From: an uncultured Planctomycetota bacterium
Lineage (GTDB): Bacteria > Planctomycetota > Planctomycetia > Isosphaerales > Isosphaeraceae
Reading direction: 5' to 3'
Assembly (NCBI GenBank): GCA_963823665.1
Contig: CAWGMQ010000004.1
Coordinates: forward strand, 448,001 to 512,000
Length of the DNA: 64,000 nt
Under the pieces are notes generated by a model that was not told where the DNA came from, did no database searches, and saw only the letters and a program-made list of their open reading frames with translations. Shown here one piece after another: positions 1 to 64,000 of the stretch; positions within the stretch are counted from its first letter, which is position 1; every line of letters begins with the position of its first letter. The position numbers were made by a program, and so were the translations under genes.

Positions 1-3000
1 CTGGCTCTCGGAACGGCGAGCGTCGGCATCGGCATTGGCCTTGCCATCGGCGCGTCGGTTGCAATCAACACGATTTCCGACCAGGTTCTGGCCAATGTCG
101 TTAACTCGACTGTCACATCCGCCGGCGATCTCTCAATCACCGCGACGACGCAGAATAGCACCGATTCTCTCGTCATCGCACTCGCGTTTTCCTTGGGCGT
201 TGCCGGTGCAGCCAGCCTACCGATCCCGATCGGTATCGCCGTATCAGGCGCGGCGCGGCGGCGACCAATCACATCGAAGACACGGTTAACGCCGATGTGG
301 CAGATGGGTCCGCCGTGACGGCGGCAGGGGACATCCAGATCCTCGTCACGGATACCTCAACAGTGACTGCCAGCGTGGCCGCGACCGCCTTGGCGGCCGG
401 CACATTTGCGATCGCGGCCGGCCTCTCCGTCGTGATCAATTCGATCAATAACCAGTTGGCCGCTTACGTGAGCGGCAGCTCGGTCAAGTCCACGGGCGGC
501 GGGCTCACGATGAGCGCCACCGCAACCGAGAGCACGAGCGCCACGTCGATCGGCATCGCGACCGCGCTCGCAATTGGCGCCGCGGCCGCCGGCGCCTCAG
601 CCACTTCGACAATAGGGAGCACAGTAGCGGCCTACGCCAGCAACGCGACGCTGAGCTCCTCAGGCGCCACGCAGATCCTGGCCAGTTCCAGCCTGACTTC
701 CAGTGCGTCGACCGCCGCGGCGAGCGTGGGTGCCGTTGGCCTTGGGATCTCGGCGCTCGTTCCCAGTGTCACGATCGGGGGCTCAACTCTGGCCTATGTC
801 GAAGGGGCCAGCACGGTCAACGCGGCCAACCTGGCTGTTGATGCGACGAGCAACAACCAGGCGAATTTGCCGCTGGGCTTGAGCCTGGCCATCGGCGTTG
901 TCGGTGGCGCGGCGCGGCGCCAGCGCGACGGTCACTCGGATCACCGACGCGTACTTGGGCGCGGAGACGGGCGGTGCCAGCACGGTCATCAACGTGCCGC
1001 AGGGGAACGTGTCGATCGTAGCCACGTCCACATCAAGCGCGACCAGCAATGTCTCGGGCGGTGCGTTCGGCGGAATAAACATCGGTGCATTCTTGAGCAC
1101 CGCGACAATTGACGGTGCGACGCGTGCCTTCGTTGGGCCCGCGGCGCAAGTCAATGCCTCATCACTCGACATCCACGCGTACGCGACCGAAAACGCCGAG
1201 GCCGACATTCTCGCCATCGGTGCCGGTTTGATCGGCGGGACCGGCGCAAGCGCGACCGCCAGCATCACCTCGGTCACCGAAGCCTTCGCGGGCACTGACA
1301 CGGCCTGGACAACCAACCAGCCTGGAGTCGTGCTCGATATCACCAATGCCATCGACATTGTCGCCAATTCGACCGGCACCGCCCATGCGTCGGACCAGGG
1401 GGGCTCTGGCGGCGGGATCGAGGTCACCGCGCTCCTGGCCAACGCGAATGATGACGGGCAGACTCACGCATACATCGTCTATGGTCAGAACAGTACAATC
1501 CAGGCCGGGTCACTGAATGTCGAGGCGGACGGCTCCTTGTCGTCCGACTCGCAGAGCTTTGCTCTTGGGATCGCGCTCATCACGGTGTCAGCGGCCGCGT
1601 CCACATCAACCGTGGGTAGCGGCAGCGACCCGGCAGAGCAGACCGTAGCGGCCTATATCGAGCTCGCACCGAACTTCGACCAGTCCTCGAACGGAGCGAC
1701 CATCAGCTCGCCGGGCGCGATCGTGGTCCAGGCGCACGAGACCCCGCAGGCGAGCGCGGCGGCGACGGGTGTCGGTGCCGGAGCATTCTCCGTCGATGCG
1801 GTAAACAGCTCATCGAATGTCTTCGGCACAACCACGGCCACACTCGGCGACGGAATCACGTTTGCGGCGCCCTCGCTGACAGTTGATGCGGAGCGGCTCG
1901 CCTCGAACGGCCCGACAGCAGAGGCTGAAACGACGGCGGGTGCCGGCGGATTGCTGGGTGCCGTGAACGCCGCCGAGAGCAGTGCCTCGAGCAGCGGAAT
2001 TGTCGAGGCTTCCGCCGGCAATGTGATGCTCATTGGCGGCGACGTCACGATCGAAGCCACAAACGCGAGCGATCAGTCTGCGAGTTCCACCGGCGTCGCG
2101 GCGGGCGGCATCTTCGCGGCCGGCCAGGACGAGGCGACCGCCAGCTCGAGCGTTTCCACTCAGGCCATACTTGGGCCGTCGGCCATGGCGGTCCTCACGG
2201 GCACGCTCCTGGTTCTCGGCGAACGGCACCGACGAGAACGACGCTTCGAGCACTTCCGGCAGCGGAGCCCTCTTCGCGGGCGATGCTGCGGTCGGAAACA
2301 CGAACGACACATCGACCACCTCAGCGAGCGTCGGCGGGCAACTCATCGACGCCGGCACCGTTTCAGTCACCGCCAATAACAATAGCGGGTTCTCGTCCAA
2401 CGTGAGTTCCGTCAACGCCTCGTACGCCGGCGGCAGTGGCGCAAAGGCGAACAACACCGATACCACCGCGGCTAGCGCGGAGGTGTACGGCAACACCAAC
2501 ATCAAAGCGTCGCTGGCTGTGGATATCACGGCGAACAATACCTACACGGAGACCGTCCCACCGGACGGGAACTCCGTTACTGCCGGCGGTGGCGGCGTCA
2601 TCAACGGAAACGCGGCCGATAGTTCCACGAATCTCACGGGCAACTCGAGTGTCACGATCGATGGCAACGTCACGATCGACGTGGAGAACCCGGCAGCCTC
2701 AAGCGGCGGCGCCTCCGGCATCTTCCTGAACGCTTCGAGCGCACTCCAAACACAGGACCTGGTCACCCTGTCGACCGGCGGCGTGCTCGAGGGATCCGGC
2801 ACCAATTCGTCCCTTGTTGCCACACTGAATAACACCGTGGTGACCAGCTCGTCGTCGGCGGCCACCAATGACACCTTCACGACCAACCAGAACATCGGGA
2901 TCGGCACCGACACTCAGGTGAATGCCACGAACGACAGCGAGGCCCATACCTGGGGAATAGCTGCGCGCTCGCCTCCGCCTCCGCCACAACCGTCGTGACC

Positions 3001-6000
3001 TCAAACCAGACTGTCACACTGGGCCCCTACACCACGCTGACGGCCGCACAAGACGTCAACCTCACAGCCGGTGACAACCAGACTCCAGGGGTCACAAACA
3101 GCACAATCATCGATGGTTCGTCCAATGCGCAGTCGTACGTTCGCGGCTTGATCGGTATCCCCATCGCCCACGCGACCACCACCCTCACCACCAACGCGAC
3201 GCTCAAGGTCGCCGCGAACGACGTGATCCAGAGCGGGGAGAACACAAATCTGGCAGCAGACACCGGCACCCCCGTCGCCACGGCGACGGGGATCGGCCAT
3301 GGTTATGAACTCTACTTCATCCCGGTCACGAACGGCAGCAGCTCAGCTAGCGCGCCGACCAGCTCGACGGTGACCATGAACGGCACGGTCACGGCCGGCA
3401 TCTTCCACACGCTCAACATCACGATACCCGACAATCAGAGCGCGAAGGACGGCTTCTTTAGCGACGACGTCAGCGTAAACGGCAGCGCGCCGGCCTCCGT
3501 CAGCACCGCGACCCTCGTGAGCAACCCTAACACCGTAACCTTCACGGCCAGCTTCGATCCGAGCTTCAACCCCTACAACACCATCGTGGCCGCCGCGGCC
3601 GATGGAGAGTTTCCCGACACGGGCGAGGCCGCGTTCGACGAGGACGCCGTTCACGACGGGTCGGTCGGGGCCATGGTGCTCGGCACGCTGTTCGCCGCGG
3701 GCGGCGACGTGACGGTGAACGCCGGCACCCTAGAGGGCAGCACCGGCACCATCACCGCCTACGGCGGGCCCACGATCACCGTCACCAACAACAGCCCCGA
3801 TTACCTCGTCCTCGACTCGCTCAACATCCCGGACGAGCCCGGCGGCAATGTCGTCTACACCGGCGCGGCGACTGCCGCGGCGACATCGATGCTCGTCAAG
3901 CAGTTTGGCGCGGTGCGCGCCCCGTCGTGAACATCCAGGAACTATACGCCCTTCCGGTTCCTTCTTCTACGGACTCGACCATGCCAGGGCCGTCCGTGTT
4001 CGTGACCGCCACGATGGACACCCAGGGTAACGTCACGCTCGACCCGAGCGGATCTGTGGACAACCAGGGCGGTCAGGTCGCGATCACCGTCACGGACGGG
4101 TCGTTGATCCAGGCGGGTAGCCTGAGCGCAAATCAGGTAAACATCAGCACCAAGAAGGGCGTCACCGCGCTCAGCAACCCGACCGGGCTCTCGGCCAACG
4201 CCGGGACGCCGGCTACGGACTGGGATTCCGCCATGTACTGGCCGGACGGTTACGACCCCTACACCGACGCCGCCATGCCCTCGGACCTGGCGAGCGTCTA
4301 CGTGGCCTTTGTGGCCAACGCCATGTTCAACTCGGGCGGCCAGTATGGCACCGACCCCTCGGATATCGGGAACGCCCCTTCCAGCAAGACCGACCGAGGG
4401 ACCGGCACCGGCGACCTGGGCTTCACCGAATACCTCATCGGCCATCTCGGCCAGACGCCCCCTTACTCCTTTGACGAACCCGGAGGGCCTGGTGAGCCAA
4501 TGACGCCGCAGCTTTCCGGTGGGGCCCCGGAAGCGGGCACCAGCCTGGAGTTCCTCGGCGCCACCACCGGGGATGCTAATGCGGTCACCCCGGCGGAAGC
4601 GTCCTCCGAGAGCCCGGTCGGTGACAACTACCAGTTTAGCGGCTCTTCTGGATACGGCGAGATGCCCGTGGTCCCCGTCGAGCCAGTGGGCGCCACGACG
4701 GCGGACTACCAAACATCCATCACCGGCTCGCTGACGAGCGGATCGACTGTGGTCACGGTGCCCAGCAGCAGCAGTACGACGGGGTTGTACACCGGCGAGT
4801 ACATCAGCGGCACAGGCATCCCGATGGGGACGACGATCAATCTCAGCAGCGTCGGCTTTATCAGCAATGAATTTGCCGGATCGGCTGTGGTTCTAGTCAG
4901 CGCCACGTTGCCGCTGTCCGTGGGAGAGACCATCACGGGGACCGGCTTCCCGTCCGGGACGACGATCGTGTCTATATACAACCAGCTTCTTGGGTCTGAA
5001 GACCTTCAGCTTTCTGCGCCTGCGCCCTTCACTGGTAACGAGACCCTCGTCGCCACCTCCCTGAGACTTTCAGCGCCCGCGACGGTCACCGGTGTCGAGA
5101 ACCTCACTGTTCGAACCGCCAGCGCGTTGAGCGCCGACGCGGTCTTCATCAACGCCTTGTACGTCGACGTCAACGAGCCGATCAATGTCGGGCAGCCCAA
5201 CAACGATTCGCTCGTTCTGGCGTCGACGCTCGACGGCGACATCGCCACGGACCAGACGCACTACAACAACGGCATCTACTCGTTAGTGGCGGGCGATGCC
5301 CGTGGATACTACACCCTGTCCGCGTCCACGGTTTTGCCAGACGACTCGCAGATTACCGCCCAGTACGACGCGATCACCGGGCGGATCATCGTCAGCGACG
5401 TGAGCGCCGCCTCCGGCGGCTTCATCTCGCTCGATGGCGAGATCATGAACACCAACACGTTCGGGGAGCTCAACGTCAACTCCGACCTCGGCCAGGTGAC
5501 AATCGACAACTTGACGAGTTACCCGATCGTGGTGAACAACGTGTCCGCCAGCAAGTCGACGACTTCGACCACGCTGAGCGGGGTCGATATCATCGATACG
5601 AAGCAGCCCGCTGCCACCGAACAGACGTTGCTCGTCTACCAGCCGGGCAACGTAATCGACGAGTACCTGGGCACGGCCGGTCAGACCGAGCAGCAGTTGG
5701 AACAGGGCTCGCCCGTTGCCGTGATCCAGGGGAGCTCGACATCCTACGCCCCCTTGGCCGGCCTACGCTGGGAGTGGCAGTTGCAGACGACCCTCACACG
5801 GTCATCAATTTCCGGGGGATTGGGCCCGTGGGGCTTTGCCTCGTCCTTGGTTGACGGCGAGAACAACGATAACAATCCGTGGTACTACCTCGATGCGAAC
5901 GGTAACCCCACCCCCGCTGACGCCACTGGGACGAGCAGCACCCCGTTCGGCCAACTGGTGACGGGTAGCGACTCCGACCCTGCTTTCGAGGAATCGATCA

Positions 6001-9000
6001 GCGGGAGCGTGCAAAATTGGTTTGCGATTTTGGGCGCTTACGGCAACGGGCAGTTCGGCTCCGCCCCGACCGACCCGGCGGTGAAGGATGACAACGGCAA
6101 TACACTTGACCCCTGGGCCTTCTACTTCCCCATGGATGTCGACCTCACCCTGACCGAGTCGGTCAAGGCGGACAACCCCATCGGCATCGATTTCTCCGGC
6201 CCGGACCAGGCCACGGTCACCATTACCTCGGACACGCCGGTGATCCTGGCGGGGAACATCGCCAATCCACTCGGTAACACGACGATCACGGCCCCCAGCA
6301 TCACCCAGGAACCGACCGCCACCCTCACAACCAACAACCTCACGCTCACCGCGACCGGCGGCGTCGGCACCGCGGCCCAGCCGCTCGACGCCAGCCTGAC
6401 GGCGAACGGGGAGCTGAACGTCAGCGCCGGCAGCCAGGGCGCGTACTTGAACCTGGGCTCCGGGGCACTGCTCGGCAAGGTGAGTGCCGGCAAGGCCTCG
6501 ACGGGTTACGGTGACGTCGTCCTGACCGCGACCAATAGCCTCGCCGTGGCGCCCGGCCTGCCAAGCGGGACCGTCAACGTCACCGGCAACAACATCACGC
6601 TCACTTCCACGGAGGGCGCCATCGGAACGGCGGCCGCGCCGCTCGCGATCCAGGCGTACGGCGTAGTCAACGCCTCCGCGCTCTTGGACATCGGCCTGAA
6701 CCAACAAAGCGGCACGTTCGAGGTCGGCCAGATCATCTCGATGAGCGGCGACGTGACCATCGATCCGGCCGATTCGCCGATCGAAAGCGCCAGCGGAACC
6801 ACGTGGGCCAGCGAAGTCGGCGACGCCCAGAGCCAGCAAGTCTGGCAGGATTTGAGCCTGACGAATCCATCCGGCGCCGTACAGGAGACGGTCGCCGCCT
6901 TCCAGGTCCAGGTCAACGCCACTTACACGGCGTACTGGCAACTGATCGACAACGGCAGCGTACAGATTGGTGTGTTCGTCCTGAACACCCAGGGCCTGGC
7001 GCTCTACGCCGGCCGGGCAGGCCTCTCCCTGAGCCCGACCATCACCAACCCCACCGACGCGCAAGTGCAGACGTTCGCAAATACCCAGTACCAAAACTAC
7101 GTCACCTTCTTCAACCAGAACCTCGCTTCGAACTGGGCTTCCTCGGCAGACTTCCAGACGTTTAACCCGTCGTTCAGTTACGTGGCAACCCCACAACAGG
7201 TGTCCGACTTAAGCAGCAACGCCGCCTGGACCGCACCCCAGCTCATGAACCCGATCGCCCAGGTGGCATTGAACCCCGCAGCAGGCGCACCGGTCGGCGT
7301 CTTGACGCCAAACATCTCCGGCATGAACGTGACACTCGTGGCAACCGGAAGCAGCGGAAGCATCGGCCAGACCGGCTCATCGACGTTCATTTCGACGGCG
7401 GACTTGCAGTCGGGTACGCTCACACCCACCGAGAGTGCGGCGCTCGCGAGCGCGTCGGCCACCCGCGACGTGTTCCTGGTAGGCACGGACGGGCAAGGCA
7501 ACACCGTCATCGTCCCATACGGCCAGCAACCAGCGAGCTTCACGTTCACCGGGATCGAGGTTGATCCGAATCAGCAGCTCTTTATTTCCGCCACCGGAAA
7601 TCTCGCTCTGACCGCTGGATCAACGATCACCGTTCAAGCCACTTCCCAGGATCTGACGCTCAGCCAGGTAACCGCCGGCGGAACAGTGAATATAGCTGCC
7701 CAAGGAAGCATCCTCAGCGGCGGCCCGACCACGACGATCACCACGCCTGGAGACCTTGTTCTCAAAGTCGTCACAGGTACGGTGGGTTCACCGACCAACC
7801 CCCTGAACGTGCAGCAAGTCGACGGCTCGATCTTTGTGTATACGTTACCGAACCACGCGTTTCTCACAGGTGGTGCGACGACCAGCCTGACGATCACCTC
7901 CAGCACTGCCAGTCCGTCGACCTACGGCAGTTTGGTGACGTTCACGGCCACCGTCAGCGACAGTGGTGCCGGCGTGCCGACAGGCACAGTCGCGTTTTAT
8001 GCCGGGGCGACCTTCCTCGGCCAAGGAACTTCGCTCAGCGGCACTGGCAACGGTGCGACCTCGACGTTTACCACCTCGACCTTGGCCGCGGGCACCTATC
8101 CGTCGATCGTCGCCGTCTTCACTCCGGCCGGACATTTTGCAGGCAGCTCAGACAGTCTAAGTCTCACGGTCAATCCCGCGCCCTTGACGATCACGGCCAG
8201 CAGCACAACCAAGACCTACGGGCAAACGGCCACCTTCGCCACGACGGCGTACACCGAAACCGGACTGGTGAGCGGCGACTCGATCACTGGCGTGGCCGAA
8301 TCCAGCACCGGAGCGCCGATGTCCGCGACCGTGGGCACCTACGACATCGCTCCCTTCGCCGCGGCGGGAACTGGTCTCAGTAACTACACGATCGCCTACG
8401 TAAACGGCACGCTGAGGGTCAACCCTGCCTCCTTGACCATCACGGCCAATAACGACAGCAAGACGTACGGAACGCTAAAGACGTTCAGCGCCACAGCAAT
8501 CAGCGCGAGCGGTCTCGTATCCGCCAATGGCGACATGATCACCGGCGTAACCGAAAGCAGCACCGGGGCACCCGTATCGGCGACGGTGGGCAACTACGAC
8601 ATCGTGCCCAGCGCCGCGATTGGAATCGGCCTGAGCAACTACATCATCACCTATGCCAATGGCACTCTGACGGTCAACCCGGCCCCCTTGACCATCACCG
8701 CCCTCAACGATAGCAAGATCTACGGCACGCTGAAGACCTTCGTCGCAACGGCGTTCACCGAGACTGGCCTTCTGACGTTCCACTGGGACAACATCACCGG
8801 CGTGACCGAGACCAGCACCGGGGCGCCAGTGTCAGCCACGGTGGGCACCTATCCCATCGTCGTTAGCGCCGCGACTGGTGCGGGGTTGAGCAACTACATC
8901 ATCACCTATGTCAATGGCACTCTGACGGTCAACCCGGCCCCCTTGACCATCACCGCCCACAACGATAGCAAGATCTACGGCACACTGAAGACCTTCGTCG

Positions 9001-10460
9001 CAACGGCGTTCACGGAAGTCGGCCTGGTGACGGCCAACGGCGACACCATCACCGGCGTCACGGAGAACAGCACAGGGGCGCCAGTGTCAGCCACTTTGGG
9101 CACCTATCCGATCGTGTCCAGTGCCTCGACTGGGACAGGTCTCGCCAACTACACCATCACCTACGTCAACGGCACGCTGACGGTGAACCACGCGCCCTTG
9201 ACCATCACGGCCAACAACGAGAGTAAGCCTTTCGGTACGGTGGAGGCCTGCAGCCCGACGGCGTTCACGGAAGTCGGCCTGGTGACGGAGAACGGCGACA
9301 CCATCACCGACGTGACCGAGACCAGCACCGGAGCGCCGGCGTCGGCGCCCGTGGGTACCTATCCCATCGTCTCCAGCTCCGCGACCGGGAATGGTTTGAA
9401 CAACTACACCATCACCTACGTCAATGGCACGCTGACCGTCAACCAGTCGATCATCGTTCTCGATCCCACGGCCAGCGGAGCACTTTTCCTCTCGGGAAAT
9501 GCCGCCATCTCGCTCGCCGGCGGAGTCTTCGTAGATTCAAGCTCGTCGAGCGCCGTGTCGGCTAGCGGCAACGCCAACGTCCAAGCGTCAGTGATCAAAG
9601 TGCACGGCGGCGTCCAGAAGACCGGCAACGCAAGCTTGAGCCCGGCGCCGATCACGAGGGCGGCGCCATTAGCCAACCCGCTGTCGGGCCTGCCGCTTCC
9701 GAGCACATCAGGACTGACGAATTACGGCTCCAAATCTCTGAGCGGTAATTCGTCGGCGACCATCAACCCCGGCATCTATAGCCAGATCAACGCCTCAGGC
9801 AACGCCAAGCTCACGATGAATAGCGGCCTCTATATCATCGAGGGAGGTGGCTTCAGCATCTCCGGCAATGCGAGCGTCACCGGCTCCGGAGTCACAATCT
9901 TCAACGCGGAAAGCAAATACCCGACTATTGTCGGCAACTACGGCAGCATCAGCCTGAGCGGGAACGGCACCTTCAACCTGAGCCCGCCCACGACCGGTAC
10001 GTACGCGGGCGTCCTGATCTTCCAACCAGCGGACAACGCCAGTCGTCTCTCGATCAGCGGCAACGCCTCGAGTGTGACCGGCGAGATCTACGCACCGGCC
10101 GCCCAGCTTTTCGAGAGCGGCAACGCCCAGATGAGCGCCTCGATCGTTGTCGATACCTTGACGATCAGCGGGAACGGGATCCCGAGCGGTACGGTGCAGA
10201 ACGCGTCCGCCGCAACGGTAGTTTACACCCCGGCCCCGATCCTGGCCGCAAACGGAATGGGCACACCGGGCAGCGGCTTCATCGGAGCCCTGAGCCCCGT
10301 TGCCAGCCTCGCCACGAGCGCCGAAGAGTACCAGGCTGTTGTCTCCCCAATGGATCGGCGGAACCTTTACGCGGAAGCACTCATCCTGGGAAGGCCCCGG
10401 AGGGGACTGGTGGCAGACTCGGTCGTGGACGATTTGGCCGCCAGCCTGCTCTTGCCATGA
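1..10460 (+). CDS. Giant secreted/surface adhesin-like protein (>3400 aa, 5' end outside window), split by about 5 frameshifts; beta-helix-like A/G/S/T-rich region, Ig-like (Big_3-like) domain, 5 MBG-like repeats, SGNA-rich C-terminal domain
   Basis: ORFs 297-1112, 898-2379, 2033-2998, 2995-3930 and 3927-10460 have continuous, compositionally identical Ala/Gly/Ser/Thr/Asn-rich sequence that switches frame near ~250, ~915, ~2220, ~2965 and ~3915. Contains 'STYGSLVTFTATVS...PTGTVAFY' (Big_3-like) and 'VNPAPLTITA..SK.YG' (MBG-like). Confidence 0.8.
8169..9444 (+). repeat. Five tandem MBG-like domain repeats (~255 bp / 85 aa period)
   Basis: V(N)PAPLTITA...YVNGTLT units begin at ~8169, 8418, 8673, 8928 and 9183. 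Confidence 0.9.
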
Positions 10461-10731
10461 GGTCAAGACGAGAACGCACCCGCCGGCGTTCCCGCTCTCC
10501 CGCCGACCGGGGCCAGCGTTGCTCGGGACGCGACGGGCCCCGGTTTGCCGCACGATCAGAACGTTCCCTTCGAGGCGGCCCCGGCGGGGCTGATTGTTGC
10601 GTTCCCTGGTTGACATTTCGTTGCGGCACGGAGCGAGGTTGATCGTTATCCTATCGTGAACAGGCGGTCCGCAACAGCGGACCCAACAGGTTCGCGAGCG
10701 AGCTGCGCCGCGGATTGACTTGAGGTGACCC

Positions 10732-10995
10732 ATGGAGAATGAACTGAGCCAGAGTGCGAAGAAGGTCCAAGATCGGCTCCGAGAGCTTGGGGTCTCGCTG
10801 ATCGTGAAGGAAATGCCGGCGACGACGCGAACGGCCAAGGATGCGGCTGCGGCTATTGGTTGTGCGGTTGATCAAATCGCGAAGTCACTCGTCTTCCGAA
10901 CGCAGACGTCGCGCCGGCCTGTGCTGGTGATTGCCAGTGGATCGGTACGGGTGAACGAACAGCGGATCGGCGAGCTGGTGAACGAGCCTGAGTCA
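10732..10995 (+). pseudogene. ybaK: YbaK/EbsC (aminoacyl-tRNA deacylase) family, C-terminally truncated
   Basis: 'TTRTAKDAAAAIGCAVDQIAKSLVF...PVLVIASGSVRVNE' is the YbaK N-terminal half. Similarity stops at ~aa 88, exactly where the convergent gene's stop lies (10993); no GGVPP motif. Confidence 0.8.
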
Positions 10996-12138
10996 ATGGA
11001 GTGCGGTCGGCTTGCGCCGGGTAGGGGCTGCGGCGAGGGAATACGTCTTGATCCGGCCGTCCTCGGCCGCGGTGAAGACGGACTGGCCGTCGGCTGAGAA
11101 GGTCGGCGGCGTTGGCAGCAGGCCGCCCGGCACGTCCGCTGTCGATGCAGCCACCTCGGTAATCACGGGCTTTCGTGTTGTCTGCTCAAGCGAGAGAGCG
11201 GCGACGGCCAGCCGCCACGATGGCTCGCCGCGCGCCCGCGTCAAGTATGCAAGCGTGAGGCGGCCGGAGGGGGAGACCGACACGCTCGGCAACCGCTCAA
11301 CCACCGGACGACCCTGGGCCGAAGCGAGCGCCGGCTGGGTGAGCCGGCCGGCGGACAAGATCTCATCGCCGGATTCGGACATCTCGAGCCACCAGATCTG
11401 CGATGGCTCATTCCGTGGCTTGCCCCCGACGTCAGTCTGCAGGGTGAGCGACACGAACACAAACGGTCGCAACGGCTTGTCGGCAGGCCAGACCGGGTCA
11501 GCGATAAACACACGGCCGGATCCCGGGACGGCGCATCGCCAGGTTACCGGATAGGGCGCGGCGGACCGCGAGGAACTGGTGTGGATTTCGCCGTCTACCG
11601 TCGTCCGCGCATTCACCTTCACGTTTCCATCGTGCGTCAAACGGCAACGATGAAGCTGGCCGTCACCGGTGGGGAAGAGAAGATCGCCGGGCCTTCCCGG
11701 AACCCAGCATGGCTTTCCCGTGGGCAGGACATCGAGATCGATGCTGCGGATGATCGTCGCGTCGGAAACCCGGAATAACCCCAGGCCGTAGAACGATTGG
11801 TCGCCGAGGACGCCGGGCCGGCTCCATCGCCCGACCGCTTCCAGGTTGCCGTCCTGGTCGCGCCAGGGCGAGACCGTCACGAAACCCCAGGTCGCATCCT
11901 GCGGCAGCGGCAGGGGCTGCGCCTTTCCCGTCGATCGATCGACCAGGCGATACTCTTCGACGCAAGTGAGCTGGGTGCGAGAGACTCCAACCGCCTCGTG
12001 AAGCGCGGGCTCGGGCAAGAAGAAGTGCGTCTCCTCGGCCGGACGCAGATTGCGCCGGCAGACTCCGACGCCCAGAGCCAGAAAGGTCCATCCGATCAAC
12101 ACCAAGCCAAACAGGCGAACCATGTTCATGAGATTCAT
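10993..12138 (-). CDS. Hypothetical exported/membrane-anchored protein, possibly beta-propeller-like
   Basis: 381-aa ORF with N-terminal hydrophobic helix; C-terminal 'PTFSADGQSVFTAAEDGRIKTY' resembles a WD/TolB-like blade. Confidence 0.65.
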   Translation of the reverse strand: MNLMNMVRLFGLVLIGWTFLALGVGVCRRNLRPAEETHFFLPEPALHEAVGVSRTQLTCVEEYRLVDRSTGKAQPLPLPQDATWGFVTVSPWRDQDGNLEAVGRWSRPGVLGDQSFYGLGLFRVSDATIIRSIDLDVLPTGKPCWVPGRPGDLLFPTGDGQLHRCRLTHDGNVKVNARTTVDGEIHTSSSRSAAPYPVTWRCAVPGSGRVFIADPVWPADKPLRPFVFVSLTLQTDVGGKPRNEPSQIWWLEMSESGDEILSAGRLTQPALASAQGRPVVERLPSVSVSPSGRLTLAYLTRARGEPSWRLAVAALSLEQTTRKPVITEVAASTADVPGGLLPTPPTFSADGQSVFTAAEDGRIKTYSLAAAPTRRKPTALH

Positions 12139-12643
12139 CAGTGTTTCATCCTCATCGTCATCGCGGCGGGAATGGCGCCCACCACCAAGTGGGGCGTTTC
12201 ACAGGAGCAAGGTGATCCTCATCGAATCAAGAGGAGCGCCGATTGTTGGGGAATTCGGCGAGGAGGATCAGTCGCGACGCAAACTCATGCCGGCGAAGGT
12301 GTTTGCCAGCCAGTCCCGAGGGAGGAAGGTCGGGAGGCGTCGATTGTCTGTGCACAGTTAGTGCAAGTCTGAGGCCATCGCGTTCACAAACCGTCACAAA
12401 AGGCGGAAATCGGTCCGCGGCGCGCTTGGACGACGATCGACTCAAGACGCGTTTGACTAATGAGTTCGGACTCATCGGCATAACGCGTCGCTGGTTTCGA
12501 ATTGGAAGCATGCTTGGTGAGGTCGCCGGGCATTGGATGTCGATGATCCGGGCACTCTGCCGCGCGAAGCTGCATCCGCGGCGATCGAAGTGGGTTTTCG
12601 GGATTCTGGGAAGACGCGTCAAGCGATGAGGCGAGCGCCAGCG

Positions 12644-12669
12644 CGGCTCGGCGGGAGCCTCGCACTCCC
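12644..12669. repeat. Planctomycete REP-like intergenic repeat (CGGCTCGGCGGGAGCCTCGCACTCCC)
   Basis: Resembles the abundant planctomycete repeat whose minus strand translates as EGEAPAEP. Single copy here; recognised from memory. Confidence 0.55.
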
Positions 12670-13178
12670 GAAATCGCGAAACGCCGTTTTGCGGTCGACG
12701 ACGTGGGGCGCATGGGAACACGTCGTGTGGGACCGAGTGCGAACGTGCTCTGGCGAGATTTTTGCGTTGCTGGATTGCAGAGACGCAATAGCTGATCTCG
12801 TTCTCAAACACGAGCGGACGAAAAACCCCAGAACCGCCAACGAGGTCGCGGGGTGCTGCGCACTCTGCCCCGCGGTCGTCGCGCGTCCAGCAGTTGCTGT
12901 GATACTTGCCGACCTCGCTCGCTAGTAATTCGGTCTGAGCCCGTCATACAATCGACGGAGTCGCGCGTTCAGCACAACACCCGATGCGAGGCGGGCAGCC
13001 TGCGATGGCTTTCACGTGCCGGCCGGCAATCTCGGCAGTGCGAGGTCGATCCATGCCCGGCGTTGTTCGGCAAACCGTAGCTTGATCCAAACGATCATCA
13101 CAGTCCGCGGGGACGAGCCGCTGTGGCCTGCCGGCATGGTTTGCCCCACGTTGTACCGACCAGGTTTGGAGCCTTGAC

Positions 13179-16100
13179 ATGCTGCGATTTCGTGTATCCC
13201 CCGGAAGACGTGGCCCCGGCGCTTGTGGACGTTCGGGCAGGGCCCGCAGGCGGTTGTTTCCCCAGGCCGATCGGCTCGAAGGGCGCCGGCTGCTCACGAT
13301 CAGTCTCGCAGACGGCTATAACATTTCCTCCTATGCTGGAGTCGGCTTCAGTCTCAACCCCGTCACCCAGATCACCGGCAGCTTTGATGGTCAGCCCGAT
13401 GATCGCCCATCCGACTACACGGTGCAAATCGATTGGGGTGACGGCGGCTCGCAGGACACGAGCGCCTCACTCGTGTCGGGCGGCATCTCGGGGAGCGATG
13501 GTTTCGTGCTGGTCAAGGCGTCGCACATTTACAAGCAGCCGGGCACTTACGAAGTCACGGTGACTGCCACCGGCCCAGAGAGCGAGTCCGCCTCCGCCAT
13601 GACCGCGACGGCGACGGTCGCCCCGATGCCTGATGCGGCCTCTCAACCCATCAGTGTCCCCACCGCATACTCGGGGGCCCAGCCGCTCGCTTACGAAGAC
13701 CTGAGCCTCGGGGACGGGTACAATATCTCCTCTTATGCCGGAGTCGGCTTCAGCCTCAACCCGGTTACCCAGATCACCAGCTCCTACAACGGCCAGGCCG
13801 ACGACACCGTCTCCGACTACAAGGCCCAAATCAACTGGGGCGACGCCACCACCTGGGACACCAGTACGCAGCTCGTCTCCGGCGGCACCTCCGGCAGCGA
13901 TGGCTTCGTGCTGGTTAAAGGATCGCACATCTACAAGCAGCAGGGCACCTATGACATCACCGTCTATGTCACCGGGCCCGACGGCCAGACAATCTCTCAC
14001 GACACCGCGACCGCAACCGTCTCACCGATGCCAGACGCGGCCTCTCAACCCATCAGCGTGCCAACTGCGTACCAGGGTGCCCAGCCGCTCGCTTACGAAG
14101 ACTTGAGCCTCGGGGACGGGTACAACATCTCGTCTTATGCCGGAGTCGGCTTCAGCCTCAACCCGGTCACCCAGATCACCAGCTCCTACAACGGCCAGGC
14201 CGACGACACCGTCTCCGACTACAAGGCCCAAATCAACTGGGGCGACGCCACCACCTGGGACACCAGTACGCAGCTCGTCTCCGGCGGCACCTCCGGCAGC
14301 GATGGCTTCGTGCTGGTTAAAGGATCGCACATCTACAAGCAGCAGGGCACCTACGACATCACGGTCTATGTCACCGGGCCCGACGGCCAGACGATCTCCG
14401 ACGACACCGCGACCGCAACCGTCTCACCAATGCCAGACGCCGCCTCTCAACCCATCAGCGTGCCAACTGCGTACCAGGGGGCCCAGCCGCTCGCTTACGA
14501 AGACCTGAGCCTCGGGGACGGGTACAATATCTCCTCTTATGCCGGAGTCGGCTTCGGCCTCAACCCGGTCACCCAGATCACCAGCTCCTACAACGGCCAG
14601 GCCGACGACAACGTCTCGGACTACAAGGCCCAGATCAACTGGGGCGACAGCACGACCTGGGACAGCAACACACAGTTCGTCTCCGGAGGCATCTCCGGCA
14701 GCGATGGCTTCGTGCTGGTCAAAGGATCGCACATGTACAAGCAGCAGGGCACCTATGACATCACCGTCTATGTCACCGGGCCCGACGGCCAGACGATCTC
14801 CGACGACACCGCGACCGCAACCGTCTCACCGATGCCTGACGCCGCCTCTCAACCCATCAGCGTGCCAACTGCGTACCAGGGGGCCCAGCCGCTCGCTTAC
14901 GAAGACTTGAGTCTCGGGGACGGGTACAACATCTCGTCTTATGCCGGAGTCGGCTTCAGCTTGAACCCCGTCACCCAGATCACCAGCTCCTACAAGGGCC
15001 AGGCCGACGACACCGCCTCCGACTACAAGGCCCAGATCAACTGGGGCGACGGCACCACTTGGGACAGCAACACCCAGCTCGTCTCCAATGGCACCTCCGG
15101 CAGCGACGGCTTCGTGCTGGTCCAGGGATCGCACATTTACAGCCAACCCGGCACGTATGATGTCACGGTGTATGTCACCGGGCCCGACGGCCAGACGATT
15201 TCCGACGACACCGCGACGGCGAACGTTGCCGCAAGCTATAACATCGGGGTGATTACTCCGGGCTTTGAGCCGTTGAACTTCGCTCCGGTCAACTCACTTC
15301 TCGGTGTTCCGGCCTGGGAGACCCAGCTTGCCGGCGTACTCACGAACGAGGGCTACCAGGATGTGATTCAGTATAACTGGAATAGCGGTTTACCAAACCC
15401 CGGCGGAGTACAGAATGCCGCCACGACGCTCGAGCAGATGATCCTGACGCGCACCGATGCGTTGATCTCGGCGGACAGCATTCCGAGCACGACGCCGATC
15501 AATCTGCATGTGATCGGCCATAGTCGGGGCGTCGAGGTCGACAACCTTGCCCTCGGCTTGCTCGCAGCCGATCCCCAGCTTCCTCCCCAGTTGCGCATCG
15601 GTGCGATCGACGACACCATGCTCGACCCCCACCCCGCGAATCCCGCGTCAGACTCTCAGGAATCGATCAGCACAAATCCGGTAAGTGGCCTGATCGGCAA
15701 GTTTGCGTCACTGGTGATCGCCGGATTCGACCGCATCGCCAACGACCCAACCCTCAGTATGCCTGCACTGATCAACAGCAATGAAACATTCGAGGTCTAT
15801 TACCAGAACACCACCGCCAACAATGACTCCGGAAGCCAGTACCTCGGCTTTCCCGGCTCGATTCTGAATCTCTGGGGAGAGACTGCCGGCTTGAGCGGCA
15901 CCATGATCCCGCTGACGAATACGGTCGATCACACACATATCGCAGAATACTATGTTAACCTGCTCGAACAGTTGACACCGATGCCGAACCAGTCCAGTTC
16001 CAACGACTCTTTTTCCGGGTCTGCGCAGCCGGGCGCCCTTGACGGCGAAATCGAGGCGACCGCCCCGGGAGGCCCTGCTGGCCTGGACGTCATCTATCCT

Positions 16101-17054
16101 CAAGAGGTGTACAATCTCACGGTCGCACAGTCATTTGTAAACCAGATTCAAACCATCGACGACGAAGAGAGCAGCGGTGATACGGCCGGCATGTTCGCCG
16201 CGCTCTTAACCTTGGAGGCGATGCTCACGTCCGGCAGCGGTACGACAATCAATCCCCAGTTCGCTTCGTCCTTCGAGTCTGCTGCCCAGATCCTTGTGAA
16301 TACGACCGAAGGAAATCCCACCGCGGCCACGTTGTCGGCCTCTGGCAGTAACGCGACTCAAACAGTCGGGACAACGTTCTCCGGCGTCGTCGCCACCTTC
16401 AGTGCATCGAGCACAAATGTCATCTCGGCTCAATATCAAACCACGATCAACTGGGGTGACGGCCAGAGCTCTGCCGGAGTGGTCATCGCCGGCGGCGGGG
16501 GCAAGTTTGCGGTCGAAGGCACACACACGTATCTGGCGCCGGGAACCTTCCAGGTGACGGTGGCAATTGATGATGCCGGCGGAAGCACGGCGACGCCTCA
16601 GGGTGCTATTCAGGTGCTTCCGCCTCCCGTGAGAGTCGCCTCGTTGGAGCTGGAGACGGTCAAGGTCGCCGTGCACAAGAAGAAGGAGAAGGAGACGGTC
16701 CTCGAGCTCCAGTTCAGCGGTGCTTTGAGCGCGGCCGCCGCCGAAGACCTCGCTGCCTATCAGCTTCTCTCCGGAAAAACCAAGAAAGCGGTGACAACGT
16801 TCAACAAGCCCGTGGCGCTCTCCTCCGCGCAGTACAATCCCGCGACGCTCACTGTAACCCTCGTTCCGGTGCGCAAGCTCAACCTCGAAAAGCCCGAACG
16901 CCTCACGATCAACGCCGCACTTCTGACAGACGCCTACGGTCGCCCAGTCGGTGGGAACTTTGTCGCCATCATCCGCAAAGGTGGCATCAGCATTCCTGCA
17001 GCCAGCGCCGGGTATGGCAACGATTCGCGACAAAATGGGCCATTGGCACCGTGA
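13179..17054 (+). CDS. Planctomycete extracellular protein: LEGRRLL N-terminal motif, 5 PKD-like repeats, alpha/beta-hydrolase domain, further PKD-like and C-terminal domains
   Basis: N-terminal 'RRRLFPQADRLEGRRLLT'; I(N/D)WGD...H.Y..PGTY repeats; nucleophile elbow 'HVIGHSRG' (~15507), 'MLDPHP', 'DHTHI'. Confidence 0.85.
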   Translation: MLRFRVSPGRRGPGACGRSGRARRRLFPQADRLEGRRLLTISLADGYNISSYAGVGFSLNPVTQITGSFDGQPDDRPSDYTVQIDWGDGGSQDTSASLVSGGISGSDGFVLVKASHIYKQPGTYEVTVTATGPESESASAMTATATVAPMPDAASQPISVPTAYSGAQPLAYEDLSLGDGYNISSYAGVGFSLNPVTQITSSYNGQADDTVSDYKAQINWGDATTWDTSTQLVSGGTSGSDGFVLVKGSHIYKQQGTYDITVYVTGPDGQTISHDTATATVSPMPDAASQPISVPTAYQGAQPLAYEDLSLGDGYNISSYAGVGFSLNPVTQITSSYNGQADDTVSDYKAQINWGDATTWDTSTQLVSGGTSGSDGFVLVKGSHIYKQQGTYDITVYVTGPDGQTISDDTATATVSPMPDAASQPISVPTAYQGAQPLAYEDLSLGDGYNISSYAGVGFGLNPVTQITSSYNGQADDNVSDYKAQINWGDSTTWDSNTQFVSGGISGSDGFVLVKGSHMYKQQGTYDITVYVTGPDGQTISDDTATATVSPMPDAASQPISVPTAYQGAQPLAYEDLSLGDGYNISSYAGVGFSLNPVTQITSSYKGQADDTASDYKAQINWGDGTTWDSNTQLVSNGTSGSDGFVLVQGSHIYSQPGTYDVTVYVTGPDGQTISDDTATANVAASYNIGVITPGFEPLNFAPVNSLLGVPAWETQLAGVLTNEGYQDVIQYNWNSGLPNPGGVQNAATTLEQMILTRTDALISADSIPSTTPINLHVIGHSRGVEVDNLALGLLAADPQLPPQLRIGAIDDTMLDPHPANPASDSQESISTNPVSGLIGKFASLVIAGFDRIANDPTLSMPALINSNETFEVYYQNTTANNDSGSQYLGFPGSILNLWGETAGLSGTMIPLTNTVDHTHIAEYYVNLLEQLTPMPNQSSSNDSFSGSAQPGALDGEIEATAPGGPAGLDVIYPQEVYNLTVAQSFVNQIQTIDDEESSGDTAGMFAALLTLEAMLTSGSGTTINPQFASSFESAAQILVNTTEGNPTAATLSASGSNATQTVGTTFSGVVATFSASSTNVISAQYQTTINWGDGQSSAGVVIAGGGGKFAVEGTHTYLAPGTFQVTVAIDDAGGSTATPQGAIQVLPPPVRVASLELETVKVAVHKKKEKETVLELQFSGALSAAAAEDLAAYQLLSGKTKKAVTTFNKPVALSSAQYNPATLTVTLVPVRKLNLEKPERLTINAALLTDAYGRPVGGNFVAIIRKGGISIPAASAGYGNDSRQNGPLAP
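13300..15230 (+). repeat. Five tandem 402-bp (134-aa) near-identical repeats
   Basis: Shadow ORFs recur at 13735, 14137 and 14539 (402-bp spacing); the protein unit 'LSLGDGYNISSYAGVGFSLNPVTQI' repeats five times. Confidence 0.95.
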
Positions 17055-17381
17055 GCCCCTCACAACGACGCGTTTACAAGGGTCGGTTCCATGTCCGGTC
17101 GCAAGTCGAGCGTGTAGTCCGGGGCCGGGCTATCCCGGTCGAGATTGAGCGTGTTGGGTTCCGTGGACACCATACTCACTGCCGCGCGGTGAGAGTGATC
17201 ACGAGAATTGAGATTGAGCTGATCACGATGATTGACGGTCGGTTTCCAAATGTTGCTAAGCTTGTGTAACTCTGCTTTACTCTTTGGGTCGATCATGCGC
17301 TCACAGCGCTATCGACCGAGATGCAGCGTGTCTTGCTCCGGGTGGTGGTGTTTTCTCCCGACCGAGATTGAGGGGTGGTTC

Positions 17382-17993
17382 ATGGGTCAGCGAAATACTT
17401 CGGCGTGGTTCTTGCTTGTGGGACTGGCCGTCGCGGGGTGTTCGGGCGGGCCCAAGGATGGGAAGGAAGCAGCGGAGAAAGATTATCTGGACCGGATCAA
17501 TGCCCGTCTCGATGCGCCGCCGCCGCCGATCCCACCGGCACCGAAAGCGTCAGAGTTCAAGGAGTACAAATCGCCAAATACGTCGTTCCGCGTCAACTTT
17601 CCCGGTGAGCCCAAAGTGATCGACGCGGGGGCTTCCATACCGGACAAGATGCTGGAGGACAAATGGTACAGGGTCGAGCTCAAACCAAGGATTTACTCCG
17701 TTCGGCACAAGCATTACGAAACGGATCGCGATCCCGCGGAGGAGCTCCAACACCAGATTGATCTCCAGGTGGGCCAGACTCTCGAAGGCAAGATTACCGA
17801 CTCGAAGGACGTGAAGCTCAAAGGGCACCCGGGCAAGGAAGTCGTGATCATCGACGATGACAAGGCCCGCCGCGTCAAGTTGATTGTTGACGGGAAAGAT
17901 GTCTACCAGGTGTTCATCGATCTTCCGGTGGGCGAGGTCAACGGCGAGGATGCCAAGGCCTTCATCGAATCCTTCGAGTTGCTCAAGGACTGA
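17382..17993 (+). CDS. Hypothetical lipoprotein
   Basis: MGQRNTSAWFLLVGLAVAG-C lipobox; 'FRVNFPGEPK' and 'AKAFIESFELL' resemble PsbP-like planctomycete lipoproteins. Confidence 0.8.
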   Translation: MGQRNTSAWFLLVGLAVAGCSGGPKDGKEAAEKDYLDRINARLDAPPPPIPPAPKASEFKEYKSPNTSFRVNFPGEPKVIDAGASIPDKMLEDKWYRVELKPRIYSVRHKHYETDRDPAEELQHQIDLQVGQTLEGKITDSKDVKLKGHPGKEVVIIDDDKARRVKLIVDGKDVYQVFIDLPVGEVNGEDAKAFIESFELLKD

Positions 17994-18001
17994 GTTGAGG
18001 C

Positions 18002-18140
18002 GTATTCGTCGTGGCCGGTGAGCAGGGCTGCGTCGTGACAGAGGTTTTCGCGGGCAGTACCGCCGAACGCGCCGGGCTCAGACCCGGCGACGTGGTCACG
18101 GACTTCGATGGAACCCCAGTGCGGAACTTTGGCGAGTGGA
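18002..18140 (+). pseudogene. Isolated PDZ-domain fragment
   Basis: 'GCVVTEVFAGSTAERAGLRPGDVVTDFDGTPV' is a PDZ core; no proper start or continuation. Confidence 0.6.
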
Positions 18141-18182
18141 GAGCGATATCTGCAAGCCACCTCGAAGCCGGAGAACCCTCCC

Positions 18183-19626
18183 GTGCTTGCACTCTTCTTG
18201 CTGACACTTGTGTTTGCGTCGATGTCTGCCGACGACCCGCCCGACGCGGTCGCGTTGATCGGGCGGCTGGGCTCCGAATCGTTCGATGACCGCGTGGCGG
18301 CCTACAAGGCTTTGGAGCGCCTTCGCGGCGTAGCCCTGCCGACACTCCGAGCGGCCGCGCGACACGAGTGACATGCGGGTCCGGGCGCGCGTCCTCGCCT
18401 TGATCGAATCCATCGGGCGCGAGATCGAGGCGGAGCGGCTCGCACGACCGACCATGATTCGACTCGACTTCCGCACCCGGCCGCTCGGCGAGGTCGTCGA
18501 TGCCCTCAACGACCGTTACGACCTCGGGTTGTCCCTGCGGCTCGGCCCGGCGCCGGCGCCGGGGTTGAGGATATTCGGTCCCGGCCAACCGGATCGGCTG
18601 AGGGAACTGAGGAACCGCGAGATCAGGCCCAAGGCGGCCCGGCCGTTGCCGTTCTGGGAGGCGATCGACCGACTCTGCGAGGCCGGCGCCCTGCGCTATG
18701 GCATCTCTCCCCGCCGAGGGTTCCTGACCGGTCGCGGCTCTCTGATCCTGATGGCCGACCGGACGGGCCGCGGCCCGATCTCCGACTCCGGTCCGTTTCG
18801 CGTCCAGATCACCTGGGCTCATCCCGTCTTCGGGCGGGATATCCCCTTTGATCCCGCCCCCCCGCGGCGCGGAGCGACGCCCGGCGCCGGCGACCTGAGC
18901 GTGCCGCTGGCCGTCCTCCCCGAGCCCGGTCTGATGCTCCGCCGGAACGGGGCGGTGTCGGTCACGGAGGCGACCGACGAGCGGGGCCGTTCGCTGCTGG
19001 CGCCGAGTGCTCCCGCGGAGGTCAAGCCCGGACCGGCCAACCGATCCCTTCAAGCTATGGATGAAGGCGACGCGATCCAGGTGAGCGCGATCCTCGTGGC
19101 GCCCGACCCGCCCGCGACGGTGATCCGCCGGCTCCGGGGCAAAGTGCCCGTCATCGCGGTCGCCAGGGGCTCCGACCCGATGGTCATCCGGTTGAACGCG
19201 GAAGGTGTCCTCGGGAGGCCGTATTCGACCCGCGACTTGACTCTTGTGATCGACGAGGTCTCGCTGGATCCCGGGGCTCCGGCCTCGGTCAAGGTGACCG
19301 TCCGCGTCAATCGCGGAGATCGCGCGACGTTCGCGAGGCACGACCCGCCCCGGCCCGTCTTCGCGGCATTCAACCTCGGCGGAGTGCTCGAGCATCTGGA
19401 GCTACACGACGCGGCCGGCCGGCGGCTCAACCATCACCTCGGCTCACAGATGAGGCGCATCGACGGCGACCGTTACGAGTTAGTCGTCTCGCCCATTTCG
19501 GAGGCCAATCCCGGCGTCGGTGCAGCGACCTCGAAGACTCCCATCCCCTCCGAATTACGGTACTACGGATTCGTCGAGACGGTGACGGAAATCCCCTTCG
19601 ATTTCCGCGACGTTCCCATTCCCTGA
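18183..19626 (+). CDS. Secreted protein, paralogue 1 of 3 (signal peptide, HEAT-like hairpin, STN-like domain); frameshift at ~18365
   Basis: GGAG RBS and GTG at 18183 (VLALFLLTLVFASMSA-DD), continuing in ORF 18373-19626; C-terminus EIPFDFRDVPIP. Confidence 0.75.
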
Positions 19627-19646
19627 AACGGGCTGGAGTCTCGCCC

Positions 19647-20995
19647 ATGTCAATCACCCCTCTGGTCCTGTTGTTCGCCGCGCTGGCGGCTGTAGCGGCC
19701 GAGGAACCCGATCCGGCGCTGCTCGTCGCGAAACTGGGCTCGGCCGAACCGGCGGAGCGGGCCGCGGCAACCGAATCGCTCAAGGCGCTCGGCGCCTGGC
19801 GTTGCCCGCGCTGCAAGGGGCCATGAGGGCCGGCGACGGCGACGCCCAAGTCCGCCAGCGTGCGTCGGCCCTCTGGGAGACGATCCAGCGCGACGTCATG
19901 ACCCGGCCGTCGCCCGTCCGGCTCGACGTCCAGGATCGGCCGCTGTCCGTCGAGCTCGAAGACCTCGAGACGCAAACAGGCCTCACGTTGCAGCGTAACC
20001 CGAGTGCCCCAGATAAGCACGTGACTCTCCGCGAGCCGGCCCAGGTCCCGTTCTGGACGGCGCTCGAGCGGCTCGGGTTGTGGGGCATTTACTATCAGAA
20101 CCCGGGACAAGGCAAGTTCCCGACGCTCATCCTCAGCGAAGTTCCCGCGCCGGCGTTCATCACGACCGCCGGCCCGTTCCGGGTCACCTTGATAGGCCTG
20201 CACCTGCACCGCGACCGCCAGTTGATCCGCGGCCCCTGGGTCCGGATCGATCGGTTCGGACAGCGGATCGACGTCCCGAGCGAAGATCTCAAGGGAGAGT
20301 CCGTCACGTTCTACGGCGGCCTCGAAGTCGTGGTCGAGCCTCGAATGTGGTTCACCCAGGAAGCGCCCGTCCGGCTCATCGAGGCGGGCGACGACCTCGG
20401 CCAGTCGCTGGTCCCCGAGCCGGCCGACCTCGCGACCAGGCTCAAGGATAAGGTACACTTCGCGGTCTATGGGGGCAACGGCGTGGCTCAGGTGAGGACC
20501 GAGTTCCACCTCCGGCCCACGGACCACCTCGGTCGTTTCGCCCGGCTGCGCGGCGGCGTCCCTGTCATGCTCCACCTCCGCCGTCCCGAGCCGACGCTCG
20601 TCATCCCGCTGTCCGGCGCCGCCGGCAAGACATTCCGGTGCGACGACGCCGAGTTCACGATCCTGACCGTGACTGATTCGCCAGCGACGACGAGCGTTTC
20701 GATGACCGTGCGCCTTAACGTCGACAAAGCCGACCTGCCCGCCAACCCAGACGGCCCGTTGATCACGTCGAGGCTCCTTGTGATGGGCGAGCACCAACTG
20801 CAACTGACCGATGCCGCCGGGACGGTGCTGGCGTACTCGACCAGCAGCGGTAGCGGCAGCAGCGAGAACCCGTCCTTCTACCAGTGGACCATGGGCACGT
20901 TTCGGAATGGCCGCGCGACTCACCTGCGCTATTACAGCATGCTCCGCGTCCGATCCGAGGCGGCCTTCGACTTCCGGGACGTGCCCTTGCCCTGA
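19647..20995 (+). CDS. Secreted protein, paralogue 2 of 3; frameshift at ~19795
   Basis: GGAG RBS, ATG 19647 (MSITPLVLLFAALAAVAAEE), joins ORF 19802-20995; C-terminus EAAFDFRDVPLP. Confidence 0.75.
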
Positions 20996-21053
20996 ATCCC
21001 GGCTTGAGAGCGGCTCGAAAAACAAAGCACAAGAACCGAGAGAGGTGCGATGG

Positions 21054-22370
21054 ATGTTACCCTTCCCCTTGATACTCGTCCTGACGTCGGCCCTGGCCGC
21101 GGACCTCTCGCCCCAGGAGCTGATCGTGCGCCTCGGTTCGCCCGATCGCGTGGTCCGCGAGGAGGCGGCACGGACGCTGGAGGAGCAGGGCATGGAAGCC
21201 TTGCCGGCCCTCCGCGCCGCGCGTGAGGCGGCCAGAGAGCCGGAGGCCCGCGAACGGCTCGCCGGCCTGATCGCCCGGGTCGAGGCCCGCTTGCTCGATC
21301 GGCCGACGAAGGTAGTCCTGGACGTCGACGACCGACCGCTCGGCGAGGCCGTGCAGGCGCTCGCGACTCGCAGCGGCTTCTCGCTGTCAGTCGGCGACAC
21401 GGCCCTCGCCGCCCGAAGAGTCACGGTACGGACCGCGGGCCCTCTGCCGTTCTGGGAAGCGGTCGACCGGCTCGGCCGCGCCGGGCACGTCCGTCACGAC
21501 CCCGGGCCTAGCCACGACGCGCTCGCCAAGGATCGCCGGGCGCCGACGATCCACCTTGTCGACGGGGACCCACCAGCTCTCACCGCGTATTCCGGGCCCG
21601 TTCGCATCCATCTCTTCGCCACGCACCGGCATCGCGACCTGAACTTCGAGGCCGATGGTTTCTCCCGCGTTCCGCGGCGGAACGCCACGGTGACCGTCGA
21701 GGTCCAGGCGTTCGCCGAGCCCGGTCGGTTCCTCAATCCCAACGGCCTGCCCCGCCTGGAGGCCGTCGATGAGCGGGGCGGGGCGATCTCTCCACAACCG
21801 GTTGGAGGCGGCGAGCAGCCGGAGCGGGGCGGGAATTCCTGGCTCATCCCGGGGAGCATCTCCCTGCTGCACTGGCACGTACCGCTCGGTGTTCCCGACC
21901 TGCCCATGCGGTCGCCCCTGAAACTCCGCGGTGTCCTGCCCGTCGTCATCTCATCGCGGAGGCCCGACCCTCTGGTCATCCCACTGGTTGGCGCCGCCGG
22001 CAAGACGTTTCGCCAGGGTACGAGAGTCGTCCGGATCGAGAAGGTCTCCGGCCAGAACGCGGACACCACGGCGTTCGACCTCTTCCTGAGTGAAGCTGTG
22101 ATCCCGGCGGATCGTACAAGGGTCTCACCGGGCGCCGAAACGGACTATATCGGTGACTTTCTCCCCAACCGGATCGAGTTCGATGACGCCGAGGGCCACC
22201 CCTTGAGCTGGCTGCTGCTCGGCGACCCCGCGGCCTCGACCACGAACGATGAAGTCCGGGTCCGGACCTTCGTCTCGGGTGTCGCTCCGCCCGTGCGCCT
22301 CCGCGTGTACCGCCTTCACCGCCTGGCGACCGAGGTCCCGTTCGAGTTCAGCAACGTCCGCTCGCCATGA
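21054..22370 (+). CDS. Secreted protein, paralogue 3 of 3 (intact)
   Basis: MLPFPLILVLTSALAA signal; 'LIVRLGSPDRVVREEAARTL' HEAT-like; 'LPFWEAVDRL'; C-terminus EVPFEFSNVRSP. Confidence 0.85.
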   Translation: MLPFPLILVLTSALAADLSPQELIVRLGSPDRVVREEAARTLEEQGMEALPALRAAREAAREPEARERLAGLIARVEARLLDRPTKVVLDVDDRPLGEAVQALATRSGFSLSVGDTALAARRVTVRTAGPLPFWEAVDRLGRAGHVRHDPGPSHDALAKDRRAPTIHLVDGDPPALTAYSGPVRIHLFATHRHRDLNFEADGFSRVPRRNATVTVEVQAFAEPGRFLNPNGLPRLEAVDERGGAISPQPVGGGEQPERGGNSWLIPGSISLLHWHVPLGVPDLPMRSPLKLRGVLPVVISSRRPDPLVIPLVGAAGKTFRQGTRVVRIEKVSGQNADTTAFDLFLSEAVIPADRTRVSPGAETDYIGDFLPNRIEFDDAEGHPLSWLLLGDPAASTTNDEVRVRTFVSGVAPPVRLRVYRLHRLATEVPFEFSNVRSP

Positions 22371-22384
22371 AAATAGGCGGTCCT

Positions 22385-22625
22385 GGTGAAAGCCGTGGTC
22401 AGGTCAGGAATTCGGCATTGTTCCTTGACGTGTTCGACTCTCGCGGTAATGGACGTGTGGGGACTTGATTCCGGGACTTCGACGATGCCGGCGGCGACGG
22501 GGTTCACATCAATGGTTATCCATGACCGAAAACCCGCCGACCGATACCGCGAAGATTTCCGCATGTTCTTGGAGCCTGTGCTCGATCCATTGCCGGCGGT
22601 CGAGCGGGCCTTCGCTCAGCAAGAG
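22385..22625 (-). pseudogene. Internally deleted RAYT/IS200-like (HUH Y1) transposase remnant
   Basis: Minus strand reads 'LLSEGPLDRRQWIEHRLQEHAEIFAVSVGGFSVMDNH' joined directly to 'IDVNPVAAGIVEVPESSPHTSITARVEHVK'; both are blocks of planctomycete RAYT-like transposases. Confidence 0.7.
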
Positions 22626-22703
22626 AGCGCGAAGCTTCGCTGGGAAGGCTATCCGAACGGTTCCGGCCGGTGGGGAGGGGACCTTCCATGGCTGTTCCCG
22701 AAT

Positions 22704-23850
22704 CAAGGCCGAGGTCACAGGCCGGTTAGAGCACCCGGGCGTGGTTCCGATCTACGCCCTGGGGACCGATGCCGACGGGTCTCCCTGCTACGCCATGCGA
22801 TTCATTCATGGCGAGACGCTCCAGGACGCCATTGGCGCGTTCCACAAGGCGGAATCGCCCGGGGGCGGCCCGTCGGAGCGGTCGCTCGCTCTGCGTGAGG
22901 TCTTGACTCGGTTTGTCTCGATTTGCAGCACGGTTGGCTATGCGCACAGTCGCGGCGTACTTCACCTCGATCTGAAGCCGCAAAACGTGATGCTGGGCAA
23001 ATATGACGAGACCCTCGTGGTGGATTGGGGGCTCGCCAAGCCGATTTCGCGCGACGACGCCGCTCGATCGGAAGGTGAGGAGGCGCTCTTGCCGAGCTCG
23101 GGCAGTGGGTCTGTCATCTGGAGCGGCTCGCCAATATCGAGCGGATGACCGGCAGCTCTGACTCCGCGCTCGTCCATTACGCCCAGGCCGAAGCGCTGTA
23201 CAAGAAGCTCGTCGAGGAATCTCCGAGCGACGAGACGACCGGAGACGGTCTGGCCGCCCTCGAGCGCGACTTTGCAGAGGCGCTCAAGATGGGAGGGCGG
23301 CCCGCGGAGGCATTTCCGCGCTACGCCCTGGCGCTCGAGCTCGCCCGGGCCCGCCACGATGCGAATCCCGGAACTCACTCGACCAGGCTGAGGCCGATTG
23401 TCGAGCCGCGCAGGCTTTTCTCGAGCCGGTCGTCCAGAAGTCGTCAAACGACACCAATGCCGCGGGTCTTCTCGCGCTCACCCTCTCGCGCCGCGGACGC
23501 ATTGAGTGGGAACGGAACGACCGCGACGCAGCAAAAAAGTTCTGGGACGATGCCATTGCCCGGTGCGAACTGGCCGTCAAAGAGCCTGGCGGGAATCCTC
23601 GCGCCGCGAAGCTCCTTGAGCGCATATGCGCCGAGCGAGGACGTGCAGCGGGGCCGGCGCAATCCGCGGTTTCGTCCTCGCCGTGAGGCAGAGTCGCAAG
23701 GACATGCAGTGCGTCGGCGCGTCCAACATGCCCCTCAGGTCGAGCCGGCGCGACGGTTCGCTTCCTGAACGCATAGCCGGCTCGGTCGTTATCTGCGCGG
23801 TCGAGAACGGAAAGGACAAGGCCGCGCAAGCGGGCAGCGGACGGTGAGGG
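22704..23850 (+). pseudogene. Fragmented Ser/Thr kinase (internal subdomains) plus TPR-like remnants
   Basis: 'AEVTGRLEHPGVVPIY...HLDLKPQNVMLGKYDETLVVDWGLAK', followed by frameshifted TPR-like pieces; no P-loop or start. Confidence 0.8.
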
Positions 23851-23956
23851 CACAGCCGACCGTGTGGTAAACTGCTGCGACGGCGACACAAAAAGCGATC
23901 GACAGCAGTTAGACGCCTGCGATTGGCACCGGCTGCATTGCATGCCCTTGCTCTTC

Positions 23957-24220
23957 CTATCCATGAGCCTGATCCGTGGCCCGTGTGACTCCTGGCGGTT
24001 TTGGTGGCGGCTTCGCGGCCGTGAATCCGTGGGCCTGGCAGAACAACTCCGCGTTCAGCTCCAGGAAGGCAGTATAGGCTTGGTCGATCGAGCGGTAGAT
24101 CGCGCCGTTGCGGTCGAACCCAAGTTGCTCCATTCGACGACGACAGCGGTACAGGAACTCCATCATGGGCCGGATGCGGTCGCGAGTCGCCTGTGCTTGT
24201 CTTCGGCTGAGTATCCTCAT
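23957..24220 (-). CDS. Conserved small helical protein of unknown function, copy 1 of 3
   Basis: MRILSRRQAQATRDRIRPM... ORF is present three times with frame and promoter preserved. Confidence 0.7.
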   Translation of the reverse strand: MRILSRRQAQATRDRIRPMMEFLYRCRRRMEQLGFDRNGAIYRSIDQAYTAFLELNAELFCQAHGFTAAKPPPKPPGVTRATDQAHG

Positions 24221-24257
24221 TCCGATAGTGTATATCGGAACACTATTCGCTCGTCAA
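24221..24257 (-). promoter_or_regulatory. Sigma70-like leaderless promoter overlapped by palindrome ATAGTGT-N8-ACACTAT (copy 1)
   Basis: Minus strand TTGACG...TATACACT-ATCGGA-ATG; palindrome at 24225-24246. Confidence 0.65.
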
Positions 24258-24450
24258 CCTCGATGGTAATAGTTCACGGAACTTGATCTTGAGTCGGAGC
24301 TCAACGATCTTGTTGTCCGACAACGCGCTCACGTACGGATGCAAATGCGTGGCGGACTTGCGATAATCCAGCCGAGGCGACTCAACTCCCGGGCCGGCCC
24401 CCGATGCCGGGGCTTTCGCCAGATCGACCACCGACGATCGGAGACCTGCC

Positions 24451-25089
24451 ATGACCGCCGCCGCCGACCGCCATCTCCTCTTCGGATTGCTCGCGCTTCA
24501 GAACGGCCTGATCGACCAGGTACAGCTTGTCGCCGCCTTCCAGGCCTGGACCCGCGACAAAGCCAGGAGCCTGGCCGACCACCTCGAAGCGCGCGGCGAC
24601 CTGACGGGCCCGAAGCGGGCCGTCCTCGAGGCCCTCGCCGCGGTCCACGTCGAAACGCACGGTGGCGACGTGGAGAAGAGCCTGGCCGCCATCCCCGCCA
24701 ACCAATCGACCCGCGCCGGCCTGGCCGACCTGGGCGAGCCCGAGATCGAGGCCACGCTCGCCCGGATCGCTCGGCCCAAGGACGGCCATGCCACCGAGGC
24801 CGACGATGATCACGATCACGACCCCGACCGCACCGGCACTTTGGCGGTCGGCGGGTCGACCGGCGATGGCCAGCGGTTCCGCTTGCTAAGGCCTCACGCG
24901 CGGGGCGGACTCGGCGAGGTGTTCGTGGCGCTCGACAGCGAGCTGCACCGCGAGGTGGCGCTGAAGCAGATCCTTGAGAAGCACGCCGACGACCCGGTCA
25001 GCCGCCAGCGGTTCGTGCTGGAGGCCGAGGTGACCGGCGGGCTCGAGCACCCCGGCATCGTGCCGGTTTACGGTCTGGGCCGCCCCTGA
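24451..25089 (+). pseudogene. Planctomycete Ser/Thr kinase, N-terminal part only
   Basis: 'DRHLLFGLLALQNGLID' N-domain, 'HARGGLGEVF', 'VALKQI'; ends at HPGIVPVYGLG, before the catalytic loop. Confidence 0.85.
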
Positions 25090-25130
25090 TACCCTTGGAT
25101 GGCCCCGGCATCTTCCTCCAGATGAACCTC

Positions 25131-25349
25131 ATGTTCCGTATATCGAGAGACGGTAGCGACCATATCATCGACGTCGACCAAGTCGAGGCGATTGAGCCCG
25201 CGGTCCGCTCGAGCAAGCCAGGCAAGCATCACGTCGACCAGATCGAGCGAGACCCGCTTCCGTCAGGTCACACGTCCCGCCGGTGGGGAGTCGCGATCAA
25301 TAATCCGGACGGTCGGGTGATTCTCGAGCCTGATCCTTGGCCCGAGTGA
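25131..25349 (+). CDS. Small hypothetical protein (PLPSGHTSRRWG...LEPDPWPE)
   Basis: Its 3' half is repeated at ~45048-45143; overlaps the convergent small ORF by 53 bp. Confidence 0.55.
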   Translation: MFRISRDGSDHIIDVDQVEAIEPAVRSSKPGKHHVDQIERDPLPSGHTSRRWGVAINNPDGRVILEPDPWPE

Positions 25350-25581
25350 CGCCGGGCGGCTTCGCAGGTGGCTTCGCTGATTCTCGCCCGTGCGATTGGC
25401 AGAACAACTCCGCATTTAGCTCCTGCACTGCTTCGTAAGCTCGGTGGATCGCAACGTAGATCTGTCCGCCGGGGTCGAAACCCAGTTCGTCCATGCGGCA
25501 ACGGCATCGGTAAAGGAACTGGAGCATCGGCCGGATGCGGTCGCGGGTCGCTTGTGCTTGTCTTCGGCTGAGTATCCTCAT
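25297..25581 (-). CDS. Conserved small helical protein, copy 2 of 3
   Basis: Paralogue of 23957-24220 and 45091-45375. Confidence 0.7.
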   Translation of the reverse strand: MRILSRRQAQATRDRIRPMLQFLYRCRCRMDELGFDPGGQIYVAIHRAYEAVQELNAELFCQSHGRESAKPPAKPPGVTRAKDQARESPDRPDY

Positions 25582-25618
25582 CCCTGTAGTGTATATCGGA
25601 ACACTATTCGCTCGTCAA
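25582..25618 (-). promoter_or_regulatory. Leaderless promoter with palindromic operator (copy 2)
   Basis: TAGTGTATATCGGAACACTA...CGTCAA, nearly identical to copy 1. Confidence 0.65.
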
Positions 25619-25984
25619 CCTCGATGGTAGCTGAAAAAAGCCTGACGCACATCACAACGTCAGGCCCTGGTGGCCCTGCTGAAGTAACCGCGCGATTGCG
25701 GCCCAGTTCACAAGCAGTGCAACCGTAGTCACTGGAGTGAAGACCTACCGCCCGGTAGACTACACTACGTTCTCACATGCTCGAGTGCTCCGACGCCGAG
25801 CACGGCGAGACGGTTCTCGCCGACAACGAGGCGATTCAGCCAGGCATCGAGTACTCCCGACGTACAGCGCCGGCGATTTTTTGAGATGATTTTGGTTTTC
25901 TCCGCAAGTCTGCCACGCCCAAGACGTCTTTGTGTTTGAGGCGGGCTCCGATGGCCGGGGTGACCCGAAGCGGGAGATGTCTTT

Positions 25985-28900
25985 ATGGAAGGCCAGGCCT
26001 CCCCTCATCCAACGCCCGAGACGTTGCGTGCTTACGCGCTCGGTCTACTCGACGAAGTTTCGGCCCAGATCGTTCACGACCACCTTGAGCATTGCCCTGA
26101 CTGCCGGCATCAGATTTCTGAGATGGCGCCCGACAGCTTCGTCGGCCGGCTCCGCCACGCCGCGGAAGGATCGGGGATGCCGACGATTGATCGGCCAGTT
26201 GGCGCCAACCAGGAGCCCGAACCGCCAATCGCCCATGGTGTCACGATAGACTCGTCCGCTGGTCCGTGCATGTCTGACACCGGCCCTGTCGACGCGACGT
26301 CCGCCGCCCAGAACAATCCGAATGCGTCGCCCCTACCAGCGGGGACGCGCGTCGGCTACTTCGGCGATTACGAGCTGCAGGGCGTGTTGGGCGAAGGGGG
26401 AATGGGAATTGTGTACAAGGCTCGGCAGCTCAGCCTGAACCGCCCGGTGGCCTTGAAGATGATCAAATCCGCCCGGTTCGCGGGTGCCGATGAAGTCCGT
26501 CGGTTTCAGAACGAATCCGAGGCTGTTGCCTGGCTCGATCACCCCAACATCGTACCGATTTTCGAGGTTGGCGAGCTTGAGGATCAGCATTACTTCAGCA
26601 TGAAACTGATCGCGGGCGAGAGCGTCGACAAGCGACCGGGCGACTACATCGCCAAAGTGAGGCACGCCGCCGAGCTCATGGTTATCTCCGCGGGTGCGGT
26701 CCACCACGCTCATCAACGAGGCATACTTCATCGCGATCTGAAGCCGGCGAATATCCTGATCGACGCGGAAGGGCGGCCTCATGTCACGGACTTCGGTCTG
26801 GCAAAGCGGGTCGAAGGAGACAGCGGGCTCACGCAGACGGGCGCGATCTTGGGAACACCGGCTTACATGGCACCCGAGCAGGCGTCGGGTAAGCGCGGGA
26901 CCGTAACCACTGCGACCGACGTCTATGGTCTCGGCACTGTCCTATACTTTCTGCTCACTGGGAAAGCGCCGTTCGGTGGCGTCTCCGTGATCGACACACT
27001 TGAGCTGGTGCGCGAGCGATCCCCAGAGCCACCCACGAAGCGAAACCGACGGGTGCCGCGCGATCTGGAGGTGATCTGTCTGAAGTGCCTGGAAAAGGAT
27101 CCTCGCCAGCGATACGCGAGTGCGGATGCACTGGCCGAGGATTTGAAGCACTGGCTCGCCGGAGAGCCAATCGTGGCACGGCCGGTTGGGAACGCGGCGC
27201 GGCTGTGGCTGTGGTGCCGGCGCAATCCGGTAGTGGCTTCGGCGACGGGGCTGGCGACCGCAGCACTAGCCGGCGTCGTGATCCTCTCATTGCTCTCCGC
27301 CCGACAGCAGGCGGCCCTCGCAGCCGCCCAGAAGCGCTTCATCGAAGAACAGATCCACCACGGCCAAGAACTTAAGGCGTCGCTGGCCGCCTCAAAACGT
27401 CGCCAGGCCATGCTCGACTTCGAGCGCGGTCAGGCTTGCTGCGAACAGGGGCAGATCGGTCTCGGCTTACTCTGGTACGTGGAGTGCCTTCGGGCCGCAG
27501 CGGATGCGCAAGATCCGGATTGGAAGAATGCAGCTTCGTCCAACCTTGTAGCATGGCAGCGACTGCAACCGCGTCTGACAGGCGTCTTCGATAACGGTGC
27601 AGCAATCACCAGAGTCGCTCTAAGCCGCGATGGCAAGAGCGTGTTAACCGGTAGTGAGGGCTCGGGCGCGCGACTTTGGGATGCACTAACGGGTTTACCC
27701 ATCGGTAAGCCGATCGAGCATCAAGGCAGCGTCGAAGCGGTAGCCTTCAGCCCGGACGGTAAGACGATCGCCACCGCAGGCTCGGACAAGACAGTGCGGC
27801 TTTGGGACGCGGCAAGCGGTCATCCGATCGGCAAGCCGATGGAGCATGACCAAGACGTTCATTTTGTGGCCTTTAGCCCCGACGGCAAGACCATCGTCAC
27901 GGGTACCCGGGAGTCCGCGCGGCTCTGGGATGCCGCCACCGCACTGCCTTTGGGCAGGCCGATCGAGCATCAAGGCGAGGACGCGTTCGTCGCAGCCGTG
28001 GCCTCAAGCCCCGACAGGAAGACGATCGTGATTGGAAGCTCGGACGGAAAGGCGCGGCTCTGGGACGCCGTCACGGGCTTGCCCATCGGCAAGATTATCG
28101 AGCATCAAGAAGGCGGAGTCTCGGCAGTAGCCTTTAGCCCCGAAGGCAAGGCCGTCCTCACCGGCGGATACTATACCGCGCGGCTCTGGGACGCCGCTAC
28201 CGGGCTCCCCATCGGCCGCCCCATGAAGCACGATGGTTCGGTGTCCACCGTGGCGTTCAGCCCCGACGGAAGGATGATCCTCACGGGCACTATGACGAAC
28301 CCGCGCAACACCTACGCAGATTACAGTGACGGTAACGTAGATGAAGACGAAGAAATCGAGTTGGGGTGGCAGGACGAACATGAAGCGTCAGTGTGGCTCT
28401 GGGACGCCGCCAGTGGTCGCCTTCTCGCCAAACCCCTTGAACACCAAGCTGGGGTTGATGAAGTGGCGTTTGGTCGCGGTGGGAATAGCATCCTTGTCAG
28501 AAATGTCGACGGAATGGCACGCCTGTGGAACGCCGCCATCGGCCCGCAAGTCGGCAAACCCATCGAGTGGGACGGTCAAGTCGACGCTGTGGCCTTCAGC
28601 CCCAACGGCAGGACGATCGTCACCGGAAATGCCGACGGTACCGCGCGCCTTTGGGATGCGAGTGCTGGGAGGCCCGTCGGGAGAGTTATGGCGCATCTCG
28701 CAGCAGACGTTACCTCCGTGGCATTCAGCCCCGATGGCAAGACCGTTCTCACAGTGAGTGGGATGGCGCTGCTTTGGGACGCCGCAACAGGCCGACCCAT
28801 CGGCAAGCCGATCGAGCAGGAGGGAGGGATCGATACCGCGGTGTTCACTTCAGACGGTAAAGCTGTGCTTACTGTGGGCAACGACACGGCCCGACTTTGG

Positions 28901-30316
28901 GACACTGCCACCGGTAGACCCATCGACAAAACGATGGAGTATCAAGGCGGGGTCAGCGCTATTGCCCTGAGTCCCGACGGCAAGATCGTCGCGACCGCAG
29001 GCTTGGACCACACTGCACGCCTCTGGGACGCCGCGAACGGTAGACCCATCGGTCCGGCAATGGAACATCGAAATGCAGTCGAGGCAGTAGCGTTCAGCCC
29101 CGGCGGCAAGACGATCGTCACCGGAAGCTCGGATAGCACGGCGCGGATCTGGGACGCGGCGAGCGGTCAACCGATCGGCAAGGCCATGCGGCATTACGCC
29201 GGCGTTGGCTCCGTGGCTTTCAGCCCAGATGGCAAGGCCATCGCGTCCGCAGACTCGGACGGGACAGTGCGGCTCTGGGATGCGGCCACCGGTGAACCTA
29301 TCGGCCCGCCCCTCCAGCATAGAGTCAAATTCGTGATCGCGGGCAGCCAGTCCGACCCACATGCAGTTTTTGACGCGCCCGAAGAGTCCGGGGGTATCGC
29401 TTATTATCCCAAGGGGTCTGTGGCATTCAGTCCTGACGGCAAGACCGTTCTTACCCGCGGCACAGATGGCGAACCGCCACGCCTGTGGGAGACTCCCACG
29501 CAGCTTCCAGACGACCCGCCGCGCCTCGCTGCCTGGGTGCAAACACTAACCGGCCTAGAACTAGATGAGCAGGGCGTGCCGCATATGCTCGGTCCTGTCG
29601 CTTGGCGTAACAGCCGCGACCTGCTACTTCGACTCGGCGGCCCACCTGTGGCGGATGCCGATCATGTGCTCCGCCCGATTCCGCTTGGCCCACGTCCAAC
29701 GACACGTGCCCTCGCATCCGTGGAGCGCGAAAGTTGGGCGGAGATAGACTCGACAGTCAGACTCCAACAGGGTGTCTTCGACTACAACATTGAGAATGAG
29801 CCATGTCCCGGGCGCATCCTGGCGCTGTCGGAAGCTGGCGCGGGCGGTGGGCTTCGGAGGGTAGTCTCCGACTTGCTCGAACGATTCCGCGAGACGACGA
29901 TGCCTTGGACAGCTAATCATGTCGCCTGGTGCTGCGCGCTGGCGCCAGACGCAGTTGACGAACCCGAAGTCCCCGTGAGACTCGCTGAACTCGCCTTGAA
30001 GGGCATGCCCACCGAACAGAAGCACTTAGCTCTCAACACGCTTGGCGCTGCGCTCTACCGCGCTGGACGGTTTGAAGAGGCAATTCTCCGGCTACAAGAA
30101 GCGATTAATTCGCGCAACAGTGCGGACGAGCCCGCCGACTGGCCGTTTCTGGCGATGGCCCACCACCGCCTTGGGCACCGCGACGAAGCGCGTCATTGGC
30201 TGCATCGCTTCCGAAGCCACCCGGACGTAGGGTGGCAGATCGCGGCGCTCCGTAGCGAGGCAGAGGCAGTGATCCTTTACGACCCGGTGTTTCCGGCCAA
30301 CCCGTTCGCTCGCTGA
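25985..30316 (+). CDS. Ser/Thr protein kinase: zf-HC2, kinase, TM, WD40 repeats, TPR-like C-terminus
   Basis: HxxxCxxC ('HLEHCPDC'), GEGGMG, VALK, HRDLKPAN, DFG, APE; many 'VAFSPDGKT...ARLWDA' repeats. Confidence 0.95.
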   Translation: MEGQASPHPTPETLRAYALGLLDEVSAQIVHDHLEHCPDCRHQISEMAPDSFVGRLRHAAEGSGMPTIDRPVGANQEPEPPIAHGVTIDSSAGPCMSDTGPVDATSAAQNNPNASPLPAGTRVGYFGDYELQGVLGEGGMGIVYKARQLSLNRPVALKMIKSARFAGADEVRRFQNESEAVAWLDHPNIVPIFEVGELEDQHYFSMKLIAGESVDKRPGDYIAKVRHAAELMVISAGAVHHAHQRGILHRDLKPANILIDAEGRPHVTDFGLAKRVEGDSGLTQTGAILGTPAYMAPEQASGKRGTVTTATDVYGLGTVLYFLLTGKAPFGGVSVIDTLELVRERSPEPPTKRNRRVPRDLEVICLKCLEKDPRQRYASADALAEDLKHWLAGEPIVARPVGNAARLWLWCRRNPVVASATGLATAALAGVVILSLLSARQQAALAAAQKRFIEEQIHHGQELKASLAASKRRQAMLDFERGQACCEQGQIGLGLLWYVECLRAAADAQDPDWKNAASSNLVAWQRLQPRLTGVFDNGAAITRVALSRDGKSVLTGSEGSGARLWDALTGLPIGKPIEHQGSVEAVAFSPDGKTIATAGSDKTVRLWDAASGHPIGKPMEHDQDVHFVAFSPDGKTIVTGTRESARLWDAATALPLGRPIEHQGEDAFVAAVASSPDRKTIVIGSSDGKARLWDAVTGLPIGKIIEHQEGGVSAVAFSPEGKAVLTGGYYTARLWDAATGLPIGRPMKHDGSVSTVAFSPDGRMILTGTMTNPRNTYADYSDGNVDEDEEIELGWQDEHEASVWLWDAASGRLLAKPLEHQAGVDEVAFGRGGNSILVRNVDGMARLWNAAIGPQVGKPIEWDGQVDAVAFSPNGRTIVTGNADGTARLWDASAGRPVGRVMAHLAADVTSVAFSPDGKTVLTVSGMALLWDAATGRPIGKPIEQEGGIDTAVFTSDGKAVLTVGNDTARLWDTATGRPIDKTMEYQGGVSAIALSPDGKIVATAGLDHTARLWDAANGRPIGPAMEHRNAVEAVAFSPGGKTIVTGSSDSTARIWDAASGQPIGKAMRHYAGVGSVAFSPDGKAIASADSDGTVRLWDAATGEPIGPPLQHRVKFVIAGSQSDPHAVFDAPEESGGIAYYPKGSVAFSPDGKTVLTRGTDGEPPRLWETPTQLPDDPPRLAAWVQTLTGLELDEQGVPHMLGPVAWRNSRDLLLRLGGPPVADADHVLRPIPLGPRPTTRALASVERESWAEIDSTVRLQQGVFDYNIENEPCPGRILALSEAGAGGGLRRVVSDLLERFRETTMPWTANHVAWCCALAPDAVDEPEVPVRLAELALKGMPTEQKHLALNTLGAALYRAGRFEEAILRLQEAINSRNSADEPADWPFLAMAHHRLGHRDEARHWLHRFRSHPDVGWQIAALRSEAEAVILYDPVFPANPFAR

Positions 30317-30404
30317 GTTGCCAATTGCGTCCATCGACTCGCGGGACCGACCAGCCCCGGACCACTGGACGCACGGAACCCCGTCCGCAGGGTTGATCGA
30401 GCGA

Positions 30405-30537
30405 CTTCTGGAATTCTTCTGCACATGTTGCCCGTGTCAGCCCAATGCGACTACAATGCGAATCACAGCGGGGGTTATCGTCGACACCTGCAAAATCCCT
30501 GAAATCAACGTCATTCCAACGTCAGCCCAACGTCAGA
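30405..30537 (+). mobile_element. att-arm-like region with direct repeats CAATGCG x2 and CAACGTCA x3
   Basis: Also found at ~50749-50882, directly before the second tRNA fragment. Confidence 0.6.
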
Positions 30538-30609
30538 CGGATAGCAGACGCGCCGGACTCAAAATCCGGTCCCAGCAAGGGGGTATGGGTTCAAGTCCCA
30601 CCTTCGGTA
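30538..30609 (+). tRNA. 5'-truncated tRNA-Leu(CAA) (att-site remnant), copy 1
   Basis: GCAGACGCG, CCGGA-CTCAAAA-TCCGG (anticodon CAA 30560-30562), long variable arm, GGG-TTCAAGT-CCC, CTTCGGT-A. The 5' acceptor strand (GCCGAAG) is missing. Confidence 0.9.
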
Positions 30610-31018
30610 TTAACAACTCGGGGTGAATCGCACCGTCGTCGACGCATGCGACTTCTATCGCGCTGGAGAAGCGATACAGTCTTCCCCCTGCTCGGTTGGT
30701 GCACGGGCTTGGTTCGCACGTTTACTATCTTGCCAATAACGGACCTGTCCCGGTTTCCCCCCCATCTTGATCGAACTCCGGCCTTTCGCCGGCCGGAATG
30801 GATTCACCCAGCGGTGACGAATGCTCGCTGTTCGATTTTGGGGGCAGTGCAGGCCGGGCCGTTGCCATAGAGCATGCGCGGGGCAGGACTGTGCTTGTGC
30901 GCGGTGGCGAGCGGCGTGCCATCTTATTCTTGGCGGCTGTTAGGTGCTGACTCGAGAAACGCTCGGATCCGCACGGTGGCGGCTCTTCGGTCCAGGCAGA
31001 GAATACCGGGTTTGGTCG

Positions 31019-32788
31019 TCAGTCGGTGACCTGAATTTCGCGGAGCTCCTCCTCCGTTCGAGCGGTATCGTAGAGGGTTGCAGTGGATATCAGGGCGACC
31101 CGGGTGCTGGTTTCGTGCTTGGTCAGCGGCCTCAGATGGTCCCATCCGTCGATCTGCAGTTTGGGCCGATCGCTGCGTGCACTGAGGTCATCCTCCAAGT
31201 ATTGGAGATACTCGAATGTTGTGTGATCGATGAGGGGCACGGCCGGGCTCAGGTGAAGGCAGATCTCCCGCGTGTTGGGCGGCCGGTTTCTCAGCTCGCG
31301 AATCATGTGGAAGATGTTGAAACAGACGAGGGGGCCATTCACGAACAGGTGGCACTTGTCGGCGTCGACTTCCCTGCGGCTCACTGGGTTGCGAAAGAGG
31401 CTCACGAAGCGGGGGAGCAGACGCGCGTCGACGGGCGCCGAGGAATCACCATCCCGCAGGCTGCTCCACAGGCCCAGGTACCACATGCGGATCACCAGTT
31501 CCATGGCGATGCCGGCGAAGATGCCGATGAGCAGGTCGGTCGAGACGGTGACCAGAACGGTGACGGCGAAGACGAGCAACTGCTCCATGCCGATGTGCGC
31601 GACTTTTGCCCAAACCTTCGGTCGGCAGAGCTTAAAGCCAATGAAGACCAGGATCGCTGCCAGTACCGTTTTCGGCACCATGTTGATCAGGTTGCGGCCG
31701 AATATGAGGAGAGTCAAAAGGAAGCACGCGTTGAAGAAGTTGGCCCATTGCGTGCGGCCGCCTCCCATGATGTTGGCGGTGCTCTTGACGATTCCGGGAA
31801 TGATCGTCAATCCGCCGACTGCGCTCGAGCACATGTTGCAAGCGCCCATGGCGAGCAAGGTGCGGTCGGGGTCGGAGCGGCGGCGATAGGGATCGAGCTT
31901 GTCCACGGCGGCGATCGTGGCCAGGGACTCGGTACCGTCGATCATTACCAGGAGGACAACGAGGTACGCGAGCGGCAACCAGAACTGGTAATTGCCCAGC
32001 GCTTTCCCGAAACGGGGCAGAACGATACCGTTCTCGAGCAAATTCGCGGGCACGTTGATCAGGTTCTGTGGGCCCAAATGCAGGAAGAACAGGCTGACCG
32101 CCGTGCCCAGGATGAAGATCCACACTGGAGGCGGCATGAGCTTGAAGAGCCGCCAGGGGATCGCGGCCAGGATAAAGAGGAGAGCGGTGCACACGATCCC
32201 CAGTCCCAGGACCTGGAGATTCATCGACGCGAAGTGATGAGGTGCTTCCTGGAGCATGGGCCAGAACTCATGGGCTTCGAAATCCAGGCCCATGAACAGG
32301 GGTATCTGCTTGGCGATGATCAGGAGACCAATAGCCGCCAGCATGCCCTCGATCGCGGCCGCCGGGAAGATGGCGCTCAACCGGGCCACTTTCAGCCTGG
32401 CGAGAACCAGTTGCACGAGGCCGGCGCAGCAAATAGCCACCAGCACGAGGGGGTAACCCGCCTTTAGCATTTCGTCTTGGCCGGCGCGCTTGCCCACGTC
32501 TACGCTCCCGAGCCAGATCATTCCGGCGAACAAAGGCGGCGCCAGTCCGGCGGCGGGCCCGCTGATCGTCACGTACGACCCACCCAGGAACGGGAGTACG
32601 AAACCAGCGATGATCGCTGAGATGATCCCGCATATCGGCGGCGCGCCGGAGGTTATGGCGATCCCCATCGAAAACGGCAGTGAGATCATCGACACCATGA
32701 ACCCCGAACGTAGATCGTACGGCCAATGCTTCAGACCCATCAGACCGTTCTGGGGCTTCTCCATTGTTTTTGTTGAATCAACGTGCAT
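31019..32788 (-). CDS. sulP: SulP/SLC26 anion (bicarbonate/sulfate) transporter with C-terminal STAS-like region
   Basis: 'DLRSGFMVSMISLPFSMGIAITSG', 'ISGPAAG', 'IVKSTANI..GGRT'; many TM helices. Confidence 0.92.
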   Translation of the reverse strand: MHVDSTKTMEKPQNGLMGLKHWPYDLRSGFMVSMISLPFSMGIAITSGAPPICGIISAIIAGFVLPFLGGSYVTISGPAAGLAPPLFAGMIWLGSVDVGKRAGQDEMLKAGYPLVLVAICCAGLVQLVLARLKVARLSAIFPAAAIEGMLAAIGLLIIAKQIPLFMGLDFEAHEFWPMLQEAPHHFASMNLQVLGLGIVCTALLFILAAIPWRLFKLMPPPVWIFILGTAVSLFFLHLGPQNLINVPANLLENGIVLPRFGKALGNYQFWLPLAYLVVLLVMIDGTESLATIAAVDKLDPYRRRSDPDRTLLAMGACNMCSSAVGGLTIIPGIVKSTANIMGGGRTQWANFFNACFLLTLLIFGRNLINMVPKTVLAAILVFIGFKLCRPKVWAKVAHIGMEQLLVFAVTVLVTVSTDLLIGIFAGIAMELVIRMWYLGLWSSLRDGDSSAPVDARLLPRFVSLFRNPVSRREVDADKCHLFVNGPLVCFNIFHMIRELRNRPPNTREICLHLSPAVPLIDHTTFEYLQYLEDDLSARSDRPKLQIDGWDHLRPLTKHETSTRVALISTATLYDTARTEEELREIQVTD

Positions 32789-32921
32789 GAAGATCGTCCT
32801 TTCGGGCTACGCCGCTTCTTCAGGAGGGAGATGAGGAATGGATTGTATGATCGGAAGGCCGCGCATTGAACGCACAGCTCGTCAGCCGATCCCGGGCGCC
32901 ATCAAAGTGGCCACGTGGACG

Positions 32922-33560
32922 CTACATCGCCGACTTCCATAGACCCATGATTCGCTCCCGATCTAGTGCGGAAAAGGATTCGATCGATTTGCCCTCCCGC
33001 TTTCGGAGGAGGTCTGTAGGACCCGACGGTATTCGCCGATCCTCAAGCTCGCTGGGTACCAGGTCAGACGCCGGATTGTTCCGTCTGCGCAATTCCTGTA
33101 CTGCACGGCTGCGAGTTTCCGAGAGCAGCCGCGCCCGCGCTGCCGCAGGCGCGTCCGGCCGGATTTGCCGGAGCGCATTCGTTTCGGCCGCGTACCAAGC
33201 TAGCTCCTCTGCCGAGCCGATAATCAAGGGATACTCAACCATCGCCAATTGCAAATCGAGGAGCGTGCCGAAGAACGGGACCGACTGGCGCGCCCGCTTA
33301 CCAAGGGTTTGGTCGACAACCGCTCGCAGGTCGGCATTGAGCACCGCCGCAAGTCTCGCGCATTTGTAGTCACGGCAATCGAGTTGGGCCGAAGCGGAGC
33401 CGCGTTGGTGGGTTGCATCCCCGACTGCCGCCGTGGTCAGTCCTTCGCCGAAGGCGTAGAGACTGTCGCGGTGCAGGAACAACGGAGGTGACTCCGAGAA
33501 TGATCGCGCCGCGTGCTCAATCGCCGAAATTAGCTTCATGTCATCGTTCTTTTCTGTCAT
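32922..33560 (-). pseudogene. dabA: Degenerate N-terminal fragment of DUF2309/DabA (inorganic carbon pump subunit)
   Basis: 'AIEHAA...LFLHRDSLYAF' resembles the DabA FIHHNTLHAF start; 'ELAWYAAETNALRQIR' resembles planctomycete DUF2309. Only ~210 aa, with no Zn-ligand region. Confidence 0.6.
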
Positions 33561-33759
33561 CGCGGAGGGCGGGTGAAGTGTCCGCGCCCCCACGACCCAT
33601 GGCCCCGGGTCCGATCCTTGCATGACCGGGACGCGCTCAACGAAGGACAGAGCCGGCCCGTGATGGCAGGAAGGCGGCGTCCTGAGTGCTGTTAGCCCTC
33701 ATCTGTGCGGCGCAATTCGGCGATCACGCGCCTCGTTCTTGGTTTCGTGGTGACGACGC

Positions 33760-33826
33760 TCTCTTGACATTTTTAGGACTTAATCGAATATTGTCCAAAG
33801 ATGTCACATTGAGTCAAGAATGTCCT
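33760..33826 (+). promoter_or_regulatory. AT-rich sigma70-like promoter with GACAT/ATGTC inverted half-sites
   Basis: TTGACA (33764-33769), 17 bp, AATATT; TCTTGAC...GTCAAGA inverted pair; lies between divergent gene blocks. Confidence 0.55.
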
Positions 33827-33868
33827 GCCTGTACCAGTCGACCGCACCTAGCGGCAATGGGGGATCGA

Positions 33869-34036
33869 ATGCCCGAGACCGTCGTTCACTTCCAAATCCG
33901 CATGCCGCCGGTGGTTCACGAACAGCTCGCAAGTTGGGCCAAGGACGAGAAGAACTCGCTCAATGCGCTGATCGTGTCGCTTTTGGTCGAGTCCGCGGCG
34001 CGCCGAGACGCGGAGACCACCCGTGCGGCTGGCTGA
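33869..34036 (+). CDS. Arc/ribbon-helix-helix (HicB-C-like) DNA-binding protein
   Basis: 'VHFQIRMPPVVHEQLASWAKDEKNSLNALIVSLL' fits the RHH pattern. Confidence 0.8.
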   Translation: MPETVVHFQIRMPPVVHEQLASWAKDEKNSLNALIVSLLVESAARRDAETTRAAG

Positions 34037-34193
34037 CAATCCACGGTCGTTGCCATTCGCGCTGCCATGCGATGATCCGCGACATCACCCTGGTCGGCTA
34101 CTTTGGTCGTGCCTGGGCTCTCGGCGCGAGGCGTGTTATACTGAAATCGCCCCCTTTCTTAACACTTTCGGCGAAGGTACGCCGTGCCCCACC

Positions 34194-34928
34194 ATGAACC
34201 TCTCGGTCCGTGACGCCGCAAGTCTTCTGAAGGTTTCGGAAAAGACGATTTATCGCTGGATCCATCAGCAAGTCGTGCCCGCTTATCGGGTGCAGGAGCA
34301 GTACCGCTTCAACCGGGCGGAACTCTTGGAGTGGGCGACATCACGCAAGCTGAATGTCTCGAGCGAGATCTTCTTGGAGCCCGAGGCCGAGGGGTTGCCC
34401 ATTCCTACCCTGGTCGCCGCGCTTGAGGCGGGGGGGGTGCACTACCGGGTTTCGGGCTCCGACAAAGGAGGCGCGCTGCGCGAAGTCCTGCAACTGCTGC
34501 GCCTGCCAGACGAGGTGGACCGGGAATTCCTGCTTCGGGTACTTCTGGCGCGGGAGGCCATTGCACCGACTGCGATCGGTGATGGCATCGCTATTCCGCA
34601 CGTCCGGAACCCGGTCGTGCTGCATGTTGGCCGGCCTTCAATCACACTGTGCTTTCTCGAACAAGCTATCGATTACGGTGCCCTGGATTGCAAACCCGTG
34701 CATACACTGTTTACGATCATAAGCCCAACCACGCGGGCGCACTTGCACCTCATGTCCAGGTTGGCATTCGTCCTTCGAGACGCTGAAGTCCGCCACGCGA
34801 TCGAGCGGCAGGAATCCCGCCCGCAACTGCTCCGCGAGGTAGCGCGTGCTGAAGAGCAGCTCGCTCCGTCCAATACGCCTTGTCCGCCGCCGGTCGAGGT
34901 CGGCGCGTCGCACTCGGGCTTGCGCTAG
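34194..34928 (+). CDS. Excisionase-type HTH + PTS EIIA (PtsN-like) protein, paralogue 1
   Basis: 'LSVRDAASLLKVSEKTIYRWI' HTH; 'TAIGDGIAIPH' phosphoacceptor His motif. Confidence 0.9.
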   Translation: MNLSVRDAASLLKVSEKTIYRWIHQQVVPAYRVQEQYRFNRAELLEWATSRKLNVSSEIFLEPEAEGLPIPTLVAALEAGGVHYRVSGSDKGGALREVLQLLRLPDEVDREFLLRVLLAREAIAPTAIGDGIAIPHVRNPVVLHVGRPSITLCFLEQAIDYGALDCKPVHTLFTIISPTTRAHLHLMSRLAFVLRDAEVRHAIERQESRPQLLREVARAEEQLAPSNTPCPPPVEVGASHSGLR

Positions 34929-34972
34929 AGGTCTGGCGCGATGCGTCTCCAAGGTCGGGAGAGAAGATATCG

Positions 34973-35665
34973 ATGCAATTAACAGTTCGGGACGTCAGCA
35001 AGTTCCTCCAGGTGTCCGATTCCACGGTGACCCGCTGGATCAAACAGCGTGGTCTTCCTACCCATCAGGTCGGCGGTCGATTCCATTTCAACCGAGTCGA
35101 GCTCCTGGAGTGGGCGACGGCCAATCGCCTCAAGGTGTGTGTGGAGGCGTTCGACCAATTGGCGCCGGAGGACGAGCCCAGCTCAAGTCTGGTCGAGGCG
35201 CTCGAAACGGGCGGGATTTTCTATCACATGACGGATTCCACGAAGGAGCGTACATTGGGGGCCCTGGTCGAGGTATTGCCGCTTCCGGAGACCGTCGACC
35301 GCGAGTTGCTGCTTCGGCTCTTACTCGCCAGAGAAGCATCGGCAAGTACGGCAATCGGTGACGGTATCGCACTGCCGCATGTTAGAAACCCGATCGTTCT
35401 CCATGTCGCGCGCCCGATGGTCACCGCGTGTTTTCTGCAACATCCCGTCGACTTCGGTGCGCTCGATGGCAAGCCCGTGCACACACTCTTCTCCCTCATC
35501 TGCCCAACGGTGCGGAGCCATTTGCAGCTTCTCTCGCGGCTGTCATACGCATTGCATGATGTGAAGTTCAAGGACGTCGTGCTGCGCCAAGGCCAACGCG
35601 ACGAGATTCTGCGGGAGGCGCGCCGAGTGGAGGCAACGTTTGCCGCGCCGGCCAACCGCGCTTGA
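34973..35665 (+). CDS. Excisionase-type HTH + PTS EIIA (PtsN-like) protein, paralogue 2
   Basis: 'LTVRDVSKFLQVSDSTVTRWI'; 'STAIGDGIALPH'. Confidence 0.9.
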   Translation: MQLTVRDVSKFLQVSDSTVTRWIKQRGLPTHQVGGRFHFNRVELLEWATANRLKVCVEAFDQLAPEDEPSSSLVEALETGGIFYHMTDSTKERTLGALVEVLPLPETVDRELLLRLLLAREASASTAIGDGIALPHVRNPIVLHVARPMVTACFLQHPVDFGALDGKPVHTLFSLICPTVRSHLQLLSRLSYALHDVKFKDVVLRQGQRDEILREARRVEATFAAPANRA

Positions 35666-35679
35666 GGGCGAACCATTCG

Positions 35680-37680
35680 ATGGACGTCAAGGACGAACGC
35701 GGCCGGTCGAGGCATTCCGGGCAGAAACGGGACTCCCAAGGCTTACTCACGACGGTCTGCGGTGCGGGCGTCGTCGTCGCGGCCTGCTTCGTCGTTCTGA
35801 TTCCGACGCTTCAAGTCCTGGTCCGAGGGTCATCCCTGTCTGTGAGTCTGCCCTGGGACGTCCCCCACGGGAACTTCCGCATCGGCCTGGACATGCTTAG
35901 CGCATTTTTCCTGCTGCCCGTCCTGGTTCTTTCCGCGCTCGCAGCCGTTTACGGCGCCGACTATCTTCTGCCATTTCGCGGCAAGAAATCCCTTGCTACT
36001 TCCTGGTTCTTCTTCGCCACGTTTGTGGCCGGGATGGTGATGGTCTTGATCGCCCGGACGGCGCTCCTTTTCCTCATGTCGTGGGAGGCGATGTCGCTCT
36101 CGGCCTATTTCCTGGTCACGTTCGAGCACGAGAAGGACGATGTGCGCCGGGCGGGTTGGATCTATCTGGTCGCGGCTCACATTGGCGTCGCTTTTCTATT
36201 TGCGACTTTTTTCCTCCTCGGACGCCAGGCGGGCGGCCTTGATTTTGACTCGTTCTCGAGGATCCCGGCGATTGCAGCCGGTCCAGCGGGGTTGATCTTC
36301 GTGTTGGCGCTCGTCGGATTCGGCGCGAAAGCGGGCCTTGTTCCGTTCCACGTCTGGCTTCCCGAAGCCCACCCGGCCGCTCCGTCGCACGTCTCGGCCT
36401 TGATGTCCGGCGTGATGATCAAGATGGGCATATACGGGCTCCTTCGAGTTGTGTCCTTCATAGGCCCTCCCGCCTCATGGTGGGGGCTCTCCCTCGGTGC
36501 ATTGGGTCTACTCACCGCTCTGGTCGGGATCTCGCTGGCTGTTTACCAGCGAGATATGAAGCGAGTGCTCGCCTATTCCAGCATCGAGAACATGGGTCTG
36601 ATCGGCCTTGCCTTGGGTGCAGGTCTCTTCGGTTTCTCCAGTGGGCATAGCGCCGTCGCGGCGCTGGCCACATCGGCTGGGCTGCTTCACATCTGGAACC
36701 ACGCTCTGATGAAGTGTCTGATGTTCTTCGCCGCCGGCAGTGTGCTACATGGGACGGGCACAAAGGACATGGAAAAGCTCGGCGGAGTTGCGAGGAGAAT
36801 GCCATGGACCGGTGGCACGATGATCATCGGGGCGGTCGCAATTTCGGCGCTGCCGCCCTTGAATGGCTTCGTCAGCAAGTGGCTCTTGTACCTGAGCCTG
36901 ATGAAGTACGGTTTAACAACGGGTGGCGGGCGCGGCTTGACGGCCTTGCTCGCGGTCGGGGTCCTCGCCCTGGTTGGCGGTTTGGCGGGAATCGCGTTCG
37001 TGCGTCTGACGGGAATCGCACTGCTGGGTTCGCCAAGAAGCGAAGCCGCCCGCCACGCCCACGAGTCCTCGCCCTGGATGCTCGCCCCGATGGCGTGCCT
37101 GATGTTCCTTTGCTTGGCCGCGGCGGTCCTTCCTCAAGAGATCGCGCGACTTTTCCCTGGCATCTACGACCTGGTCCTCGGCAAGCGTGCCGGTCAGGGC
37201 TTCCCGGGTCTGGAGCCGCTTCAGGCGGGGCTGTCGACGCTCGGCATAATCGACGCCTGCACCGTGACCGCGCTCGCCGTGATGATGGCCGCCATTGGCG
37301 CGTTGATTCGAATAGGGGCGAAGGCTAAAGGCCCGACCTGGGGCTGTGGATACCTCGCCCCGACGCAACGGATGCAATACACCGGGTCGTCTTTCTCGGA
37401 AATGATGGCGGAGCACTTGCTGCCTCGCGTTCTGAGACCACGGACGACCCGGCAAGCTCCTCGCGGCTTGTTTCCATCCGCGAGTGAATTCGGCGAAGAG
37501 CGCCCTGATCCCTTTAGCGACAAGGTCTACGATCCGTTCTTCCGGCGCTGGGCGGAGCGTTTTTCTCGGCTTCGGATTCTCCAACAGGGAAAGGTCAACG
37601 TCTATCTGGTATACATCGTGTTCATGGTCGTGCTGGCCCTGGCGTGGGTGGCCTTCCGGGGGTACTGGAGCGCGTCATGA
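35680..37680 (+). CDS. hyfB: Hydrogenase-4/Ehr antiporter-like membrane subunit (HyfB-like), copy 1
   Basis: 'GAKAGLVPFHVWLPEAHPAAPSHVSALMSG', 'LAYSSIEN', 'TWGCGY'. Confidence 0.9.
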   Translation: MDVKDERGRSRHSGQKRDSQGLLTTVCGAGVVVAACFVVLIPTLQVLVRGSSLSVSLPWDVPHGNFRIGLDMLSAFFLLPVLVLSALAAVYGADYLLPFRGKKSLATSWFFFATFVAGMVMVLIARTALLFLMSWEAMSLSAYFLVTFEHEKDDVRRAGWIYLVAAHIGVAFLFATFFLLGRQAGGLDFDSFSRIPAIAAGPAGLIFVLALVGFGAKAGLVPFHVWLPEAHPAAPSHVSALMSGVMIKMGIYGLLRVVSFIGPPASWWGLSLGALGLLTALVGISLAVYQRDMKRVLAYSSIENMGLIGLALGAGLFGFSSGHSAVAALATSAGLLHIWNHALMKCLMFFAAGSVLHGTGTKDMEKLGGVARRMPWTGGTMIIGAVAISALPPLNGFVSKWLLYLSLMKYGLTTGGGRGLTALLAVGVLALVGGLAGIAFVRLTGIALLGSPRSEAARHAHESSPWMLAPMACLMFLCLAAAVLPQEIARLFPGIYDLVLGKRAGQGFPGLEPLQAGLSTLGIIDACTVTALAVMMAAIGALIRIGAKAKGPTWGCGYLAPTQRMQYTGSSFSEMMAEHLLPRVLRPRTTRQAPRGLFPSASEFGEERPDPFSDKVYDPFFRRWAERFSRLRILQQGKVNVYLVYIVFMVVLALAWVAFRGYWSAS

Positions 37681-39656
37681 GCGAGTGGCTGGTTGTATCG
37701 GGAACGATTGTGGCCGCCTTGAGCGGTCTGCCAGGCCTGTTGCGCGGTCGCGGTTCGATGAGCGGACAGTGGATGACCACCGTGCTTGCCGTGCTGGCGT
37801 CCGGCCTGGGCCTGGGGGGTGTCTTCTGGTTCTGGACGTCGGGAGAGAGCCGCCCGATCGTAATGCCCTGGGCCATCCCCGGCGCGCAGTTCAACGTAGC
37901 CATCGACGGTTTGTCGGCCTTCTTCCTTGTACCGGTCTTTCTGGTTTCGCTTTTGGGAAACATCTACGGGCTGGGCTACTGGAAGCAGACCGAGCACCCG
38001 CAGAACGGCCGGAGGCTCCGGGTTTTCTACGGAACGTTGACCGCCGGTATGGCACTGCAACTGATTGCACGCGACGGCATACTTTTCCTGTTCGGCTGGG
38101 AGATCATGGGCCTTTCGACCTTTTTTCTGATCATGACGGAGGACCAGGAAAAAGACGTCCAGGAAGCCGGGTGGATCTACCTGGTTGTCACGCATACTGC
38201 AACACTCTGCCTGTTCGGAATCTTTGCGCTCTTGCGCGCCGGCAGTGGCTCGTTCTTGATCGCCCCGCTTGAGCCGGATGCCCTGACGCCGGGAGTGGCG
38301 ACTGCGATTTTCGTGTTGTCGCTCGTCGGTTTCGGCTCGAAGGCCGGCATCATGCCCTTGCACATCTGGCTGCCCAGTGCGCACGCCGTCGCACCCAGCC
38401 ATGTCTCGGCGATCATGTCAGGGGTCAACATCAAAGTCGCCACATACGGCCTCATCCGCGTAATGTCCCTGATGCCAGCTCCGCCGCTGGCGTGGGGTGC
38501 CATCGTCCTGGCGCTGGGCGTGGTGTCGGGCGTCCTTGGCGTGGCGCTTGCTATCGGTCAACACGATCTGAAGCGGCTGCTGGCGTACCATAGCATCGAG
38601 AACATCGGAATCATCGTGATCGGGCTGGGACTGGCGCTCATCGGCCGCTCGATCGGCCGCGAGGATCTGGTGATTCTCGGTCTGGGTGGTTGTTTGCTGC
38701 ATGTCTGGAACCACGCCCTGTTCAAGGCCCTGCTGTTTTTGAGCGCCGGCTCCATCATCCACTCCGTCCACACCCGCGAAATCGATCATATGGGGGGTCT
38801 GGCGAAGTCGATGCCGTGGACTTCCCTCTGCTTCGTGGTCGGGTCGGTCGCGATCTGCGGCTTGCCGCCGCTGAACGGATTTGTCAGCGAGTTTCTCATA
38901 TACCTCGGCCTGTTCGGCACGCTCACAAACGGGGCCGGCCGCACGTTCGCCGGTGGATCGTTTGCCGCGCCGGCACTCGCCCTGATCGGCGCTCTGGCGG
39001 TCGCCTGTTTTGTGAAGGTATACGGAGCGATCTTCCTGGGTACGCCACGGTCGGAACATGCTCGGCATGCACACGAAGCTCCGCTCTCCATGATCGGGCC
39101 GATGAGCGTGCTGGTTGGGTGCTGCTTCCTGATCGGGCTCGCCCCACGGCGTGTGGCGCCGATGCTGGCGAGTGGTATCTCGGCCTGGGCACCGAGCCTG
39201 AACGAGCCGGGCTCGCGCCTCGTCTCGTTGGCCCCCCTGAACTGGATAACGACCATGGGCCTGCTGCTGGTCGCGGCCCTGATGTTGGCTGGCTCATTGC
39301 TACGGTTCCAGGTCGCCCGCGCTCCGGTCGCCAGCGGCGCCACCTGGGGTTGCGGTTACCTGGCGCCGACCCCGCGCATGCAATACACGTCGTCCTCATT
39401 CGCGCAGATGCTGGTCGGGATGTTCGCCTGGGTGCTTCGCCCCCGGACGCACGGGCCAGAAGAGTTGCCGCTGTTCCCGCGGCAGGCTAATTTCCACAGC
39501 GAAGTGCCCGACGCAGTGCTTGACGAGGCCGTGCTTCCTTTCTTCCATTTCACCGCAAGGCTGTTTTCCGCGTTCCGGGTGTTTCAGCAGGGAAACATTC
39601 AGGCTTATCTACTTTATATTTTCCTCGCCCTGATCATTCTGCTGCTTTGGCGTTAA
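37677..39656 (+). CDS. hyfB: Hydrogenase-4/Ehr antiporter-like membrane subunit (HyfB-like), copy 2
   Basis: 'PLHIWLPSAHAVAPSHVSA', 'LLAYHSIEN', 'PPLNGFVSE'; ATGA overlap with the previous gene. Confidence 0.9.
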   Translation: MSEWLVVSGTIVAALSGLPGLLRGRGSMSGQWMTTVLAVLASGLGLGGVFWFWTSGESRPIVMPWAIPGAQFNVAIDGLSAFFLVPVFLVSLLGNIYGLGYWKQTEHPQNGRRLRVFYGTLTAGMALQLIARDGILFLFGWEIMGLSTFFLIMTEDQEKDVQEAGWIYLVVTHTATLCLFGIFALLRAGSGSFLIAPLEPDALTPGVATAIFVLSLVGFGSKAGIMPLHIWLPSAHAVAPSHVSAIMSGVNIKVATYGLIRVMSLMPAPPLAWGAIVLALGVVSGVLGVALAIGQHDLKRLLAYHSIENIGIIVIGLGLALIGRSIGREDLVILGLGGCLLHVWNHALFKALLFLSAGSIIHSVHTREIDHMGGLAKSMPWTSLCFVVGSVAICGLPPLNGFVSEFLIYLGLFGTLTNGAGRTFAGGSFAAPALALIGALAVACFVKVYGAIFLGTPRSEHARHAHEAPLSMIGPMSVLVGCCFLIGLAPRRVAPMLASGISAWAPSLNEPGSRLVSLAPLNWITTMGLLLVAALMLAGSLLRFQVARAPVASGATWGCGYLAPTPRMQYTSSSFAQMLVGMFAWVLRPRTHGPEELPLFPRQANFHSEVPDAVLDEAVLPFFHFTARLFSAFRVFQQGNIQAYLLYIFLALIILLLWR

Positions 39657-39666
39657 AAGGAACGCG

Positions 39667-40584
39667 ATGGGAACGATCATTCATAACGCGATCCATGTGC
39701 TCCTGGCGCTCGGCCTGGCGCCGCTGCTGTTGGGGGTCATCGCCAAGACGAAGGCGCTTTTTGCCGGCCGCGTCGGGCCGCCGGTCTTGCAGCCGTACCA
39801 TGACCTCATGAGGCTTTTCCGAAAGGGCTCGGTCATCAGCACGACGACGACCTGGGTGTTCCTGGCCGGGCCGGTCGTGAGCCTGGTCACCGCGGGAATC
39901 GCGGTGCTGTTGATTCCACTCACGGAGTCCACGGCGCCGATCTCGTTCACGGGCGACTTGATTCTTTTAGCGTATCTCCTCGGATTGGGTCGATTCTTCA
40001 CCGCACTGGCAGCCCTGGACACGGGTTCTGCGTTCGAGGGCATGGGCGCCGCCCGCGAGGTTACCTTCGCCTGCCTGGCGGAACCGGCGTTCTTCCTGGG
40101 GCTGCTCGTGCTCGCCAAACTTTCCGGGTCACTTCAATTGGCGGGCATGTTAGGTGGGTCGATCGCGGCCGAATGGTCGACGGCGGGGGCCTCGCTCTGC
40201 CTTGTCCTGCTCAGTTGGTTCATCGTGCTACTTGTGGAGAACTCGCGGATTCCGTTCGATGATCCCAATACGCATCTGGAGCTCACCATGATCCACGAGG
40301 TGATGGTCCTCGATCACAGCGGGCCGGCCTTCGGCATGATCCTCTACGGGGCGGCGCTCAAATTGTTCGTGTTCGGCGCGCTGATCGTCCGCCTGGCATT
40401 CCCGCTCTCGAGCGGCTCTGCCTGGCTCGACTGGCCCATATTTGCCGGGGAGATGCTCGTCCTGGCGGCGGCCGTCGGCATTGTGGAATCGATCATGGCG
40501 CGGCTCCGCATGCCGCACATCCCCGTGCTCCTGCTCGCAGCCTGCTTGTTGTCGGCCTTTGGAATCATCCTGCTCGTAAGGTGA
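39667..40584 (+). CDS. hyfC: NuoH/HyfC/HycD-like membrane subunit
   Basis: 'GRVGPPVLQPYHDL', 'ENSRIPFDDPNTHLELTMIHE'. Confidence 0.92.
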   Translation: MGTIIHNAIHVLLALGLAPLLLGVIAKTKALFAGRVGPPVLQPYHDLMRLFRKGSVISTTTTWVFLAGPVVSLVTAGIAVLLIPLTESTAPISFTGDLILLAYLLGLGRFFTALAALDTGSAFEGMGAAREVTFACLAEPAFFLGLLVLAKLSGSLQLAGMLGGSIAAEWSTAGASLCLVLLSWFIVLLVENSRIPFDDPNTHLELTMIHEVMVLDHSGPAFGMILYGAALKLFVFGALIVRLAFPLSSGSAWLDWPIFAGEMLVLAAAVGIVESIMARLRMPHIPVLLLAACLLSAFGIILLVR

Positions 40585-40588
40585 AACG

Positions 40589-41230
40589 ATGGACCAGTTC
40601 GTCGATCCGCTCTTGATTCTGGCCCTCGCGCTCAACTTCGTGGCACTTGGCGTCAGCCGGATTCGCGGCGTGATCAGCGCGGTGGCGCTGCAGGGAATTC
40701 TGCTGGGGATTCTGGCGCTCCTGGTTCACCCGGTTGTCGGGCTACGGGGCATTCTGCTGGTCGTCGTGACGATCGGCTTGAAGGGATTCATCATTCCCAG
40801 GTTCCTCGTTCATGCCATGCGGGAGGCGAACATCCAGCACGAGGTCAAGCCGGTCGTCAACTTCATGTCCTCGCTCACGCTGGGGGCTCTCGGCACCGGC
40901 CTGGCGATGGTGTTTGCGTATACGCTTCCGCTGGCCGAGGAGCACAAGAACTCGCTGCTGGTGCCGGCCTCCCTTTCGACGGTATGGACCGGCTTCCTCA
41001 TGCTGACGACGCGCAAGGAGGCGATCAATCAGGTGCTCGGCTATTTGCTCCTGGAGAACGGGGTCTTCCTGTTCGGCCTGTTGTTGCTCGAGGCGATGCC
41101 CTTCCTCGTAGAAGTCGGCTTGTTACTCGACCTGTTCACCGGTGTGTTCGTGATGGGAATCGTTATCCACCACATCAGCCGCGAGTTCACCTCGATCAGC
41201 ACCGAGTATCTTTCCGAGTTGAAGGAATAA
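40589..41230 (+). CDS. hyfE: HyfE-like membrane subunit
   Basis: 'QVLGYLLLENG...LVEVGLLLD'; operon position. Confidence 0.88.
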   Translation: MDQFVDPLLILALALNFVALGVSRIRGVISAVALQGILLGILALLVHPVVGLRGILLVVVTIGLKGFIIPRFLVHAMREANIQHEVKPVVNFMSSLTLGALGTGLAMVFAYTLPLAEEHKNSLLVPASLSTVWTGFLMLTTRKEAINQVLGYLLLENGVFLFGLLLLEAMPFLVEVGLLLDLFTGVFVMGIVIHHISREFTSISTEYLSELKE

Positions 41231-42679
41231 GTGATGGCCTATTTATTGATCCTTTTCCCTCTTGCGATGGCGGCGGCGACGTTCGCCCTGCCTTCCAGCC
41301 GGGGCCGGGCCTGGCTGCTTCCCGTGGGGGCGCTCGGGCACCTTGTCCTGGTTTACCCGGCTGTGTTCCAGACCGGAACAGGCCCGGTACTGTCCGGGCT
41401 GGGAGGCTGGCTGCTACTCGATCCCGTAGGGAAGCTCGTGCTCGGCTTCCTGAGCGTGCTCTTTTTTCTAAGCTCCCTGTATGCGCCCGGCTATCTGGCT
41501 CTCCGCTCTGACCGACCGAACCGCGTCTTTTGCGCCAACCTTTTCGTGGTGCAGTCGATGATGACGCTGGTGGCGCTCTCGCACCATCTCGGGTTGATGT
41601 GGGTGGCGATGGAAGCGATGACATTGGCCACGGCCCCGCTACTGTACTTCAACCACAACGCCCGCTCGCTGGAGGCGACCTGGAAATACCTCTTGATTGG
41701 CTCGGTGGGTATTGCTCTGGCGCTCTTGGGCTCGTTCTTCCTGGCGTATGCATCTCTCAAGTCCGGCCTGGAATCGACGTTGCTATTCGACCAGCTCGTC
41801 AAGGATGCTCCGCATCTTTCACCGCCCTGGCTGCACGCGGCGTTCGTGCTGCTCTTCATCGGCTACGGGACCAAGATGGGTCTGGCGCCCATGCACACGT
41901 GGAAACCGGACGCCTACGGAGAGGCCCCTGGAATCGTGGGCACGCTTCTCGCGGGGGGCGTCACTAGCTGCGCCTTCCTGGCGATCTTGCGAGTTTATCA
42001 AATCTGCCGCGCCGGGGCCGACGCCGAGTTCGCCCGCGAGCTGATGGTGTTCATGGGCCTGCTGTCAATGGCCATCGCCGCGGTCTTCATGGTTCGCCAG
42101 CGTGACTTCAAGCGTATGCTGGCATATTCAAGTGTAGAGCACATGGGCATTCTTGTGCTGGGCATCGGAATCGGTGGCCTGGCCGTGTACGGTGCATTGT
42201 TGCATCTCATCAATAACGGGCTCACGAAGGGAGTGCTGTTTCTATCGGCGGGCAACATCCACCGAGCTTATGGGAGCAAGTTGACGGACAACGTGCGGGG
42301 AGCCATCGTGCGCGTACCTCTGTCTGCGTCACTCTTCCTTGCAGGCTTCCTGGCCGTTACGGGCTCTCCCCCGTTCGCCCCATTCGTGAGTGAGTTTACC
42401 ATTGTGAACGCCGCAGTCGGCAGCGGGCAATATCTCGCCGGCGGGCTCTTCCTGCTCTTGCTCGGCATCGTCTTCATCGGCATGGGTGTAACCGTGCTGT
42501 CCGTGGTGCAGGGTAAGCCCCCGGAGCAGCAAGAACACGGCCGATTCCACGACAGTATCAGCACCGGTGGCCCGATCATCCTGTTCATGGCATTGGTGGT
42601 GCTCCTTGGCCTCTATGTCCCGCCTCCTTTGGATTCGCTTGTACGCGACGCTGCCGTATCCTTGGAGGTAAGACGATGA
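41231..42679 (+). CDS. hyfF: HyfF-like antiporter membrane subunit
   Basis: 'SLEATWKY', 'GYGTKMGLAPMHTWKPDAYGEAP', 'KRMLAYSSVEHMG'. Confidence 0.92.
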   Translation: MMAYLLILFPLAMAAATFALPSSRGRAWLLPVGALGHLVLVYPAVFQTGTGPVLSGLGGWLLLDPVGKLVLGFLSVLFFLSSLYAPGYLALRSDRPNRVFCANLFVVQSMMTLVALSHHLGLMWVAMEAMTLATAPLLYFNHNARSLEATWKYLLIGSVGIALALLGSFFLAYASLKSGLESTLLFDQLVKDAPHLSPPWLHAAFVLLFIGYGTKMGLAPMHTWKPDAYGEAPGIVGTLLAGGVTSCAFLAILRVYQICRAGADAEFARELMVFMGLLSMAIAAVFMVRQRDFKRMLAYSSVEHMGILVLGIGIGGLAVYGALLHLINNGLTKGVLFLSAGNIHRAYGSKLTDNVRGAIVRVPLSASLFLAGFLAVTGSPPFAPFVSEFTIVNAAVGSGQYLAGGLFLLLLGIVFIGMGVTVLSVVQGKPPEQQEHGRFHDSISTGGPIILFMALVVLLGLYVPPPLDSLVRDAAVSLEVRR

Positions 42680-44208
42680 ACGGCATTGATAGGTTAGCAA
42701 CCCTGCGAACCGGCCATGCCATCCCGCGGCCAGAAGTTCCGGTGCTGCCTTTTGCAGACTTTCGGAGCATCGTGGTCGAAGCGGTCAAGCGCGGGCAGCG
42801 TATCGTCGCGTTGTTTGGAAACATCGCCGATTCTTCGCCCGACGTGGAAATCTACGTCGTCCTTGCCGACAATGCCCGCGCGCAGCTACGCGCTGGCAAG
42901 GCGAGAATGACCTCGGACCGGTTTCCCTCGCTCACTCCCGAGTGCCCGCAGGCGCACCTTTTCGAGCGGGAGCTGGCCGAGCAATACGGGCTCCGTCCCG
43001 AGGGCCATCCCTGGTTCAAGCCGGTTCGCTTTCATAGCTCGTACCGCCCCGGCCACGACGCGTGGGGCAGGCAACCGGGCGAGCACCCTTCAGTCGGCGT
43101 CACTGACTTCTTCCGGGTTGAAGGCGAAGAGATCCACGAGGTCGCGGTTGGCCCGGTTCATGCCGGCGTCATCGAGCCTGGACATTTCCGCTTCCAGTGC
43201 CATGGCGAGCAAGTCTTTCACCTCGAGATCTCGCTTGGCTACCAGCATCGCGGTATCGAGCCCGCGCTGGTGGGCCGGCCGGACAAACGTACTGTTCATG
43301 TCATGGAACATGTGGCGGGCGACACCTCGATAGGCCATTGCCTGGCATACTGCCAGACCGTGGAAGCGCTAGCCGAGTGCCCGCCCTCGATTCGAGCGCA
43401 GACGATTCGCGGTATAGCGCTCGAACTGGAACGGCTGGCTAACCACACAGGGGACCTTGGAGCCTTGGCCGGTGACGTCGGATTCCTGCCGACAGCTTCA
43501 TTCTGCGGGCGGATCCGTGGCGATTTCCTCAACCTGACTGCTCTGCTGTGCGGCAGCCGGTTCGGCCGCGGGATGGTTCTGCCCGGTGGTGTCGGGCACG
43601 ATCTGGAGGAGGCCCGCACCGAGCAGTGCCTCACTCGCCTGGAAGCGGCGCTGGGCGATGTTACCGGCGCAGCAAATCTGCTCTGGAATTCCTTGTCCGT
43701 CCAAGCCCGATTCGAGGGCACGGGCACGATCTCCGAGGAGACTGCCGTCGCACTGGGTGTGGTCGGCCCCGCGGCACGGGCCTGCGGCTTGGAGAACGAC
43801 GTACGCCAGGATTTCCCCGAGGGCATTTATCGATTTGCTCACGTACCGATTTCTTCCTGGACCACGGGCGACGTGTTCGCCCGAGCTTATGTGCGATGGA
43901 TGGAGATCCAGCGTTCGGTGGCCTTTATCAAAGACCAGCTTCTGGCGTTGCCCGAAGGGCCGTTGCGATCCACCGTCGGCCCGCTGAAACCCGACCATTT
44001 CGCCATCTCGCTCGTCGAGGGCTGGCGCGGAGAGATCGGCCATGTGGCGCTCACCGACGCCCAGGGCCAGTTCGCACGATACAAGATCGTCGATCCGTCT
44101 TTCCACAATTGGACCGGACTGGCGATGGCACTCCGGGACCAGCAGATTTCCGATTTTCCGCTTTGCAACAAGAGCTTCAATCTGTCGTATTGTGGCCACG
44201 ACCTGTGA
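42676..44208 (+). CDS. hyfG: HyfG/HycE-like large subunit (NuoC+NuoD-like) without NiFe CxxC motifs (Ehr-type)
   Basis: 'VGPVHAGVIEPGHFRF', 'VEGWRGE'. L1 site reads 'EHVAGDTS'; C-terminus reads 'DFPLCNKSFNLSYCGHDL' instead of DPCxxC. Confidence 0.9.
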   Translation: MNGIDRLATLRTGHAIPRPEVPVLPFADFRSIVVEAVKRGQRIVALFGNIADSSPDVEIYVVLADNARAQLRAGKARMTSDRFPSLTPECPQAHLFERELAEQYGLRPEGHPWFKPVRFHSSYRPGHDAWGRQPGEHPSVGVTDFFRVEGEEIHEVAVGPVHAGVIEPGHFRFQCHGEQVFHLEISLGYQHRGIEPALVGRPDKRTVHVMEHVAGDTSIGHCLAYCQTVEALAECPPSIRAQTIRGIALELERLANHTGDLGALAGDVGFLPTASFCGRIRGDFLNLTALLCGSRFGRGMVLPGGVGHDLEEARTEQCLTRLEAALGDVTGAANLLWNSLSVQARFEGTGTISEETAVALGVVGPAARACGLENDVRQDFPEGIYRFAHVPISSWTTGDVFARAYVRWMEIQRSVAFIKDQLLALPEGPLRSTVGPLKPDHFAISLVEGWRGEIGHVALTDAQGQFARYKIVDPSFHNWTGLAMALRDQQISDFPLCNKSFNLSYCGHDL

Positions 44209-44227
44209 ATTCGCTTGAGGACGGTCC

Positions 44228-45043
44228 ATGTTTTCCATTATTCGGGAACGACTGCGGCAAGGCATGCGGACGATCGCTTTTCCCAAGAGCGTTCCCGCGC
44301 TTCCCGACCGCTTCCTTGGCTTGCCTGTTCTCGATGACTCGAAGTGCCCCGACGGCTGCCGCGCCTGCATCGAGGCGTGCCCCACCGACGCAATCGCGCA
44401 CGACGCCGCGGGCCTGGCCCTCGATATGGGGCGGTGCCTTTTTTGCAACGACTGCGTGAGAGCCTGCCCGCACGACGGTGCGATCCACTTCAGCCAGGAC
44501 CACCGGCTCGCGAGCCGGAGGCGCGATGACTTGATTGTGCGCAGCCGAGAAGAGCGAAGGCTGGTTGAACCTCTGGATGAGAAAATGCGCCAGCTCTTCG
44601 GTCGCTCGTTGAAACTCAGGCAGGTCAGCGCGGGCGGTGACAATGCCTCGGAGGCCGACTTGAGCGTGCTCGGAACCGTGGTCTTCGACATGGGCCGATT
44701 CGGCATCCAATTTGTGGCATCGCCGCGCCACGCCGACGGCATCGTCGTCACGGGGCCGGTCACCGAGAACATGAAGCAAGCGCTTCTTCAGACCTACGAG
44801 GCGGTGCCGGCCCCCAAGCTCGTGATCGCCGTCGGTGCAAATGCCATCTCCGGTGGAATATTTCGAGGCCACCCGGAGGTCAACGACGGAATCGACGGAA
44901 TCCTTCCCGTCGATCTCTATATCCCAGGCGACCCTCCCCATCCGCTGACGATCCTCGATGGCCTGCTGCGGCTCCTCGGCCGGCTCGAGGATCGGCTGCC
45001 GCTGGGGCGACGGTCGACAGTAAGGGACGCGTCGAGGCGATGA
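44228..45043 (+). CDS. hyfI: Fused 2x[4Fe-4S] ferredoxin (HyfH-like) + NuoB/HyfI-like small subunit with all four cluster Cys replaced
   Basis: CPDGCRACIEACP and CLFCNDCVRACP retained; 'ASPRHADGIVVTGPVT'; GGDNASE, GANAISGG and IPGDPP at the Cys positions. Confidence 0.9.
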   Translation: MFSIIRERLRQGMRTIAFPKSVPALPDRFLGLPVLDDSKCPDGCRACIEACPTDAIAHDAAGLALDMGRCLFCNDCVRACPHDGAIHFSQDHRLASRRRDDLIVRSREERRLVEPLDEKMRQLFGRSLKLRQVSAGGDNASEADLSVLGTVVFDMGRFGIQFVASPRHADGIVVTGPVTENMKQALLQTYEAVPAPKLVIAVGANAISGGIFRGHPEVNDGIDGILPVDLYIPGDPPHPLTILDGLLRLLGRLEDRLPLGRRSTVRDASRR

Positions 45044-45090
45044 GGGCTCGCTTCCGTCAGGGCACACATCTCGACGCTGGGGAGTCGCGA

Positions 45091-45375
45091 TCAATCATCC
45101 GGATGGTCGTGTGATTCTTGAGCCTGATCCTTGGCCCGAGTGACGCTTGGCGGTTCTGGTGGCGGCTTCGCGGCCGGGAATCCGTGGGCCTGGCAGAACA
45201 ACTCCGCGTTCAGCTCCAGGAATGCCGTATAGGCTTGGTCGATCGAGCGGTAGATCGCGCCGTTGCGGTCGAACCCAAGTTGGTCCATTCGACGACGACA
45301 GCGGTAGAGGAAGTCCATCATGGGCCGGATGCGGTCGCGGGTCGCCTGTGCTTGTCTTCGGCTGAGTATCCTCAT
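45091..45375 (-). CDS. Conserved small helical protein, copy 3 of 3
   Basis: Paralogue of 23957-24220 and 25297-25581. Confidence 0.7.
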   Translation of the reverse strand: MRILSRRQAQATRDRIRPMMDFLYRCRRRMDQLGFDRNGAIYRSIDQAYTAFLELNAELFCQAHGFPAAKPPPEPPSVTRAKDQAQESHDHPDD

Positions 45376-45412
45376 CCCGATAGTGTATAGATGAACACTA
45401 TTTGCTCGTCAA
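45376..45412 (-). promoter_or_regulatory. Leaderless promoter with palindromic operator (copy 3)
   Basis: ATAGTGT-ATAGATGA-ACACTAT...CGTCAA: arms conserved, spacer changed. Confidence 0.65.
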
Positions 45413-45785
45413 CCACGATGGTAGATGAAAAAAGGGCCGGACGCGTATCACCACGTCTGGCCCTGGTTTGTTTCTCTGTTGACGTAACCGCTCGGTTGAA
45501 GGCGTGTTCACCACCAGCGCATCCGTAGCCACTGGAGTGAAGACCCACCGCCCGGTACACTACCGGACGTCCTCGCGTGCTCGAGTGCTCCGACGCCGGA
45601 CACGACGCGACGATTCTTGCCGACGACGCGGCGATCCAGCCAAGCGTCGAGCAGTCAAGACCCGAAGCGCCGGCGATTTTTTGAAATGCTTTCGGTTTTC
45701 TCGGCAAGTCCGTCAGGCCCAAGACGTCTTTGTGTTTGAGGCGGGCCCCGATGGCCGGGGCGACCCGAAGCGGGAGATCTCCTTT

Positions 45786-48700
45786 ATGGACGGCCAAGCC
45801 TCCCCTCATCCGACGCCCGAGACCTTACGCGCGTACGCACTGCGTGAGCTCGACGGCACTTCGGCCGAAGTCGTGCGCGACCACCTTGAACGCTGCTCCG
45901 ATTGCCGGCGTCAGGTTTCCGAGATAGAGCCTGACAGTTTCGCCGACCGGCTCCGTCAGGCCGCGGAAGGATCGGAAATACCGGCTATTGATCGGCCACT
46001 TGCCGCTACCCCGCAGACCGAATCGCCAGTCGCTGATGGCGTCACCGTCGACTCGTCCGATCGTCCTTGCATGTCTGAAACCGGCCCAGTCGGTGCGACG
46101 TCCGCCCCTCAGAACAGTCCGACCGTGTCTTCCCTCCCAGCAGGGACGCTCGTCGGCTACTTCGGCGACTACGAACTGCAGAGTGTGCTAGGCGAAGGGG
46201 GCATGGGAATCGTCTACAGAGCCCGACAGCTCAGCCTGAACCGGCCGGTGGCTCTGAAGATGATCAAGGCCGCCCGGTTCGCCGGTGCAGAGGAGGTGCG
46301 CCGGTTTCAAAACGAATCCGAGGCGGTAGCGCAGCTCGATCATCCGAACATTGTGCCGATCTTCGAGGTCGGTCGGCTCGAGGACCAGCATTACTTCAGC
46401 ATGAAGCTCATTTCGGGCGAGAGCCTCGACAAGCGGCCGAGGGACTACTTGGCAAATCCTCGGCAGGCTGCGGAGTTGGTGGCAATCACGGCGGGTGCGG
46501 TCCACCACGCTCATCAGCGGGGCATCCTCCATCGAGATCTGAAGCCGGCAAACATCCTGATCGATCCAGATGGGCGGCCTCATGTCACCGACTTCGGACT
46601 CGCCAAACGGGTCGAAGGGGACAGCGAACTGACCGGCTCGGGCGCGATCTTGGGCACGCCCGCCTACATGGCTCCCGAGCAGGCCTCTGGCAAGCGCGGG
46701 GCGGTGACCACAGCGACGGATGTCTACGGCCTGGGAGCGGTCCTTTATGTGCTTCTCACGGGGAAAGCGCCGTTCAGCGGCGACTCGGTGATCGACACGC
46801 TCGAGCAAGTGCGCGAGAGACCTCCGGAGGCGCCCAGTAAGCGAAACGCGAGGGTTCCGCGCAACCTAGAGGTGATTTGCCTAAAGTGCCTCGAAAAGGA
46901 CCCACGTCGGCGTTACGGCAGCGCCGACGCGCTTGCCGAGGATTTGCGTCGCTGGAGGGCTGGCGAGCCCATCGCGGCGCGGCCTGTGAGTAACGCGGCA
47001 CGGTTGTGGATGTGGAGCCGGCGAAATCCTGTCGTGGCCGGCGCGATCGGTTTGGCGGCGGCGGCGGTCGTCGCGATCATCGCCGCCATGGTCGTCGAGG
47101 GTGCCCGACGTGAGGAGGAGATCGCGCGTGTGGCAGCGGAGGCCGATTTCGACTTGGCCCAGCAGGCCGTCGTGGAGTATCTGACCAACGTCAGCGAAAA
47201 CACTCTGCTCAGGGAGCAAGATTCGGTCGACATCCGAAGCCTGCGCGACAATTTGCTCAAGAGCGCACTCACGTTTTATGAGCGATTCGCCGCAAAGCGA
47301 AAGGACGACCCGCGTCTCCGAGAGCAACTGGCCGCCGCCTACTTCCGGGTCGGTCAGATCACGCGTGAAATCGGCTCACCGACGCAAGCGATGGGCGCCT
47401 TCCGCTCGGCTCTGGCCATCTGGCGGCCGCTCGTGGATGCAAATCCGAAAGAGCTCGAGCTTGCGGGCAGCCTCGCCGAGTGCTACCTGGCCATGGGCAA
47501 GCTGGAATTGACCGGAGAGGACTTCAATTTGGCGCTTGAGTTGCTTGGCCACGCGCGCACAACTCTGGAAAGGCTCGTGACAGAGAACGCCGACGAGCCG
47601 CGTTACGAATCGAGCCTCGCCGACTGCTATTCGCATATCGGGATCGCGCAGTCCAAGCTGGGAAAGGTAAAGGAGAGCCTGGCGATCCATGCCGAAGCGA
47701 GAGCGATCCAGGAAGACTTGATCGACCGATACCCGGAAAACCTCGCGTACAAGACCGGCCTGACCGAAAACCTTTCTGCGACTGGTTTTGCGTACTACAA
47801 GCGGCCCGACATCGAGGCCGCACTGAAGACGTTTCACGAAGTCCGGGATATCTGCCGGCGGCTGATGAAAGAGGCGGCGTTTGGGCCCAAGCCTTCCTGG
47901 TTGCTCGACATGCTGGCGTTTACCCTGTCGAACATCGGCAATATCCATAAGCAGAGAGGCGAGATCGAGATCGCTTTGCCGTTTTTCGAAGAGTCGGTCA
48001 AGTACCGGGCGGACCTGGCTGACCAGCATCCGTCTGTCACCAAATATCGTGCGAAACTCGCCGTGAGTTACAAAGAGATCGCCGACCTCGAGCATGGGGC
48101 CCATCAGGACGACAAGGCAATCGCATCGATCAAGAAGGCAATCGAGGTCTATACCGACCTCGTCCGTTCGCAACCCGAAACGGTGAGTTTTCAAGACGAC
48201 CTGGCGTGGTGCTGGGACGAACTTGGCGTGCGTCTCGACGAAGCTCGGAACAACGCCGAGGCGATGCAGGCGTTCGACCGGGCCGTGGCGATGGAGCGAG
48301 CGGCGATTAAGAAGACAAAGTCTGCTGACGCCTACAATCTGAGATTGTGCTACTACCTTGACAACTTGGGAGAGCAGTCCGTCGACCTGGGGCGCCCTGC
48401 TGAGGGGCTGCGCCATTATGAGGAAGCGATTCGGATACGCCGCGAACTGAGCCGGACGAACCGTGGAAACCGGCAGTATCTCATTGAACTCGTCCAGGCG
48501 CTCGTTGCGCTGGGCAACATCGAGCGCCACATGGGCGACGCGGAGGCGGCGCTGCGGTTCTTCGCAGATGCACGGAAGGCCCTGGAAGCGGCATTGACGG
48601 CGACGCCGGGAGATCCCGCGCTTGAGTTTCAGCTTGCCGTCGCGTTCGCCCACGAGGCCGACTCGCTAGCTGACCGGGCCCAGGCCGAACAGGCCAAGAC

Positions 48701-49160
48701 TTTGCTCCAAGACGCGGCCTCCCGGTTTCGCAAATTGGCGAGCCGCGCGGCGCCCGCCGATGAGCCTTTACTCGAACGGGAGAAGCGTAGTGAGACGCTT
48801 TGGAACCTAGGTCGAGTGTTGCGGGATCTCAAGTTACCGGCGGAGGCAGACCGCGTTGATGGTGAACGTGTCGACTTGTGGAAAGCCCAGCCGATCGAGG
48901 AGCTGGTGGATCTGGCCCTCAAACACCTGACCCGCGCAACGCTGGTTGGGTACGGGAAGACGCCCCTGTCGGCGCAGGCTAGAGCTGTTCGCCAGCTCGA
49001 CCTCGATCAAGCCGCCGGCGAAGTGAAAATGGCCGTCGAGCGCGGGCTCCAGGACCTTGACAAATTAGAGGCCGTTCCGGAATGGCGACTCCTTTTCTCG
49101 CGAGAGGACGTGCAATCCGCGATCAAGCACCTCCAATCCCCAGGGCCGTTGACAAATTGA
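45786..49160 (+). CDS. Ser/Thr protein kinase: zf-HC2, kinase, TM, TPR array; last codons supplied by ISAs1
   Basis: 'HLERCSDC', GEGGMG, HRDLKPAN, DFG, APE, then TPR-like helical repeats; GGAG RBS before ATG 45786. Confidence 0.95.
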   Translation: MDGQASPHPTPETLRAYALRELDGTSAEVVRDHLERCSDCRRQVSEIEPDSFADRLRQAAEGSEIPAIDRPLAATPQTESPVADGVTVDSSDRPCMSETGPVGATSAPQNSPTVSSLPAGTLVGYFGDYELQSVLGEGGMGIVYRARQLSLNRPVALKMIKAARFAGAEEVRRFQNESEAVAQLDHPNIVPIFEVGRLEDQHYFSMKLISGESLDKRPRDYLANPRQAAELVAITAGAVHHAHQRGILHRDLKPANILIDPDGRPHVTDFGLAKRVEGDSELTGSGAILGTPAYMAPEQASGKRGAVTTATDVYGLGAVLYVLLTGKAPFSGDSVIDTLEQVRERPPEAPSKRNARVPRNLEVICLKCLEKDPRRRYGSADALAEDLRRWRAGEPIAARPVSNAARLWMWSRRNPVVAGAIGLAAAAVVAIIAAMVVEGARREEEIARVAAEADFDLAQQAVVEYLTNVSENTLLREQDSVDIRSLRDNLLKSALTFYERFAAKRKDDPRLREQLAAAYFRVGQITREIGSPTQAMGAFRSALAIWRPLVDANPKELELAGSLAECYLAMGKLELTGEDFNLALELLGHARTTLERLVTENADEPRYESSLADCYSHIGIAQSKLGKVKESLAIHAEARAIQEDLIDRYPENLAYKTGLTENLSATGFAYYKRPDIEAALKTFHEVRDICRRLMKEAAFGPKPSWLLDMLAFTLSNIGNIHKQRGEIEIALPFFEESVKYRADLADQHPSVTKYRAKLAVSYKEIADLEHGAHQDDKAIASIKKAIEVYTDLVRSQPETVSFQDDLAWCWDELGVRLDEARNNAEAMQAFDRAVAMERAAIKKTKSADAYNLRLCYYLDNLGEQSVDLGRPAEGLRHYEEAIRIRRELSRTNRGNRQYLIELVQALVALGNIERHMGDAEAALRFFADARKALEAALTATPGDPALEFQLAVAFAHEADSLADRAQAEQAKTLLQDAASRFRKLASRAAPADEPLLEREKRSETLWNLGRVLRDLKLPAEADRVDGERVDLWKAQPIEELVDLALKHLTRATLVGYGKTPLSAQARAVRQLDLDQAAGEVKMAVERGLQDLDKLEAVPEWRLLFSREDVQSAIKHLQSPGPLTN

Positions 49161-50422
49161 GCCTGAGTCCGGATAGGAAAGCTTTTGGCGGTACGGAAGC
49201 CGTCCACTACAAGGATTTTCAGCATGGAGGCAACGCATGGAAGCCCACCCCGCCGGGAGTCTCCTTTCCTTTCTTGCCGCGGTTCCCGATCCTCGCAGCC
49301 GGCATGGCCGACAACATGCGCTTTCTGCAATCCTGGCGTTGGTGTGTTGTGCCATCATGTGTGGTGCGAAGGGCTACACCGCCATTGCACAATGGGCTCG
49401 GGACCAAGACATCGGGCTGATGCATCGACTTGGCTTCACGCGCAAACCTCCGAAAATGTGCGGCATTCGCAAAGTTCTAATCGCGTTGAACCCGAAGGCC
49501 TTCGAGGACGCGCTCTATCGGTGGGCCGAATCGTTGTTGGGCCGGCCAGTCTCGAGCGAGATTTTGTCACTGGAAGCCTTCGCGATCGACGGCAAGACGG
49601 CTCGTGGCAGCTTCGACGGCCTCGAAAAGCCGATCCACCTGCTCTCTCTGCTGGCTCACGAATCAGGGATAACGTTGGCTCAGACGCAGGTTTCCAACGG
49701 CGGTGAAAACAAGACCAACGAGCACAAGACGGCTCTTCAATTGCTCCGAAGCATCGTTCTCGAAGGGCGATTGGTAACCGGCGACGCCATGTTCTGTCAG
49801 CGTGACCTTTCCCAGCAGATCATCGATGCACACGGCCATTACCTTTGGTTTGTGAAGGACAATCAACCAACGCTCGTCAACGATATTAAGGTCGCATTCG
49901 CCGCTTCTGCTGAGGCGGCTTTTTCCCCCTAAACAGCGACGAATTTGGGAACAGGCGCAGGATACAGCCACGACCATGGACAAGGGCCATGGTCGTCGCG
50001 AACGCCGGACCTTGAAGGTGACGACCGCGTTGAGCGAGTATCTGGATTGGCCCGGTGTTGCCCAAGTCGGGCAGGTTGAGAGTGTGGTTGAGCAGGACGG
50101 GAAGATCTCACATGAGAGTCGTTACTTCATTACCAGCGTTCCGCGCCAACTGGGCGGCGCGAGTCGATTGCTCGTTTGGGGACGAGGGCACTGGTCAATC
50201 GAGAATCGGTCGCATTATGTGCGTGACGTCACGCTCGGAGAGGACGCGAGCCGAATCCGCAAGGGTTCTGGTCCGGAAATCATGGCTGCTCTGCGCAATG
50301 CTGCCGTTGGCTTCCTGAGGCTTACTGGCGCAACGAATATCGCCGAGACCGTCCGTCGCAACGCTTCCCAGGTCCGAGCACTCTTCACCAAACTCGGTAT
50401 CTTGAATCAGTGAACTGCCCTG
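49141..50422 (+). mobile_element. ISAs1-family insertion sequence, complete, with 10-bp target duplication
   Basis: Ends CAGGGCCGTTGAC and GTGAACTGCCCTG (imperfect inverted repeats); TSD CTCCAATCCC at 49131-49140 and 50423-50432. Confidence 0.92.
49237..50413 (+). CDS. ISAs1 DDE transposase in two frames (49237-49932 and +1 frame to 50413)
   Basis: 'VPDPRSRHGRQH', 'AIDGKTARGS', 'VTGDAMFCQR', 'VKDNQPTL', then 'KGHGRRERR', 'RGHWSIEN..HYVRDVTLGEDASR'. Confidence 0.9.
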
Positions 50423-50882
50423 CTCCAATCCCCGACTCGGCCACCGAGCGCGCCGAAGCCGCCGAGGGTAAAGAGAATTGACAGGTAATGACGGCATTCA
50501 GACTACTCCGCTTCTCGTGCAGTACGACGGTCGGTTGGAAGTCCGCTGCTATGAAGCTGCGCCCGTTCTTGGCTGACAATGCGAAGGCGCAACCTGCGAC
50601 GAGATCGGAAGGAATTAACTTCGCGTTCGCTCGCTGAGAACATGCGACAGTCAGTCGCGTAGGTGCCTTTTTCTTTGGGCGCACACGAAACCGCCACAGA
50701 CGTTGCTGATCAACGGTTCCACGTCGTCGCTCGCAACTACATCCTGGTCTTCTGCAATTCTTCTGCACACATTGCCCGTGTCACCCCAATGCGACTACAA
50801 TGCGCGCGAATGCCGAGGGCCATTGTGGACCTCGACAAAATCCCTGAAATCAACGTCAATCCAACATCAGCCCAACGTCAGA

Positions 50883-50957
50883 CGGATGGCAGACGCGCCG
50901 GACTCAAAATCCGGTCCTCGCAAGAGGGTGTGGGTTCAAGTCCCACCTTCGGTTCCA
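50883..50957 (+). tRNA. 5'-truncated tRNA-Leu(CAA) (att-site remnant), copy 2
   Basis: Anticodon CAA 50905-50907; variable arm CCTC-GCAA-GAGG; T-arm GTGGG-TTCAAGT-CCCAC; CTTCGGT-T-CCA. The 5' acceptor strand is absent. Confidence 0.9.
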
Positions 50958-51196
50958 AGACATCCTCGCCACCCAATCCACGCAAGGGGCGCGGCGCCGA
51001 CCGAACTGCGGCTCGGGGAGGCCTACCGCGGTTGGAGCCTCTGGACTCGCGCATTTATCGATCGATTGCCGACGATGATGCGCGGCTAACGTCGGCGCTT
51101 GAGGGGCTGGCCGGCAATCGATTCACGAGTTCGCCAGCAGTTGACGGGCCTAGAGTAGCAGAGGGATGAATCCGGAATATCCGAAATAACATGAAA

Positions 51197-51244
51197 ATAG
51201 GTCTGACACCCTGGAGACACCCTGGATAGGTCTGACACCCTGGA
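51197..51244 (+). repeat. Short direct repeats: ATAGGTCTGACACCCTGGA x2 with an internal GACACCCTGGA
   Basis: 51197-51215, 51216-51226 and 51226-51244. Confidence 0.85.
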
Positions 51245-51329
51245 CGGATTCATGACCTGCGCCACAGCTTTGCTTGCAACCGTCTCCTACGCTGGTATTG
51301 CGACGGTGAAAACGTTCACTGCAAGATCG

Positions 51330-51466
51330 CCTCACTCTCAACCTATTTGGGCCACGGCAGAGTCACCGACACGTATTGGTACCTGTCAAGCACTCCCGAA
51401 CTCATGACGGTCGCTGGAAACCGCTTCGAGCGGTTCGCAACCCCGCTGGGAAGGAGGCGCTCATGA
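51330..51466 (+). pseudogene. C-terminal remnant of a tyrosine recombinase (RitB-like)
   Basis: 'SLSTYLGHGRVTDTYWYLSSTPELMTVAGNRFERFA', with its TGA overlapping the ATG of the next recombinase. Confidence 0.8.
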
Positions 51467-52473
51467 ATCACCCCACTACAACCAGAATGCTGCTTGGTCC
51501 ACTGCTGCAGACCTACTTCTGCTCCTACCTGATCAGCCAGCGTGATTTGAGTCCGCGGACCATCCGTTCCTATCGGGACACCTTCCGGCTGTTCCTGCGC
51601 TTCCTGCAGCGGCAACATCGAATCCAACCGGATGCGGTGTGCGTAGACGACTTGGATGCTCCGCGGGTGCTCGCATTTTTGAACGATTTGGAAAAGTCCC
51701 GCGATAACTGTCCCCGAAGTCGCAACGCCCGTTTGGCGGCGATCCGTTCGTTCTTTCGTCACGTCGCCGCTACCAATCCTTTGCTGCTGTCGCTCGCTCA
51801 GCGTGTGTTAGCCATTCCGATGAAACGCTTCGATCGCAATGCCGTCAGCCACCTGACGCGAGAGCAGATGCAGGCGATCCTGGACGCGCCGGGGACAAAC
51901 ACGTTGGCCGGCCAGCGGGATCGGCTCCTTTTGCTGTTGTTGTACAACACCGGCGCACGGGTGTCGGAGATCGCCAATTTGCAGGTCAAGGACGTGCGAT
52001 TGGAATCGAGTTCATGCGTCCACATTCTTGGTAAAGGCCGCAAGAAGCGGTCCGTGCCGCTGTGGCGTGAAACCGCGAAACTCCTTCGACAGTGGCTTCA
52101 GCGAGCAACGGTAACGCCTGACTCACCGCTTCTGACCAACGCTCGCGGCAAACCCCTGAGCCGTTCTGGAGTCGCGCAACGCCTGCGACTCGCCGTCGCT
52201 CACGCGGCGGCCAAATATCCCGCTATGCGATCGATCCGCGTGTCGCCACATACCATTCGCCACACGACCGCCATGCATCTGCTGCAGTCGGGTGTGGATC
52301 TATCGATGATTGCCATGTGGTTGGGCCACGAGAGCATCCAGACGACGCATCAGTACCTTGACGCTGATTTGGAGTCCAAGAGGGAGGCCTTGAAATTCTT
52401 GGAACCACCACAGTCCCGAGGGAAGAGGCCATTGCCGGCCAAGCCACTGACGCGATTCCTAAACGACCTGTGA
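51463..52473 (+). CDS. Tyrosine recombinase (RitC-like, third gene of a RIT element)
   Basis: SAM-like N-domain 'SPRTIRSYRDTFRL...RNARLAAIRSFF'; catalytic 'TGARVSE', 'GKGRK', 'HTIRH', 'LGHESIQTTHQY'. Confidence 0.92.
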   Translation: MNHPTTTRMLLGPLLQTYFCSYLISQRDLSPRTIRSYRDTFRLFLRFLQRQHRIQPDAVCVDDLDAPRVLAFLNDLEKSRDNCPRSRNARLAAIRSFFRHVAATNPLLLSLAQRVLAIPMKRFDRNAVSHLTREQMQAILDAPGTNTLAGQRDRLLLLLLYNTGARVSEIANLQVKDVRLESSSCVHILGKGRKKRSVPLWRETAKLLRQWLQRATVTPDSPLLTNARGKPLSRSGVAQRLRLAVAHAAAKYPAMRSIRVSPHTIRHTTAMHLLQSGVDLSMIAMWLGHESIQTTHQYLDADLESKREALKFLEPPQSRGKRPLPAKPLTRFLNDL

Positions 52474-52514
52474 TTATGCGCAGCCCATATAGGCCTTCCC
52501 GTAGCAAACGGACA

Positions 52515-52685
52515 GGGTGTCGCACCGGTGGAGATGTTCGAGAGTCTGGTCGACCCCGGCGGCGTTGAGCGGGCGCCGCTGGCGGTCTCGGTGAAGAGCT
52601 TTGCGCAGCCAGCGCGGTTCAATGCGTCGGTCTCGAAGTCGAGGTTTTGCTCGGTGATGGAGACGCGGCCATAGCCGATCAGCAT
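52515..52685 (-). pseudogene. Serine resolvase N-terminal fragment
   Basis: 'MLIGYGRVSITEQNLDFETDALNRAGCAKLFTETASGA', degenerating into the left IR; res-like repeats at ~52700-52780. Confidence 0.85.
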
Positions 52686-52987
52686 AGGTTGTACCCTCCC
52701 CGTCGTCGGATCGTACCGAAACCTATGTCTCGGGTGAAGATTGCGGGACGATGATTTCGGCGCGGCTTTTCGGACGATATGCTGGCCATTTGGAGCGGAA
52801 TTCGAGGATGAACGCAGGTTGTCCTGAAAAGGTCCCATTTCGGGGCATCGCTCGCTTCGTTTTCGGGCATTCGATGCAACCATGAACGAGTGGCCCGCAA
52901 TGTCATAATCGGCGCTGACGAGAAAAACCTTGGTTCACCGATGGGAAGACGTCGTCTTCTTGGGAAGAGGGAAAACAACGACCGCCC

Positions 52988-53545
52988 ATGACTCAAGACG
53001 CGACGGGACTCCTGGAACCGTTCCGCAAGTACCTCAAGGTGCTGGCGGAGCTACATCTCGACCGGAAACTTCGGGGCAAGCTGGACCCCTCGGACGTGGT
53101 CCAGCAGACGATGCTGCGCGCCTACTCGGCCCTTGCGGAGGTACGCGACACCCGGCCCGAAGTTCTGGTGGCCTGGCTGCGGCGGATCCTGGCCCGGACC
53201 CTGGCCGATGCGGCCAAGCACTACGAGCGGGACAAGCGGGACGTCGCCCTCGAGCGGTCGCTTGAGGCCGACCTGGACCGTTCCGCCTCGGGGTTCGCCG
53301 CGTGGCTGGCCGCCGACCAGACCTCGCCCAGCAGCCGCGCCGATCGGAACGAGGAACTGCTCCAGATGGTCGAGGCCCTGGCGGAACTGCCCGAGCTCAT
53401 GCGCGAGGTGGTCGTGCTCAAGCACTGCCAGGGCTGGACGCTGCCGCAGATCGCCGAGCGGATCGGCCGGAGCGTCCCCTCCGTCGCGTCGCTATTGCGG
53501 CGAGGGCTGGAAGAACTGCGAATACGGTTGAAGACCGGGGAGTGA
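52988..53545 (+). CDS. ECF sigma-70 factor, planctomycete type
   Basis: 'LRGKLDPSDVVQQT', 'WLRRIL', 'QTSPS', 'REVVVLKHCQGWTLPQIAERIGRS'; directly upstream of a kinase. Confidence 0.93.
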   Translation: MTQDATGLLEPFRKYLKVLAELHLDRKLRGKLDPSDVVQQTMLRAYSALAEVRDTRPEVLVAWLRRILARTLADAAKHYERDKRDVALERSLEADLDRSASGFAAWLAADQTSPSSRADRNEELLQMVEALAELPELMREVVVLKHCQGWTLPQIAERIGRSVPSVASLLRRGLEELRIRLKTGE

Positions 53546-53548
53546 CCC

Positions 53549-56500
53549 GTGACGACGCCCAACGACCCCACGATGTCCCACGACTCGCTCGACGCGGTGA
53601 TCGCCGACTACATATTGGCGGTTGAAGCCGGCGCGGTTCCTAATCGCCAGGAGCTGCTCGACCAACACGCCGAGCACGCCGACGCCCTCCGCGCCTTCTT
53701 CGCCGACCTTGACCGAATGGACCGTGTCGCCTCCCCTCTGCGGGTGGCCGGCGGGCCGGACGAAACCGGCGCTGCCGACGCCAATGGCCAAACGGCGCTC
53801 TCAACGGTCCGCTACTTCGGCGATTACGAGCTCCTGGAGGAGATCGCCCGCGGTGGGATGGGGATCGTCTACAAGGCCCGGCAAGTCTCACTCAACCGGC
53901 TGGTCGCCCTCAAGATGATCCTCGCCGGCAGCTTCGCCTCCACTCGCGACATCCAGCGCTTCCGCTCCGAGGCTGAGGCGGCCGCCAACCTGGACCATCC
54001 GCAGATCGTGCCTATCTACGAGATTGGCGAACACGAGGGCCAGCAATACTATTCGATGAAGTTCGTCGAGGGGACCTCGCTGGCGAAGCACGCCCGGGGT
54101 AATCCGCGTAGCGAGGTCGAGGGCCTGGTCGGCGTGATCCGGGCCGTGCACCACGCGCACCAGCGCGGGGTCTTGCACCGGGATTTGAAACCCTCCAACG
54201 TGCTCGTCGATTCCCAAGGAGCTCTTCTCGTAACTGACTTCGGCCTGGCGAAGCGGCTGGCTCCTGGCGACAGCTCGTTCACGGAGACCGGGCAGATGCT
54301 GGGCACGCCGAAGTACATGGCGCCTGAGCAGGCCGCTGGGCGGAAGGACCTGACGGTCGCGGCCGACGTGTACAGCCTCGGGGTGATCCTCTACGAGCGT
54401 CTCGCCGGCCAGACGCCGTTCACAGGTGACAACGCGCTCACAGTGTTGCGGCAGGCCCGTGAGTCGGACCCGCCGCGGCCGTCCACGATTCGGCCGGGTC
54501 TCGACCGCGATCTGGAAACCGTGGTGCTCAAGTGCCTGGAGAAGGACTCGCATCGACGTTACCCCAGTGCTGATGCGCTCGCCGAGGACTTGAGGCGATG
54601 GCTGGTCGGCGAGCCGATCCTGGCCCGCCGAGTCAGCCGTCCCGAGCGGATCGCGCTCTGGTGCCGCCGAAACCCGTCGTTGGCGGTGGCCAGTTCCTTG
54701 GCTCTCGCAGCCCTGGTGGCTGTGGCGGTGATTTCGCTGGTCTTTGCTGTGGAGCAAACTAACGCGAAGAACCGGGTCAAGGGTCTGGCGGACAACCTGA
54801 AGGCGGCGCTGAAGGATTCGGAGCAGCGGGCCGCGGCCCTCAACTTCGAGCGTGGACATGCCCTTTGCGAGAAAGGAGAGATGGGACCAGGCCTGTTATG
54901 GCTGGTCGAAAGCTGGCGCTCGGCCGTGGCTGCCGACAACACCGATTGGCAGCACACAGCCCGAGCCAGCTTGTCCGCCTGGCAACGCCATCCCGCCCAA
55001 GTCAAGGCAGTTTTCTCTCAGGCCGAAGCGGTCAGCCATGTCGCCTTCAGCTCCGACGGCAAGGCGGTGCTCACCGGGAGTGAAGACGGGACGGCGCAGC
55101 TATGGGACGCCAGAACCGCCAAGCCCCTCGGACCAACACTGAGACACGATGATGCGATCACGGACCTGACGTTTAGCCCTGATGGTAAGACAGCGCTCAT
55201 CGCGAGCTGGGATGGGACAGTGCGGCTGCTGGATTCGGCGACCGGACAGCCGCTCCGAACGCTGTTGCATCATCAGTCCCCGGTCTATCACGCGGCATTC
55301 AGCCCGGACGGCAATACGGTGCTCACCGGGAGCTACGACGCGAAGGCACGGCTATGGAACGTCGCAACCGGCCGCCCCCTGGGATCCCCACTGAGCCATC
55401 GGATCGGGGTCTGGGCTGTGGCGTTCAGCCCGGATGGCAAGACGGTACTGACCGGGAGTGGGGACCGCACGGCGCGGCTGTGGGACACGGCGACCGGCAA
55501 CCCCCTGGGACCCCCATTGAGCCATCGAGACGACGTCCGTGCCGTGGCATTCAGCTCAGACGGCAAGACGGTGCTCACGGGAAGCCAGGACAAGACGGCG
55601 CGCCTCTGGGACGGGGCGACCGGACAGCCCGTTGGACCCTCGCTGGTCCATCAGGGCGGTGTCCATTTTCTTGCCTTCAGCCCGGACGGCAAGACGTTGC
55701 TGACCAGGAGCGACCACGGTATAGCGCGGCTCTGGGACGCGGCGACCGGACGGCCCCTCGGAGCGCCACTGGGCCACCGAAACGACGTCCGCGCCGTGGC
55801 GTTCAGTCCGGACGGCAAGACGGTGCTCACCGGGAGCGAGGACGGTACGGCGCGGCTGTGGGACGCGGCGACCGGCCGACCCGTCGGACTGCCGATCAGG
55901 CACCTTCACCCCGTCCTGGACGTGGCATTTGGCCCGGACGATAAGACGGTACTCACCGGGGACTCAGGTGGGACGGCACGGCTGTGGGACACGACGACGG
56001 TCCAGCCCCACGTCGTCCCCTTGAGCCATGAGCGTGGGGCCCGGGTCGTGGCGTTCAGCCCCGACGGCAAGGCGGTTCTTACCGGAGGAGGCTTCAAGGA
56101 AACACGGCTGTGGGACGCGGCGACTGGTCAGCCTCTGGGACCCCCGTTCAGCGCCCAGGGCGGGACAATTGCCCAGGCACTAAGCCCGGACGGCAAGGCA
56201 GTCCTCCTTGCAGGCACGGATGAGACGGCGCTGCACGGCAGAGTACAGCTCAGGGACGGGGCGACCGGACAGCCCCTCGGATCTCCGCTGAGCCTTCCAA
56301 ATCTGGCTGATGTCGCGGCATTCAGATCGGATGGCAAGGCAGTGCTAATCGGGACCCGAGACGGGACGGCGCGCGTATGGGATGCAGCGTCCGGCCGGCC
56401 CCTCGGACCTCCGCTAAGTGATGGGAGCCCGGTCCATGCCGTCGCGTTCAGCCCGGACGGCAAGGCGGCGCTCACCGGGGGGGGCGACAAGAGGGCGCGA

Positions 56501-58003
56501 ATATGGGACGTAGCGACCGGCCGACTTCTGGGACCGCTGCTGACCCATCAGGGTGGGATCTCGGCCGTGGCCTTCAGCCCGGACGGCAAGGTGGCGCTCA
56601 CCGGAAGCGACGACAAGACAGCGCGCTTATGGGACGCGGCGACCGGCCGACCGCTCGGGCCTTCGCTAATACATGAGGGCGGTGTCTCGGCTGTGGCGTT
56701 CAGCCATGACGGCAAGGAGGTGCTCACGGGGAGCCGGGACAAGACAGCGCGCCTATGGGACGCGGCGACCGGCCGACCGCTTGGGCCCCCGATGAGCCAT
56801 GAAAGCTGGATCTCCGCTGTGGCGTTCACCCCCGACGGCAAGGCGGTACTCACCGGGGACGCGGACGGGACGGCGCAGCTATGGGATGTCTCGGAACTCG
56901 CCGACAATCCGGAACGCATTTCGACCTGGGTCGAGGTGATCACAGGTCTCAAGCTCGAAAAACCGGGTTCCGTGAGCGTGCTCGACAATTCGAGCTGGCG
57001 CCAGCGCCGCGACATGCTCAACCGATTGGGAGGCCCGCCGCCTGTGGACAGTGCGTGGGCGGCCGACCCCATCCTTTTCGGCCCCGAACCAACCGCACGC
57101 GCGCGGGCCTGGATCGAGCGACAGCGGTGGGCGGAAGCCGAGGCAGCCTTCGACGAGGTCGTCCTCGCGCGACCCTTCGACGCAGACGTCGTGCTGGAAC
57201 GGGCCCGCTTCCTAGCCGCTCACTCCCGGCCCGACAAGGCCGACGATGACTTCCTTCAGGCATACGCCCTCGGGTCGCACGACCCAGATCTCATCGAAAT
57301 GATCGTGCGGAACGAGGCGCTCTTCGCTCGTGCCGTCGCACGGCATCCCGATTCATTTGAACTTTGGAGCCGGCACGGCGACGATCGCGCCAGGCGGCAG
57401 CGATGGGCCGAGGCCGCCGCGGATTATGGGCAACTCGTCCGGCTCCAACCGGAGGACCTCACGCTTCGCCACCATCAGATCCTCTTACTCGGGGCGGCCG
57501 GGGAAATTGATCAGCTTCAGCGAGCGCGTTTCGATCTCCTCAGCAGGTTCGGGCGGACAGGGATTGCGCATGTCGCTAATTCCGCCTCCTGGTGTTGTTC
57601 GCTGGCCCCAGGGATGAACGATCGCCTCGAAGTGCTGGTTCGCCTCGCCGAGCTCGCCGTGAACGGCTTTACCGCAGACCAGAAGCATCTCGCCCTGAAC
57701 ACACTCGGCGCCACGCTCTACCGTGCCGGGCGCTTCGATGACGCGCTTCGACGTCTGGAGGAAGGGATGAAGGCGCGTAACGGGGCGGAAGAACCCTTCG
57801 ATTGGCCTTTCCTCGCTATGGCTCACCACTGCCTGGGGCATCACGACGAGGCTCGCCGCTGGCTCTATCGGCTCTGCAACCACCAGCCCAACACCAGTCC
57901 CCACGGATTCTGGCAGGAATTGGAATTCCGTCTGCTTCGCAGCGAGGCCGAAGCCGTGATCCTTTACGACCCGGTCTTCCCGGCCGATCCGTTTGCGCAT
58001 TGA
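53549..58003 (+). CDS. Ser/Thr protein kinase: kinase, TM, WD40 repeats, TPR C-terminus
   Basis: RGGMG, HRDLKPSN, DFG, APE; repeated 'VAFSPDGKTVLTGS.D.TARLWD'. Confidence 0.95.
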   Translation: MTTPNDPTMSHDSLDAVIADYILAVEAGAVPNRQELLDQHAEHADALRAFFADLDRMDRVASPLRVAGGPDETGAADANGQTALSTVRYFGDYELLEEIARGGMGIVYKARQVSLNRLVALKMILAGSFASTRDIQRFRSEAEAAANLDHPQIVPIYEIGEHEGQQYYSMKFVEGTSLAKHARGNPRSEVEGLVGVIRAVHHAHQRGVLHRDLKPSNVLVDSQGALLVTDFGLAKRLAPGDSSFTETGQMLGTPKYMAPEQAAGRKDLTVAADVYSLGVILYERLAGQTPFTGDNALTVLRQARESDPPRPSTIRPGLDRDLETVVLKCLEKDSHRRYPSADALAEDLRRWLVGEPILARRVSRPERIALWCRRNPSLAVASSLALAALVAVAVISLVFAVEQTNAKNRVKGLADNLKAALKDSEQRAAALNFERGHALCEKGEMGPGLLWLVESWRSAVAADNTDWQHTARASLSAWQRHPAQVKAVFSQAEAVSHVAFSSDGKAVLTGSEDGTAQLWDARTAKPLGPTLRHDDAITDLTFSPDGKTALIASWDGTVRLLDSATGQPLRTLLHHQSPVYHAAFSPDGNTVLTGSYDAKARLWNVATGRPLGSPLSHRIGVWAVAFSPDGKTVLTGSGDRTARLWDTATGNPLGPPLSHRDDVRAVAFSSDGKTVLTGSQDKTARLWDGATGQPVGPSLVHQGGVHFLAFSPDGKTLLTRSDHGIARLWDAATGRPLGAPLGHRNDVRAVAFSPDGKTVLTGSEDGTARLWDAATGRPVGLPIRHLHPVLDVAFGPDDKTVLTGDSGGTARLWDTTTVQPHVVPLSHERGARVVAFSPDGKAVLTGGGFKETRLWDAATGQPLGPPFSAQGGTIAQALSPDGKAVLLAGTDETALHGRVQLRDGATGQPLGSPLSLPNLADVAAFRSDGKAVLIGTRDGTARVWDAASGRPLGPPLSDGSPVHAVAFSPDGKAALTGGGDKRARIWDVATGRLLGPLLTHQGGISAVAFSPDGKVALTGSDDKTARLWDAATGRPLGPSLIHEGGVSAVAFSHDGKEVLTGSRDKTARLWDAATGRPLGPPMSHESWISAVAFTPDGKAVLTGDADGTAQLWDVSELADNPERISTWVEVITGLKLEKPGSVSVLDNSSWRQRRDMLNRLGGPPPVDSAWAADPILFGPEPTARARAWIERQRWAEAEAAFDEVVLARPFDADVVLERARFLAAHSRPDKADDDFLQAYALGSHDPDLIEMIVRNEALFARAVARHPDSFELWSRHGDDRARRQRWAEAAADYGQLVRLQPEDLTLRHHQILLLGAAGEIDQLQRARFDLLSRFGRTGIAHVANSASWCCSLAPGMNDRLEVLVRLAELAVNGFTADQKHLALNTLGATLYRAGRFDDALRRLEEGMKARNGAEEPFDWPFLAMAHHCLGHHDEARRWLYRLCNHQPNTSPHGFWQELEFRLLRSEAEAVILYDPVFPADPFAH

Positions 58004-58257
58004 GCAACCAGCTCCGTCACATCTGCGGCGAAACTTGACGTGACGGGCCGCTCATGGCCCACAGGCGCTGCCGATTCCTGTCCAAGCAGGCTTGATCGAG
58101 GAGGACAACATGCCACCCTATGCGCGACGCTAGCTTCTTGCGGAGATGGCGTAAGGTCCTCTACCAGCCAGAAGATCGGCTTAGCGTAGTTTTTTGTCCG
58201 TTTGCTACGGGAATGCCATGTACAGGAGCACTGCCTGGAACTCAGCCTTCCGGCGGT

Positions 58258-58288
58258 GAACTCTGCATAATCCTGAACTGAGGATAAT
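58258..58288. mobile_element. Putative RIT element right terminus
   Basis: GAACTCTGCATAAT-CCT-GAACTGAGGATAAT direct repeat, inverted relative to ATTATGCGCAG at 52473; abuts the truncated helicase. Confidence 0.6.
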
Positions 58289-59742
58289 TCGCTGACATGG
58301 GCGTGAATCCGACCGCATGGGGGTATTCGCCCTACGACGAGATCATCAAGAAACTAATCGCCGCCGGCGTTCCGGCCGAACAGATCGCCGCTGTCGGCGA
58401 CGCCGAATCCGACGTCAAGAAGCAGGCACTCTTTGAGAAAGTAAGACAAGGGTCGGTCCGCGTACTGATCGGCAGCACCCAGAAAATGGGCACCGGCACC
58501 AATGTCCAGAAACGCCTGGTCGCGCTGCATCACCTCGACGCCCCGTGGAAGCCAGCGGAAGTCGAGCAGCGTGACGGACGTATCCTCCGTCAGGGCAACG
58601 AGAACAAGGAGGTGGCGATCTATCGCTACGTCACCGAAGGATCATTTGATGCGTACATGTGGCAAGCGTTGGAGACCAAGGCCCGGTTCATCTCGCAGGT
58701 CATGACCGGCGACAACGCCGCCCGCAGGGCCGAAGACATCGGCAGCCAGGAACTCTCCTACGCCGAGGTGAAGGCGATCGCGTCGGGAAACCCGGCGGTG
58801 CTGACACTCGCCGAGGCCGACGCCGAATTGCAACGGCTCGCCTTGCTCAAGAAGAACCACCTGGATGAGCAGTACGTCGCCCGCCGTAGCGTCCGCGACT
58901 TGCCTGCAACGATCGCCGGCCTGTCCGACCGACTCTCAAAGCTCACCGCAGACCAAGCCACCGCGAACAGTCACGCCACCGCCCTCATCGCCATTGGTGG
59001 CCGGACGTACCGACGCGAGGAGATCCCCGACATACTCGGGGGCAGGCTGGAGGCTTTGCCGAAGAACGTCCGCGAGACAACCCGCATTCCGTTCGGCAAC
59101 TACCGGGGGCTGGGTTTTGGCATCGTGCTCCATTCGCAATTCGCGCCCGAAATCTACCTTGAAGGTGCCACCACCCGACTGGCGACGCTATCCCGTGATC
59201 ACCACGGGCCGCGGGCCGTCCATAACGCCCTGGAGCGGCTGGCGGATGGTTACGGTTCCGAATGCGATAGCGTTCAACGCGACCTCAGAATCGCGAACTC
59301 ACAGCTTCGCGATTACCAAGCCCGCTTGGGCAAGCCCTTCCTGCACGACACCTACCTGGCCGAACTGACCACCTTGCGAGACCAGCTCAAGGCCGGGCTT
59401 TCAGGTGCAACGCCTGAGCCGGGGAAACAGGAAGGGCCAAGCGTTTCCCAAGTAGCCGAGCAGATCAAGGCAATCAAGGTCGCCAACGCGATTGAAGCCA
59501 CGCCCCAACGCGACCGGCACAAACAGTCGTCTGCCGAGGAACCCATCACCGCCCGCATTCGACGGAGGACGGAGACAAATCCCGCATCCGATCGCGTTAC
59601 AGAGGCTGATACCCCAACGGAGACCGAGTGCGTCCACTCGCAAGGATCAATGGAGAATTCGTCCCTCGGTCCGCCGAGAACTTTCCAGGAACGCATCATT
59701 CTTGAGCGGCAACGCGGGGACCTGGAGCCAAGCCTCCCTTGA
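58288..59742 (+). pseudogene. C-terminal part of a large SF2 helicase (DarB-like methylase/helicase of conjugative/integrative elements)
   Basis: 'FADMG...VRVLIGSTQKMGTGTNVQKRL..HHLDAPWKPAEVEQRDGRILRQGN'; motifs I/II missing; an in-frame TAA precedes FADMG. Confidence 0.85.
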
Positions 59743-60190
59743 GTCCGGGTCGCGGAATTCGTGAGTACGTATCGCCGGCACTGTGCTCCGCGCCCGGTGG
59801 ACGTGATCTCACTGACGGCGGCGGGTCGACTAAACCCAACATTTCGACTGCGAGCCGCAATGAAGCAGCTCACATAATGATATCTAACGCTCACGTGCAC
59901 TAGACTCTGTCAACCGAGTGCCATCCGAATCGACATCAATGGTGTTGATGTAATTCAATGGCTTGGATGCTCGCTTTGCCTCGGGTGGCTCCGATTTTGG
60001 ATTTACCCGCTTAAATGCGACCGGCCCGGTTAGGCGCGACTTCAGCCGAGGCCGCTCGGTATGAGCAAGACGGTCGCGATCACTACGCTGCCTGACGCGC
60101 AAGCAATTAAAGTTTTCTAAGACTAGACGGCAAAGAATTAAGCCGCTAATACTCGTTGATACCATATCATATTGAGTATTAGGCGCCTGT

Positions 60191-62161
60191 ATGGACGTAA
60201 AGGATGATTATCTACGCTCTCTCGAGCTGATGGACCGCGATGACCTCTTGAAAACTGTCAAATCGCTGATGACGGGCGGTATTGCCATAAACTTCCACGG
60301 CAAGCGCACCGCCCAGGAGATTGACAAAAAAGTCCGGCCGCGACAAACGCTTATCAAGAAGGAACTGTCGATCGGAACGCCAGAGGAGCAGGCCCGCAAT
60401 TCGATTGTGGAAGGCGAGAACCTTCAAGCCATGGTCACATTGTACAAGGAGCGCGGCCAGGTCGACTTGATCGTGACCGATCCGCCATACAATACCGGCG
60501 GACAGTTCCGCTACAACGATAAATGGGATACCGATCCGAACGACCCAGATCTAGGCCAGATCGTCAAGATTGACGACGGATCGCGGCACACTAAATGGAT
60601 GAAGGCGATTTTACCGCGCCTCAACATGATGCACGCCATGCTTCGGCCTAATGGCGTCCTGGCAATCTGCATTGACGATAACGAGCTTTTCCACCTGGGA
60701 ATGATGCTTGACGAAATATTCGGCGAATATAACCGAATCGGGATCATCAATTGGCAGAAGTCTTATTCCCCGAAAAACCAGGACCGTCATTTATCGACCG
60801 CAACCGAATATGTTCTTGTCTATGCCAAGGACAAAGACCTTGCGAAAACCGCGATGCTTGAGCGCGACGAAGACATGAACGCGCGGTACTGGAATCCCGA
60901 CCAGGACCCGGACGGCCGGTGGAAGAAGCAAGGCGACCCCACAGCGAAAGACCCCCTTGCCGGCGCCATCTATGCCATCCAGTCGCCTTTTACCGGCACC
61001 ATATACTATCCGCCCAAGGGGCGGCATTGGAGCCATACCAAGGCGCAGATGAAGGCCTGGCTCAATGAATGGAACATAGCCTATGTCGAGCGCGACATCG
61101 GCGATGGCGCCGGTGCCGCGATCCTGATTCCAGGCTACGACCACAAGGCACCCCGATCGGCCGCGAGCGTAAAGGCGACCGAGAAGGCCCGCGAAGCAGC
61201 GGAGGAACGGCTTGCGGCCGCCAATTGGCCCAAGCTGCATTTCGGCGATAAAGGTACGTCCGGTCCGAACCTGAAACGCCACCTTCGATTCGTCAAGAAG
61301 GGCAAAATCCCTCTCACGTATTGGGCCGATGACGACTACGACACACCGCTTGTCCTCGGTTCCCAATCTTGGGAACATGCCGAATCCGGCCACAGCCAGG
61401 CCGGCATAAATGAGCTGGACGCGATCCTTGGCCGAGGGCACGGCTTCACGACCGTCAAGCCACTCAAGCTGATCAAAAAGATCATCCAACTTTGGTGTCC
61501 GCCCAACGGCCTGGTTCTCGATCCTTACGCGGGATCGGGCACGACCGGCCATGCTGTGCTCGAGCTGAACGCGCAAGCCGGCGCCGCGCGTCGCTTCATT
61601 CTGATCGAGCAGGGCGCCCCCGATCGCGGCGATAAATACGCCCGCAGTCTGACGCAGGAGCGGCTACGGCGCGCGATCACCGGCGAGCGCCCGGGTACAA
61701 GCGGCAAGCTGAAGAAGACGGCCGAGCGGCTCCCCGGCGGTTTCCAATTCAGAATGCTCACGAAGAAGATCGACAGTCGAACCGTCCTCACGATGAAGAA
61801 AGACGAGCTGATCGACCTTGTCATCACCTCGCATTGGGAAAATGGGCGACGCGGCGGTTGCGGGCTGATTCGCTTCGAGCAGGAAGGATATAAATATCTG
61901 GTCGGCTGCAACGAGCAGAAGGAAGGATATTTCCTTATATGGAACGGTGGCGACAAAGTCGGCCAGCTCGACAAAACCAATTTTTCGACCGTGGTGCAGG
62001 AGGCCAAGAAAGCAGGCCTCACGCAGCCTTACCACGTCTATGCCCGCTACGAGGTTTTCCAGTCGCGCAACGTCGTTTTTTACAAGATACCCGACAAGAT
62101 TCTTGCACACCTTGGTCTGAATGAAAACAGTGACAGCTTCAACGAGGAAGGCGAGGAATGA
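60191..62161 (+). CDS. mod: Type III restriction-modification adenine methyltransferase (Mod)
   Basis: 'IVEGENL', 'TDPPYNTG', 'VKPLKLIKKII', 'VLDPYAGSGTTGHA' (beta-class order). Confidence 0.9.
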   Translation: MDVKDDYLRSLELMDRDDLLKTVKSLMTGGIAINFHGKRTAQEIDKKVRPRQTLIKKELSIGTPEEQARNSIVEGENLQAMVTLYKERGQVDLIVTDPPYNTGGQFRYNDKWDTDPNDPDLGQIVKIDDGSRHTKWMKAILPRLNMMHAMLRPNGVLAICIDDNELFHLGMMLDEIFGEYNRIGIINWQKSYSPKNQDRHLSTATEYVLVYAKDKDLAKTAMLERDEDMNARYWNPDQDPDGRWKKQGDPTAKDPLAGAIYAIQSPFTGTIYYPPKGRHWSHTKAQMKAWLNEWNIAYVERDIGDGAGAAILIPGYDHKAPRSAASVKATEKAREAAEERLAAANWPKLHFGDKGTSGPNLKRHLRFVKKGKIPLTYWADDDYDTPLVLGSQSWEHAESGHSQAGINELDAILGRGHGFTTVKPLKLIKKIIQLWCPPNGLVLDPYAGSGTTGHAVLELNAQAGAARRFILIEQGAPDRGDKYARSLTQERLRRAITGERPGTSGKLKKTAERLPGGFQFRMLTKKIDSRTVLTMKKDELIDLVITSHWENGRRGGCGLIRFEQEGYKYLVGCNEQKEGYFLIWNGGDKVGQLDKTNFSTVVQEAKKAGLTQPYHVYARYEVFQSRNVVFYKIPDKILAHLGLNENSDSFNEEGEE

Positions 62162-64000
62162 TTGAGTTGTTTCCCTTCCAAATCGCCGCCTCGACCGAGA
62201 TCGCTGACCGCTTTGCAGCTTACGCCGTCGATCCGTTGATGACCACCAAAACCCGGCCCGTGCCCTTCTATCAAAACCTCAATTCCATTACCGGCAGCGG
62301 CAAGACATTGATCCTTGCCGATGCCGTGTCGCAAATCCGCAGCCACTTGGCTGCCGAGCCGATCGTACTATGGCTGTCCAAGGGCAAGGTCGTCGTCTGG
62401 CAGACATTCGCCAACCTGGCAGCCGGCAAGTATGCCGAGCTAGTCGCCGGTTTCACCGTCAAGCCGCTAATGGACTGCCGCCTGGCCGACATCGAGCGCA
62501 CCGATTCCGGCCTGATACTGGTCGCCACGGTTGGCAAATTCAACCAGGCAGACAAGGAGAGAGGCGACCGCAAAATCTACCAGCTTGCCTTGGACGACGC
62601 TTCGCAATCCCTATGGGACATGCTGAAACAGCGCCGCGACGACAAAGGTCGGCGCAGGCCATTCATCGTCGTGTATGATGAAGGGCACAACCTCACCGAT
62701 CAACAGACCCATTTGTTGCTCGACCTCGAACCCGACGCGCTGATCGCGGCGAGCGCGACCATGCGGATTCCGCCTGAGCTGTCGCAGCGGATGACCCGCC
62801 TGCGCCAGGACAAGGGATGGACCGACGCCGATTTCGTCACCGTCGTAAAGAGCGGTGACGTGGTCAAATCCGGCCTTGTCAAGCAACAGATGCTTCTCGG
62901 CGGCTATGTCACGCCGATGGAAGTCGCGATCGACGACATGATCGAGAGTATGAAGGGCGTTGAAGCGGCCGCGCTCAGCTTAAGCCTGCCTTTCAAGCCG
63001 AAGGCAATCTATGTTAGCAATACCAATGCCGTCTATGGCAAGGGCGTCGATAACATCCACACCACGTTCGAGAACCGCGAGGCGCGGCCGATCCTGATTT
63101 GGCGCCACCTGGTCGAGCATCATGACATCGACCCGGCCACCATCGCGGTTTATTGCAATCTTAAATTTGATCCGAGATTTCCACCTCCTCCCCGTTTCAA
63201 CCTTTTCGCGGGCGGCGACAACGATTATGAGAGCTTCATTGCCGGTACTTTTCAGCACATCATTTTCAACCTCACCCTTCAAGAGGGCTGGGACGATCCG
63301 GCTTGCTATTTTGCCTATATCGACAAGGACATGGGTTCAAAAGACCAAGTGACTCAGATCGTCGGCCGAGTCCTGCGCCAGCCCCAGGCCCAGCACTATC
63401 CCGCCCCGAGCCTGAATACCGCGCACTTCTTTATCCGCGCCGACGAACGCACCGTTTTCGACCAGGTATTGCGCGAGGTACAAGCCAAGCTAGCTGCCGA
63501 GGCGCCCGAGATCAGCCTTACGGTTTTCGCCGGCAACAAGGGCGCCGCCGCGAAAACGATCATGCCAGCCCGCAAGGTGAAACAACTGCCGGATGTATCG
63601 ATCAACGCTGAGCGGGCCATGGACCCGATCCGCCGCGTCGTCGCCGGCATTCAGGACTACCGCGAGGGCGGTGTGAACACGGTCGGCAAGGGCGGCCGTA
63701 TCCAGGTGTTGCAGGCCGTGGGGCAGCATGGCAACGAGATCGAGGAATGGGTTGACATCGAGCATAGCAATCGCGTGACAGCCCGGTGGATCTTCGCCCG
63801 CGAGGTCCAAAAAACCTATGCCAAAGCCATTAACCTTTGTGACATCGAAGACCCAAAACTCGACGCGCTGGTTGAATACAACAGTCCGGCCGCCGAACAC
63901 TTGCGGGAAGCCGCCCGCAAGATGGTCGCAGCCTATATCGACCATTCCACGGTCGTAAACAGCTTCGCCGAGCCCTTGCTTGTCCCTGGCGTTGCCGTCG
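62158..64000 (+). CDS. res: Type III restriction helicase/endonuclease (Res), 3' end outside window
   Basis: Absent from the ORF track because there is no stop in the window. ATGA-coupled to mod: MIELFPFQ...SITGSGKT...VYDEGH...SAT...LQEGWD...QIVGRVLRQP. Confidence 0.88.
   Translation, partial: MIELFPFQIAASTEIADRFAAYAVDPLMTTKTRPVPFYQNLNSITGSGKTLILADAVSQIRSHLAAEPIVLWLSKGKVVVWQTFANLAAGKYAELVAGFTVKPLMDCRLADIERTDSGLILVATVGKFNQADKERGDRKIYQLALDDASQSLWDMLKQRRDDKGRRRPFIVVYDEGHNLTDQQTHLLLDLEPDALIAASATMRIPPELSQRMTRLRQDKGWTDADFVTVVKSGDVVKSGLVKQQMLLGGYVTPMEVAIDDMIESMKGVEAAALSLSLPFKPKAIYVSNTNAVYGKGVDNIHTTFENREARPILIWRHLVEHHDIDPATIAVYCNLKFDPRFPPPPRFNLFAGGDNDYESFIAGTFQHIIFNLTLQEGWDDPACYFAYIDKDMGSKDQVTQIVGRVLRQPQAQHYPAPSLNTAHFFIRADERTVFDQVLREVQAKLAAEAPEISLTVFAGNKGAAAKTIMPARKVKQLPDVSINAERAMDPIRRVVAGIQDYREGGVNTVGKGGRIQVLQAVGQHGNEIEEWVDIEHSNRVTARWIFAREVQKTYAKAINLCDIEDPKLDALVEYNSPAAEHLREAARKMVAAYIDHSTVVNSFAEPLLVPGVAV

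Follow-up and report, generated by a model that had tools for sequence, protein, structure and literature searches.

Complex I has widespread relatives in the Ehr complexes, to which no known function is assigned in papers describing them (PMC7894505, PMC10284858, PMC6349859), and a variant without N2 that keeps a selected membrane arm offers a test of whether such an arm can work when uncoupled from electron transfer. An operon of this kind lies in the window, the 64,000-nucleotide stretch of DNA analyzed here, whose host is a soil planctomycete, and it diverges from the genes for a SulP transporter and a truncated DabA. The question raised by this locus is whether the complex still works as a redox pump, and what it has to do with the carbon genes next to it. 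An earlier interpretation of the DNA letters (the sequence-only reading) proposed a PTS-regulated machine for pH, cation, or carbon homeostasis, and we find it partly supported.

Organization of the Ehr locus

The gene order and strands agree with those given by the sequence-only reading: sulP and the dabA remnant are encoded on the minus strand, and on the plus strand come the RHH gene, a pair of HTH-EIIA genes, and an operon of seven genes (Table 1). From the second HTH-EIIA gene to hyfH/I, the intergenic gaps are −4 to 19 bp. The operon encodes the set of group-4-hydrogenase-like subunits (antiporter-like, NuoH-like, large, and small) that identifies an Ehr complex. The window is also free of hyp, formate dehydrogenase (FDH), and NuoEFG genes, as had been claimed: it contains no matches to HypD, a NiFe large subunit, a molybdopterin oxidoreductase, or NuoF, and matches to all of these are present elsewhere in the genome.

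Table 1. Coordinates of the features of the Ehr locus in the window
Feature	Position	Strand	Family match
sulP, SulP/SLC26 anion transporter, 589 aa	31019..32788	−	PF00916, E 9e-48
dabA remnant, N-terminal 212 aa of ~1000-aa DabA, zinc domain deleted	32922..33560	−
AT-rich promoter/operator box, overlapping sigma-70-like sites on both strands, repeated TGTC boxes	33764..33830
Ribbon-helix-helix (RHH) protein, 59 aa	33857..34036	+	PF05534 and PF03869, above cut-off
HTH_17-EIIA protein 1, phospho-histidine kept	34194..34928	+	PF12728 and PF00359
HTH_17-EIIA protein 2, His136 kept, predicted to dock on Ehr large subunit	34973..35665	+
HyfB/EhrA-1, antiporter-like subunit (TM5 Glu, TM7 Lys, TM12 Lys)	35662..37680	+
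HyfB/EhrA-2, antiporter-like subunit (TM5 Glu, TM7 Lys, TM12 Glu)	37677..39656	+
HyfC/EhrB, NuoH-like membrane anchor	39667..40584	+	PF00146
HyfE/EhrC, small membrane subunit	40589..41230	+	NF008556, E 1e-18, below cut-off
HyfF/EhrD, antiporter-like subunit (TM5 Glu, TM7 Lys, TM12 Glu)	41231..42679	+
HyfG/EhrL, large subunit, NuoC and NuoD fusion, without NiFe CxxC motifs	42676..44208	+
HyfH/I (EhrS) fusion, two ferredoxin-type [4Fe-4S] sites, N2 ligands replaced	44228..45043	+

The peripheral arm keeps two clusters and lacks the NiFe and N2 ligands

EhrL, aligned to E. coli HycE (7z0s_E) and examined by column counts, is devoid of both NiFe CxxC motifs. In EhrS, whose fold matches HycG/NuoB, alignment to MbhJ and HycG places D138, S141, N205, and D235 at the N2 ligand positions, and all eight cysteines of the two ferredoxin-type sites are intact. 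Neither the NiFe ligands nor the proximal cluster of a group 4 [NiFe] hydrogenase is therefore present, which upholds the proposal of an Ehr operon that lacks both. The description of the peripheral arm as ‘cofactor-stripped’ does not hold; since the two ferredoxin-type clusters are kept, the arm is truncated, not cofactor-free.

To our knowledge, the described Ehr small subunits keep N2, a state also seen among the loci aligned here. The four N2 cysteines are the common form of the small subunit, although not part of the published definition, and EhrS of the window departs from that form. It shares this state with its closest homologues: all 119 clusters (70–88% identity) have at most one cysteine at the four N2 ligand positions, and all 119 keep the eight ferredoxin cysteines. 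On a small-subunit tree with the ligand columns masked, N2 was lost four times, and the N2-less members of the window's family form one clade on this tree, whereas the large-subunit tree divides them into two groups; both were built with FastTree from the homologues gathered in this analysis, with no named Ehr reference among them, and their branch order is provisional.

From the absence of ligands for the NiFe site and the N2 cluster, the complex is likely not a redox pump, and the wire of cysteines, as read from the alignments, stops after the two ferredoxin-type sites. The opposite case, that a soluble donor still feeds electrons through these two clusters, either to a metal site without cysteine ligands or directly to an acceptor in the cavity of the former active site, strikes us as fairly unlikely. 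It draws on the invariance of the eight ferredoxin cysteines, on the many invariant charged residues kept in EhrL, on candidate donors encoded elsewhere in the genome, and on the ferredoxin- or FDH-coupled roles proposed for Ehr in parts of two papers (PMC6349859, PMC7894505). Position 138 is nearly invariant as well (Asp in 113 of the 119 homologues), and Asp138 could, judging by its conservation, hold another metal. However, the other three N2 positions are each occupied by any of 5–7 residues, Ala, Pro, Trp, and Phe among them, a pattern unlike that of a newly gained metal site, and no donor gene is linked to Ehr among the loci screened. We also considered a new metal site in EhrL of the N2-less forms and rejected it, because no diagnostic gained column was found between 17 N2-less and 109 intact rows. 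Instead of conducting electrons, the two remaining clusters may be structural or sensory.

The membrane arm is under selection

The three antiporter-like subunits, two of which (the HyfB copies) are 42% identical, retain the TM5 Glu, TM7 Lys, and TM12 Lys/Glu, the conserved Glu/Lys axis of MrpA/D-type subunits. Among N2-less loci, the TM7 Lys is kept in 12 of 13 HyfB and 12 of 12 HyfF proteins; no solved structure matched HyfF at 1e-32. A point against antiport is that the sodium path of Mrp probably needs MrpE/F/G, and no gene resembling these was seen among the 13 proteins scanned, so that the full MrpABCDEFG set is not represented. Transport by the complex would presumably be secondary antiport.

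The dN/dS values are 0.04–0.18 for eleven genes of the locus (among them 0.04 for HTH-EIIA protein 1, 0.09 for EhrS, and 0.12 for sulP against the same-genus genome G029) compared with 0.39 for the dabA remnant, and by this measure purifying selection is acting on every gene of the locus except dabA. These data contradict the view that the Ehr operon is a decaying relic, as do its open reading frames and the conservation of the N2-less state across the 119 clusters. The Geobacter Ehr is treated as non-functional in a portion of one paper (PMC13194489), the adjoining dabA decays, and the operon copy at the ancestral site has been deleted, but in our judgment a relic is very improbable.

Candidate regulators at the promoter and at the large subunit

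The sequence-only reading described an AT-rich intergenic promoter. This is true of a 67-bp box (33764–33830; 36% GC) and not of the whole intergenic stretch, which has 60% GC. The box contains three promoter sites compared with 0.4 in shuffled sequence, and is conserved in two other loci by alignment (L085 and L157) and in a third by eye (L094). It travels with the RHH gene, which occurs at three more Ehr loci of the window's family with sulP near each, and the box is likely the RHH site; the RHH protein may control both transcripts from it. Repeats around the promoter were at chance level. A riboswitch was rejected as the means of control, since seven loci gave no Rfam match at the cut-off and the window region gave a single chance-level match.

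The two HTH-EIIA proteins are 52% identical to each other. Each combines an HTH_17 domain (E 6e-15 and 3e-12), which suggests a role at DNA, with an EIIA domain bearing a phosphorylatable histidine; His136 aligns with the PtsN motif and is invariant in 77 aligned rows, and the score (~49 bits) is under the PtsN equivalog cut-off of 138.7. Across Ehr loci, an EIIA gene lies immediately upstream of hyfB in 80 of 110 evaluable cases and the phospho-histidine is kept in 95 of 102 EIIA proteins. The genome has four HPr genes.

HTH-EIIA protein 2 was predicted to dock on EhrL with a score of 0.86, against 0.00 for the best of three controls; 116 of 157 solved complexes attained the mark applied, as did 2 of 215 mismatched pairs, and these rates carry over to the present case only approximately. 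The runs agreed in at least 95% of contacts with partner pLDDT of at least 86. In the predicted complex, EIIA uses its phospho-histidine face and contacts a patch of EhrL formed by residues 378–396 and 423–428. An aromatic residue is found at EhrL 387 in 84 of 101 EIIA-linked loci and 2 of 28 EIIA-less loci, and the predicted interface, which makes up 10 of 250 columns, provides four of the fifteen most closely following the presence of the EIIA gene (p 0.0014), with the caveats that the columns depend on one another and that variation is higher at the surface than in the core. The patch thus appears to decay where the EIIA gene is absent, with the test of residue 387 by independent pairs being not significant (median p 0.25 and 0.625). 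Most EIIA-linked Ehr complexes retain N2, implying that docking is not tied to redox loss. Together, the conserved phospho-histidine and the passed docking prediction lend support to the PTS control that had been proposed from the sequence.

Alternatively, HTH-EIIA could be a transcription factor of its operon and nothing else, the docking prediction being false, which is compatible with either transport model. The HTH_17 domain and the position of the gene at the head of the operon favor this, but the docking prediction passed with clean controls, the EhrL patch seems to follow the EIIA gene, and the conserved promoter box goes with the RHH gene, and we regard it as rather unlikely. No solved complex of PtsN with a NuoD-like target was found, as the structure search returned four PtsN entries only. 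Our full-text literature search likewise found no paper on an N2-less Ehr or on EIIA binding to Ehr, and the predicted EIIA-EhrL docking appears to be new here.

Linkage to inorganic-carbon genes

The expectation that Ehr is linked to inorganic-carbon genes in other genomes was confirmed within the window's family, where a gene for SulP, beta-carbonic anhydrase, SbtA, or DabA adjoins the Ehr operon (within ~4 kb) in 20 of 32 genomes compared with 0.26 expected. These cases cover 13 of 18 genera, four gene families, and at least six arrangements. As a general property of Ehr the link fails, being present at only 4–9% outside this family (3/40 Ehr regions from other Planctomycetota, 3/76 other GTDB Ehr loci, and 7/80 metagenome loci) and in none of three N2-less loci from Bacteroidota. 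N2 loss was rejected as its marker, since 13 of 21 N2-less and 7 of 11 other genomes of the family are carbon-linked (p 1.0) and independent pairs showed no association either.

The low frequency outside the family, together with the differing families, sides, and strands of the carbon neighbors and the far more constant EIIA link (80/110), is consistent with general ion or pH homeostasis under EIIA control, the carbon genes lying nearby because they respond to the same stress, acid or low CO2, without being mechanistically coupled to the complex. A pH homeostasis role has been suggested for ehrABCDLS in part of one paper (PMC6688271). Against this, recruitment of carbon-uptake genes has recurred in four unrelated families, in some cases within one operon: two metagenome loci (L225 and L233) carry Ehr, a whole DAB operon, and SulP in one run, and in another (L240) the genes for SbtA and carbonic anhydrase immediately precede hyfG. 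In addition, sulP moved together with the Ehr operon despite a second sulP copy that remains at the ancestral site. An uncoupled homeostasis system is thus possible but rather doubtful.

The SulP protein belongs to the SulP family and scores below the BicA family cut-off (114 bits vs 880); no solved structure matched it at 1e-20, and in a BLAST screen six close homologues elsewhere in the window's family had no carbon or Ehr neighbor. No Pfam family matches the dabA fragment, but it aligns with the N-terminus of an intact 1058-aa DabA at 35% identity (E 2e-31) and, at 72% identity, with that of the 986-aa DabA encoded at the corresponding place in G029. By the assembly and the comparison with G029, ~2.5 kb has been deleted. 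A 212-aa fragment is not the full-length DabA with zinc site that, with DabB, makes up a DAB pump, and no DabA (PF10070) match was found in the whole genome.

Replacement of the DAB pump by the Ehr module, which would hydrate CO2 vectorially, alone or with a docked carbonic anhydrase, had been raised as a possibility and is improbable. The loss of dabA with no second match in the genome fits this idea, as does the orphan divergent dabA of G029, which stands at the equivalent place without dabB and keeps the zinc-site residues. Ehr-positive genomes carry DabA less often (15/32 vs 71/89, p 0.001; 7/13 vs 28/34, p 0.065, in good assemblies only), in counts weakened by kinship and incomplete assemblies. 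However, the module in the window has no remaining carbonic anhydrase domain, DabA is kept in 9 of 21 N2-less genomes, and whole DAB operons adjoin Ehr in four loci (L150, L152, L225, and L233).

A model for the N2-less Ehr complex

We tentatively favor, with clearly less than even confidence, a non-redox cation/proton transporter driven by the pmf and gated by the PTS through docking of HTH-EIIA, which would aid pH control and bicarbonate uptake by SulP. In this model, EIIA would bind EhrL with its His136 face, so that phosphorylation from HPr would change the binding. The resulting cation gradient or pH control may feed SulP/SbtA-type uptake, by analogy with the proposal for cyanobacterial mnh and SbtA, and SulP, whose score is far below that of BicA, may carry bicarbonate. 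Somewhat more tentatively, HTH-EIIA could be a regulatory subunit of Ehr in many phyla that acts as a PTS-phosphorylation switch, in a complex that here had N2 cut and was recruited to energize bicarbonate uptake.

The predicted contact applies to most Ehr operons of the subfamily and names specific residues. If true, PTS regulators would gain a new class of target, and the docked EIIA would offer a testable handle on a widespread complex. The carbon-gene neighborhood points to low CO2, acid, and sodium or potassium stress as relevant conditions.

Comparison with known systems

The operon has the same subunit classes as described Ehr (Ech-/energy-converting hydrogenase-related) complexes, e.g., GSU0739-0745 of Geobacter sulfurreducens, which comprise two NuoL-like EhrA subunits with EhrB, C, D, L, and S and no NiFe CxxC motifs (passages of PMC7894505, PMC10284858, PMC6349859). 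It differs in the replacement of all four N2 ligands, the divergent sulP/dabA, the RHH gene, and the predicted HTH-EIIA docking, none of which is described in those passages. The closest solved relatives of its large, small, and HyfB subunits are E. coli Hyd-3/Hyd-4 (HycBCDEFG, Hyf) and Pyrococcus Mbh (7z0s, 6cfw); unlike them, it has no NiFe or N2 ligands and no linked FDH or maturation genes and, judged by these ligands, cannot make hydrogen by the known route.

With PtsN, the HTH-EIIA proteins share the EIIA fold and the conserved phospho-histidine. PtsN (PTS-Ntr) controls potassium transporters by direct binding, with TrkA, KdpD, and YcgO as targets (part of PMC13104625), whereas the EIIA here is fused to HTH_17, is encoded in its target operon, and has a NuoD-like subunit as predicted target. 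DAB (DabA/DabB), a pmf-coupled CO2 pump, has in common with the locus the DabA gene fragment and NuoL-like membrane subunits (part of PMC13144422), but the zinc domain and a dabB gene are missing here and the HyfB subunits are 26–27% identical to DabB of the family.

Mrp and the cyanobacterial mnh system (slr2006-2013) share antiporter-like subunits with a charged axis and a partnership with a bicarbonate transporter; mnh is co-regulated with SbtA and was tentatively proposed to power it (part of PMC4390856). Compared with these, the complex in the window adds a hydrogenase-derived two-cluster arm and a NuoH-like anchor, with no MrpE/F/G-like genes seen. In Acidithiobacillus caldus, hyfBCEFG lies beside a beta-carbonic anhydrase gene, and a role in pH and CO2 homeostasis has been suggested (part of PMC3826726).

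Gene layout and mobility of the module

The gene layout claimed for the module was borne out by the ORF list and family scans; spacing between neighbouring genes is -4 to 19 bp from the second EIIA gene onward. The sequence-only reading had also stated that maturation, formate dehydrogenase and NuoEFG-type genes are absent; HypD, NiFe large subunits, molybdopterin enzymes and NuoF are indeed not found in the window and are present elsewhere in the genome (16.5 Mb, 92% complete). Outside the main complex I cluster the genome has further antiporter-like genes, which may be DabB- or Mrp-like, and also a second gene of NuoB type (G000:C3:1766168-1769437 and C10:1420555-1428278). AT-richness in the intergenic stretch, described earlier as one AT-rich promoter, is limited to a 67-bp box. 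Both strands of this box carry promoter-like sites that overlap (3 vs 0.4 in shuffles). It also contains repeated TGTC boxes and is kept at three other loci bearing the RHH gene.

Features of the module and its flanks, in window coordinates
Feature	Position	Strand	Basis
SulP transporter	31019-32788	-	ORF list, family scans
dabA fragment, 212 aa	32922-33560	-	ORF list, family scans
RHH gene, two HTH_17-EIIA genes, hyfB, hyfB, hyfC, hyfE, hyfF, hyfG, hyfH/I fusion		+	ORF list, family scans
Direct repeats, 80-94% identity, flanking the module on both sides	23964-24268, 25255-27244, 45049-47043		
tRNA-Leu-like sequence, 3' part	30540-30610; second at 50845-50953		reading of sequence; 31 matches in the genome
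Transposase piece	49237-49932		
Integrase	51376-52473		

Aligned with a same-genus genome (G029), the window agrees from 31008 to 45000 and differs beyond both ends; judged from this alignment, the module moved as one block. In another locus of the window's genome (L171, G000:C8:2112000-2127000), at 5434-10693, G029-type module flanks hold nothing of the module but a second copy of sulP (92% identical), which is flanked by CHAD-like and ECF sigma genes (names read from the sequence); dabA, RHH, EIIA and ehr are deleted. This locus is the module's ancestral site, and the window copy may be a duplication or an arrival from a relative. The window module is surrounded by a tRNA-Leu-like fragment, an integrase and a transposase piece, and the flanking direct repeats take in the beginnings of Ser/Thr kinase genes as well as an ORF of 94 aa. 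The tRNA-Leu-like copies are likely island attachment sites; ARAGORN called no tRNA at the first of them.

Loss of cofactor sites and retention of the membrane arm

The large subunit (EhrL) lacks the NiFe CxxC motifs on sequence comparison, which is the defining trait of Ehr in the available parts of three papers (PMC10284858, PMC6349859, PMC7304191), and the complex almost certainly belongs to Ehr. The four N2 cysteines of MbhJ/HycG are replaced by D138, S141, N205 and D235 in the small subunit (EhrS), implying that the N2 cluster is very probably absent. In the best 119 of 8000 scored other clusters, no N2 cysteine was found in 61 and one of four in 58, the eight ferredoxin cysteines were retained in 119/119, and position 138 was Asp in 113/119 while the remaining three positions drift. 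On a 143-row small-subunit tree with ligand columns masked, the N2 state changes 4 times: 15 N2-less rows from the family group in a single clade (support 98), and N2 was lost separately in Bacteroidota, at one locus of Eisenbacteria and in one further planctomycete. The structural model of EhrS has a HycG/NuoB fold, with low confidence near the former cluster loop. All three antiporter-like subunits retain the TM5 Glu, the TM7 Lys and the TM12 Lys or Glu. Since these residues and the ferredoxin cysteines are kept and the N2 cysteines are lost, the membrane arm is intact and the wire of cysteines stops short. Pairs of adjoining Ehr operons, convergent or tandem, were seen at L048, L084, L033 and L127.

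Association with inorganic-carbon genes

The dabA remnant matches the N-terminus of an intact DabA (35%, E 2e-31) and, at 72%, that of a 986-aa DabA at the equivalent position in G029; ~2.5 kb, zinc domain included, is gone. Its dN/dS against G029 is 0.39, compared with 0.04-0.18 for the other eleven genes. The G029 DabA (L085, 3568-6525) is an orphan without dabB beside it, divergently oriented from the ehr operon, and diverges in sequence (47% to an intact family DabA); it retains the zinc-site residues, as given in the available part of PMC13144422, and its PF10070 match covers only positions 91-567 of 747. PF10070 had no match in the window's genome, vs 86/121 family genomes with one. DabA is rarer in Ehr-positive family genomes (15/32 vs 71/89; in good assemblies only, 7/13 vs 28/34).

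The linkage to carbon genes (SulP, beta-carbonic anhydrase, SbtA or DabA), for which a neighbourhood survey had been proposed, recurs within Isosphaeraceae and is rare outside. The small-subunit gene is present in 32/121 family genomes, and 20 of these 32, in 13/18 genera, have a carbon gene within ~4 kb of the operon, vs 0.26 genomes expected by chance from gene counts and genome sizes; kin are not independent, yet the arrangements vary in gene family, side and strand, and in 7 of the 12 genomes without a carbon neighbour a flank is cut short by a contig end. Among other Planctomycetota (400 genomes sampled, 52 with a match; 40 regions from 39 genomes screened), a carbon gene occurred in 3/40 regions, all three in one distant family. 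SulP occurred at 3/76 GTDB loci (best 80 of 548, less 4 duplicates; mostly BLAST and motif screening, with only 2-3 kb upstream visible), and a carbon gene at 7/80 metagenome loci (best 80 of 599), including L225 and L233, where SulP and a three-gene DAB operon share the orientation of ehr genes. Within the family, N2 loss and the carbon link showed no association (13/21 vs 7/11; independent pairs not significant), the N2 state at six frameshifted or cut loci being read from partial motifs only. With a score far short of the BicA cut-off, and with six close homologues elsewhere that lacked a carbon neighbour in a BLAST screen, the window SulP can only be inferred to carry bicarbonate. One hyf cluster adjoining a carbonic anhydrase gene appears in the available text of PMC3826726.

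Two further arrangements were seen. A divergent Ehr type without EIIA (L096-L099, L161, L162; six genomes, one genus) has the order hyfB-C-E-G-H/I-F, SbtA directly upstream, and N2 intact where readable. Melainabacteria-type operons without EIIA (L071, L073, L078) are immediately preceded by a formate/nitrite channel gene on the opposite strand.

Predicted docking of HTH-EIIA on the large subunit

Of 148 loci examined, from many phyla, 110 were evaluable, and at 80 of these an HTH-EIIA gene directly precedes hyfB; 95/102 hits retain the phospho-histidine. The window's genome has four HPr genes; at L130 (5726-6079) an HPr gene lies directly upstream of the operon's HTH-EIIA gene. We co-folded EhrL, EhrS and the second HTH-EIIA, each with its own alignment. 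The docking score was 0.86 with this copy only, vs 0.00 for the best of 3 controls, none an unlinked EIIA paralogue; the docking mark is reached by 116/157 solved complexes and 2/215 mismatched pairs, rates that are only rough for a three-chain job with custom alignments. At least 95% of contacts agreed between runs, and partner pLDDT was at least 86. All confident EIIA contacts are made to EhrL. Its residues 378-396 and 423-428 touch EIIA 137-144 (directly after His136), 118-124 and 178-184, together with a small number of HTH residues. Four PtsN entries make up the listed solved relatives of EIIA. We know of no solved EIIA-NuoD complex, which makes a pass from a memorised structure less likely.

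EhrL 387 is aromatic in 66/77 EIIA-linked vs 1/26 EIIA-less loci (four ambiguous and 38 unevaluable loci excluded), and in 84/101 vs 2/28 with metagenome rows added; by independent pairs neither difference was significant (median p 0.25 and 0.625). The interface, 10 of 250 columns, supplies 4 of the top 15 EIIA-tracking columns (p 0.0014), in a ranking whose columns are interdependent, with those at the surface varying more. At L233, the membrane genes are split onto the other strand and EIIA remains with hyfG and hyfH/I, which is consistent with EIIA being a partner of the large subunit. The model supports EIIA-EhrL binding, and HTH-EIIA probably binds the complex directly.

Discussion

Taken as a whole, the interpretation of the module in the sequence-only reading is partly supported. 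In the available portions of the literature, Ehr is NiFe-less and of unknown function (PMC6349859, PMC7894505, PMC10284858, PMC7304191, PMC4758237, PMC6688271, PMC13194489, PMC13066512); in the literature covered, which excluded supplements, Coppi 2005 and Marreiros 2013, we found no paper dealing with Ehr that lacks N2 or with binding of EIIA to Ehr. Because the NiFe and N2 ligands are absent, electrons are unlikely to reach the old site, yet the membrane arm is retained, and we somewhat favor non-redox transport. In the simplest working model, the complex would be a secondary cation/proton transporter, with the arm inherited from hydrogenase acting as scaffold and switch. EIIA would dock via its phosphorylation face, tying activity to the PTS state, and the resulting cation gradient or pH control would support bicarbonate uptake. 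A mechanistic role in carbon uptake has, in our view, an even chance, and the mechanism taken together is less likely than not. The docking prediction and the neighbourhood turn an open question into a testable one. The proposed control of Ehr by EIIA would parallel PtsN, which acts on potassium transporters according to the available part of PMC13104625, and the available part of PMC4390856 makes a tentative proposal of similar support for uptake by mnh and SbtA of cyanobacteria.
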